The notes below the pieces were generated by a model. The model did no database searches. It was not told the DNA's origin and saw nothing but the letters and a program-made list of their open reading frames with translations. Shown one piece after another: positions 1-64,000 of a stretch of DNA of 64,000 bases. Position 1 is the first letter of the stretch, and each line of letters begins with the position of its first letter. This DNA is from Isurus oxyrinchus (Eukaryota). The position numbers and the translations under genes were made by a program. The stretch covers positions 182,900,001 to 182,964,000 of the forward strand of contig JANJGN010000001.1 of the NCBI GenBank assembly GCA_026770705.1, read 5' to 3'.

Positions 1-2948
1 CACACACCCAGTGCAGCATCCCTCTTCACATCACAGTACAGCATCCCTCTTCACATCACAGTGCAGCATCCCTCTTCACACACCCAGTGCAGCATCCTTC
101 TTCACACACCCAGTGCAACATCCCTCTTCACACAGCCAGTGCAGCATCCCTCTTCACACCAGAGTACAGCATCCCTCTTCACACACCCAATGCAGCATCC
201 CTCTTCACACACCCAGTGCAGCATCCTCTTCACACACCCAGTGCAGCATCCTCTTCACACACCCAGTGCAGCATCCTCTTCACACACCCAGTGCAGCATC
301 CTCTTCACACACCACAGTGCAGCATCCTCTTCACACAGCCAGTGCAGCAATCCTCTTCACACCACAGTACAGCATCCCTCTTCACACACCCAGTGCAGCA
401 TCCCTCTTCACACACCCAATGCAGCATCCTCTTCACACCACAGTGCAGCATCCCTCTTCACACACCCAGTGCAGCATCCCTCTTCACACAGCCAGTGCAG
501 CATCCTCTTCACACACCCAGTGCAGCATCCTCTTCACACACCCAGTGCAGCATCCTCTTCACACCACAGTGCAGCATCCCTCTTCACACACCCAGTGCAG
601 CATCCTCTTCACACACCCAGTGCAGCATCCTTCTTCACACACCCAGTGCAGCATCCTTCTTCACACACCCAGTGCAGCATCCTTCTTCACACACCCAGTG
701 CAGCATCCTCTTCACACACCCAGTGCAGCATCCCTCTTCACACACCCAGTGCAGCATCCCTCTTCACACACTCAGTGTAGCATCCTTCTTCACACACCCA
801 GTGCAGCATCCTCTTCACACACCACAGTGCAGCATCCTCTTCACACACCACAGTGCAGCATCCCTCTTCACACACCCAGTGCAGCATCCTCTTCACACCA
901 CAGTGCAGCATCACTTTTCACACCCCCAGTGCAGATCCTTCTACAAAGCCACAGTGATTCATCCCACTTCCTGCCCCCAGTGCAGCATCCCACTTCCAAC
1001 CCCCAGTGCAGCATCTCTCTTCACACCCTAGAGCAACTTCCCTCTTCACACCCACAATGCGGTACCCTCTTCACACGCCTTGTGCAGCATCCTCTGCACA
1101 TCCCATTGCAGCACCCTCTCCGCACTCTCAATGCAGCATCCTCATCACACCCCCAGTTCAGCATCCTCTTCACATGGCCAGTGCAGCATCCCTCTTCATA
1201 ACCCTAAGTACAGCATCTCCTGCAACCCCTAGTGCAGCATCCCTCTTCACACCACAGTACAGCATCCCTCTTCACACACCCAATGCAGCATCCCTCTTCA
1301 CATACCCAGTGCAGCACCCTCTTCACACTCCCAGTGCAGCATCTTCTTCACACTCCCAGTGCAGCATCTTCTTCACACGTCTAGTGCAGCATCCCTCTTC
1401 ATAATCACAGTGCAGCACCCTCTTCACACCCCCAGTGCAGCATCCTCTTCACATCCACAGTGAAGTATCTCTCCTTTCAACCCCAACTGTAGCATCGCTC
1501 TTCAAACCCTCGGTGCAGCATCCTCTTCATAAGTCCAATACAGCATCCTCTTCACACCCCCAGTGCAGCATCCCTCTTCATACTCCCAGTGCAGTACCTG
1601 TATTCACCCCCAGTGCAGAATCCCTCTATTCACCCCCAGTACAGCATCCCTCTACACATCTCCAGTGCAGCATCGCTCTACACACCCCCAGTGCAGCATT
1701 CCTCTACTCACTCAGAGTGCAGCATCCCTCTACAAATCTTCAATGCAGCATTTCTCTACACACCCCCACTGCAGCATCCTTTTCACATGCCCAGGGCAGC
1801 ATCCTCTGCACATCCCCAGTGCAGCATCCTCTGCACATTCCCAGTGCAGCATCCTCTGCGTACACCCAGTACAGAATCCTCTTGACACCCTCAGTGCAGG
1901 ATCGCTCCCTTCACACCCCGAGTGCAGCATCCCTTTGCACAACCCCAGTGCAAGATCCCTCTACACACCCAGAGTGCAGCACAGCCCCATTGCAGCATCC
2001 TCATAACACACCACAGTGCAGCTTCCCCTGCACACCCCCAGTGCAGCATCCTCCACCTAAGCGCAGCCTCCACTGCACACCCCCAGCACAGCATCATATG
2101 CACACCCCCAGTTCAGCATCCTCTGCATACCCCCAGTGCTGCATCCTCCGCCTGAGCGCAGCATCCACTGCACACCCCCAGTGCATGATCCCTCTACACA
2201 CCCAGAGTGCAGAACAGTCCCACTGCAGCATCCTCATAACACACCACAGTACAGCTTCCACTGCACACCCCCATTGCAGCATCCTCTGCACACCTGGAGC
2301 GCAGCATCATCTGCGCACCCCCAGTGCAGCATCCTCTACACACCCACAGTGCAGAAGCCTCTGCACACCCCCAGTGCTGCATCCTCTGCACGTTCTGAGC
2401 GCAGCATCCTCTGCACACCCCCAGTGCAGGATCCCTCTACACACCCAGAGTGCAGCACAGCCCCATTGCAGCATCCTCATAACACCCCACAGTGCAGCTT
2501 CCATTGCACACCCCCATTGCATCTTCCCCTGCACACCCCCAGTGCAGCACCCTCTCCACAACCCGAGCGCAGCATCCTCTGCACACCCGCAGTGCAGCAT
2601 CCTCTGCACGCCCCGAGCGCAGCATCCTCTGCACACCCTCATTGCAGGAGCCCTCTACACACCCAGAGTGCAGCACAGTACCGCTGCATCATCCGCATAT
2701 CAACCCCAGTGCAGCTTCCTCTGCACACTCCTAGTGCAGCATCCTCAGCACACCACCCAGTGCAGCAGCCACTTCACACTCGCAGTGCAGCACCCACTCC
2801 ATACCCCCAGTGCAGCATCCTCTGCACACCCCCAGTGCCGCATCCTCTCCGCACTCCAGTGCAGCATCCTACACGCACCCCCAGTGCAGCATCCCTCTTC
2901 ACACCCCCAGTGCAGAAACCCTCTATACACCCCCAGTGTGGCATCCCT
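1..2948. repeat. Minisatellite, unit ~24-25 bp (CCCAGTGCAGCATCC(C)TCTTCACACA); homogeneous at left, more diverged to the right
   Basis: Tandem copies read directly; long repetitive ORFs in all three + frames arise because the unit has no stop codons. Confidence 0.97.
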
Positions 2949-5305
2949 AGAGTCATAGAGTCACAGAGCTCTACAGCACAGAAAAAGGCCCTTCGACCCA
3001 TTGAGTCAGCGCCGGTCAACCAAGTACCTAACTATTCTAATCCCATTTTCCAGCACTAGGCCCATAGCCTTGTATGCTATGGCATCGCAAATACATATCC
3101 AAATATTTCTTAAATGTTATGAGGATTTCTGTCTCTACCACCCTTTCAGTCAGTGAGTTCCAGATTCCCAACACCCTCTGGGTGAAAAAATTCTTCCTCA
3201 AATCCCCTCTAAACCTCCTGCCCTTTACCTTAAATCTATGCCCCCTGGTTATTGATCCCTCCACCAAGGGGAAAAGTTCCTTCCCATCTACTCTATCTAC
3301 GCCCCTCATAATTTTATACACCTCAATCATGTCCCGCCTCAATCTCCTCTGCTCCAAGGAAAATAACCCCAGTCTATCCAATCTCTCCTCATAACTAAAA
3401 CTCAGCAGCCCAGGCAACATCCTGGTAAATCTCCTCTGCACTCTCTCTAATGCAATCACATCCTTCCTATAATGTGGATTCCAGAACAGCAAGCAATACT
3501 CTAGCTGTGGCCTAACCAGTGTTTTATACAGTTCCAGCATAACCTCCCTGATCTTATATTCTATGCCTTGGCTAATAATGACGAGTATCCCATATGCCTA
3601 CTTAACTACCTGTCCCGCTTCTTAAGGGACCAGTGGACATGCATACCAAGATCCCTCTGATCCTCGGCACTTCCCAGGGTCCTACCATTCATCGTGTATT
3701 CCCGTACCTTGTTTGTTCTACCCAAGTCCATCACCTCACACTTGTCCAGATTAAATTTCATTTGCCACTAATCAGCCCATCTGACCAGCCAGTCTACATC
3801 CCCCTGTAATCTAAGGCCAGCCAGACTATATCCCCCTGTAATCTAAGGCTATCCTCCTCACTATTAACCACCCCACCAATTTTCATGTCAGCCACGAATT
3901 TACTGATCAGCCCTCCTACATTCAAGTCTAAATCGTTTATATGTACCACAAACAGCAAAGGATCCAACACCAATCCCTGTGGAACTCCACTTGAAGGGTT
4001 CTCAAAATTCCCACATTTTTCATATCATCAACAAGGATATGACTTTTGGACTTTTACCTGAAACCAGACAACGAGAGGAGACAGAATACACATTCTTTCC
4101 TTTAAAGCAATCAACCCAGAGAAAGACTTAAACTAAAGCCCATCAAAATCTTGCATAAATAATCGCTACTAACTACTAAGGCAGGAAGATGACAATCAAT
4201 GCAATTATGCGAACCCATCAATACTCCGCACATATAATGGATTTCAGTTCAAAACTAGTTATGGAGACAGGAAGACACTGATACACATCATGCAAGCCCA
4301 TTAAAAACAATGAGACAACAATCACCTAGGGAAGCCCACCAAAATCAAACAAAGAACTAACCTTGATTTGGATTGAGATAAGAAATTCGAAGAAAAAAAC
4401 AGTATAACTCGGCCAGCAGGTCTGAAGTGAGCAGTTTTTGGGAGACACAGAAGGGTGAGCAGTTTTGAAAGCTGTTTTGGACAGTGAGCAATTGGGAGCG
4501 GTTGAAGCTGTGTTTAAGCAGGGAGCTGAGCCAAGCAGGGAGGAGATCCGGAGGTTTGCAGGCCTGCAGATAACATCACAGCGAGGGGCACGGGGTGGCA
4601 GGCTCAACCGAAGACAACAAGGCCACAACCGCGCCCTCCACCCAACTGAAGAACCTTTGCAGATTCCACAGACCAGGACCACGTGGGGACGGCAGGCCCC
4701 AGAGGACACAAAGAGCGTACCCCAAAACTGCAACCAGTTTACCTGGCTGGATTTCAAACTATCAAGGAACCCTGATTGGTGAGCATGATCCCTGACCTCT
4801 TCTAGTTCAATTTAGTTAGGTTTTGGGGGTGGAACAAGGGTAAGGGGATTAGTAGCGTGATTTCTCCTTGTTATGCCGTGTGTTCCCCATTTTTAACTAA
4901 GTGTACTTTGTAGGTCTGTATAATCTCAGTGTAATCCTAATGTTATAAATTCAGTTGTGACTTCAATAAACTCAGTTTTCTTTTCTTGCATCAAAACCAG
5001 TTGCCTGCTGCACTTTGTCACAACCCCCAAATAAATCCAAGGTCTAGAACCCAGGGAGTGGGAGTGATTTGAACCGCTCAGAAGTCAGAGGTGAAGCTGA
5101 CACACACACCACCACCCCCTCTACACTGGACACAGGCATCCAGTCACAAAAACACCCTTCGACCATCAACCTCTGCTTCCTGCCACTCAGCCAATTCTGG
5201 ATCCAATTTGCCAAATTGCCTTGGATCCCATGGGCTCTTACCTTCATTACCAGTCTCCCATGCGGGACCTTACCAAAAGCCTTGCTGAAGTCCAAGTAGA
5301 CTACA
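2949..5305 (-). mobile_element. 5'-truncated CR1 LINE (RT portion plus 3' UTR), interrupted by a solo LTR
   Basis: ORF 3037-3540 LYKTLVRPQLEYC...RLRRDMIEVYKI...TRGHRFK; ORF 5044-5370 VYLDFSKAFGKVPHGRL; ctatgactct-type tail at ~2949-2970; internal 32-bp tandem duplication at 3785-3848. Confidence 0.95.
3992..5123 (+). mobile_element. Solo LTR (~1.13 kb) inserted in CR1
   Basis: 4-bp TSD CACT (3988-3991, 5124-5127); removing it restores CR1 ggaactccactggacacagg; starts TG; AATAAA near 4965. Confidence 0.75.
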
Positions 5306-5309
5306 ATTA

Positions 5310-6275
5310 CCCCAGCGCACACAAGTGCAGCATCCTCTGCACACACCCAGTGCAGAATCCTCTCGACCACCTCAGTGCAGGATCGCTCCCTTCACACCCC
5401 TAATGCACCATCCCTCTTCACAACCCCAGTGCAGGATCCCTCTACATACCCAGAATACAGCACAGCCCCATTGCAGCATCCTCCTAACACCCCACAGTGC
5501 AGCTTCCACTGCACGCCCCCAGTGCAGCACCTTCTGCACACCCCCAGTGCGACATCCTCTGCACACCTCCAGTGCGACATCCTCTGCACACTTCCAGTGC
5601 AGCATCCTCTGCACACCTCCAGTGCAACATCCTCTGCACACCTCCAGTGCAACATCCTCTGCACACCTCCAGTGCAACATCCTCTGCACATGTCCAGTGC
5701 AGCATCCTCTGCACACCCCCAGTACAGCATCCTCTGAACAAGCCCAGTGCAGCACACTCTTCACACCCCAATGCAGCATCTTATGCACACCCCCACTGCA
5801 GAATCCTCTCAACACCCTCAGTGCAGGATCGCTCCCTTCACACCCCTAATGCAGTGTCCTCTTCACACCTCCAGTGCAACATCCTCTGCACACCCCCATT
5901 GCAGCATCCTCTTCAAACCCCCAGTGTGGCATCCACTGCACATGCCCAGTGTGGCATCCTCTGCACACCCCCAGTGCGGCAACCTCTGCACACCCCCAGT
6001 GCAGCATCCTCTGGACAAACGCAGCAGCATCCTCATGACACTCTCAGTGCAGCACCCTCCTCACACCCCCAGTGCAGATTCCTCTCAACACACTCAGTGC
6101 AGGGTCACTCCCTTCATCCTCAGCGCAGCATCCTGTGCACACCAGTGCGACACCCTCTTCACACACCCAATGCAGAATCCTCTCGACATTCTCAGTGCAG
6201 TTTCGCTCCCTTCAAAGCCCCAGTGCAGCATCTCTCACCACAACACTTACACAAACAGGGTGCAGAATCTCATTG
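5310..6275. repeat. Continuation of the minisatellite (CCAGTGCAGCATCCTCTGCACAC variants)
   Basis: Same unit as 1-2948; shares higher-order blocks with 1845-2040. Confidence 0.95.
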
Positions 6276-9200
6276 TACGTCTGCCCCCCGCCCCCGCCTT
6301 CACATTCGTCTTCCCTCTCCTTTTCACCTTATTTACAAATGCCACGATACAAATGGAATTGGGAAAAACCACAAATATATAACGTGTTCCTCTACAAACA
6401 ACGTGGTGACTGCAAAGCAGCTTTCTCGGCTTTATGTCCCGCACGGTTTGAAAAGGATCTGTTACAAGGTAGATGGAATGTAAATATGATTTTAGAAAAA
6501 TCAGCGATCAAGTTGAAACAATTCCTTTATTTTAAAGGCGGATGCCCTGAACAGCATTGAGGAGAAACATGTCTCTTGTATTGAAACACTGACGAGACAG
6601 GCGGTTGTGATTTATTTAAGGAAGCCTGTTTATGAGGGGGGGGGGGGGGGGGGATGAACGCGGTAAAAGGGCCATAATCTGGGCCCCGGATCATCCCTTC
6701 ACGCGGCCCCCCCCCCCACCCCCCACCTCACAGCCCCTCAACACCACAAATCAATGAACGTTTTCTTAAAGTGAGATGTGCGGACAAAATAAATTTTGTC
6801 TAAAAAGGAAATATTTTTTCGCTGCCTCTCTCTGGGACAGTGTTAGGAGGGCGGGGAATCCCAAAGCGTTGTCATGACAGGGCTGCGGTGGGAAATCTGT
6901 ATCTGAACCCGCAAAGCTCCTTCTCCCAATAAGGAACGAGTCGGCCGTAGTCACAAAATATTTTAAAGCGAGACCCCTTAAAGCGGTTTCACTATTTAGA
7001 CTATCCAAGCTGCAAATATCTGTAGTACTATTCTTGGGTTGATTCCGATCATTTTAAATGTGACTTTTTGTTTGCGATCAACAGTATACCCCTTTCACTA
7101 AAAGAGAACTGTCGAAGAGTTGAATGTAGGAGGCAATTACTCAGGATAACATGTACTTATTTTCTATGAGTAATGCGCAAATTCAGAATGTTGTAAAATC
7201 GCGGGAAATACAAATATTTGCTTGCAATATTTTTTCCAAATGTTTTTGTCACTTAAATGTACTGTGATTTTATAGACGGATGTTATAAGCAGATGTTGAG
7301 GGTTTACATTGCAAATAAAACCGTGATTTATCTGCACTGGAGATTCATGCAGGGTGTATATACTCCGCTTTAAAAAATCTTTACATCTGTGTCCCTGATG
7401 GATAAGGAGAATAACAGCGGTTAAAAAGAGACAACAGAATATGTGTGCACGCAAAGCGAAGAGTATGTTATAAGGAGATTTCTGTGCACTTAAATCCGAA
7501 AGGCGTCCCCCGAACGGGACGCCCCGTCCCTTCTCAAAATAAACTCATCCTCCAGAATGCTTCCGCTCGGTCCTAACGCCCGCAAAACTCAATTGTAAGG
7601 CAATCAATGGTCGTGGAAAAGTCATGATGTCCCAATACGAACTGCAAAACCCTCCGTTTTAATGTGGGTACAAAATGTGACGAGATTAAAGACACTTTAC
7701 TTTCATATTATCCAACAAATGAATAATATTATGGGGTTGTCATAAATTGGCATCATTTACAAGCAACAGCACGGAAGGGCATGTTTATTTATGTTAAAGA
7801 AATATTCTGTTTGGATCAGAAGGATGTCCCCTTCCCCCACAACAAATCCAGTCATTTTTTTTTTGGAGAGCTGGAATGTTGAATCCGCCTATTTCTCGCT
7901 AGATCGAATCGAACGGATTAATATAATATTCTGCAGTGGCCCAATGAAAATGGATGGGCTGAAGGGAGAACTGTTCGTTTCTCTACTAACTGTGCGTGGA
8001 ATACCCTGAATAACACTACTCCGATTTAGCGACATGTGACTGAAAGTGGGCCAGTTGTGGAGGAGAAGCGGCCAGTGTGGACTGCACAGGCTCTCCGACT
8101 CTACGTGGATCGCATCAAGTTGACGCTGGTGGAGAGTTTCAGAGGGTGACAGAGTAGCAAAAACCGCTCGATTGGAAAACAATTAGACATTGGTTGGACT
8201 GGAACCGGGTTGTCGGACTCAGGTCTTGACAGGATTGTCTGGACAGGATTTCCACGCCCTTCCTGACTGATGGTATATGGAGTGAGGCTGAATCAATTTT
8301 GTCTGGGGTGGGCGGGGGGGGGGGGGGCAATGTCGTGTACAAACTGGAATCAAAAAAGTGCTCTGCACCGTTCCAGATTGGACTGGAGCCCGAAGTGAAA
8401 GTGAAGCGATTTGCCCAAGGAACGGCGACCAAAGGAAAGCCGTTGACACCTTGGTGTGATCAGGATGTAGGGAGGAGTGCTGTGAAGCTCTGGACCTGGC
8501 TGTAATACTGTTATATGGTTTATGTAAGAAGCCTGAGCGCAGCAGTTTACCTGAATCTATCCCTCTGATTGCACGTGGACTGGAACCAGAGTAGCTTGCC
8601 TGCTCTTACTTTAATCGGATTACATTGGGAGCGGTGCTGGTGCAGTCTGTCTGACATTCTGCCGCTCCGAATGTATGGGGTTGAGCTGCCAACCTCTGAT
8701 CCGATTGTGAATTCTTTAATCTCATCGAGATCTGCTGTCCCCGCTTCTCAGCTCCAATAACACTAATGGATAGCTCTTATTGGCTGCATTAGACAGATGT
8801 CTCCTCTCAAATCGGATTGCTAGTAATACTTTCACTCGTATTAAATGCAAACACCTCAATTTTCTCTCCCCGCCCCCTCCCCAGTATCATCCACACAGTG
8901 GCACAACCACTTGGAGGTTGGTTTTTATTAAAGCGCGGAGAGCAGTTCCATACAGCTGACTCCATAGGTCCAGTTCATAATACCGCAACTGCTAAACATC
9001 CACACGCTGCGATAGTTGTGTTTTTTTAAACCACTATGCATTTATTGGTAGGATAATCGTTCAACCTTTCAAATCTAAACTTTTTTCTTGATTGGGTTCC
9101 ACGGCATATTCCATGAATTATTTGGCTCTCATATTCATGCATTGTTTTGTATAAAATTTATGATTGAAACATTGTCAAACCTGTTATATTTTAACCGGAC

Positions 9201-10577
9201 CTAATCTAAATTTACTCCAATACAAACAGGTTTACATTAAACTAATATCTATAGTAAATCGTAAACGGACTCGGCACCGACTAAGCAACGGGCGATTCAG
9301 GAATGGTTTTATTCAGCTAAAGTCTTCCCGGGTTTTGTCAGTTTTAGTACACGGGTAACTAGATATTTCAAACATGATTTTCTTTCTCTTGTCCTTTTCT
9401 GTTGTTACGTTTGATGGAATCGTTTTCTGAAATGCACACATGTGCCAGTAGAATGATGACAAGAATAATGAACCGCCCTCAGTTATACATTCCGCGCTGC
9501 ATGGTGACTCTTTGTGTGTTGCCCCTTTCCAAACCGCGCCCGTTAATGATCATCCAGAACTCTCCCAGTTCAATCACCAGTGTCTTTCCCTCTTTTAAAG
9601 TCCATTACACGTTACACATTACACATTGCACATCCAGACCAGCAAATCCCTTTTCCCCCCATTGGGCTGCAAAATGTCCAATTAAAATGAGATGACAATA
9701 AACTCAAAGACTGAGATATATTTTTTTGAATTTCAATTGATTACATTTCATCAGCAATTAGTTATTTAGCATGTACTGCAAAGAAAGCTTCAGGCAATTA
9801 ATGGATACAGAGAATGGGGGATCCGGTAAACCAGCGGGGATTGTGTTTCTTTACATTTTTTTTCTCTAACTAGAAGTTAGTAAGGTTTCATTTATCATTT
9901 CCATGTGAATAGTTAACAGGGTGAAATCAATATCAAACGAATCCATAAATCACCCATTATGTCAGCACAGATCAAAATATCGCGTCTGTTATTACAATCA
10001 ATAAACTATTTTCAAACAACAGAAAATATGACAAACACATTGTAACCGATTGGGATTTTTACAAGTTCATTCCCTTCCGCCAGTTACAAACAAACCACAA
10101 TCTGTACAATGACCTGTTAGAATTATCAGTAATAACAACGGCATCTCAGATAAAATAACAGCATCTACAATAGCCTAATGCCAGTTACTTGTATTCATAA
10201 TACTGTCGTGTTTTCTGCCTGTTCGGATTTGTAAGTAAAATATACCTAAAAATTATCATTATAATTATTATTCACAAATACATTCGTTAAATAGAATGTC
10301 CTCTTCTTTGTTTCTGGCTGTACTTTATAACCGAGTATCTGATTCCATCACTAATGTGGAATATACCACATGTACAATACAGAAGCAAAATATTAAAGGT
10401 AAATTTTAATCTTCATAGATATAAACGCGAACCATCTTAGATTTGGCGAATTTACAGCAGAGAAGTGACAGATATTAACAAGGGAAAAAAGGTCAGTGCA
10501 GGACAATACAACTTATATACACAAATGCATTTTCTAACTATTTTTAAAGGATTAGACACGCGTCTTGCACGTGGACG

Positions 10578-10950
10578 AGTGTATATGTGTGAGGGTGTGT
10601 GTAAATGTGCATGTGTGTTTGAGTGTGTATGTATAGACAAGTGTGTGTGTGTGGAGGTGGGGGCGGGGCTCGGGTGGGCTGTGTTTCTGTGCATGTGTGA
10701 GGTTGTGTATGTATGGGCGTGGGTGTATGTATGTATGTGTGTATATGTATGTATATATGTGTGTGTGTGTGTGTATATGTATGTGCACGTATGCATATGT
10801 GTGTGTATGTATGTGTGCGTGCATGTGTGATATGTGTAAATGCTTATATCTGAGTCTGTGTGATATGTATATGTGTGTGTGAATATGTATATGTGTGTGA
10901 ATATGTGTGTGTGAATGTGTGAGAGAGATTGTATGTATGTGTATGTGGGC
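10578..10950. repeat. Imperfect (TG)n/(TGTA)n microsatellite
   Basis: Direct reading; yields spurious HT/CV-rich ORFs. Confidence 0.95.
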
Positions 10951-13900
10951 GCGGGGGATGGGGGTTGATATTCCTGCTCTAGATAGCTGCAAACAATCTG
11001 AATAACTCCTAGTATTCCATGATCACATACACCCTGATAAACATTCCTGATATATCTTCAGATTAAATCGTTCCGGCATGAGTTACTCTTAATCGTGTAT
11101 TATGCGTGTCGCCTTATTTCGGATTATTGAAATTCGCCTTTTATTTAATATTTGGCATTCGTTCTAATGCTCTCCGTCTTTTAAACAAGCTCTATGCAAA
11201 GCTCTTGAAATTGAAATTACCCCGAATCTTTCATCATGACGCAAACCTGTCGTACGTCTGAACATAAATACATCTTACTGAGCATCTCATCTTGACCTTG
11301 CAATATTTAAAATATATTTTGCTGAAATTGTCTGTTGGAACACGGATGTGGCTCCGACAAGTTTTGTTGTGAGGAGGCTGCCAACCCTCCCGAGTATTTC
11401 CATCATTTTGTTTTGTTTTGTTCTTGTGTTGTTCGAGGCTGGAGCGGGGAACTATAAACATCAGCCTAAACCCGCCCGCCATAAGATCTGATAAAGACAC
11501 TAGAACTGAAATTAAGGATTATGATAAATCTACTCCCTTTATTATCAGCTAATTAAAAATCCACTGGCCATCAATAATTGACAAGGGACTGAAAATAACT
11601 GGTTTGAACGCTGCCGAACAATGACTTTACGTTATGGACAATGTACAGATTCGCTCAGTGTTTCCCTGGCCACACAAATAAAGTGAAATGCTGACGCATT
11701 ACCTCAGCACGGCTAGTATTAGATCGGAATCATTTTACATTGTAATGTGTATGTTTCAGTATTCTTCATTAGATTAATTCCAATAGTGGCTGTACTTTTC
11801 TGTTTTGAGTTCACTACATGTAAACAACGGCGACTAGTGCAGTTTCACAAACAACACTGGTATGTAGCTTCATTTAAAGAATAACATCAGATTAAGTGCC
11901 GTAAATATTTCACAAACTCTATAAGTTTTTGTTTACACTTTCCCCCTGATATTTATAGCGATATCAAAAATACAATTTATAAAAAAATTATAAAAAATTT
12001 AGAAAAATATTCCAACTACATAAAATCCCCCCAAATTTCCCCAATTGCTTCCACAGTTCTGTTACTTAAGAGGGAAGGGATTTGTGTGACCCTGGATATT
12101 AATTTTAAAAGCCGTACGTAAAACACGTTTGAAAAATGTACTGTGTAATCTATCCTGTAACATTTGAGATTAGGTTCTACAGTTTTTTATTCCATTTATG
12201 TGACCAGGACGGTAAAATAGCGCCCAAACGAGTTATTTCCCGTCCTTTCTATTAACATAGTATTAATGTTTATGTTTAAAACCAACGGTTTTTTTTCTCC
12301 CTCAGAGTTCCCTTGTAGCTCTTTTGGTGGAGGTTTGAAAAATTGCTTTCAGATTAGCCAATTATCTGTCATTAATCACTGATATATCCAGGTATAAATC
12401 ACACAAAATGCTGTAACTCGTATATCCTCCTATAACTATCTAAACTAGCGATTACTGTTTCTGTTACCATGTAGCGGATCATTTCGCCGTCAGATCTGAA
12501 GAGTTTAGATTAAATGAGCACGATAAGGATGAAGAAGATTTAAATTATAAAGACAGATCATTTCCCATATTATAATCCTTCAGCGGAATTTTTTAAAAAT
12601 CTGAAAAATCAATTCTTAAAATCATATATTATAAATGACGCACAGTTTGTATATTCTATTTATTAAAAATAATACACGGATTTGCTTTTAGTACGGAACA
12701 GTTAAATTGAGAGTGCAGATTTTTGCCACAAATTCCATTAAAGGTGGATTTTTAACAGCTATTGAAGTGATCTAGATTCTGCTCCTTCCTTTTCTCTCAC
12801 CACCCTCATCACCCCCCACAACTTCGATTTTATTATATTCCTCTCTGAGTGACTCATTCGTTCAGTCCTTCAAATTCTGATTGGCATCTGTTAATCTTCT
12901 TATCAAAAGTGGAAATGAGAGCAAGTTAGAGTGATCACAAACTGAAGTTGCATACCGCCGTTAAAATCTGGGGAAGAATACAACGAACTGTACGGCTTTG
13001 TCGAAACAATTATTGCAGCCAATGACTTTCCATTAACGGGCACTGGTGAAAAAGAAGTTTCACCAATCATTTGTTAACACCAACGCCATGCAAACGATAA
13101 CTTCGCCTGATTACAATTTGTTCTGGTTATGTTGAGTCAGCACCTTAACTAAAATTAAATCCGAATTAAAAGAGAGTTTTAACAGCACACTTTAAATCCA
13201 ATCACAATATATAATCATATCGCACATTGTAAAAATAGTATTAGATTGAAAATTAAAACACTATGGAGTTTGTAACGCTTGAATGATAAAGGACCGAATT
13301 TTATAGATTCCTAATTGCATATAGAAACCGCAGCAGTTTCATATCATGAAATATTACTACAACATATATTTGCTGTTCATTACAATGTTGACAAGAAATC
13401 GAAAAGTAGATGCAGTGAAAAAACAAGAGAATTTAACCTCCCACATATACTCGCATTTCTAATTCTATTCGAGGCAAAAGATTTATTTACATTGTTTCCT
13501 TGTCCGACTGTTATTTGCGCTATACGAATTATAAGGCTCATTGAAAAAGGCTGTTTGTAGCAAAGCTATCGGTTACTAATTCAGATATACAGCATACCTT
13601 CTGTGCAAAAAAAGCATTCCCTTCATAGCTCCAGCCCGTTCCTCCGGCCCAGATATTTCCCAACATTTTGGGAGATGGGGGGAAATGCTCGACCTTCCCC
13701 TGATTAAGAAACCTTCGGCAATTTATTCTATTCTTTTCTGTCTAATGCAGCCCAGTGCAGGTGGCCGGCTCCACCAACACTGAGTCTTTTCAATAGCACG
13801 GCCTTCCTCCCAGTCAAGTACCATATAATTAATTTTAAGTTACTCTACGCACCATATTATTAAGATCAAAATCAAAAAGCAGTGTCAAAAAGAACTGATT

Positions 13901-14352
13901 TACATACAGTTTTTTCTCCCTTTTGTTGTCGCAGAGTTGCCAAGGGTTATAGCGTTAATTGCATAATATAAATATTCAGGTTAATGTGCATGTGCTACTA
14001 AGACTATATTTAACAATAAAAAGTGCCTAAAATCTTGCAAATATCCACATCTAAAATGAAAGCAATCGCGTTCTTTGCCAGGCAAGCTGTAAAACCTATA
14101 AGTTTAATGAAAATAGACTCCACTCTCAGGATTATAGCAACATTCGCTTATCTTTAGAACTACACTGTTGCCGCTTGCTTATAAAATCTTATTCCAAAGG
14201 CTGAATATTAAAACGCACTTATGCTATGCTTATCTTTCCCTTCAGCAAGAGGGCGAGAGTTACAATAGACAATCCGTCACAAAACACTGCTGTATTTCAA
14301 CTTTGCCATGCAGCATAGAAACACGCTGGGAAAGAGCGTCAGCTCCGGAGCA

Positions 14353-14372
14353 ATCCCGCCATCTAGTGGACT
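14353..14372 (-). promoter_or_regulatory. CTCF-binding motif candidate
   Basis: Minus strand CCACTAGATGGCGG (14356-14369) matches the CTCF core CCASYAGRKGGCRS. Confidence 0.6.
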
Positions 14373-15169
14373 GGACGGGACAAGCACAATTATGTTCAAT
14401 CGAAAGAGAAAATCTGCAGTCTAATGTTGCCCCCTAACGATGCAATGTTACAAATTTAAGAAAACGCCTGTATTTTTTTCCCTTTACGCGGGTACTCTGA
14501 AAATATTCTGTGATCTATATTGTGAATCCCTAACAAATAATAATCTCTTGGGGAACTATGTAATTTTGACTCAAAGATTTAGTGTAGATCTCGCAATTTT
14601 TATTAAAAAATCAAATCAAATTTGACTACATTTAATCCAGCAAACATAATCAATCTCTAAATGTTTTCCTATATCACTATCATTTATTTTCTTAAATTAC
14701 TTTGTTGGAATCATTTATAAATGAGTTTCGTTTACAGTTTAACGTGAGAGGGATATCCTTGGACTCCAATTATGTGTTTGAGTTCCTCCTACTGGACAAG
14801 TACAGTATAGCAGCTCGGTTAAAGGAGGCATTTTCACACCCGAGAAAATTACAGCCTGCGGGAAATCGTCCAACAGTAGAGAACCGCTGAACTGTTAAAG
14901 GTTGTGAAAGTATTTTCGTCACAGAATCTAAATATTTACTGTTGTTACATTTGAATAATTGGATTTGATGTTCTATAAGGACCTGGACTACACCCTTAGT
15001 ATCAATAGACGATGGCGCTTTTAAAATATGGCGTTCCAGTGGCCTGGAATTATAATTATCGTAGTGTACTGACGTAGATTGAAACTACCCAATATAGGGA
15101 GATCTCACAAACTCAGGAGTCAGATTGTCAACCTGATTCCAAAGCTGTACTGTGAATTAGACAAGACTT

Positions 15170-15350
15170 AACCAATGTGACTAAAACAGACCATCTACTC
15201 GTTTATCACACCACTTTGTGGGACATTGTTATGCACAAATTGGTTGTTGTGTTTCCCAACTTTGCAGCACTGATTACTCTTCCAAAGTATTTCACTGCTT
15301 GTGAAGCATACGGGGACATCTTGAAGTCATGAACATGCAATATAAAAGTT
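15170..15350 (+). mobile_element. Old Deu-domain SINE fragment (SacSINE1/AmnSINE1-like 3' part)
   Basis: actaaaacag...tttgtggga...gcacaaattgg...gtttcc...aagtatttcact...gtgaagc...gggac...tataaa resembles the remembered DeuSINE consensus. Confidence 0.6.
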
Positions 15351-16107
15351 GAGATGTTTATTGAAAGGCCCTGCACAGTGCCAACCTAATATATATGAAT
15401 GTCCAAAAGAGGACTGCACCTAGTTTAGAACTAATTGGCGTGTTTAGTCAGAAAGGCAACAGATAAAGCTGTATTTGGGAGGCAGAAGCAGCACGCTGAT
15501 AGAATTGGGGTTTACATGGGCTGGAAGATGACCAGTTAAAGGGCTGCGTCAAATCTATATTAGTGATGATGGCTTAAGCTGAAAACTTCAAGGCAATGTG
15601 CGATTTTGAGAATTAACAATGGGAAGCATTTCAGCTACACAACACCATTTAAGTTTTTCATTATACTTATGTGAAGCACCTTGGGATGATTTACCACATT
15701 AAAGCCATTTAAATGCAAGTTGTTGTTGTTCATCAAGTGGAAGGCTGTAATGGTTATAGATTTATTCAGCTATATACAATACATAGACCAAATGAGAAAA
15801 TATAGATTTGTATTTGCAGCATTTAGAATTACACAGCTGTGGCAGCAATTTAATTTAATGGAAATTAAACCAGTTTTGAGTGAAGATTTTCTCCATGTAA
15901 TGAAATCATCAACCTATTTTTAAAAATGTATTTCCAATCTTGCTACATAAAGCTCGCAGAGAAAGTCTTCTCTCGTTTAAGAATATGTTGAAGTTAGTTA
16001 ATTAGCCCCATTCAAGCAATATCACAGGACTGTGCTACAATTTTGTGTAGTTCCAATAAAAGCCTTTATGATGAAAGCCTTTTTTTCCCCAATTGTAGAT
16101 ATGTGTA

Positions 16108-16338
16108 AAACAAAAACAGAATTACCTGGAAAAACTCAGCAGGTCTGGAAGCATTGGTGGAGAAGAAAAGAGTTGACGTTTCGAGTCCCCATGACCCTGA
16201 GTTCTTTTGAAGGGTCATGAGGACTCGAAACGTCAACTCTTTTCTTCTCCGCCAATGCTGCCAGACCTGCTGAGTTTTTCCAGGTAATTCTGTTTTTGTT
16301 TCGGATTTCCAGCATCCGCAGTTTTTTGTTTTTATCTC
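16108..16338. mobile_element. Palindromic Penelope-like pLTR insertion, subfamily A
   Basis: Two inverted copies of the PLE 3' end; 14-bp TSD TGTAGATATGTGTA (16094-16107, 16339-16352). Confidence 0.92.
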
Positions 16339-16649
16339 TGTAGATATGTGTACACTTGCCACAATGCATGGCTGTTCTGATTGACCCATAATATGTTAAT
16401 TTAATGCTACAAACCTGTATCTAGATCTTTCCTCTACTGAAGCTGGAACATGATAAATGCAATGTTCATGGGTGTTACTATTAAATATGTTAGGTTTAAT
16501 ATTGTTCAAGGTTGCACTGTTTTTAGAGTATGGGCTCTAGCACATTGAGGACTTGGAGACACATTTTAGACTGTTGGAGGCAAAATCTGCCTCAGAGCCC
16601 TGAGAATAATAATGCTGTTTGGCTTCATATATTCACAACATTACATTTG

Positions 16650-16969
16650 TATTCTCAGAATCTCCTTTTCCTATTAGAAGCACATTCAATCTGCTACATT
16701 AATTCTCAACATAACCTTGAATATCAGGAGAGAAAAGGGATTCAGAGAATTCACTTATTTGCCTTCCATTCTTTCTAGAAACATGCAGTCTAACCCTATC
16801 CAGAAAGAAACTGAAAAACAAACAGGCAGAAAAAATTGGGTGGGCACTTAAAGGAAATAAACTTGTAGGGTAATGGTGATAGGGTGAGGCATTGAAACTG
16901 AGTGGATTACCCCAGATGTTTAGACTCAACGCACCAAAAAGCCTCCTTCGATGCCATATAAGACTCCAT
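16650..16969 (+). mobile_element. Degenerate CR1 3' fragment
   Basis: Ends gcctccttcgatgccatataagactccat, a CR1-type 3' UTR and tail. Confidence 0.55.
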
Positions 16970-17480
16970 GAGCTGGATTTAATGGAAGTGACGGGGTCTT
17001 GCCCGCTGGCTGGAGGGCTCCTCTTTTAGGGGAAGACCATCTGTACTTTGTGCCACTCAGGTACTTAAGTGAACACCAGTGGGCCCTTCCCTGGGGAAGG
17101 CCTGCCTATCAAAAAGCTGCCTTCTGTTAAACAGCATCACCATGGGGGAGGTTGTGGCTGGTGCCAGTAGTTCACCCACCCGAGGCCTAGGATCATGGAT
17201 CCCAAGCTACAGGTGAGTGATGGCAGAAGGAGCGGTTGCAGGGTGAGGGTCACAAGGGGGGGAAGGGTCAGCAGTAAGGGCAGAGGAGTGGTTCTCAGTG
17301 GCCTCCACTTCTGGAAGCCATGTCCCTCGATCAGTCTTTAAACAAGTGACCACCCACTGGGAGCCTCCCAGAAGCCCCACACAGGTTTCCTTGTCATGCT
17401 CCCCAAATGGCGAGCCATCCACTCACTGCTGGGTTAATACCAGCAGCACTGGGATGAGACCCTTAAGTGGATATTAATTG
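16970..17480 (+). mobile_element. Left part of a non-autonomous Harbinger-type element
   Basis: Starts gagctggatttaatgg; homologous in inverted orientation to 30559-30864. Confidence 0.55.
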
Positions 17481-19149
17481 GAATCCTATGTGTCCCTTGA
17501 AGACACCACAAGCTCAGGCTTAAGAGCTGAGGTAACCCAGTTTGCTCATTTAAACTCTAAGTTTGATGAGGCAGAGGTGGAAGCCTTCTTTATCTCTTTC
17601 GTGGGGTAAACACATCAGTTAAAGTGGCCAGTCCAACAATACTGCAGAGTAAGCTTTCAGGGAAGGCTCAAGAGGTTTACTGCCTCTTACCTGAGGAAAG
17701 TGCCACTGACTTTGAGGCATCAAAAAGGGCTATTTTAAGTGCACACCACCTAGTGCGAGAGGTGTACCATCAGAAATTCAGTATCCTTAGGAAATGACCT
17801 GACCAGACGTACTTGGAATTTGAAAGGCTTAAGCAACTTTCTTTTGACCACCAAGTGCAGCAGAAGCCACTTACAAAAACCTCCATGAAATAATTCCTCT
17901 TGAGGAACTTAAAAACTCCATGCCCTTCTCAATAAGAAGATATCTAGAGGAGCAGTGGGTAACGGGCCAGGCAGCCACACTGGCTGATGATTATGAGTTG
18001 ATCCACAAACCTTTATCTCAGAAGAGACCCTCCCCTAGTCATCTCCAACCAGCTGGAAAGGATAGAGTTGGAGAGAGTGATAGGAAACTGAGCACCCATG
18101 GGAGAGAGGGAAATGCTGGGGGTCCTCCTCAGGACATGAAGGGTGGTGCTGGGATGAAAAGTGAGGCCAAGAAGCCTGTGTGTTTTAACTGCCAAAAGGT
18201 AGGGGACCTCCAGGCCAACTGCTAGAGGGTACAGGAAAAATCAGTGGGATTTATCGGGCCACATACACTCTGTGCAGAGAATGGGAATCAGTCAGACAGC
18301 ATAGCAGTCCAGGCTATGCTCTGACTGTAGCTGCAAATCCCTGTAGATGCACTTCTGAGATTGTGGGTGAAGGAAACAAATTCCTGAGAGTTACAGGGAT
18401 TTTATATCTGAAGGAAGGGTGGCCACATTTCCTCGGAGTGAGGCGAGTAAGCCTGTAGTAATACTGAGGGATTTAGGGGCCAACCAGACTCTACTGCTGG
18501 GAAAAGGCATGACCTTCCCACCAGAGAGTGCAATAAGTGCCAAGGTGCTGGCAAAGAGGATTGAAGGAGGGTACATGCCTATCCCCATATACCAGGTGCA
18601 TCTGGAGTGTGACTTTGTGTCAGGACCAGTGATTGCAGGAGTCATGCCCAGTTTGCCTGTGGATGGGGCCGATCTGCTCCTCAGCAATGATCAAAGGTAA
18701 TAGCATCCCCAGTGGTCTCAGAGAAGCCCTCTGAAGTTAGAGAGACAGAACAGCTGCAGGAGAAAGTGCCTGGCACTTTCTCTGACCGTGTGGCAATTTG
18801 ACCCACTTAAAAACATTAGCTCAGACTGCCCACACTGAAGCTGAGGCAGAAGCAGTCCCTCAATGCTACCACATTAAAAATGAGGTGCTAATGAGGAAAT
18901 GGAGACCCCTTCACAGACTTGGAAACAAGGAGTGGACAGTGATCCACCATGAAGTGGTGCCACTGAGGTACCGTAGGGAAATATTATGGCTCGTTCATGA
19001 AATTCTGATAGCTGGGCATGTCAGCATACACAAGCCCGCATCAGTCAGCATTTTTAAAGACTACACCTCCACAGGGATGTAGTGAGGTTTTGCAGAACCT
19101 GCCACACCAGCCAGGTTGTAGGAAACACCAACATGCAATAAGACTTGCA

Positions 19150-20254
19150 TAGTGTATTGAGATGGATAGAAAATTGGTTGGCAGACAGGAAACAAAGAGT
19201 AGGAATAAATGGGTCTTTTTCCGTGGGGTACCACAGGGATCGGTGCTGGGACCCCAGCTATTCACAATATATATTAATGATTTAGATGAGGGAATTAAAT
19301 GTAATATCTCCAAATTTGCAGATGACACAAAGCTGGATGGGAGGGTGAGCTGTGAGGGGGATGCAGAGAGGCTTCAGGGTGACTTGGACAAGCTGAGTGA
19401 GTGGGCAAATGCATGGCAGATGCAGTATAATGTGGAGAAATGTGAGGTAGCAAAATGTTTGGTAGCAAAAACAGGAAGGCAGATTATTATCTGAATGGCT
19501 ATAAATTGAGAGAGGGGAATGTGCAACGAGCCCTGGGTGTCCTCGTACACCAGTCGTTGAAAGTAAGCATGCAGGTGCAGCAGGCAGTAAAGAAGGCAGA
19601 TGGTATGTTGGCCTTCATAGCCATAGGATTCGCGCACAGGAGCAGGATGTCTTGCTGCAATTATACAGGGCCTTTGTGAGACCACACGTGAAATATTGTG
19701 TGCAGTTTTGGTCTCCTTATCTGAGGAAGGATGTTCTTGATATAGAGGGAGTGCAGTAAAGGTTTACCAGACTGATTCCTGGGATGGCAGGACTGACAAA
19801 TGAGGCAAGATTGAGTCAGTTAGGATTATATTCGCTGGCATTCAGAAGAATGAGGGGGGATCTCATAGAAACCTATAAAATTCTAACAGGACTAAACAAG
19901 GTAGATGCAGGACGGATGTTCCCGATGGTGGGGGAGTCCAGAACCAGGGGTCACAGTCTGAGGATATGGGGTAGACCATTTAGGGCTGAGATGAGGAGAA
20001 ATTTCTTTACCCAGAGAGTGGTGAGCTTGTGGAATTCACTATCACAGAAAGCAGTTGTAGCCAAAACATTGTATGTTTTCAAGAAGGAGTTAGATATAGC
20101 TCTTGGGGCGAAAGGAATCAAAGAATATGGGGAGAAAGCAGGAGCAGGCTATTGAGTTGGATGATCAGCCATGATCATAATGAATGGTGGAGCAGGCTCG
20201 AAGGGCCGGATAGCCTACTCCTGCTCCTATTTTCTGTGTTTCAATATTTCTATG
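19150..20254 (+). mobile_element. 5'-truncated CR1 inserted in the Gmr1 integrase
   Basis: GVPQGSVLGPQLFTIYINDL, KFADDTKL, RMRGDLIETYKI; tttctatg tail. Confidence 0.95.
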
Positions 20255-21032
20255 AACCGACAATTCCCGTGGCGGCTTTTGGGGAACCATTCAGCAAGGT
20301 GCTCGTGGACTGTGTGGAGCCCCTCCCAAAACAAAAGGGGGCCACCAGTATATCCTTACCATCATATACGTGGCTCCCTGCTGTCCAGAGGCTGTTCCCC
20401 TGAGAACCATATCTGCCAAAACAGTGATTGGGAATGAACCCACTTCTTTACCAGGTATGGTCTGCCCACCAAGATCCAGTCGTATCAGGGCTCAAATTTC
20501 ATGTCCAAAATATTCCAGGAAGTCATGGGTAACCTGGGTATGACCCAGCTGAAGTCTTCAGTGTATCACCTGCAGTCACAGGGGGCACTAGGATGGTACC
20601 ACCAGACCCTAAAAACAATGATCATGGCATACTGCCATGAGTATCCCTATGACTGGGATAAAGGACGAAGTTTTCTTCTGTTCACTGCCAGAGACTCACT
20701 CAATGAGTCCACCGATTTTACTCCATTTGAAAAAGTTTATGGGCACCAAGTGCCAGGGCCTCTGAACCTAATCAAGGAGAGGTTTTTTGAACAGAAGGAG
20801 GAAGTCTCCATGTAGACTATGTAACAGTGTTCCAGGAGTGACTCATGAGAGCCAGTGAACACTTGAAAATCTCCCAGACATCTGTGAAAAAACAGGCAGA
20901 TAAACATGCTAGAGCACAAACCTTTCAGGAGACTATGTGTTAGTGCTCCTACGAATATCAGATGAACCTTTAAAAGCATGGTTCAGTAGCCCGTACAGAG
21001 TAGCAATGAAGCCAGGGGAAGTAAACTATCTA

Positions 21033-22178
21033 CAGAATTACCTGGAAAAACTCAGCAGGTCTGGCAGCATCGGCGGAGAAGCAAAGAGTTGACGTTTCGA
21101 GTCCTCATGACCCTTCGACAGAACTTGATTTTGAGTCCAAGAAAGAGTTGAAATATAAGCTGGTTTAAGGTGTGTGTGTTGTGGGGGAGGAGAGAGAGAG
21201 AGAGACAGAGGTGCTTGTGTAGACAAACAAGCAGTGATAGAAGCAGATCATCAAAAGATGTCAGTGACAATGGTGCAAAAGAACACATAGGTGTTAAAGT
21301 TAAAGTTGGTGATATTATCTAAACGAATGTGCTAATTAAGAATAGATGGTAGGGCACTCAAGGTACAGCTCTAGTGGGGGTGGGGGGAGCATAAAAGATT
21401 TTAAAATATTTAAAAATAATGGAAATAGGTGGGAAAAGAAAAATCTATAAAATTTATAGGGAAAAAAAAGGGAAAAAAGGGGGAAACAGAAAGGGGGTGG
21501 GGATGGGGGAGGGAGCTCACGACCTAAAGTTATTGAATTCAATATTCAGACCTTACAGCCTTCCGGTCTGAATATTGAATTCAATAACTTTAGGTCGGAA
21601 GGCTGTAAGGTCTGAATATTGAATTCAATAACTTTAGGTCGTGAGCTCCCTCCCCCATCCCCACCCCCTTTCTGTTTCCCCCTTTTTTCCCCTTTTTTTT
21701 TCCCTATAAATTTTATAGATTTTTCTTTTCCCCCCTATTTCCATTATTTTTAAATATTTTAAAATCTTTTATGCTCCCCCCACCCCCACTAGAGCTGTAC
21801 CTTGAGTGCCCTACCATCTATTCTTAATTAGCACATTCGTTTAGATAATATCACCAACTTTAACTTTAACACCTATGTGTTCTTTTGCACCATTGTCACT
21901 GACATCTTTTGATGATCTGCTTCTATCACTGCTTGTTTGTCTACACAAGCACCTCTGTCTCTTTCTCTCTCTCCTCCCCCCCCCCACACACACACCTTAA
22001 ACCAGCTTATATTTCAACTCTTTCTTGGACTCGAAATCAAGTTCTGTCGAAGGGTCATGAGGACTCGAAACGTCAACTCTTTTCTTCTCCGCCGATGCTG
22101 CCAGACCTGCTGAGTTTTTCCAGGTAATTCTGTTTTTGTTTTGGATTTCCAGCATCCGCAGTTTTCTTTGTTTTCATC
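21033..22178. mobile_element. ~1.15 kb palindromic Penelope-like insertion, subfamily A
   Basis: Near-identical inverted arms 21033-21552 and 21609-22133; 15-bp TSD GAAGTAAACTATCTA (21018-21032, 22179-22193). Confidence 0.95.
22040..22078 (+). ncRNA. Minimal type I hammerhead-like motif in the PLE pLTR, with non-canonical core
   Basis: agtt-CTGTCGA-a-gggtc/atgag/gactc-GAAA-cGTC-aact: stem I agtt/aact, stem II hairpin, GUC triplet; further copies near 16200, 21090(-), 23810(-), 27070(-), 28505, 53815(-). Confidence 0.6.
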
Positions 22179-23742
22179 GAAGTAAACTATCTAACTGACA
22201 CCCCAGATCAGGGGAAAAAAGCAATGGCTGTGTCATGTTAACGTGATAAACCTATAAGGAAATAAGCAGGTAACAGTCTGTTCCAATGCCAAAAGTAGCA
22301 GTGGGGATGAATTGGAGGGGGACATAGGTGAGGCCCACATTGTACGCGCCCCCCCCCCACCACCCCTCACTACCTGACCAACCAACACCGAGATACTAGC
22401 AAGCATAGACTCCTTATTCACCAACCTAAGTGTAGAACAGTGAGGAGACTGGATGATGCTGCTCACTGCATTTAACAGCTTATGCAGAGACAAGCCAGGC
22501 TGCGCCACACTAGCTCTACATGATGTGGATGTGGGAGAGATCCCTCCCATAATCCAACATGCCTATCATCTAGGCCCGAAAAGTTGGCCTAGGTTTGGGA
22601 GGAGATTAACTACATGCTGGAGCAACAACTAATAGAGCCTAGCAGCAGTAGCTGGAGACCCTCAGTGTCCCCCAGCTACCTTTCAAAGGCTGATGAGCCA
22701 GGTAGTGGCAGGTTTATCCAATTGTGTATTGTACCTAGATGACCCCCTAGTGTACAGGAACACCTGGGAAACTCACTTAACAACTGGAAGCCCTCTTCCA
22801 GAAAGTACAGTCAGCTGACCTAGTGGTCAATCTTGCAAAGAGTGAGTTCGCTAAGGCTCAGGTGACCTATCTAGGACACGTAGTGTGTCAAGGACAAACA
22901 CTGTCCAGAGCTGCAAAGGTACAAGCAGTGGCACAGTCCCCCATTCCCACAAATAAACTGGAAATCATGAGGTTCTTGGGTATGTGTGGGTTCTACCATA
23001 AGTTTGTCCCAAACTTCAGCACAGTAGCCACCCCACTGACAGGCCTACTACAGAAAAAAAACAAAGGTAGTATGCACTGAGAAATGCCAGACAGCTTTCG
23101 AAAAGCTGATATTCATTTTAATAGGTGAGCCTGTGCTTGCAGCTCTGAAATTTAACCAAGCATTTAAAGTAGCCATTGATGCGAGTAACATTCGGCAATG
23201 GGCTCAGGAATAGAGACATCAATCTGGTACTTCTCCAAAAAATTAAACAAGTATCAGAAACAGTACCACACATTGGAGAAGGAAACCGTCGGTGTGTTAT
23301 TGGCTCTCAAACAACTTGAGCTATATGTCTGAAATAGATACAGAGAGATCACAGTCTGTACTGACCATAACCTGTTAACTGTTGTGGAAAAGTTTAAGAT
23401 CCAGAATGCCAGGTTATTCCATTGGGGTTTGTTTCTCCAAGTGTAACACCTGAAAATCACTTACGTTGCCGGGAAATCAAATATGAATGCAGATGCCCTG
23501 TCCAGAACTTAAAGAGACCCAGTTAGAACTGAAAAGATAATATTGACCAAAGCTAGGAGAATGGAGAATGAATGAGTGTGTATGCGTGTGTGCATGTGCG
23601 TGTGCATCTGTTCAGTTCATTCGTGATGCAGGACAAGTGTCATGAAAATCCAATTACTGCCACAAATTATCTATTGGCATATTAAATTTTTTAAAGGAAG
23701 ACTTGTGTGTTTTTAGGGAAATACATGCAAGGACACTGAGCA

Positions 23743-26700
23743 AAACAAAAATAAAAATTCCTGGAAAAACTCAGCAGGTCTGATAGCATCTGCGGAGAGG
23801 AACACAGTTAATGTTTTCAGTCCATATGACTCTTCAACAGAACTAAGGAAAAATAGAAGAGACGTGAAATATAAGCTGGTTTAAGGGGGGTGGGACAGGT
23901 AGAGCTGGATAGAGGGCCAGTGATAGGTGGAGATTGCCAAAGGATGTCATAGACAAAAGGACAAAGAGGTGTTGACGGTGGTGATATTAGCTAAGGAATG
24001 TGCTAATAGATGACATTAAGGGTAGAAAGCAGGACAAGCAAGGTACACCCTAGTGGGGGTGGGGTGGGGTGGGGGGAAGGGATTGAAATAGGCTAAAAGA
24101 TAGAGATAAAACAATGGATGGAAATACATTTAAAAATAATGGAAATAGGTGGGAAAAGAAAAATCTATATAAATTATTGGAAAAAAGAGGGATCAGAAAG
24201 GGGATGGGAATGGAGGAGAGAGTTCATGATCTAAAATTGTTGAACCCAATATTCAGTCCGGAAGGCTGTAAAGTGCCTAGTCGGAAGATGAGGTGCTGTT
24301 CCTCCAGTTTGTGTTGAGCTTCACTGGAACAATGCAGCAGGCAAGAATGGACATGTGGGCATGAGAGCAGGGTGGGGTGTTGAAATGACAAGCGACAGGG
24401 AGGTCTGGGTCATGTTTGTCGACAGACCAAAGGTATTCTGCAAAGCAGGCACCCAGTCTGTGTTTGGTCTCTCCAATGTAGAGGAAAGCAGCGGAAGCAG
24501 CGAATGCAGTAGACTAAATCGAGCAAAGTGCAACTGAAATGCTGCTTCACTTGAAAGGAGTGTTTGGGCCCTTGGACGGTGAAGAGAGGGGAAGTAAAGG
24601 GGCATGTGTTGCACTTTCTGTGGTTGCATAGGAAGGTGCCGTGGGAGGGGGTTGAGGTGTAGGGGGTGATGGAGGAGTGGACCAGGGTGTCCTGGAGGGA
24701 ATGATCCCTGCGGAATGCCGCTGCGGCGGTGAAGGGAAGATGTGTTTGGTGGTGGCATCACGCTGGAGTTGGCGGAAGTGTCGGAGGATGATCCTTTGAA
24801 TGCAAAGGCTGGTGGGGTGATAAGTGAGGACAAGGCGGACCCTATTATGGTTCTGAGAGGGAGAGGAAGGCGTGAGGGCGGATGCGCGGTAGATGGGCCG
24901 GACACGGTTGAGGGCCCTATCAACCACCGTGGGTGGAAAACCTCGGTTAAGGAAGAAGGAGGACATGTCAGAGGAACTGTTTTTGAAGGTAGCATCATCA
25001 GAACAGATGCGATGGAGGTGAAGGAAGTGAAAGAATTGGATGGAGTCCTTACAGGAAGCGGGGTGTGAGGAGCTGTAGTCGAGGTAGCTGTGGCAGTCGG
25101 TAGGCTTGTAATGAATATTGGTGGACAGTCTGTCACCAGAAATTGAGACAGAGAGGTCAAGGAAGGGAAGTGTCAGAGATGGACCATGTGAAAATGATGG
25201 AGCGGTAGAAATTGGAGGCAAAATTAATACATTTTTCCAAGTCCAGACGAGAGCATGAAGCAGCACCGAAGTAATCATCGATGTACCGGAGAAAGAGTTG
25301 TGGGAGGGGGCCAGAGTAGGACTGGAACAAGGAATGTTCCACATACCCCATAAAGAGACAGGCATAACTGGGGACCATACGGGTACCCATAGCCACACCT
25401 TTTATTTGGAGGAAGTGAGAGGAGTTTAAGGAGAAATTGTTCAGTGAGAGAACAAGCTTAGCCAGACGGAGGAGTGTAGTGGTGGATGGGGATTGTTCAG
25501 GCCTCTGTTCAAGGAAGAAGCGGAGTACCCTCAGACCATCCCGGTGGGGGTTGGAGGTGTAGAGGGATTGGACATCCTTGTTGAAGAGGAGGCGGTTGGG
25601 GCCAGGGAACTGGAAATTGTTGATATGATGGAGGGCGTCAGAGGAATCGCGGATGTAGGTGGGAACGGACTGGACAAGGGGAGAGAGAATGGAGTCAAGA
25701 TAGCAAGAAATGAGTTCCAGGAAAAGGGTGACACGATTGGTCTGCCAGGACAGTCCTGTTTGTGGATTTCGGGTAGGAGTTAGAAGCGGGCTGTGAGGTT
25801 GGAAGGAAGATCTCCAGAGGAGATGAGGTCCGTGACAGTCCTGGAAACAATGGCTTGATGTTCAGTGGTGGGGTCATGGTCCAGGGGGAGGTAGGAGGAA
25901 ATATCTGTGAGTTGACGCTCAGCCTCTACGAGGTAGTTGTCAGTGCGCCTGACAACAACAGCACCACCCTTGTCAGCAGGTTTGATGACAATGTCAGGGT
26001 TAGACCTGAGAGAACGGAGTGCAGCAAGTTCATAGAGAGGCAAGTCAGAGTGGGTGAGAGGAGCAGAGAAATTGAGATGACTGATGTCACACCGACAGTT
26101 CTCAATGAAAGGATCAAGAGAAGGTAAGAATCCAGAGGGAGGGGTCCAGGTGGAGGGAGAATATTGGAAGCGGTAAAAGGATCCGTTGAACGGGGAGAGG
26201 ACTCCTGCCCAAAGAAGTGAGCATGGAGACGAAGGCGATGGAAAAGGAGTTCAGCATCATGCCAAGCCCAAAATTCATTGAGATGAGGGCGTAAGGGTAT
26301 GAAACTGAGTCCATTGCTGAGCACTGAACGTTCAGCATCAGAGAGGGGGAGGTCAGGGGTATGGTGAATACACAGCCAGAGCTGGGATTGGAAGATGGGA
26401 TGGGGATAGAGGGACAGGCAGAGGTGAAGCGTCCTGGATGGGCGTTGGTGTCGATGAGTTGTTGGAGCTTGCGTTCCTTTGCATCCGAAAGAAAGAGACA
26501 AAGTTTCTTGTTGAGGCATTGGATAAGACGAAGAATAAAATGAAACTGGGGGCACAGCCAGCTTAGAGAAAGGGTGCGTCGGTGCTGCTAGAGGGAGAGG
26601 TCGAGTGTGTTCATATGGCGGCGCATGGCACTGAGTGTGGATCTCAGGATTCGACGAAAACAGCAGTCTGAGGAACGTTGAATGCCTCGGCGATACCTGT

Positions 26701-27242
26701 AATCCTGGGTGGATTTGAAACAGGAGGAGTGGAATTTCAGTTGAAATCCACGTGGGGTAAATCAGAGACAGAGACAGTCACTGAGGAAGGAAATATGGCT
26801 GTGAAAGTGAATTTTAGTAAACACTTTGTCAAACACCAGGAGAGAAATGGAAAGCGATGAAGGTGAACAAGGAAAAAGAGAGAGACGGAAATCCTGTTGG
26901 AGAGAAGAGCAGTACTTCTTCCAGGTAGGCATTCCTTGAAGAGGAGTGGCAGTCAATTAAACACTAAGATAAAAGCAAAAAACTGCGGATGCTGGAAATC
27001 CAAAACAAAAATAAAAATACCTGGAAAAACTCAGCAGGTCTGACAGCATCTGCGGAGAGGAACACAGTTAATGTTTCGAGTCCATATGACTCTTCAACAG
27101 AATTAAGGAAAAATAGAAGAGAGGTGAAATATAAGCTGGTTTAAGGGGGGGGTGGGGTGTGAGACAAGTAGAGCTGCATGGAGGACCAGCGATAGGTGGA
27201 GATTGCAAAAAGATGTCATAGACAAAAGGACAAAGAGATGTT
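23743..27242 (-). mobile_element. Full-length Penelope-like element (subfamily B) with partial-tandem pLTRs
   Basis: Direct repeats 23743-~23977 and ~27002-27242; 11-bp TSD GACACTGAGCA (23732-23742, 27243-27253). Confidence 0.95.
24224..26932 (-). pseudogene. PLE RT plus GIY-YIG endonuclease ORF, frameshifted
   Basis: MPTWKKYC..., IVIKPADKGGAVVV, AMGTRMVPSYACLFM, LRYIDD, HYKPTD, VYCIRC...YIGETK. Confidence 0.92.
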
Positions 27243-28224
27243 GACACTGAGCAGATGGCTGATAATGTAAAGTGACCATTTTCCGGAAAATTCCAATGTG
27301 GATTATACTGACAGACCTGTCCTGAGGGAACATGGAATGTCACACCTGAAAAGGTGTCAGGCCTTCTTCAAGCAGAGACACTTAAAAGGGAGATAGAAAA
27401 GATTGAAAAGACAACTTTAATCTCCTGTGGTTGCGGAGACAAAAGACTGATTTTCCCATCTCAGCAGTCACTTAAAAATCCATCCCCTGTTGATTTATAT
27501 CTGAGGATGTGTAAATAGTTCTGAGATGGATGGAAAATGACAATTTCCTCTCACTGAATATGCAGGGAAAATGGGTTAAAAAGCTAGCTACAGAGCAATG
27601 CAGGGTGTGCTGGTGTGCTTTGAGAATGATAGCACAAGAAGACCAACTAGTCACCCCTGCTATTGCAGGCAAAATCCCTCTCTCTCTCTGTTGCTAGAGA
27701 AGCCACAATCACAAAGTAAATAGGACAGCCTCTTCAACTATCCTTCAGAACCAAGTGTCTCCAAAGCAATTGCAAAACTGCCAAAACCAACTCTCCCGGG
27801 ATCACCCAACTTAACAGATGCAATATACCACCATCTCTGCCTCATGAACAAGCCAAAAACTGATTCTCATTTCTTTAAAAACTTTTAATTGGGCTCTTAA
27901 CTTCTCATTTCTGATCTGTGTGTATGCGTATTGCATTTTTAAATTATTTTTCTCAGGTTTTAGTAATTAATAAACTTACCCTTTCTTTGACTCAAAAAAG
28001 CCTGATTAATTTGACTCCCATTAAAAATTAAATACATTTGGACTGGGAAAAGATATCCATGCGGGAAGGGATCCCTTTTAAATTAACCTTGTTGCAACAA
28101 ACTGTGGGGGTTGAATAAAGAAGGGGAGCCAGTTTATTCCTCCTCATCCAGCAACATGACAAAATTGGGGTCTCATTCTGGAAGTTAACAGATTGGGGGA
28201 CCTTTCTCAGGGTCTGGTTGAAGA

Positions 28225-30558
28225 CAGTCCTTGTGAAGACAATGTCCCTCCATCATGTGTGGCACTACCACTGTGCCAAATGGAATAGATTCAGAACAGA
28301 AGTAGCAGCTGAAAAGCAGGCATCCATACTGCAAAAGCTCTGGGACCTGATACCATTCCGGCAATAGTTCTGAAGGCTTGTGCCACAGAATTAATTGTGG
28401 CCGAAGCCAAGCTGTTTCAGTGTGGCTACATCACTGGCATCTACCTGACAATTTAGAAAATTGCCCAGGTATGCACTGTGGGCTATCAGAAGCAGCAGGG
28501 TTGTATTCTGTTGAAGGGTCATGAGGACTTGAAACGTCAACTCTTTTCTTCTCTGCCGATGCTGCCAGACCTGCTGAGTTTTTCCAGGTAATTCTGTTTT
28601 TGTTTTGGATTTCCAGCATCCGCAGTTTTTTGTTTTTATATATATATATCAGATAGACAGAGCTAAGCAATCCCACAACCAATGGATTAGACAAAGCTCT
28701 GTGGTTCTCCTGCATCCAGGAATGTGAATGGTGGTGGACAGTTAAGCAACTAACTGGAGAAGGAGGCTCCACAAATATCCCCATCCACAATGATGGGGGA
28801 GCCAAGCACATCAGCACAAAAGGCAAGACTGAAGCATTTGTAACCATCTTCAGCCAGAAGTGCCGAGTGGGTGATCTATCACGGCTTCCTCCAGCCCCCA
28901 GCATCACAGATGCCAATGTTCAGCCAATTCAACTCACTCCGTGCGATATGAAGATACGGCTGAAGACACTGGATACTGCAAAAACTATGGCCCCTGATAA
29001 CATTCTGGCAATAGTTATGAAGACTTCTGCCCCAGAATTAACTGCAGCCCAAGCCAAGCTGTTCCATTACTGCTGCAACACTGGCATCTACCTGACAATG
29101 TAGAAAATTGTCCAGGTATGCACTGTCTACAAAAAATGGGAGAAATCAATCCAGCTAATTACCACCACATCAGCCTCCTCATGATCAGCAGCAAAATGTT
29201 GTAAGGTGTCATTGACAGCGCTACCAAGCATCAGTTACACTGGGATAACATGCCACTGATGCCACTCAGCTCCTGGCCTCATTACAGCTTCGGTTCAAAC
29301 ATGGACTAAAGACTCAAGTGGGGAGGTGAGAGTGACTGACCATTGACATCAAGGCAGCATTTGACCCAGTGTGGTGTCAAGGGTCACTGGCAAAATTGAA
29401 GCCAGCAGGAATCAGGGGGAGAAATCTCCACTGGTTTGTGTCATACCTTGCGCAAATTAAGATTATTGTGGCTGATAGAGATCAATCATCTCAGTCCCAG
29501 GACAATGCTGCAGGAGTTTCTCAGGAGAGTGTCGTAAGCCCAACCATCTTCAGCTGCTTCAACAATGACTTTCCCTTCATCACAAGGTCAGAAGTGGAAA
29601 TGTTCACTGATGGCTGCACAGTGTTCTCTACCATTTGCAACTTCTCAGATGTTGAAGCAGTGCATATCCGTATGCAGTAAGATCTGGGCAACATTCAGGC
29701 TTGAGCTGATAAGTGGCAAGTAATATTCAGCCATGATCTTAATGAATGGTAGAGCAGGCTGCTCCTGCTCCTATGTTTCTATATTCCTATTTGCTTCATA
29801 CAAGTGCAAGACGATTACTATCTCCAACAATAGAGAGAATCTAACCATTTCCCCTTGACATATGGCACTGCAAAAACTCACCATGGGTCCTTCAACAGCA
29901 CCATCCAAACCCACGACCTCCACCAACTAGAAGGTGACGGTGGCTGTAAGAGCAGGTCAGAGGCTGGGAATTCTGAGGTGAGTAACTCACTTCCTGACTC
30001 CCCAAGGCCAATCCACCATCTCCAAGGCACAAGTGAGGATTGTAATGGAATATTCTCCACTTACCTAGATGTGTGCAGCTCCAACAACACTTAAGAAACT
30101 CGACACCATCCAGGACAAAGCAGCTGCTATGTTTGCATCCCATCCAACAACTTAAACACTCACTCCCTCCACCACTGATTCACAGTGGCAGCAGTGTGTA
30201 CCATATACAAGATGCACTGCAGCAACTCAGCAAGCCTCCTTCGAGAGCACCTTCCAAACCTTTGATCTCTACCACCTAGAAGGACAAGGGCAGCAGATGC
30301 AAGGAAACACCACTTACTGCACATTCTACTCCAAGCCAGAGATCATCGTGACTTGGAACTATATTGCTGTTCCCTCAATGTTGCTGGATTAAAATCCTGG
30401 AATTCTCTTCCGATCAACACTGTCGGTGTACCTACACCAGATGGACTGCAATGGTTCAAGAAAGTGGTTCACCATCACATTCTCAAGGACAATTAGGGAT
30501 GGGCAATAAATGTTAACCTTGCTAGCGACACCCACATCCCATGAAAGAATAAAAAAAC
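28225..30558 (+). mobile_element. Decayed CR1/L2-group LINE (RT plus 3' end)
   Basis: KTMAPDNILA, DIKAAFD, GVSQESVVSPTIFSCFNND, MFTDGC; tail gggatgggcaataaatg...cccacatcccatgaaagaataaaa. Confidence 0.85.
28500..28645 (+). mobile_element. PLE pLTR fragment, subfamily A
   Basis: ctgttgaagggtcatgaggacttgaaacgtcaactc...cagcatccgcagttttttg matches the other PLE ends. Confidence 0.9.
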
Positions 30559-30864
30559 TCACATGTGGCCTGGGATCCAGTGACTATCATGAGCCTTGAG
30601 TGGGTGTAGTACTGGCAGCAGCCATCTTCTTTCCTGTGGTGCTGCTGCTTAATAGAGCTGCTGGCCTCTGATTAGTCATCAGCTCTCAATGGGTGGGACG
30701 TCCAAACTCTGGGTCCTTGATCCCCGGGAAGGTCCACCACTGTCTTGCCAAGTGCCTGAGTAGCACTCACTTTAGTGGGCCTTCCCTTACAGAGTGGGTG
30801 CTGGATTCCTGTAGGCTCTCTAGTCAGTGGGTGAGACCCCTGTCAGCTCCATTAAATCCATCCC
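30559..30864 (-). mobile_element. End of a non-autonomous Harbinger-type element, inverted homologue of 16970-17220
   Basis: Reverse complement gggatggatttaatggagctgacaggggtctc...ggatcccaggccacatgtgag aligns by eye with 16970-17220. Confidence 0.6.
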
Positions 30865-30867
30865 TAT

Positions 30868-31480
30868 GGCCTGAATCTTCTGGTTGGTGTGTGGGGGCAG
30901 GCCCTACTCACCAATGTGTAAAATGATGCACGGTGACGTCGGGTGTATGTCCTGATGTCATCGCGCGTCATTCCGATCTTCAGTTCAGTGGGCGCATACT
31001 GGAGTTTGCTGCACGCCCGTTGAACTGTCAAAGGCCTGTTAACTCCACTAATCACTTAATTAAAGTCATTGTCAGGGCTGCACATCCAACCTTAAGATTG
31101 GCGGGCAGGTGAAGGGCCCAGACGGCCTTCGCATTTTCCATGGAACCTCATCCACGGGCAGGATGAGGTTTCATGAAGGGTTAATAAGTTTAATAAAAAT
31201 TTTTATTAAAATTCTTTGACATGTCCCAGCTCATGCGACACTGTTTTCTGTTAATACAGTTAGCTCTTCAAACATAAAATCGTGTCATAAGTTTACCAGT
31301 AAACAATACCAAGAATTTATTTGCATAAGTTAAAGCTGTACTATCCTGCATTTGGAGATAATTTCATGTGGCCAATTAAGGCCCGCCCACATAAAATGAC
31401 GGCGCGCAGCTGATCATGGGCGGCGAACGGCTGCGCACCCATTCCCACCCAGCCCGCCTGACGGGTAGAAAATTCTCCCC
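30868..31480 (-). mobile_element. Harbinger-type MITE with its interior replaced by a copy of flanking DNA
   Basis: 3-bp TSD TAT; homologous to 34541-35181 and 56274-56982. Confidence 0.8.
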
Positions 31481-31931
31481 TATGATTCTTTTGCAGATAG
31501 TTTCACACATGAAGTGAGCCAGTCTGATGCTTTACAACCAGGCGATTCATCTAAAGAGCTCCTTAAAGGGCATTTCGTATACACAAAACAATTATAATCA
31601 GCCAAAGTAAGGCAACCCCATAGAAAAAATGTGAAGTGTAGAGTTAGTCATATTTATGTATTGTTTAAGTTTCACCATGCTCTTTACAATTAGCCATTAG
31701 AAATTTGGAGGATCTCTTGCATACAGCATTCAATAAAGTTGCCAAGGACAATAATTACCAAGGCATTTATTTATTTTCTGAGCAGGAGATGACTCTGGCA
31801 TTTGTTTTCTGCTAATACAATTAGCTCTTCAAACATAAAATTGTGTCATAAGTTTAACAGTAAACAATACCAAGAATTTATTTGCATAAGTTGAAGCTAT
31901 ACTATCCTGCATTTGGAGATAATTTCATGTG
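31242..31931 (+). repeat. 129-bp direct duplication (31242-31370 and 31803-31931)
   Basis: About 6 substitutions counted by eye. Confidence 0.95.
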
Positions 31932-32274
31932 TCCAACCAATTATGGTGACTCAGTTCTGTGAGGTTACGTGGTGTTTTGAAGAGCAACATTTAGCATGAC
32001 AGCATCAGTCTCAGTGCCATCTGTAAACAACACATACATTCCTTTTAGGGAAATACAAGTATCTCAAGACTAGATGGGATGTCAATGTCAAATTTGACAA
32101 GTCAGTTGTCTTAATTTGAATTTCTGGGTATCATCACTTTAAAAAGGGCTTTCCATCTTACGCTTACACTTTTGATTCGAGATAGTTATCTTGATAACCA
32201 TGTGTGGCTAACAAGTGAAGACTTGTTCATTAAACAAGCTATCAGTACTCAATGTCTTGGCTCATACATAGCAA

Positions 32275-33070
32275 TTGTGGGAAAATGTGAGGTTGTCCAC
32301 TTTGGTGGGAAGAATAGAAAAACAGAATATTATTTAAATGGAGAGTGGCTGCAGCTTTCTGCAGTACAGAAGGATGCCCTTGTACGTGAATCACAAAAGT
32401 TAGCATGCAGTTCCAGCAAGAAATTGGGAAGGCAAATGGAATGCTGACCTTTATTGCAAGAGGGGGTGAAGTATAAAAGTATAAGACATGTATTGTTACA
32501 ATTGTTCAGGGCATTGCTAAGTACTCACCTGGAATATTATGTACAGTTTTGGTTTTCTTATTTAAGGAGGATATACTTTCAATGGAGGCAGTTCAAAGAA
32601 GTTCGACTAGGTTGATTCCTGCAATGAAAGATTGTCTTATGAAGAAAGGTTGAACCACGTGGGCTGATACTCATTGGAGTTTAGAAGAATGGGAAGTGGC
32701 CTTATTGAAATGTATAAGATTCTGTCGGGGCTTGACAGGGTAGATACTGGGAGGATGTTTCCCCTCATGAAGGTATCTAGAACTAGGGGACACAATTTAA
32801 AAATAAGGGGCGCCCCAATTAAGATGGAAATGAAGAAGAATTTCTTCTCTCTGAGGGTCATTAATCTAAAGAAATCACTATCCCAGAGAGCATTAGAGAC
32901 TGGGTTATTAAAGATGACAGATTTTTGATCTACAAGGGAGTCAAGTGCTCTAGGGGACAGGCAGGAAGTTAAGGCCACAATCAGATAAGCCATGATTTTA
33001 TTGAATAGTGAAGCAGGCTCAAGAAGCCAAATGGCCTAGCTCTGCACCTATTTCTTAGATTCTTATGTTC
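32275..33070 (+). mobile_element. CR1 3' fragment
   Basis: GKCEVVHFGGKNRK; EFRRMGSGLIEMYKI...RTRGHNLKI; ttcttatg tail. Confidence 0.9.
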
Positions 33071-33957
33071 GTATTCTCCACTGTTCTACTTAAGGCTTTC
33101 TTTTCCTAACTTCCTCTTTAACACTATTACTCTCCTATTAGCCTATGATGAGGTATTTTGTTGTGTCCTCCCATATCATCAATTTGATCCCATCTGCCCA
33201 TTCCTCGATTATGGCATCTCTGATTCATTTCTATCTAATATAATTACCTTTGGATATTCATATTAAATTTCCATATTATATTAGGTTGTTTTGTCAGAAC
33301 AATTTTAAATGGAATGCCAAAAGTCCCATATAGTTTGACTGAATTGAAACTTGCTCCAGTGGTGTCTGCATCAAGCTATGCTCATGTTGGTAGAACAGTT
33401 GTGGAATAATTTCTTTTTGGGAGGGGGTGGTTAATTAACATGAACATAAATCAATGAATCAATTCAATAATCCATAATTCAATGCACCTCATGATATCAC
33501 AGTCAACACTTTACATACTTAGAGGGATGAGTCGGATTCCTAGGTCAAAAGATAAATCCAATACAAGTAAGTTAGATTATAACCATTGCACATACTGTGC
33601 ATTCTGACTTCCTCCAAAGTTGAATGCAATGTAACACATCAACAGGTCCATATTATACTTCATCCAGCTCATAAGTGGTATCACGATGATGTGACTTGTG
33701 CATGAGTGATTTTAGTCTGTAATTTCATTGGCTAATCAAACATATATTAAACTGTTTAAAAAGGAAATTAAAAAGCAAGCAAAGAAACTGACTTAAGATG
33801 GCTGCCACAAGTCACCTGATGTCTGGTATTACCAACTGATCAATTTTCTGGAAGGCTCCAAGATGGAATACAATTAAAACATGCCCAGGCATCCTCATGG
33901 AATTTCTGCTGATGTGAAGAACAACTTCAAAAGGTTTACTAACTGTACTGTCCCTCA

Positions 33958-34150
33958 CAACAAAAACAAAAATAACTGAAAAAACTCAGCAGGTCTGACA
34001 GCATCTGCGGAGAGGAACACTGCTGACGTTTTGACTCGTAACCGTCAACTGTGTTCCTCTCCACAGGTGCTGTCAGACCTACTGAGTTTTTCTAGCTACT
34101 TTTGTTTTTGTTTCGGATTTCCAGCATCCGCAGTGTTTTGCTTTTCTCCT
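33958..34150. mobile_element. Palindromic PLE pLTR insertion, subfamily B
   Basis: Inverted arms; 16-bp TSD ACTGTACTGT(C/A)CCTCA (33942-33957, 34151-34166). Confidence 0.9.
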
Positions 34151-34540
34151 ACTGTACTGTACCTCATATTTGTATTTCTATCAGGCAATCTCTCAAGTAG
34201 AGACAGAAGGTCTACCTAGACTATAGCTCTATGGAAAGGTGTTTTTCCTATCCAATCAAGATGGATAATGGATCATTCAGAAGCTAATGGCTAGGACATT
34301 ATAAGCCAAGGGACAATAGACACAGTCTGTTCAGGCATCAGCTAAGCAAATATCTTCTGAAATCATTATGGAGAGAGAGGTCATGTGACTAGAATAACCA
34401 TTTTTGAAACCTCTTTTATTCTGGCATGCAAGGATCTAGGGAGAACCTGCCAGTCAGGCAGTAAAACTCTCCTTCTCCCCTCCTCCTTCAAGCTCAAGGC
34501 CCTGCTTCTATTCTAGTTTAAAATTCAGCACAGAGATAGA

Positions 34541-35181
34541 GGGCAGAATTTTCCCCCCGTCGGGGGGTGAAGTTGATGGGCGGGCATGTGCGTGGCACCA
34601 TTTTACATAAGCAGGCCAATTAAGGACTGCCCAGCGTGATGTCTGCAGGGAAGTGCTATGCTGTCCCTGTGCGGGCAGGGGGAATGCCTAAAATTGAGAG
34701 TGCGGTCATTCAATCATGCGCATGAAAGAGCGCACTCATCTCCCTGAAGCTAAGTGCTGCCTCATGGGAGATCGCCTCTACTTTCAAAAATATTAAAAAT
34801 AGAAAAAAAAATCCCCTCATGTGACATGTTCATAATTTCCAAAAAAAACTTGATTAAAATTTTTATTACCCTACATGAAACCTCATCCCACCTGTGGATG
34901 TGGTTTCATGTTTTTTCTACTTCCCGCTGGGGCTCCTGGCCTGCCCACCAACCTTAAGCTTGGACGGACAGATCCACTAATTACTTTAATTGCTCTGTCA
35001 ATGGCTTCAATTGGCCATTAACAGGTTGACGGGCGTGCAGCTGATTTTGCTGCGCCCCCGCCTTCCTGAAAATTTAAATGGGGCACGGTGACATTGGGTG
35101 TTCTGCCCGATGTCACCATGCGTCATTTTACGTGTTGGTGAGTGGGCCCCGCCCCCACTCGCAGACGGTAAAATCCCGCCC
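34541..35181 (+). mobile_element. Harbinger-type MITE (~640 bp)
   Basis: TIRs gggcagaatttt / aaaatcccgccc; 3-bp TSD AGA. Confidence 0.85.
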
Positions 35182-35694
35182 AGAGAATCTTCATGGAAAG
35201 GAACCTCAGGTGCAAAAATCATTCACTTCTGGAACAGGTGATTACTTCTTAAAAAAAAGTTGTCTCTGGCAATCACAGTTTCACACGGGCCTCATCTCCT
35301 AGAATCTCAAGATCTCTATAGAGAAAAATCTTCCACAACCACAGATACCAGTAAAGGACTCATAAGCAGTGAACACTCATTTTTTTTACTTATTGGCATT
35401 AAACTTTAATTTGACTTAGAAAGTAACTTCCTACTATATAACTTGTAAATTTGCATGCTTGTGTGTGTGTATGGTGTGTTGCAAAGGTCGGGTGTGGAAT
35501 TACCTTTTCAAATATTATTATATCTTTACTTGGGTGGATTTTTTGCTCAATAAAAACTAACCACTTTTTGTTTTGCACTTAAAAAATCTGCCAGACAAGT
35601 TTCTTTGCAATTAGCACATAAATGGTTCAACAGAAACTTGAGTAAATACCATCATCCTTTCAAATTCACAGAAGACCCTGTTACAATCAGATTG

Positions 35695-38485
35695 GGCCAG
35701 GGTTTTTGGTACTCGCTGGTGTCAGGCGTATTCGATGGCACGAGTGGACGATATGGTGAGCAGGCCAAAAATCAGTTTCATGGCGTCATGAAACCAGTTT
35801 CTGATCGTCCACTCTGCCCGCCATCGGTGGGGACCTCATTGTAATACATCAGCATATGGCCAGCCCGCTGGGCTCATCATCCCCCCGCTGGATCGTCTGC
35901 ACATGTTGGTGGGAAAACACACTGGTGCAGAATACGTCTTCACAAGTGTGACGTGCAAAAGTCAGGACTTACTGCCAGGGCCTGGCTCACATCGTGGATA
36001 TCCGAGAACCAGAAGATGCTGGAGCCCAACAGCAAAGGGTCCTGGAAGAATGTCCATGGCATGCTGGGTGGATTCTCATGGAGATGGCTCAGAAGTTGGG
36101 CAGTCACTGTTGATGGTCTCAATGGATGGTGGTCGAGGGAGTGGGAGAGGAAGGTCTAGAGTCGACTGGGAGAGGAAGGGGGTGTGACAGTCACAGTAGA
36201 AGGGACGGCGAGGGTGGTTGGTGGGTACTCGGAGGCAGACACGGACCTTAGGGGTGGGAAGGAGGAAGTCAGAGAGGTGAATGTGGCTGGGAGTATGTTC
36301 ACCTGGACATCCCCAGAGAAAAAGGGTTGTGGCTGATAGGATACAGAGGGGAGGTGGAAGGTGATGCCGGGGGTGTTAACAGTGATGGGGGAAAGGAAAT
36401 GGGTGACTAGTGGAGGGGAAAGATCAGGGGGGTGGCAGGGAGTGCGCAAAAAACCAAATCCAAACCATGCTGTCCATATCGAAAATGAAACGACAGTTGT
36501 GGTGGGCGAGATCAGGTGCTGCATGGGAGTGTGATCAGTGGGTGGACAGAGATGCAGATCAGCTCAGATGGACAACTGAAAGCAAACCCCAGCAGGCAGC
36601 GTTCAAAATGCTCAGGACACTGAGGTAAGTGTGATACGCGAACCATCCGCGTGCGTGGGAGAGTGCTTGCACGAGGCTCCAAAAGGCCCTACCACATACA
36701 AACTTCTCCCTCCAGAATCAGTTGTGGGCCAGCTGCTCCCTCTGTGGTGATAGAGGATGAGATTGAGGGGGTCACAGGCAAAGGGGACTCCGAGGGAGAG
36801 GACAGTCTCTGAGATCCCCAAGTGGATGACCCAGGGGTGTCCAGCTGCAGCTCCTCCTCCCTTCAGGTGCCCGAGGGCCCCGGCCTAATTCTTTGAGGCG
36901 GAGGAGCTCCTGCAGTGACATTAAGGTGCCCCGTTTCCCTCTCGCATTGCCATTGCAGGAACTCACCCATGGCTTCCTTGATGGAGTGCAGGTCCGTATA
37001 CATCTCTGCATTCTGCTGGATCAGGGTCTCCATGGCATCCTCTATGCTCCCCATGGAGACCTCCATGTGCACATATGGGCATCACTTCATCAGAGTGCAG
37101 GCGGATGCGTTCCTTTGACTCGTGTGCCACTCTGTTGAGGGCTTCCGACAGCTCTGCATGATGTTCCCACGTCTTCAACTGACTCTCCAGGATGTGTTGC
37201 AAGGCCAAATCCAGAGGTTCACCATCTGACTCGGACCTCACTGATGCCTCTTCCCCAGCAGTCCTCCAAGTGCCAGGAAGCTTGGCAGAACCTGCCTCCT
37301 CCTTCTGCGGGTATGTGTCTGTGTGGTGACCACCAGACTGTGAACCCGAGCCTGCTCTAGATCTAGGTCCCACAGTGTCTCTGCACTGGTGGAGAGTGTG
37401 GGTAAGTGCTGTGATGGGTCTTCCAGGCTGCTTATTTCCAGCTCTTCAATGGAGGAGGTGTCCTCTTGGCTGGAGATGAGGACCTAGATGGAGCTGAGGG
37501 CCTGGCTGGCTGAGGATGTTGGACACTTGGCAGAGATCCCTGTGAACCAAAGTAGAAATAATTAGTGCATGGTGGCAGAGTTGAAAGCAGGGGAGAGAGA
37601 GCTCACATTTATATTGACAGAGGCATGATGTGATGCAGGATCCTTATGAAGTATTTGATACCGATCTCACCGTCACCACAGGCATGGTCCATGTCCTCAC
37701 CAGTCAGCACAATGGCACACTCCTCAAAGTGATTGAGGGACCACTCCACCCCCGGTCTGGGACCTCTCCCTGCTTATGTGAGCCAGCTTCTCCTGCATGA
37801 AAAGAGATGGAGAGAGTGTGAACAGGACACATGGCACAGCACGGAATGTTTGTGTGGTGAGCGGCAACGTGGACTGGATAAGGATGCGAGCTCAAAGAGA
37901 ATATGAACCTAATAGAATTGTGAAGGTATATGTGAAAGTTAGCGGTGTTGTCCCTTGAGGTGTGAGATCCTTGTGAATATATAAAGGGTTTGTGAGTGTG
38001 TGAGTTGAGAGTGATGAGAAGAGTGACTTATCCTGGCGGAACAGATGAGACCCTTCATCCTGTAGCGGCACTGGGTGGCTGTCCTCTTTTGCAGGGCATT
38101 GGCGCCAACCACTGCTGCCACTGCCTCCCAAGCCAGATTACTGCCCATCCTGTGGCCAGAGTGGGGGTTGAGGACATCACAGCAAGCCTCCACTGCATCC
38201 AAAAGGCACTCAAGGGACATGTAATTGAACCTGGGGGCTGCAGTCTTTTTAACTTTCGGGGCCATATCTTCTTTGCAGTCATGGGCAGGAAGCACTGAGA
38301 GGTGTGTACACGGCTACACCCGGCATGATGATGTGGCAAGGTGATGGCATGGAGGGCGAATGACAGCCCGCCCGCCATGGAAATGGCATGTTTCCCGGGA
38401 ATGCATAATTAATGAGATAGGTTTGGGACAATACATTTTACCCGCCCCCTACCACACTTAGTGCAAATCTGGGACGATTCAGTCC
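35695..38485 (-). mobile_element. Non-autonomous PIF/Harbinger element retaining only the Myb/SANT gene
   Basis: 3-bp TSD TTG; GG-starting imperfect TIRs; Myb/SANT-like ORF; no DDE transposase seen. Confidence 0.75.
36800..38265 (-). pseudogene. Spliced Myb/SANT-like (MSANTD/NAIF1-like) DNA-binding protein of Harbinger, decayed
   Basis: Exon 1 38265-38032 MAPKVKKTAAPRF...LLDAV...AWEAVAAVV...RTATQCRYRMKGL; donor decayed to AT; acceptors before 37792 (EKLAH...QTGGG) and 37539. Confidence 0.75.
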
Positions 38486-38639
38486 TTGGAGTGGAATAAT
38501 AGGGGAGTTATTTTTACCCCCTCCCCCCACATGGTCAGAACAGCAGTTACCTAGGCTTAAAATTACAGAGCCAGCTGCAACATTCAGTGTTTGCGAGTTG
38601 GTCCCTGTTCTTGCACTCCATCTAAAATTGTATCATTTA

Positions 38640-38990
38640 ATTTATATTGCATCCTCAGTAATCCTTTGAAACTGCATTACTTCACACTTCTCTGCATTAT
38701 GTTTCATCTGTTATGAATCCCTTCATTTGACCAGTGTTTCTACAACCTGGAGCCTGTGACTATCACCCTCACTGGAGACTACATTTTCAAGCCCTGCACC
38801 ATCTGCAAACTTTGAAATTACACCCTATATCCCCAAGTCCAGGTTATCAATGTATACTAATAAGTGTTCCTAATGCTGAACCATGGGGCACAACCCTGTA
38901 CACTCTCTGCCAGGCTGATAAATCACCATAAGCCACCACTCTCTACTTTCTGTCCTTTACCCAGTTTTGTATCCAAATGTTGGTGCCACA
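38640..38990 (-). mobile_element. Highly degenerate CR1-like RT fragment
   Basis: tgttcctaatgctgaaccatggggcacaacc is the reverse complement of a GVPQGSVLGP-like region; atctgcaaacttt corresponds to KFAD. Confidence 0.5.
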
Positions 38991-40424
38991 GTTTTTTCAT
39001 CAAAGTTCATCAAAGGCAGGGCGGAAAACCTCTATGGAAACATCAAAAATGCAAACTACATCCTGTTCATATTTGACAATCTGCATCTGTTTTAAAAAAG
39101 AAACTTGTAAATAACAGAAACTCTTTAGAAAATGGAATAAATATTTCTAATCTCAGGTAAAATTAAATTTTAACTCCATTTCCGTTCAATGCTTTGATAA
39201 CAAACATGGAAACAGATTTCCTATTCCAAATAATATTGGCCCTTACTGGAACTGAACCATTTCAGATGTGGACTTTGTAACAATAGCAAACCACATAAGA
39301 AAGAACAATTTGCCTCTCATTGAATGGGCTTGTTGGAGAGCTGATGCTAGAATGTTCCCATTATCGTGCATCAAAGTGAACCCCATGATACGAGCCAAGC
39401 ACTAATTTTTTTTGAATTACCTATCATCTATTTTATAAAGTCTCCATCACATCTATATAGATTGACCTTTAACAGAAAAGTGTATATGAATTTCCAGAGC
39501 TTTTACAGCTGTGGAAGGAGTAAAGTGACCTGAAATAGACTAAGCCAGCACATGAGATAATGGATATGGTAAGATAAATACAGAGACTGGCAAGAAGGCT
39601 TCAGAAAACTGTCAGTTGTTGTGATAGGAAAGTGCTTCACCTGCTGAAAATACCTCAAGACTGATGTATGTGCTTGTGACAAATGTTATAGCTTTGGAGC
39701 TGTTTCTGTGATATAGCACATCTGCAGATAACCAGTTAAAGCTGAAATGAAGTGCTACACATTCTGTTAAAGTATTAACTTTTTAATTTACACAGGTTCT
39801 GCTTGTAATTTACAGGACTGATTCTAAGATATCAGATCTAGAACCTGTGTGAAAATGCTTCATTTATGGTCTTAATTTCTCTCTTTCAATCCATATGTAG
39901 CAAACCATGTTGTTGATTAATGTGAAGCCATCCATCTGCGGTCCATATCACCATCCTGTGTTACTGATATCTACCTGTATGAACAAAATATTGTTCAACA
40001 AGATGGAAGCTGGAAATTCCATGTTAGCCTGTTCTTGGAATATAAGCTATTTGTGGCTAAACAGTAACATGAGCATGATATACATCACATAGTTTACTGA
40101 TTTCATATGTTGAGTTTATTGACCATTTTTACAACAGAAATGATTTGGGTACAGAATTGCTTTAAATGTGTTGATTCATGACACACTGTATTCATACAAT
40201 TTAAAAAACACTGAGATGATGAATGGTTAATATAGTAATGGAGTTGCTATTCCTAAAATTATAAACAACAATATTTCATTAGCTTGTCTCAGTCATTGCT
40301 AACTATCTCAGTATCATTGTATTGGGAGATCTTTGATCCATTTTTGGTTCAGAGGAAGATAACACATAGAGTGGTCAATTTTCACTTCCCCTACTGTTAA
40401 TGAGGTGTTAAGAGCCTCAAAAGA

Positions 40425-40670
40425 AGCAAGTGCGATGTGAGAAAAAACTTGCACACAACAAGTAATTCAGGTCTGGAATGCCCTGCCTGGAAGTGTGGTG
40501 GAGGCAGGTTCAATTGAGGCATTCAAGAGGACATTAGATCATTATTTGAATAGAAACAATGTGCAAGGGTACAGAGAAAAGGCAGGGCATAATGCTCATT
40601 AGGAGGGCTGGTGCATACATGATGGGCCGAATGGCCTTTTTCTGTGCCATTAAGATCCTATGATTCTGTG
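40425..40670 (+). mobile_element. CR1 3' end fragment
   Basis: gtctggaatgccctgcctgg...gatgggccgaatggcct...ctatgattct. Confidence 0.85.
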
Positions 40671-41374
40671 AAAAGGTGTTTGTCACCTTACTGTCATGTT
40701 AGCACCAACAAACAAGCCAGTGACATTTTCAAAGGGGCCTACCACTGGTTATTTATAGTATCCACCAGTATTAGCCTGTACACCCCTGCTCTGATTGGCT
40801 CCTCAGGCGATGGAATCAAGGAGGTGCAGCCAAGGAGCATTTGGAATTACTTTTGGGTGGCCCAGAAGATCTTTCAGGCCTCACAAAAAATCTGGGCCAG
40901 CCTATCCTGGGACACCTACTTTCTGCAATGGCAGCCTCTATCCTCCACCCTCCCACCTTCCCCCTCCCCCATCCCACAACTCCCACCGTCAGCTTGCTGG
41001 CAGCCAGGCAAGCCCAGTATTGTAGATCATCAATCTGAAAAGATACATCTGTATACCCATTTAGTGCCCTGCACCTTGCCAGCCAATGTTGATGCCATCA
41101 ATGCCTCAAAGTTATGGTCATTGCGAGTATGGACTCCTGGACAACAGACTCTTCTGGTCCGTCATTCACAAGTCAGAATTGACCCCGGAGACAGAGAAAG
41201 GACTGCATTTTCCCCCAGGCCTTGGGATCCCACCTCAGAACCACATGGAGACCAGCTCAGCAATCTTCCCAAAGGCAGCTTCCTAATTGGCCACCTCTGA
41301 ACTTGCCATTCCATCAAAGATGGTGGGCAGTCTCTCGATGCTGTCGGTCCAATCAATACAACTACAGTAACAAC

Positions 41375-42790
41375 TTGACACTGAGTCGCCGAAGGAGATA
41401 GTAGAACAGATAATTAAAGCTTGGTCAGTGACCTGGGTTTTAAGGAATATCTTACAGAAGGAAAGACAGATAGAGAGGTGGCCAGGTTAGTCAAAGGAAT
41501 TCCAGAGTTTGGGCCTTGCCAGTGAAAAGCACGGCCACTAATGATAGAGTAATTAAAATCGACATTGCTCTACAGGGCAGAATTAGAGGAACACATATCT
41601 TGGAATGTCATGGAGCTGGAGGAGATTACAGAGAGAAGAAGGGATTTAAAATAGGATGAGAATTTTAAAATCAAGGCTATGCTTAACCAGGAGCTAAGGC
41701 AGGTCAGTGAGCATGGAGGTGATGAGTGAATAGAACTAAGTTCAAGTTAGGACATGGGCAGCAGTGTTTTGGGTGTTCTCAGGTTTACAGAGGGTCGCAC
41801 CTGCAAGGCCAGCTAGGAATGCATGAGAATAGTCAAACTAAGTGATAGCAAAGGCATAAATGAGGTCTTCAGCTGCAGATGAGCTGAAGGGGGAAATAGG
41901 CAGTCTTACTGCTGGCAGGGAAATGCGGTCAGAAACTGATCTCGGAGTCAAATATGACAACAAGGCTGCAAATCGGTTGTCTCAGACAGTTGCCAAGGAA
42001 AAGGCAGAGAGTGTAGAAAGAAGTTTGAGGACGGAACTGAAGACAATGATCCAGAAATTCTCAGAAGGAGCTAAGTTCCAATGACAGGACCATGTACAGA
42101 TTTGAAGCCCACATAAACAATCTTCCCAGCAGCAGCCTCTTAATTGGCCACTGTTGGGCCTTCAATTAAGGACAGTGGACTGGATCTCCATGCTTCTGGC
42201 CCTATTAGAGGGTGGCAGCTCTGCAGTATTGACAGTGCCACCAAGAGAGGTGGCCGTTGCTGAGGCTATAAGGAGAACAAAGCAGCACCTCCATTTTGAG
42301 GCTCCATGGCATAAGAGTCAGAAAGTCTCTCTCTCTGTTGGGGCCAAGTAAGCAGGTAGGCTCTGCTGAGCAGAGAGGTAGCTCCTCCTGTGGCAACATC
42401 AGGGTTATGGGGCAGCTTTTGCCACTGGTGAGCTCCTTTGCAGACTATGAAACTTCCTGCTTCGATGGCTGCACCCACCAGGGAAGTCATAGCAACGCAG
42501 GGACCACTCGACCCCTGGCAATATACCGGCAGCCTGGAAAGATGGCTCTCAATTGAACCTTTAATTGCTTGAGCCTTTGCCTTTCCCTTCACTGGAAAAA
42601 TGGCCCAGTGGTGGGATCGCATCAAGGAGCCATCTTGATGTGGCACTCCCACATCTTACCAGTCCGTCCGCCTCCTAACCCGCCAACCATGGACCAGTAA
42701 AATCTTGCTCAATGGCTTTGGTTTTCTCAGTATTTGGATGGAGGAAATGTCTCTTCATCCGTTACTTCAGGACAGACAAGTTCTGTGATC
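41375..42790 (-). mobile_element. Old L2-type LINE fragment
   Basis: ttttaaggaatatctta...gaattccagag...gaagacaat|ggctttgg is typical of reverse L2 RT/3' sequence; split by a MITE. Confidence 0.6.
42048..42710. mobile_element. Harbinger-type MITE
   Basis: 3-bp TSD AAT (42045-47, 42711-13); ends gtaaaatcttgctc. Confidence 0.6.
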
Positions 42791-42794
42791 CTAA

Positions 42795-45700
42795 CATACA
42801 AACAGATGAAATTGGTGCAGAAGTAAGCTTTTCGGCCCCTCGAGTCTGCTCCACCATTCAATAAGATCATGGCTGAACTGTTTGAATTTCAAGTTCCACA
42901 TTCCCGCCTACACCTGATAACCTTTGATTCACTCGCCTAACAGGAATCTATCTACCTCTGCCTTAAAAATATTCAATGACCCTGCTACCACTGCCTTCTG
43001 AGGCAGAGAGCTCCAAAGACACACAACTCTCTGAGAAAAAAAAAATTCTCATCATCTCTCTCCCAGTAAGGTGATCCCTAATTTTAAAACAGTGCCCCCT
43101 AGTTCTAGACTCACCCACAAGAGGAAACATCCTTTCCATGTCCACCTTGTCAAGGTTTTTCAGGATCTTATAGACTTCAATCAAATCGCCCTTCGCTCAA
43201 CTAAACTCCAGTGTGTCTAATCTTTCCTCATAAGACAGCCCACTCATTTGGGGTATCAACCTAGTAAACCTCCCTTGTACCACCTCCAACCCATTTACAT
43301 CCTTCCTAAAAAAAGACCAAAACTGCACACAGGTATTTGAGATGTGGACTCACCAATGCCCTGTATAACTGAAGCATAAAATCCTTACTTTTATGTTCAA
43401 TTCCTCTCAGGATAAAGAATATCATTCCATTAGCCTTCTTGATTACATGCTGCATCTGCATAGTAACTTTTTGTGACTCATGCACCCGAACACCTAGATC
43501 TCTCTACACCTCAGAACTCTGCAGTCAATCTCCATTTAAGTAATACTCTGCTTTTTTATTCTTCCTGACAAAGTGAACAGCTTCACATTTTCCCACGTTA
43601 TACTTCATTTGCCAGATTTTTGCCCATTCACTTAACCTATCTATATCTGTCTCCAACTTTCTTAAGTCAGCTTCACAACATACTTTCCTACCTATCTTTG
43701 TGTAATCTGCAAATTTAGCTGCCATGCCTTCTCTCCCCTTGTCTAAGTCACTGATATAAATTGTAAAAAATTGAGGCCCCAGCACAGATCCCTGCGGGAC
43801 TTCACACATCACATCCTGCCAATCAGAAAAAGACCTATTTATGCATACATTCTGTTTTCTGACAGCCAGCCAATCTTCCATCCACACTAATATGTTACCC
43901 CCTAAACCATGAGCTTTTATTTTCTGCAATAATATTTGACGTGACAACTTATCAAATGCCTTCTGGAAATCCAAGAACAGTATGTTGTAGAATTGGAGTC
44001 TGCTCCAGCTGGACTTTATTAAATGTAAAAACCCCAAAGACTCACTTCATGGACATAAACACTGCAAAACAAAATAGGCCAAACCTCAACACGGAGGCAG
44101 GCTGTACTGCAAGCGGTTAATCTTCAAACATGTCAATACGAAAACCAAATCAATACTGTGTAAAGATGAGAGGACATTATCAACAAACATCAACAACAGC
44201 TAAGGAGAAATGGTTCTTATCACATGCACATTACCTTGAGATCCAGAGACAGCACACTGGGATGGGATCCATTGTTTTGTCAGAGAAACAACATTGCGAT
44301 AAATGGGTTATGTGAACCAAGGCAGGAATCAAACTAAAGAGATTAAGGGTGCTAAGCACTGACCATCCAAACAGAATGTGCTCCAGGAAATGTACTTTTA
44401 TACCATAAACAAGATTTGTAATAAAAAGGCCAAGGCTGTGGGATCTGGCACTGCAGTCACTAGGGAGGATCAGGAATGGTCAACCTGATTCATGGACCTA
44501 CAGCTCGCACCGGAATGACCAACCGTGTGGAAAGTTGTAATTGTCAGCCAGGTTCACAGATTTTGTGGCTGAGAATTAAGGATAGCTTTAAGGTTAGTAG
44601 CTAAATCCTGAAAGGGGGTTTGAGTTGGACCGAGTAAGTTTTAGGGCAGAAACGTGGGGTTTTGCCCATGGTTCTACTTTTCAGTGGAGTTTTATAAATG
44701 AGCTTGTGGTTTAGAGTGCTGTGCAGTGTCATTGCACTAGTTTTGAACTCTTGTATTAGGGGCAGTGGAGGCATTCTGTCAATAAATAAATTTGTAGTTG
44801 TGACTAAACCCCTGTGTCCCTGTGAGCTTGTCCTTTATAAAATCCTAGTCAAAAACCAACAGTAAGGGTAAACAAGTGCTGATTGAACCCCTTACGATGT
44901 CTACAGGCTCTCCTTTATCCACAGTGCATGTTACTCCTTCAAATAACTCCAATAAATTGCTTAAACATGATTTCCCTTACATAAAACCATGTTGACTCTT
45001 CCCAATTGCCTTGAGTTTTTCTAAGTGCTCAGCTATAACCTCTTTAATGATCAAATCTAACACCTTCCCCATGACAGACGTCAAGCTAAATTGCTTATAG
45101 TTTCCTGCTTTCTGCCTCCCTCAATTCTTGAATAGAGGGATTATGTTTGCTACTTTCTAGTCTGATGGAACCTTTACAGAATCTAGCAGGTTTTGGAAAA
45201 TTAATACCAACGCATCTACTCCCTGATTAGCCACCTCTTTTAAGACCATAGGATGAAGTCCATCAGGGCCCGGAGACTTGTCAGCCCGAAGCTCATCAGT
45301 TTGCTTAGTACCGCTTCCCTAGTGATTGTAATTTCACCAAGTTTCCCTCTCCTTTCCACCTCTTGATTTACAGCTATTACTGGAATATTTTTTGTGTCTT
45401 CTATAGTGAAGACAGAAGTAAAATATTTGTTCATTTCTTCAACCATTTCCTTATTATCTACTATAACTCCCCATTCTCACTGTCTAGATGACCAACACTC
45501 ACTTTACTTACTCTTTTCCTTTTAAAATACCTGTAGAAACTCTTGCTATCTGTTTTTACATTTCTAGCTAGCTTCCTTTCATATTCTAATTTGTTTCTCC
45601 TGAATAATCTTTTAATCTGCCTTTCTTTAAATTCTGACCTATCATCTAACCTGCCATTCATCTTTGTGCAGTTATATGCTTTTTCCTTAAGTTTGATGCT

Positions 45701-47746
45701 TTCCTTAACTTCTTTAGTTAACCACAGATGGTGGGTCCTCCCCTTAGATTTTTCTTTATAATAGGAATGTACTTATTCTGAGTATTTTGAAATATCCCTT
45801 AAATGCCTACCTCTACTTCTGTTTTGATCTATCCCCTAGCCTAGTATCCCAATTCACTTCATCTAGCTCAGCTTTCATCCCTACATAGTTGCCCTTATTT
45901 AAGTTTAAAATACTATTCTTGGACCCATTCTTCTCCCTTTTAAACTGGGTGTAGAATTTAATCATATTGTGGTTGCTGATACTAGGGTTGCCTTTGATCT
46001 GAGGTCATTAATTTATCCTGTCACATTATACAGTACCAAATTTAATATAACATGTTCTCTGGTTGGTTCCAGAACATGCTGCCCTAAGAAACTATCTCGA
46101 AAGCATTCTAAGAACTCCTCATCCAGACTACTACTATCAATCTGATTTTTCCAGTTTATATGTAGATTACCATCACCCATAATTATTGCCATCCCTTTAT
46201 CATAAGCACCCAATATTTCTTCTTGTATACTTTTTCCTACATTGTGATTACTGTTAGGAGGCCTGTAAACCATTCCCATTAGTGACTTCTTTCCCCTACT
46301 ATTCTTAATTTCCACCCAAACTGATTCTACATCCTGAGCTCCTGAACCAAGATCATCTCTATTGCATGAATGCCATCCTTGATTAACAGTGCTATCCCTC
46401 CACCTTTATGTAGCTACCTATTCTTCTTGAATGTCATATGCCCCTCAATATTCAGGACCCAATTCTTGTCATCCTGCACCCGTGCCTCCATAATGGCTAT
46501 TGGATCATATTTATTTACTTCAATGTCCGTTAACAATTCATTTACTTTGTTATAAATGCTACATGCATTCAAATACAGAGCCTTTAGTTTTGCCTTTTTG
46601 TTATCTTTGTAAAATCTAGTCTTGACTGAAGGTGTATTCTTAGCTTTTTTCTCTCTCCCTGCCCCTTCCTGCGATTCTCTTTCATTTCCCATATTATTAT
46701 TTTGCTCCCCTACCTTGACTCTATCCTGTGACTTATTACATCTACCCAAGCTTGATCCCTCACCTCCACTTGTTCAGTTTAAAGCCCTCTCTACTTCCCT
46801 AGTTATGCAGCTTGTTAGAACACTGGTCCCAGCATGGTTCAAGTGTAAACCGTCCCAATGGTACAGCGCCCACTTTCCACAGTACTGATGCCAGTGCCCC
46901 ACAAACTGGAACCCACTTCTCCCATACCAGTCTTTGAGCCACGCATTCATGTCTCTAATCTGATTTGCCCTGTGCCAATATGCACATGATTCAGGTAATA
47001 TTCCAGAGATTATTATCTTTGAGGTTATGCTTCTTAATTTGGTACCTAGCTCCTCAAACTGACTATGCAGAACATCTTTCCTTGTCCTGCCTATCAGATG
47101 GGCCATAACAACTGGACCCACCCCCTCCCACTGCAAGTCTTCTCCAGCCTTGAGCAATTGTCCCGAACCCTGGCACCGGGCAGGCAACAGAACCTTCTGG
47201 ACTCTTGCTCTTTGTTGCAGAGAACAGTGTCAATCCCCCTCACTGTACTGTCCTCTACTACCATGACATTCTTGTTTGCTCTCCCCACTTGACAGCTTCC
47301 TGCACTATGGCACCATGGCCAGCCTGCTCATCCACCTTGCAGACCTCGCTTTTATCCGCACAGGTTGTGAGCACCTCAGAACTGTTTGACAATTGCAGAA
47401 GCTCCTCCACTACTGTCTGCTCCATCCTATTACCTGCCCGACTCATGGTCACATCCTCCTGTTGCTCACTACTGACCAAAACAGGTGACCCTATTCTAAG
47501 GGGTGTGACCATCTTCTGGAACCAAGTGTCCAGGTATTTCTGTCTCTCTGTTATGCTGGGCAGGGTCTGCAGTTCAGCTTCCAGATCAATAATCCTGATC
47601 CAAAATTCCCCTAGCTGCTTACTCTTTCTGCCGACGTGTTTGCCATGGATCGCCTTGGTGTCTAAAAGCTCCCACATTCCACAGCTCAGTATAACATCTG
47701 TCCTGCCATTGTTACTTATGTTATTTAGTTAACCTAATTTAATTAC
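42795..47746 (-). mobile_element. Near full-length decayed CR1 LINE: ORF1 with SGNH esterase domain, ORF2 APE plus RT
   Basis: ORF1 VVEDSTVRGID...DGLHLN (46774-47677); APE ALYLNACSI, MVYRPPNS, IIMGD; RT LDFQKAFDK, VPQGSVLGP, KFADYTKIG. Confidence 0.95.
43986..44896 (+). mobile_element. Solo LTR (911 bp) inserted in the CR1 RT
   Basis: 4-bp TSD ATGT (43982-85, 44897-900); TGTA...TACG termini; AATAAA at 44781; CR1 frame restored on removal. Confidence 0.8.
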
Positions 47747-48069
47747 TGTTGTATCCTGGTCACTAGTTTAGTTGGACTAATGGACCCATGTTGCAAACTT
47801 GTTTTGGGATGGCTGAGTTGATACCATAGACAGAGTAGATCAGCAGACAGTTCTTATGTAGAACACATTCTATTTATTTACAAAGAAACTCAGCAGTTGC
47901 ACTTGTGCGCTTACAACTCAAACCCTGTCTCTACATTACAGACTCTAACTCTAGACTACTGACTATTGACTACTGATTACTGACTACTAAGGTAGCCCAA
48001 ACTACTCTGCTATTGGATACTAAGATGATGTGATCTTCTTAAAGGTATATTACACATCAGACTACCACA
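47747..48069 (-). repeat. 3' LTR (323 bp) of the Gypsy element
   Basis: TG...CA termini; polypurine tract GGGGAGGAA (minus strand) at 48070-48078. Confidence 0.88.
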
Positions 48070-49572
48070 TTCCTCCCCATTTACTCCGAAATATATTTTA
48101 CAGTTACAATTACAATTTTTCTCAAAATATCAAATTATTTACACAGGTAAGTAATTTACAAATTCAGTCTTTCTGGGGGTTTCCTTACGCATATAGAATG
48201 TTTCAGCTTTACAGCTTCAGATACTTTGTCAGGAACCTTCTTTTCTGATGTTGTTAGAACTTCCGGTTCTTCGGGGGGGTACCTGCAAATCTGTCTCCTC
48301 AACTCTTGCAGGTACAGCCGATCCTTCAGACACATCTGTACTCAGTTGAGTTCTTTCAACAGGAGGCATTGATGCAGCTGCGAACACTGGATGAATCATT
48401 TCCTGATACTTTGTTTCTCACCTTCTTATCGGATCTATATTTGTCTGTACCACTCAGTCTTCCACTTACACAGGGTAAGAAAGAGGTCCAGTCACTGCAC
48501 TTATTTCACCTGATAACCACTTGGGCCCTTCTCCAAAATTGTTCACATTTACCATCTCTCCTACGGTAAACTTTCTGTCACAGCAATGCCAGTCATGTCC
48601 AGTATTCTGACTGTCCTGACTCCTTTCCACCTTCCCTCTTAAATTTGGCATTATTAAGCTCAATCGCATTCTGAGACGGCATTTCATCAACAATTCTATC
48701 GGTGTGACACCTGTTGTCGTATAAGGGGTAGTCATATAATGGAAAAGAAAATTTGGCGGCTTGGTTGCTATGGATTCTACAGTTAATTTCTTCACGCCAG
48801 TTTTGAATATTTGAACCACTCTCTCAGCCAATCCATTCGATGAAGGCTGGTACTATGAAGTTTTTACATGGGTGATACCATTGGGGCTGATAAGCCGTTG
48901 AAACTCAGCACTCATAAATATCAGGCTTTTATCTGTTACAACCGCTTCTGGTAGTCGATTGATGGAGTAACTTTAATGTAGCTTGTCAGTTGTAGGAGGA
49001 GATGTTGGTGACTTTACCTTATATATGTCCATCCATTTTGAGTGAGCATCAACAATAAGGAGAAACATTGTTCCCAAAAAAGGTTCCATATAGTCAATAT
49101 GTAATCGCATCCATGGCCTTCCTGGTCACTCCCAAGGGTGTAACGGAGCTCTTGGAGATAACGTTTGCACCTGCTGACACTGCAGAAAGCTTCTTATTAG
49201 GCTCTCTATTCCTCCATCCATTCCAGGCCACCATAGGTAGCTGTGTGCTATGGCCTTCATTCGGGAAATACCTGGATGCGCACTATGTAATTCACTTATC
49301 AATGACTTTTGTCCTTTTGGAGGGACAATCACTCTAGCTCCCCACAATAAGATACCATCCTGGCTAGTTACCTCATAGCTTCTGTGAAAATACAGTTTTA
49401 TTTTGTCAAATTCCTGTTCTTGTGACCAACCCTGAAAAACTTGTTCTTGTACTTTGGGTAAGACTGGGTCTCAATTTTTCCAAGCTCTGATCTGTCCAGC
49501 ACATACTGGTGATGAATCTAAGAAGTTCGATAATAAAACAAGTTCTTGGGGAACTGGAACATCCTCATCATT

Positions 49573-51826
49573 CTGATAGAATTTACCCTGCAATTTGAGA
49601 GGAAAGAGCTGGAATCAGATGTAACGGTATTACAGTTGAATAAAGGCAACTACAGAGGCATGAGGGAGAAGCTGGCCAGAATTGACTGGGAGATGAGCCT
49701 AGCAGGAAAGACAGTGGAACAGCAATGGCAGGAGGTTCTGGGAGTAATTTGGGAGACACAGCAAAAATTCATCCCTAGGAAGAAGAAGCATACTAAAGGG
49801 AGGATGAGGCAACCATGGCTGACAAGGGAAGTCAGGGACAGCATAAAAGCTAAAGAGAAAGCATACAATGCGACGAAGAGCAGTGGGAAACCAGGGGATT
49901 GGGAAGCCTACAAAGACCAACAGAGGACAACTAAAAAAGAAATAAGGAGGGAGAAGATTAAATATGAGGGTAAACTAGCCAATAATATAAAAGAAGATTG
50001 CAAGAGTTTTTTTTAGATATATAAAGTGTAAGAGAGAGGCAAAAGTGGCCACTGGCAAATGACGCTGGAGAAGTAGTAGTGGGGAACAAAGAAATGGCGG
50101 AGGAACTGAATAGGTACTTTGCATCAGTCTTCACAGTGGAAGACATGAGTGACATCCCCAAAGTTTAACAGAGTCGGAGGACAGAGGTGAGTATGGTGGC
50201 CATTACCAAGGAGAAGGTGCTAGGAAAACTGAAGGGTCTGAAGGTGGATAAATCACCTGGACCAGATGGATTACACCCCAGAGTTCTGAAGGAGATAGCT
50301 GAAGAGATAGTGGAGGCATTAGTGGTGATCTTTCAGGAATCACTGGAGTCAGGTAGGGTCCCAGAGGACTGGAAAATCGCTAATGTAACCCCCCTGTTTA
50401 AGAAGGGAGTGAGGCAAAAGACAGGAAATTACAGGCCGATTAGCCTGACCTCGGTCATTGGTAAGATTTTAGAGACCATTATTAAGGTTGAGATTTCAGA
50501 ATACTTGGAAATGCATGGTAAAATTGGGCAAAGTCAGCATGTTTTCATCAAGGGGAGGTCATGCCTGACAAATCTGTTAGAATTCTTTGAGGAGGTAACG
50601 AGTAGGTTAGACAAAGGAGAGCCAATGGATGTTACCTACTTGGACTTCCAGAAGGCCTTTGACAAGGTGCCGCACAGGAGGCTGTTCAGTAAGATAAGAG
50701 CCCATGGTGTTAGAGGCAAGGTACTAGCATGGATAGACATTTGGCTGTCTGGCAGGAAGCAGAGAGTGGGGATAAGGGGTCCTTCTCAGGATGGTGACCA
50801 GTGACTAGTGGAGTTCCGCAGGGGTCAGTGTTGGGACCACAACTTTTCACTTTATACATTAATGATCTAGATGAAGGAACTGAGGGCATCCTGGCTAAGT
50901 TTGCAGATGATACAAAGATAGGTGGAGGGACAGGTAGTATTGAGGAGGCAGGGAGGCTGAAGAAGGATTTGGACAGGTCAGGAGAATGGGCAAAGAAGCA
51001 GCAGATGGAATACAATGTGGGAAAGTGTGAGGTCATGCACTTTGGTGGGAAGAATAGAGGCATAGACTATTTTCTAAATGGGGACAGAATTCAGAAGCCT
51101 GGAGTGCAAAGGGACTTTGGAGTCCTAGTCCAGGATTCTCTTAAGGTTAACTTGCAGGTTGAGTCAGTACTGAGGAAGGCAAATGCAATGTTGGCAATTA
51201 TTTCAAGAGGACTAGAATATAAAAGCAGGGATGTGCTGCTGAGGCTTTATAAGGCTCTGGTCAGACCACATTTAGAATATTGTGATCAATTTTGGGCCCC
51301 GTATCTCAGGAAGGATGTGCTGGCCCTGGAGAGGGTCCAAAGGAGGTTCATGAGAATGATCCCAGGAATGAATGGCTTAACATATGAGGAACGTTTGAGG
51401 ATTCTGGGTCTATACTCGATGGAGTTTAGAAGGATGAGGGGGGAGCTGATTGAAACTTACAGAATACTGAAAGGCCTGGATAGAGCGGACGTGGGGAAAA
51501 TGTTTCTATTAGTAGGAGAGGCTAGGACCCGAGGGCACAGCCTCAGAGTAAAGGGAAGACGTTTTAGAACAGAGATGAGGAGATACTTCTTAAGCCAGCG
51601 AGTGGTGAATGTATGGAATTCATTGCCACAGAAGGCTGTGGAGGCCAGGTCATTGAGTGTATTTAAGAACGAGATAGATAAGTTCTTGATTGGCAAGGGA
51701 ATCAAAGGTTACGGGGAGAAGGCGGGAGAATTTGGTTGAGAAACTTATCAGCCATGATTGAATGGCGGAGCAGACTCGATGGGCCGAATGGCCTAATTTC
51801 TGCTCCTATGTCTTATGGCCTTATGG
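49573..51826 (+). mobile_element. Relatively young 5'-truncated CR1 nested in Gypsy pol
   Basis: ORFs 50187-50804 and 50801-51739 with full RT motifs (KSPGPDG, NYRPISLT, LDFQKAFD, FADD); 6-bp TSD ATCATT. Confidence 0.96.
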
Positions 51827-53713
51827 ATCATTTTCTTTCAAAGGACATTACTAAGTGCATCAGTGTTTGCAATTTGATTTCCAGGCCTGTGGATGAAAGT
51901 ATACTCAGACCCTGCCGGAATCAATGCTGATCTCTGTATTCTTGCTGAGGCTATGGGTGGTATAGCCTTGTCCTCGCTGAACAATCCTAGCAAAGGCTTG
52001 TGGTCCGAAACAATAGTAAAATGATGACTGTGTACATACAGGTGAAATTCCTTGACACCGAAGATGATTGATAAGCCTTCTTTTTCTATCTGTGAGTATT
52101 CCTTTTCCGCTGTGTTGAGCATTCTGGATATCTATCCAATAGGCCGTTCTGAGCCATCATCCATTTGATGGGAGAGCACTGCTCCCACTCCACAGAGGGA
52201 TGCATCACATGTCAAAAACTAACTCTTTTCTTTGTTCAAATGTTCTAAGAGTGGATGAGTGTAACAGTTGTTTCACCTTTGTGAAAGTTTCTTTCTGTCG
52301 GTATTTGCCAAGGCCAGTGTTAGTTTTTCTTGAGTAGATGATACAGGGGTGCCAGCTCTGTCAACAAATTAGGCAAGAAGCATCCATAGTATTGATCATC
52401 CCCAAGAATAATTTGAGCTCGGAGGCGTTCCTTGGCGCTGGTGGCTGTCACTTTTTCCTCAACCAAGTGGATGCCCTGTGTCCTAAATAAATTACCTCTT
52501 CCACTTGGAACGTGCACTTTTCCTTTTTTAAACACACTCCCACCTGTGAGAAAATTTCAAAACTTCTTCCAAGTTTGCCATATGCTCCTTTTCAGTGAGC
52601 CCTGTCACCAGAATGTTATCTAAATAAACTACAACATGGTGCAATTCCTGCAGCGATCTTTCCATTGTTCTCTGGAATATGGCACAAGCTGAGGATACAC
52701 CAAAAGACAAACGGCTATATTGATACAACCCTTTGTGTGTATTAATTGTGACAAACTTCTGGGAGGCCTTCTCTAACTCCAATTGTTGATATTAATGACT
52801 CATATCAAGCTTCGTGTAAGCAGTTCCACCTGCCAGCTTAGCACACAGGTGCCAATTTTTGGTATAGGGTGTCTGTCCAACTTAATCACTTTATTAACAG
52901 TCAATTTGTAGTCTTCACAAATACGAAGGCTTTAGTCGGGTTTAAGTACGAGGACTATTGGTGCTGCCCATTCTGAGAACTGCACAAGTTATATAACTCC
53001 CAGTTTCTCTAATCAGCCCAATTTGGCATCTACATTTTACAGCATTGCATAAGGTACTGGTCTTGCCTTCATAAACCAGGGGTAGCGCCTGGATCCACAT
53101 GAATTTTTGTTTGTAGCCCCTGGTCTTCCCAAGTTCATCTTGGAAAACTGAGGCATATTTTTGTAGTAGTTCAGGCAGCCCACTATCTCTCAGTTGGAAG
53201 ATCTCTGCCCAATCCAATTTAACTTCTTTCGGCCAGTTTTATCCAAGGAGGCTTGGCCCCTCCCCTGCTACCACCATCAAGGGTAATTTTACTGATTGAC
53301 TTCTGTTCTGTACAGTAACCCTGCTTATGCCTTTGATTTTGATGTCTTGTACTATGTAAGTTTTCAATTTGGCATCTGTTTCTTCCAACTTTAATTTACA
53401 TTCTCCATAAGGCAGGTATTTGACGGTATGGTCACCTATTACCATATGGAAGCACCTGTGTCCATCTCCATTCTGTTAGGTCTATTATTCACCCTCACTG
53501 TTACATAGATTGATTCTATTCTTCCTACTTTTAAATTATGCAATGAATAAATATCTGAATCTGTTACTTCAGGCTCTTTTACATTATGGATCCCACAGGG
53601 TTTTAGCTTTTGATTGAAAGTCTGATTGATTCTATCCTTGCAATGTCTCGTCAGATGTCTGTTTTGATGACAGTAAAAACATTCAATTTTTTAAACTTCC
53701 ATTCATTACAAGG

Positions 53714-53852
53714 TGATAAAAACAAAAAACAGCGGATGCTGGAAATCCAAAACAAAAACAGAATTATCTGGAAAAACTCAGCAGGTCTGGCAGCATTGGC
53801 GGAGACGAAAAGAGTTGACATTTTGAGTACTCATGACCCTTCCACAGAACTG
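53714..53852 (-). mobile_element. PLE pLTR fragment, subfamily A, in Gypsy gag
   Basis: Matches the other PLE ends; 6-bp TSD ACAAGG. Confidence 0.9.
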
Positions 53853-54665
53853 ACAAGGCTATCTGCTTCCACCTCTGTTACCATTATTCCATGTTTTCAT
53901 TGTTAAGTCATTTATTTTTATTTGGCTGCAAACAGTGGCTGCTTCCCGCTTTTCGTCAGAGCTGTGCACTTTCGCGCCTTTTTTGGTTGGGGCTCCCCCT
54001 CCAACATGGAGGACGGTGCAATTTTGCACTCCCTGTGTGGCTTTCAAGTCCCTCATTGTGCTTTCCATGGCCAGTGCAATTTCTAGCACCTTCTGAAAAT
54101 CCAATTTGTTTCAGACAGAAATCTCTTCTGAATCGTATCTTCATTTATACCGCACACCAAACAATCTCTGAGCATATCATTTATGAATGTACCAAGCTTG
54201 CAATATCCTGTTAACTGTTTCAGACTTGTCCAATAACAAACAACTGTCTCCCCGGGGCTCTATTTCTTGAGTTAAATTTGAACCGTTGCATCGTTATCAA
54301 GGGCCTGGGCTGGTAATGACTTTTCACAAGGTTCACTAAGTCATCAAAACTTTTTGAATCGAGGGCACTGGGTCCGTCAAACTTTGAATCAATTCATAGG
54401 TCTTACTCCCACATGTGGATAAGAGGATCGCTCACCTCTTCTCCTCCCCTGCAATGTCGTTAGCTTGGAAAAAGAACATGAGGCGTTCAACATAATGTGA
54501 CCACTCATCCACGGTTGGGTCAAAAGAAACAACTCTTCCAAGCTTTGGGATGTTTCGAGGGGACTGCATTGATGATTAGGACAGAAATTCTACTTAGAAT
54601 TACTATGCAAGGTACCACCTGATTTCGGTTCACTTGATTTCCTTCCTCGCATTTTCTTCATCCTC

Positions 54666-54992
54666 CTTTGCTTCATTTCTTCATGGGATATGGGCATCAT
54701 TGGCTAAGCCAGCATTTATTGCCCTTGTTCAGGGGGCATTTTTTTTTAAAGAGTCACATGTAGGCTAGTCCAGCAGATCTCCTTCCTTCCCTAAAGGGCA
54801 TTAGTGAACCAGATGGGTTTTTGCAACAATCAGCAATGGTTTCATGGTCATTAGACTTTTAATTCTAGATTTTTATTGAATTCAAACTTTACCATCTGCT
54901 GTGGTGGGATTTGAACCCTGGTCTCCTAGAGCATTACCCTGGGATTTCTGGAGTATTAGTCTAGTCACAATGCCACTATGCCACTGCCTCCC
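54666..54992 (-). mobile_element. tRNA-derived SINE
   Basis: Minus strand A-box-like tggcatagtgg and B-box ggttcaaatcc; 3' tail matches the LINE tails at 30500 and 55930. Confidence 0.85.
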
Positions 54993-55229
54993 CAGTAGTG
55001 GGTAATCTAGACTCAGAGTCTGTAATGTAAAGACAAGGTTTGAGTTATAAGCACACAAGTGTAGCTTCTAAGTTCCTTTGCAAATAAATAGAATGAGTTC
55101 TACATAAGAACTGTCTGCTGATCTACTCTGTCTATGGTACCAAATCAGCCATCCCGAAACAAGCATGCAACACGGATGCATTAGTCCAACTAAACTAGTG
55201 ATCAGGATCCAACAAACTGGCGATGAGGA
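54993..55229 (+). mobile_element. Partial 5' LTR plus primer-binding site of the Gypsy, in inverted orientation
   Basis: 55005-55214 is the reverse complement of 47747-47960; followed by PBS-like TGGCGATGAGGA (55218-55229). Confidence 0.88.
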
Positions 55230-55264
55230 AAAGGCAAGAAAAAGCAAAGAAGGATAAAAAAAAG

Positions 55265-55985
55265 CAAGAATTTAACCATCTTTCCTTGACACTCAATGGC
55301 ATCATCATTGCCGAATCCCCTACCATCAACATTCTGGCGTTACCATCAATCAGAAACTGAACTGGACTAACCATATCAATACTGTGGCTACAAGAGCAGT
55401 CCAGAGGTTGGAGAATAACTCTCTTCTTGACACCCCAGAGGAGTCCACCATCTACAAGGCACAAGTCAGGAGTGTGATGGAATACTCCCCACTTGCCTGG
55501 ATAAGTGCAGTTCCAACAACACACAAAAAGCTTGACACCATCCTGAACAAAGCAGCCTGCTTGATTGGCACTCCATCCACAAACATTCACTCGCTCCACC
55601 ACCGACACAAAGTAGCAGCAGTGTGTACCATCTACAAGATGCACTGCAGCAACTCACCAAGGCTCCTTCGACAGCACTTTCCAAACCAAAGGTCTTTACC
55701 ACTTAGAAGGACAAGGGCAGCAGATAAATGGGAACACCACCTGCAAGTTGCCCTTCAAGTTGCACACCATCCTGACTTGGAAATATATTGCTGTCCCATC
55801 ACTGTCAGTGGGTCAAAATCCTGGAACTCCATTCCTAACAACACTGTGGGTTTACCTACACCACATGGACTGCAGTAGTTTCAATAAGGCAGCTCACCAC
55901 CACCTTCTCAAGGACAATTAGGGATAGGCAATAAATGCTGGCCTAGCCAACGATGCCTACATCCCATGAAGGAATATAAAAAAAA
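55265..55985 (+). mobile_element. CR1/L2-group LINE 3' fragment (same family as 28225-30558)
   Basis: IYKAQVRSVMEYSPLAW...LHHRHKVAAVCTIYKMH; same 3' tail. Confidence 0.9.
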
Positions 55986-56273
55986 CACCATTGATCCTTG
56001 GATAGTTGGCATGATCCATTCTCAATACCTTCAACACACATATTTCTGGTGCTCTCCTATGCTTGAGATATACTTAATAAACCAGAAAAAACAAAAGACC
56101 CATCCAATTCCATACATGGCAAGATTGGTGTCCAGACGCAGGCCTTGGCCTTCCTTATCTACATGCTAGTCTCAGTGCATGATTTGTCTGTTCTTGTTTT
56201 CTGTTTCTTCCATTGATTATGCAATCCATGGACCTTGAAGACAACAAAAAAACCTAACTATAATTAAGACCTA

Positions 56274-56982
56274 GTGCAGAATTTTCCCCCCGTTGGGGGG
56301 AGGAAGTTCAGGAGTGGGTGCATGGAAGCGCGCCTCTGATCAGCACCCCCAAGTGGGGGCGTGCCGCCATTTTATGTGGGTGGGCCAATTAAGGCCCACC
56401 CAACGTGACGTCCACCAGGAAGCGCTATGCGCTCTCTGTGCGGGCAGGGGGATTCCTTAAGCCAAGAGTGCACTCTTTCACACATGCGCACAAAAGGGCA
56501 CACTCATCCCCCTGATGCTAAGTGCTGCCTCAGGGAGGTAGGCGCCAAATTCAAAAATGTTAAAAACAGAAAAATAAAATTTCCCTGACATGTGCCCTCA
56601 TGTGACACTGTCACATGAGTTGGGACATGTCCTTCACTTTTAGTTGAACTTTTATTAAATTTTTCAAAATCTACATGAAATCTCATCCCACCCGTGGATG
56701 CATGATGGCTTCATGCTTTCTCTGAAGCCCGCCAGGGCTCCCGGTCTATCCGCCAACATTCAGGTTGGACAGGCAGGTCCTTTAGTGCAATTACTTTGTC
56801 AATGGCCTCATTTGGCCAATGATAGGTCGGCGGGCGCACAGCTGATTCAGCTGAGCCCCCACCAACCTGAAAATTGAAATGACGTGTGGTGATGTCAGGA
56901 GTTCCGCCTGACGTCTCCCGCATCATTTTACATGTTGGCGAGTGGACCCCGCCCCCTGCTCACCGACCGGGAAATCCTGCCC
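56274..56982 (+). mobile_element. Harbinger-type MITE (~710 bp)
   Basis: Homologous to 34541-35181; TIR gtgcagaatttt / aaatcctgccc; flanks CTA/TTA. Confidence 0.85.
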
Positions 56983-58370
56983 TTAATTTCAGGATTTACT
57001 ATAACCTAATTCTAACAGAAGCAAGATAAAACTATTGTAATAAAACTATAGACTAGCAAACTTAATACAAAAAACTGCAATCTAACAAAGCTTAAAACGA
57101 AAAAATAGTACATAGGTCATATTTGATTATATTTCAATGAATTACCAAAATTCTCAGTACGTTCCTGCATCCAAGTAAGAGAGATGAGATACCATGCAGT
57201 AGACAGCTTCAAGTCTCAAATTATTTTTCCCTTTTAGCAATAATAGTTAGATTTTGCAATAAAAAGAATACTTGTGATCATACACCATCCTATACCTGCC
57301 AAATTCAAACAATCCAAAAACGGTGTATTTTACGAAACAGAAGTGCTAGCAAAAAGCTTTGAGTCAATTGACTCTTGCAATACTTAATCCATCCAAAAAC
57401 CCTCATTAACCTAGATTTTTACAAAGTCAAAGTGAGAATAATGAATTTAAAGTCAAATTAGGAACTGAAATTAAAATAGAGGCAAAGAAAGATTGGATTA
57501 AGCAAGAGAGAGAAAAAGCAATGAAAATAATAAAATGCTGTCATCATTACTTTGTGAATCCTGGGCTCTTAAGGACTTCTCCTTCCAATTAAAATGATGA
57601 TTTACAGCTTTGTATTGCTTATGTAGATAGAATTTGTTTAAAAAATCATTATGAATTGATTAAAACGGTCCTGATGATAACACTTAATTCAGTCAGATTG
57701 AGATCCTAATATTAATGTTTTTGAAAATATAAGGATGTACTTTCCAGTTCTAGTGCTGAAGTGACAAGTTTGGAGTGTAGCCTACTGGAATCAAACACAT
57801 TCAACATTGCAGCAATTTTCTGAGTTTGTCCAAATAAAATATTCAGAGGAAGTGCTAGCTGGCTTGGGCCCTTGCTGTCATTCGAAGTTGGAACACTGCA
57901 GCTTTAAAGGCTGTAACTGATTTTTCTTGCAGTCAAATGAAGAATCACCTGAGGGATGGTTAGTGGACATTACAGAGCAACTTCAGTAAGTGTGGAAAAG
58001 AAAGTTGCCCTAATTGGATCTCCAGAACACCCTCCTCACAGGGGAAGTAGGTGGTGCAGAGTTGAAAGTTATGCATAGCATCAAAAGGACAAGGGAGTAG
58101 ATAACAAGAAGACTTGACTATTCTTTCCCTAAATAAATGGATGGGAAATGTATGTAGGCTACAATGTGTTTCTTTTCATGTTATGTTATCCCAAGATTGC
58201 AATTTCATGCTAAACTTTCAGAAAACAAATGATTTTCATTCCAATGTTTACATAATGCAGCAGACTAGACCACCAAGAACAAGCCTGAAAGAGACCAGCC
58301 ATTCTCTGATTCACTATTGATGATACATCTGGGCATTTGCAGAGGTTACATCAGGCAAATCAAAGACCAT

Positions 58371-58498
58371 GGCCAGGATTTTACGGCCCCACTGCAGCAT
58401 GTCTCCCCCTGGAAGATGGAGCGAGCCATTTAAATCTCCATTCAACTTGGCGGGACCATAATATCCCGCCGTGCAGGAGGGGCCATAAAATCCTGGCC
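58371..58498. mobile_element. 128-bp Harbinger-type MITE
   Basis: 20-bp TIR ggccaggatttta(c/t)ggcccc; 3-bp TSD CAT. Confidence 0.88.
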
Positions 58499-58564
58499 CA
58501 TGAGTAGCACAGCCAGAAGCTTGACATTTTTTTAAACTTAATTTTGAAATGCGAGAAATACATC

Positions 58565-59140
58565 CAGGGGAAATGGTGGCACATTAGTAATGTTTACTGG
58601 ACTAATAATCTAGAGGCATAGGTCAATGCGCTGGGGGCAGACGTTCAAATCCCACTGCTGCAGCTGGTGGAATTTAAATTTAATTAGTAAAATCTCTGTA
58701 ATGGTGAACATGGATTGCCATAAAAAGCCATCTGGCCCACTAAGGGCCCTTTAGGGAAGAAAATCAGCTGTCCTTACCAGGCCTGACCCACAGCAACGTG
58801 GTTGACTCTTAACTGCCCTCTAAAATGGCCTAGCCACAAATGCTGACTTTGACAAAGATGCCCACATGCCATGAAAGAATTTTTTAAAATGGTATTTAGT
58901 TGCCCTGAGTCAATCACATAGCGTGGGACTGGAGTCAGGTGTCGGCCATTCCAGGTAGAGGTGGTAGGTTCCCTTTCCTAAACACAGTGAAACACCGAGG
59001 CTTTTACAACAATCAGTCATGAACTTTTTCTGGTGCTGGTCTACAAATTATCGAGTATATTAAATTCAATTGGTAGCATTTGAGCTCATGACCTCTAGGT
59101 TGCTAGTTGAAGATCAGCACCAGTAGACTAATGTACCAGC
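58565..59140. mobile_element. Two tRNA-derived SINE remnants of the 54666 family, tail-to-tail (+ 58565-58890, - 58890-59140)
   Basis: gttcaaatcccact B-box, catctggcccactaagggccctttagggaag core, gatgcccacatgccatgaaagaat tail. Confidence 0.7.
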
Positions 59141-59826
59141 TGGTGTCTTTCCTCAACTACAAAGTCCTGGAATTCAGACCCCACACAGCCTACATTTAAA
59201 ATTATGTCATCTGAGCTCCAACATCTTTTGTTGGCATTACAGAGTGTGTCAAGCAAACTGCAAGATTTGGTGGTGACTGTGAAGGAGCCCATTTATGTGT
59301 GCTTGCTTATCTGAAATACTGTTTGTCATTGGTAATATGGCAATTTGAGGGGGATCTGTAACAGGCCCTTTGCAATGTGGTAAAATCACTCATGCATGCT
59401 CAAGTTATTGTTATGAAGGCCATATGCATCATTATCCCAGAAGCTATTCCATGAGCTTTTAACGTCCTGAGGGATTGAATGGAAAGCTCTTTTTCATGGG
59501 ACATAATTGCCTCCTTGATGGCTGGAAGCCAGCTGGAGATAAATGTATTGAAAATGGGCAGAATGTGGATTTGCTTTGATTCCACACCCTGGAAGGTTGG
59601 CTGGGAAATTCCAGTGAGGCTAAAGTTTGAATCTTCTATCTACCCTTCCCACATCAATGAAAATGTTGCCCACTGCACAATCTGATAGATCCACAAGAAC
59701 ATAAGAAAAAGGAACAGAACATTCAGCCCTTTAGCCTGCTTTGTCATTCAAAAAAGATCATGGCTGATTTTCTACCTCAACTGGTAAAAGGCAAGAATAG
59801 GAGCACCATGGCATGAAAAAGACAAG

Positions 59827-59934
59827 GGGCGGAATTTTAAATTGGTGGGTCCCACTGAAGTTAATGGAGTTTTAAACGGTTTGCCGCATTTTACAGCCCT
59901 GCCCCCACTGCAATCGGGCCATAAAATTCTACCC
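59827..59934. mobile_element. 108-bp Harbinger-type MITE
   Basis: TIR gggcggaatttta / taaaattctaccc; TSD AAG. Confidence 0.75.
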
Positions 59935-60389
59935 AAGGAAAGATGTGAAGCAGTGTAAAAGGCAAGGCTGGAGTGAAGCCAAGCAGTGCAAAAGACAAGG
60001 CAGAGAGCAAAGCGGTGTAAAGGGTGAACCCGAGAATGGAACAGAGCAGGTGAATGGTGAGGCCAGGAGTGGAGCAGTGCAAATGGCGAGGCTAAGGGCA
60101 ACTGCCTCTATGCTTTTGTAGTGAACGGGGCAATAAAAATCACAAAGTGGCATCACAGCTCAAAGGGTCATGCAGGGTGAGTATACTGATGAACCTTTAA
60201 TTTCAATTTAATTTAATTTAAATTAATCAGCTGTAAGGGTAAGACTTGATTAATTACTTAATATGACAACTAAAGCTAATTTGATAATTTATCACATAAC
60301 TACAATTAATGTTCAATCATATCTAAGGGATAAAGTTAAAATTAAATAACACAAGATAGCATCACCAAAGAGTTTGAATATGCTAAAAA

Positions 60390-61300
60390 GAGAAGCATGT
60401 TGCTGAACCTTCTCTGTCTTGCACTCATCAGTACAAATGCAAGAATGATAAATTATAAACAATCACAGCAATTTATACCACAGAAGGAAAGGATGCTGAT
60501 TGGTCGGCTAGTCAGTTCTGATTAACTGAGGCATTGCCATGAAGAAAGCGAAGGGTAACTATAGGCTCGCTAAGCTCCTTAGTAATTCAAAAAAGGTGCT
60601 AGGCTTGAATTTATTCCTTATGTTTGCAGAGAACAGGTCCCTGTGTATGAATATATGTCACTTCTAGCGAGGGAAAATGAACCATGTTATGTGCTCGATT
60701 GATATTCTTAAATTGGCTGTTTGTGTAGCTATCAGCGCACTCAGGGTTGCTCAGCAAGTGCCACCCAGTCACAGAATCACATCTAACAGTAGAAGTTTTG
60801 TTTTGGGTTTTATGAGTGTAGGCTGGCTGAGCATGGGTTGTACCCTGCCTAATAACAATAATCAAAGGAACATGCTGTTTGATTCGATCTGCCAAACACT
60901 AGGACATACATCCTACATACCTGGTATCACACCAGCACTAAAATTCAAATACAATGTTGCGCAATTGTGTGGTAGGCAAAACAGAGTGACAGCAGCATCC
61001 TGTTAATAGAAAATTCTACTCAAAGAACCACAGCATAGTAGCAGCATGAAATGATTTGCTTAATCTGCTGTTCAAATATTTGAGACTCTTTGCCTTTCCA
61101 GAGCAGTTTGAGATAGATCAGGCACTTTTCAGATCCGAAGTTGATGGCCTTTGGCCTGTTTGCAAATTTACACAATACACATTGGCTGATCAGGATAGCC
61201 ATTGTCCTGCAGGATAGCTTTGATGTACTCTATTTCTGCATCAAGCTTGCGAGGTGAGAAATGGCTAGGGCCCATTTGCAAGATTGCTGATAAAGCCAAT
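60390..61300 (-). mobile_element. Old Penelope-like fragment of a different lineage (endonuclease C-terminus)
   Basis: ADRIKQHVP...CDSVTGWHLLSNPEC...LEVTYIHTQGPVLCKHKE. Confidence 0.7.
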
Positions 61301-61539
61301 CTTACAGTGCATTGAGCTACACGAATCTCATCATGTATATTGACCAATGAAGGCTGGCTTCAGGAAGACAGTAGTGAAGAACCGATTAGCGGATTTCCCA
61401 ATTAGCACGTCGAGAAAAGTGTTTGCATTAGACTACGAGTACTACTGTGAGTTTATTTAAGATAAGACTATAAGTGGATAATGTTCATTGGAAGACCGTG
61501 AAACAAACTTCTTATACCTCAACCACTGCTTCTGTAAAC

Positions 61540-62065
61540 TAGTGATGGGACAAAAACATCGCATCCTGTTGAGATAAGTAATGATTGACAGCAGTTTAAG
61601 ATACCTCCTCTTAAAGGTGCATGCACTTCATATCACAACATGAGCAACTAGCACGGCAGCGTCAACATGGAGGATTTCTCTGATTAAAAGATGTTGTATT
61701 TTTAGCTTTACTTTTAGAATGGACAGATTGTAGATCTTGCCATCTGACCTAGTATGCAGGTAAGGCATATCTCATGTAAGGCAAAAGCCAGGAGCATAGG
61801 AAATTAAATACCAAACTAAGTGGACACAGCCATAATTCACTCCATTCTTCACTCTGAAATTGTTGGAAGCGGTGCCATTAAACTGTACAATACAGTGCAT
61901 GTTATCTTGAAAGAAGCAGATGAGACTAAGGAACTTTGGCAGACAGCCAAGTTTCTCCAAAATTTTGCAGAGTCCTGCCCTGCCGATGCTGTTGAATCCT
62001 TTAGTGAGATTTACAAAAGCAAGGTAAAGAGGTACATCCTGTTCCTTACACTTCTCTTGTAACTG
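61540..62065 (-). mobile_element. RTE-clade LINE RT fragment
   Basis: FVNLTKGFNSI...LEKLGCLPKFLSLI...FRVKNGVNYGCV. Confidence 0.8.
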
Positions 62066-62199
62066 AAGAAGTATGGAGACAGTCTGGAATACTTAATTCT
62101 CATTCACCCTGCAGACTTTGCTTTCACCCACATAGGCAGGAAAAAAGCTTGTATCTGTTGGATAAGGACAAGGGCTGGGTTCTCCTTATTTGTCTGTTT

Positions 62200-62480
62200 T
62201 GCAGTCACATTCTTTTGTCACTGACCACTAGCCAGATTTGTACCACTACCACCCTAACAGGTGGGAGGGTGTGGCTGTCTCCTGAATCAAAGAGTCCAAG
62301 TATCTCCTCCTGCTGATGCTCCACAATGTTTGCACCTCAGTTTGCAGCACAAAACTCTGAGCTGAAGTTCTATGAGTTGCAGACACTTACTGCAGATATG
62401 GTTGCACAGGATTGCAATGCTCTCCACAAACTTCCACGTGCTGCAGTTGTGGCACACCATTTACACTGCCTTCCTTAAAT
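62200..62480 (-). mobile_element. CR1 ORF1 N-terminal fragment
   Basis: CHNCSTW...HICSKCLQL zinc finger/coiled-coil start; parallels 47500-47700. Confidence 0.6.
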
Positions 62481-64000
62481 GCCCTTGTTTTATTTATTTA
62501 ATTCACATTAAATTAAAATTAGGTGCTCTTTTTAAACTTATTTAGTTCTTGCTCTTTCAGTCTACTCTGAATTTTGCTCTTTTATTTTATTCTTTATTTA
62601 ACTTTTGCTTATTATTTGTCAGATTTTAAATTCATAAAACTTCAGAACCCTTTACTGCTAATACCCTCTAGTTAGCTTTAATTTAATCCTCCTAGATCTC
62701 ATTAATCAATTAAACATCAACCAATGACTTCTTAGTGTATGAAATTAGCCACAACAAAATTGCCACCTTTAAAATCAACAATATATCAAGACTTTGTAAA
62801 AATAATTAGATTTTTTTGTTAAAATAACCAAGAGAGTTTCATATGAGCATATCAACCCATTACTTTTAATATGACACAGCAAGATTTCAACCCAATAGAG
62901 AGCATATGGTGGTTTCTGTAAGAAGTGGCTGAATGCTCAACCAAGCTTGAGGCTATGGTATCATGTTGGAGTAAAGTATTAAAACTTAATTGTGTTTACA
63001 TGTATAACTGTGTTCTATCCCACATACTCGAGTGCTTCATTCTGACCTTTGCTTTTGAAAGAGGAATATTCTACCCAGCAACATGCACACTCAAGAATAC
63101 CATACACATCCTTCAAATTGGTAGAGCAAAATTTCACACAAAAAAGTTTAAAGAAACATAGAAAATCAGTTAGAGCCAAAAGACAAATGCCTTATTTGCC
63201 CAGTCAATATTCTTTTCCTTCTTAGTTCCTTTCATTTTGTGCACAATATTAAAGTTGCAGTTTATCCCTTCAGTCCTGATTGATATAATACACAGTGAAA
63301 GGACTGTGATTTATAACATCAGTTGTAGGATTATGCCTTTCAGTAACAGTGCTCATTAGCCAACAACAACAGAATTTATTTTCCCACAATGGAACATTCT
63401 GCTCTATCAGATAATGCTCTCGGCATGCTGGTCATCAGGCTACTATTCTTTGATGCTACTTTGTGGTCATCTAAATTAAGGAAAAAGAAGCTTCCATAGC
63501 CAGCTTAATACTAGGAATACTTTCATATTCCAATTCTTCAGTGGATCATCAAAACTCAAGGGATGATATTGTGACTAGGGAACAGTACTAGGATGAGTGA
63601 TGGACAATATAGCTGACATGAAATTTTACTATTGATGACCACTTTATCTACTTTCACCTCATGTCATCACCAAACTATGAACCTTGCAGGAGACTGTTAA
63701 GAACAGCATTCAAATGATTTTTGAACAATCTGAATTGAAACTGAACTAAATAACATATTCAGTGATGATCAGAGTTTTAAACTGCAGCAGTCTTTGAAAT
63801 ATAGGTATTGATACAGCTGAGCAATGTTGAATGCACAGTCTAACAAAATAATTTGCATATGATATTTAAATAAATTATTCAGTATGCTTATTTTGACAGT
63901 CAATAGGGCAACGTTTTCGAGTTCATTTGATATAATCAATTACACTTATTTTATAGAATTATTTTTATTAATACAAAAATGCCTTTGTCCAATCCCCAAT

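Follow-up and report, generated by a model that had tools for sequence, protein, structure and literature searches.

Our results identify positions 22040 to 22078 (+ strand) of the window, the whole 64,000-nucleotide stretch of DNA that was analysed, as a minimal hammerhead of type I within the pseudo-LTR (pLTR) of a Penelope element of Neptune/Nematis type and of the youngest subfamily, with U at core position 6 (22047). Counts over the whole genome (4.98 Gb) indicate that this U is the true master state of the young family. We see about an even chance that the U6 hammerhead of the young Penelope lineage still cuts, slowly, while most insertions copy uncut RNA.

Structure of the hammerhead and its copies in the window

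Stem I of the focal hammerhead is formed by 22040 to 22043 paired with 22075 to 22078; the core, CUG-U-C-GA, occupies 22044 to 22050 and is followed by an extra A, a stem II of 5 bp with a loop of 5 nt, and GAAA. The motif includes an ACGU palindrome, C17 is at 22074, and the predicted cut lies between 22074 and 22075. Everything that a preliminary description had claimed for this site (stems, core, extra A, GAAA, and C17) is present as described; the extra A is a published trait of the Penelope hammerhead (PMC4209133). C3, U4, G5, G8, A9, G12, A13, A14, the A15.1-U16.1 pair, and H17 are all present in the window copy; all but the last are unchanged in 11 of 11 subfamily consensuses, across which H17 is U or C. 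The window copy also has the other traits of PLE hammerheads (an extra base between 9 and 10.1, G10.1-C11.1, stem II, and a short stem I), with U in place of the A6 of the PLE minimal hammerhead, which older sister subfamilies retain. Paired cells amount to 92% in stem II and 81% in stem I, with a stem I mismatch in the oldest A6 group. The palindromic helix III, which would permit dimers, is ACGU in all subfamily consensuses, and its duplex is worth only -1.7 kcal/mol.

Cofolding of the focal motif did not recover the double hammerhead, nor did MFE folding recover the hammerhead (z = 0.40). Rfam hammerhead covariance models gave no matches in the window and also missed 4 of 4 sister loci with a canonical A6, so the Rfam search appears to be blind to this scaffold. 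A loose hammerhead pattern matched the window five times, against 0.85 expected by chance, and none of 100 shuffles reached five; four of the five matches are Penelope copies. The remaining match, at 39509, lacks Penelope flanks and was rejected as chance. A different register, in which the core would read U3-G8 and A6 would be displaced by two, was rejected, since the A6 sisters align gap-free.

The focal hammerhead lies in a single Penelope insertion (21033 to 22178) made of two 5'-truncated copies head to head, which match the full-length unit at 93.7 to 94.5%, with the 3' tail on the + copy. Sequence comparison places an identical hammerhead in the inverted partner copy (21087 to 21125, - strand), and 15-bp target-site duplications flank the insertion on the left (21018 to 21032, +) and on the right (22179 to 22193, +). 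Its centre (21553 to 21608) is rearranged and holds a repeated ORF-end piece, with no clean junction. The insertion interrupts decayed pol-like sequence (20438 to 21017 and 22194 to 23510) with integrase-like and RT/RNase H-like frames, which we take to be Gypsy-like. Within the insertion, an upstream box, a pyrimidine tract, and an AG ending inside stem I (21998 to 22041, +) are conserved; 5' junctions of copies cluster at the end of this stretch, which appears to resemble a 3' splice site.

An older U6 subfamily is represented by a decayed element of full length (23742 to 27137, - strand; 83% to the young unit), which carries a decayed U6 hammerhead in its 3' pLTR (23806 to 23844, -), in which C11.1, G12, and the palindrome are altered, and a U6 hammerhead in its 5' pLTR (27066 to 27104, -), the palindrome of which is CpG-decayed. 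Solo pLTR ends hold a U6 hammerhead at 28504 to 28542 (+; C11.1 changed to U) and a decayed one at 53813 to 53851 (-; G12, C15.2, and stem II altered). An inverted pair at 16106 to 16341 consists of a + copy (16200 to 16238) with G5 changed to U and a - copy truncated inside the hammerhead, and both arms of an older inverted pair (33959 to 34146) are also truncated inside it. Each of the six copies cited in the preliminary description has U at position 6, as it had stated; in four of them, however, other parts of the motif have decayed, and the copy with G5 changed to U, a seventh, had been overlooked. Two subfamilies, A and B, had also been named as having stems II that differ and still pair. 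Both do pair, but the difference is one one-sided change (A-U to G-U) and not covariation, and the loop atatg reported for B is most likely CpG decay of atacg.

Master states at position 6 and their history

An exact 35-mer of the young family, in which positions 6 and 7 were free and for which the control gave 0 matches, found 73,232 exact young copies genome-wide, with A6 in 108 and G6 in 71, both scattered. A6 is thus about as rare as G6 and can be taken as background mutation in this family, whose consensus is not the genome-wide CTGA that the earlier description had named as contrary to its reading. With a general minimal-hammerhead pattern, U6 was matched 107,692 times (control, 344), A6 10,771 times (control, 273), and C or G at position 6 3,877 times (control, 306). 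Most of the A6 matches among those listed belong to sister subfamilies that are homologous and share the stem II of the U6 family; the shared stem II fixes the register, and the U6 fold thus descends from a canonical hammerhead.

In an intermediate context, about a third of the copies have A6 and most others U6 (the first 100 listed of 5,990, judged by eye), and in a side subfamily C6 occurs in 36 of the first 100 listed of 1,271, counted by eye (loci L113, L121, L122, L215, L217, and L220). This share is far above background, so a master with C6 transposed as well. Exact patterns favour young copies, so the copy number need not be an effect of U6; 560 kb of unselected DNA contained 19 copies with U6 and 8 with A6. 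At 22047, contigs of four organisms (the fourth represented by one contig) have no other letter above 3%. The genome-wide counts and these contigs exclude a sequencing or local artefact, or decay after insertion, as the source of U6.

A weakly resolved tree was built from 120 columns of flanking sequence alone, using the 120 of 199 copies that have the upstream box. It separates a group of 19 rows, all with A6, from a ladder of U6 subfamilies with a weak support of 78; the A6 rows inside its young groups are mostly rare copies sampled on purpose. Divergence of the ORF end from the group consensus is 3.6 to 7.5% in the A6 group (n = 6), 2.2 to 8.0% (n = 11), 2.7 to 4.3% (n = 5), and 1.4 to 2.8% (n = 9) in successive U6 groups, and 0.3 to 1.9% in the youngest U6 group (n = 13). 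Taken together, the tree and the falling divergence indicate that U6 is derived from A6, by a change that likely occurred once. Inside the motif, the earliest U6 consensus differs from its A6 neighbour only at position 6 and at one loop base, and U6 was carried through several later subfamilies after arising from A6. The suggestion that U6 is fixed in the lineage holds for the younger subfamilies only; older sisters keep A6, and one subfamily spread with C6. A much older family, with canonical A6, has a different stem II of 4 bp (A10.1-U11.1; L258:181-217, L252, and L174).

Four loci were chosen for hammerhead pairs about 3.3 kb apart, and in 2 of these 4 an intact ORF of 926 codons lies between U6 pLTRs. 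The 926-aa translation matches RVT_1 (E = 7e-8, above the cut-off) and GIY-YIG (E = 9e-4, below the cut-off), and a CX4CxxC linker can be read in it, fitting the CX2-5CxxC definition (PMC8557442). Adjoining tandem units differ by 1 mismatch in 3,339 aligned bases, and the hammerhead lies on the ORF strand in each pLTR, about 146 bases upstream of the frame and 417 downstream of its stop. pLTR tandems, inverted truncated copies, and a one-sided tail were all seen for the element. It resembles the EN+ Neptune and Nematis PLEs of Craig et al. (2021; PMC8557442) in its single ORF with RT and C-terminal GIY-YIG, its DKG motif and CX4CxxC linker, its tandem and inverted copies, and its one-sided tail of 30 to 40 bases, and it is probably an EN+ Penelope-like element of Neptune/Nematis type, a label that does not separate Neptune from Nematis. 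Canonical hammerheads are described in those clades (PMC8557442), whereas the dominant family here has a non-canonical core.

The tandem copies with intact ORFs bear U6, so transposition continued after the change, in agreement with the earlier proposal that U6 stayed compatible with transposition. By our counts, the U6 lineage is the currently dominant Penelope lineage and the most numerous young jumping-gene family of the genome.

Copy ends, conservation, and the possible activity of the U6 motif

The 3' ends of copies lie at +65 to +70 or at +100 after the predicted cut, and most copies read through an intact motif; reverse transcription would therefore start downstream of the cut and usually read through the motif. 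The family kept multiplying after the change from A to U, so the ribozyme has probably become slower without losing its activity, and transposition probably does not depend on rapid cleavage. If the 3' pLTR were cut quickly, the ORF would be separated from the priming end, and since that end would lie downstream of the cut, a slower ribozyme would cost little and may help. Position 6 would have become free (A, U, or C) while the remaining fold stayed, and the small share of RNAs still cut would give rise to copies beginning exactly at the cut. Cutting by U6 would likely take place only as a dimer. Against a slowed ribozyme, it can be argued that minimal PLE hammerheads did not cut as monomers and cut weakly as dimers even with A6 (PMC4209133), and that mutants of the CUGA turn were low in activity in a mutational scan (PMC9901934), so that U6 activity may be near zero.

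A more far-reaching version, which we hold to be doubtful, is that selection tuned the ribozyme down, in that masters weakened at position 6 (U, C) would have retained more RNA that is uncut and can be primed, and would have replaced the subfamilies with a canonical core. If this were true, no larger natural population of a ribozyme with a variant core would be known; searches for CUGANGA would overlook it, and its ancestor and descendants would coexist in one genome.

The 5' ends of copies bear on whether the motif cuts at all. In a set of 62 unselected copies, truncation falls within the last 51 bases before the cut in 31, of which 12 have their 5' junctions at -38 to -33, the 5' edge of stem I, and not at the cut. 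Such a cluster would suit a U6 motif that is catalytically dead and whose fold or sequence is kept for another job, such as RT binding, a stop or end signal for reverse transcription, or a promoter or splice signal. The 3' ends at +65 to +70 and +100, the two changes at position 6 (to U and to C), and the multiplication of Naiads without canonical hammerheads (PMC8557442) point the same way. We nevertheless hold this explanation, too, to be doubtful, since the positions that vary are those that a hammerhead tolerates (N7, loop II, and H17), core positions are fixed in 11 consensuses, and 5' junctions are in excess at the cut.

This excess was measured in copies that lack the 5' part of the motif and have U6/C6-subfamily downstream sequence, drawn from the first 100 listed of 5,309 and the first 100 listed of 2,088 matches. 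Intact copies with small indels were left out by eye, a script retained 81 of 89 matches in the first set and 43 of 62 in the second, 8 further loci were dropped (subfamily variants or deletions), and one was moved to +1. Among the matches listed, 12 of the 50 5' junctions in -4 to +9 fall exactly at the predicted cut, against 3.9 expected without microhomology bias (P = 0.0004) and 4.2 to 5.5 at a bias of 0.5 to 1.0 (P = 0.0007 to 0.007). The excess disappears at a bias of 1.5 (9.0 expected, P = 0.18), and the data fit a bias of 0.75 to 1.0. Junctions from the second set that are not shared with the first lie at the cut in 4 of about 27 cases, which is not significant (P = 0.15), and two of the counted junctions are identical. 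The A6 family, too old and varied to call, is unusable as a control. We regard the excess as a hint of cutting in vivo, not as proof, and estimate that roughly 1 in 100 copies would begin at the cut. A suspected family without GAAA proved to consist of truncated copies in other sequence.

Such a low share is difficult to reconcile with efficient and required cutting, in which U6 would be rescued in vivo by a dimer, a protein chaperone, or Mn2+, and RT would enter a re-ligated unit circle, the template, downstream of the cut. This seems to us unlikely also because cellular Mn2+ is far below Mg2+ (PMC7151607) and no compensating change stands alongside A6 to U. Still, tandem units run hammerhead to hammerhead over 3,340 to 3,353 bases, the ACGU palindrome is always kept, and read-through of the intact motif suits a ligated circle as well as uncut RNA; a circle model has been proposed (PMC4209133), and Mn2+ restores A6C (PMC7151607).

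Conservation after the change was compared across seven U6/C6 subfamily consensuses (5 to 22 copies each, grouped by eye from the tree). Structure-bound positions vary in 1 of 31 cases, with the pair kept, against 4 of 7 free positions (N7, loop II, and H17; Fisher P = 0.002), and the motif and both its CpGs were kept across the seven subfamilies while turnover was heavy in the adjoining upstream sequence, where 20 of 51 columns vary. Four-fold ORF sites differ at 19 of 149 between the oldest and youngest U6 groups; at that rate about 4 changes are expected at the structure-bound positions and 1 was seen, which is not significant (P = 0.095), and core sites changed in 0 of 14 (P = 0.17). The pLTR stretch at +21 to +49 is as conserved as the motif (2 of 29 vary). 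These comparisons give moderate support to continued selection on the motif after U6. The P value of 0.095 and the decay of many individual copies would also accord with a motif that is dead and unselected and has survived so far only because the takeover by a damaged master is recent, but that upstream turnover beside a stable motif, together with the sharing of U6 by four organisms, makes this very unlikely. The preliminary description had weighed a weak ribozyme against a fold kept for another role; the variation at free positions and the junction excess at the cut lean toward the weak ribozyme.

Covariation, which had been put forward as a check on the stems, is weak overall in a set of 22 hand-picked copies (11 of 500 shuffles reach the score, with 1 pair). 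A two-sided change is seen in 1 of 9 pairs and only against the oldest family; there is none within the U6 lineage, where no compensatory change was found among the subfamily consensuses. A GT donor-like site is present at +50 in younger subfamilies, and the pyrimidine tract and AG inside stem I are reminiscent of the D. virilis Penelope, in which an intron reportedly ends at helix I. No joint splicing this GT to the stem I AG was found in 312 loci and the window, apart from a single near match that belongs to an old family, or among the contig joints listed, the contigs showing presence only.

Relation to known hammerheads and other observations

The PLE minimal hammerhead was defined with an extra base and a palindrome by Cervera and de la Pena (2014; PMC4209133), and the window family shares with its metazoan members the type I form, the short stem I, the extra base at 9/10.1, G10.1-C11.1, the palindrome instead of stem III, H17, the pLTR position, and the predominance of solo truncated copies. 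It differs from their consensus, CUGANGAH, in its U6; A6 is present in 44 of 44 rows of the supplementary alignment (PMC4209133, file 2), among which there is no cartilaginous fish, and the core variant given in the main text is U3-A8. The descriptor used in that paper required A6, so the U6 family would be missed by it. A6 had been called normally invariant, which is too strict in view of the natural A6C hammerhead of phage Bcep176, slow but detectable in Mg2+ and good in Mn2+ (PMC3088659, PMC7151607). The window family resembles this hammerhead in having a natural change at position 6; Bcep176 is a single phage sequence with C, however, whereas here more than 100,000 copies have U6 on a minimal scaffold without known tertiary contacts, and the same genome contains a C6 subfamily and the A6 ancestor. 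The function of hammerheads in Penelope elements has been called unclear (PMC8557442), and U6 is not mentioned in the available portions of PMC8557442, PMC6765202, PMC7229834, PMC11014351, and bioRxiv 10.64898/2026.07.22.740005.

Near-identical A6, U6, and C6 versions in one lineage, all of them transposed, make the role of the hammerhead directly testable, and the intact U6 elements are usable for a retrotransposition assay. Of the exact-pattern matches in this genome, about nine in ten would go undetected in descriptor searches that demand A6. The kind of hammerhead is itself known; the ancestor-descendant series, the C6 subfamily, and the junction test are new. Many variants of the PLE hammerhead were reportedly described by Lunse et al. 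in 2017 and may hold a U6; the literature searched, which those variants lie outside, yielded no natural A6U hammerhead.

A 3-base deletion just downstream of stem I occurs in about half of the second-set matches listed (L253 to L276) and represents either a sub-lineage or recurrent slippage. Identical inverted junctions are shared by copies with different flanks (-25/+1 in L244 and L338; -13/-3 in L366, L389, and L390), which suggests that the motif contains hotspots of fold-back or template switching. Elsewhere in the window, long degenerate tandem repeats at 1405 to 3059 and 5289 to 6560 give rise to Pro/His/Ser-rich open frames, and fragments of putatively LINE-like reverse transcriptase lie at 3037 to 3597, 43525 to 44046, 49537 to 51739, and 55276 to 55878.
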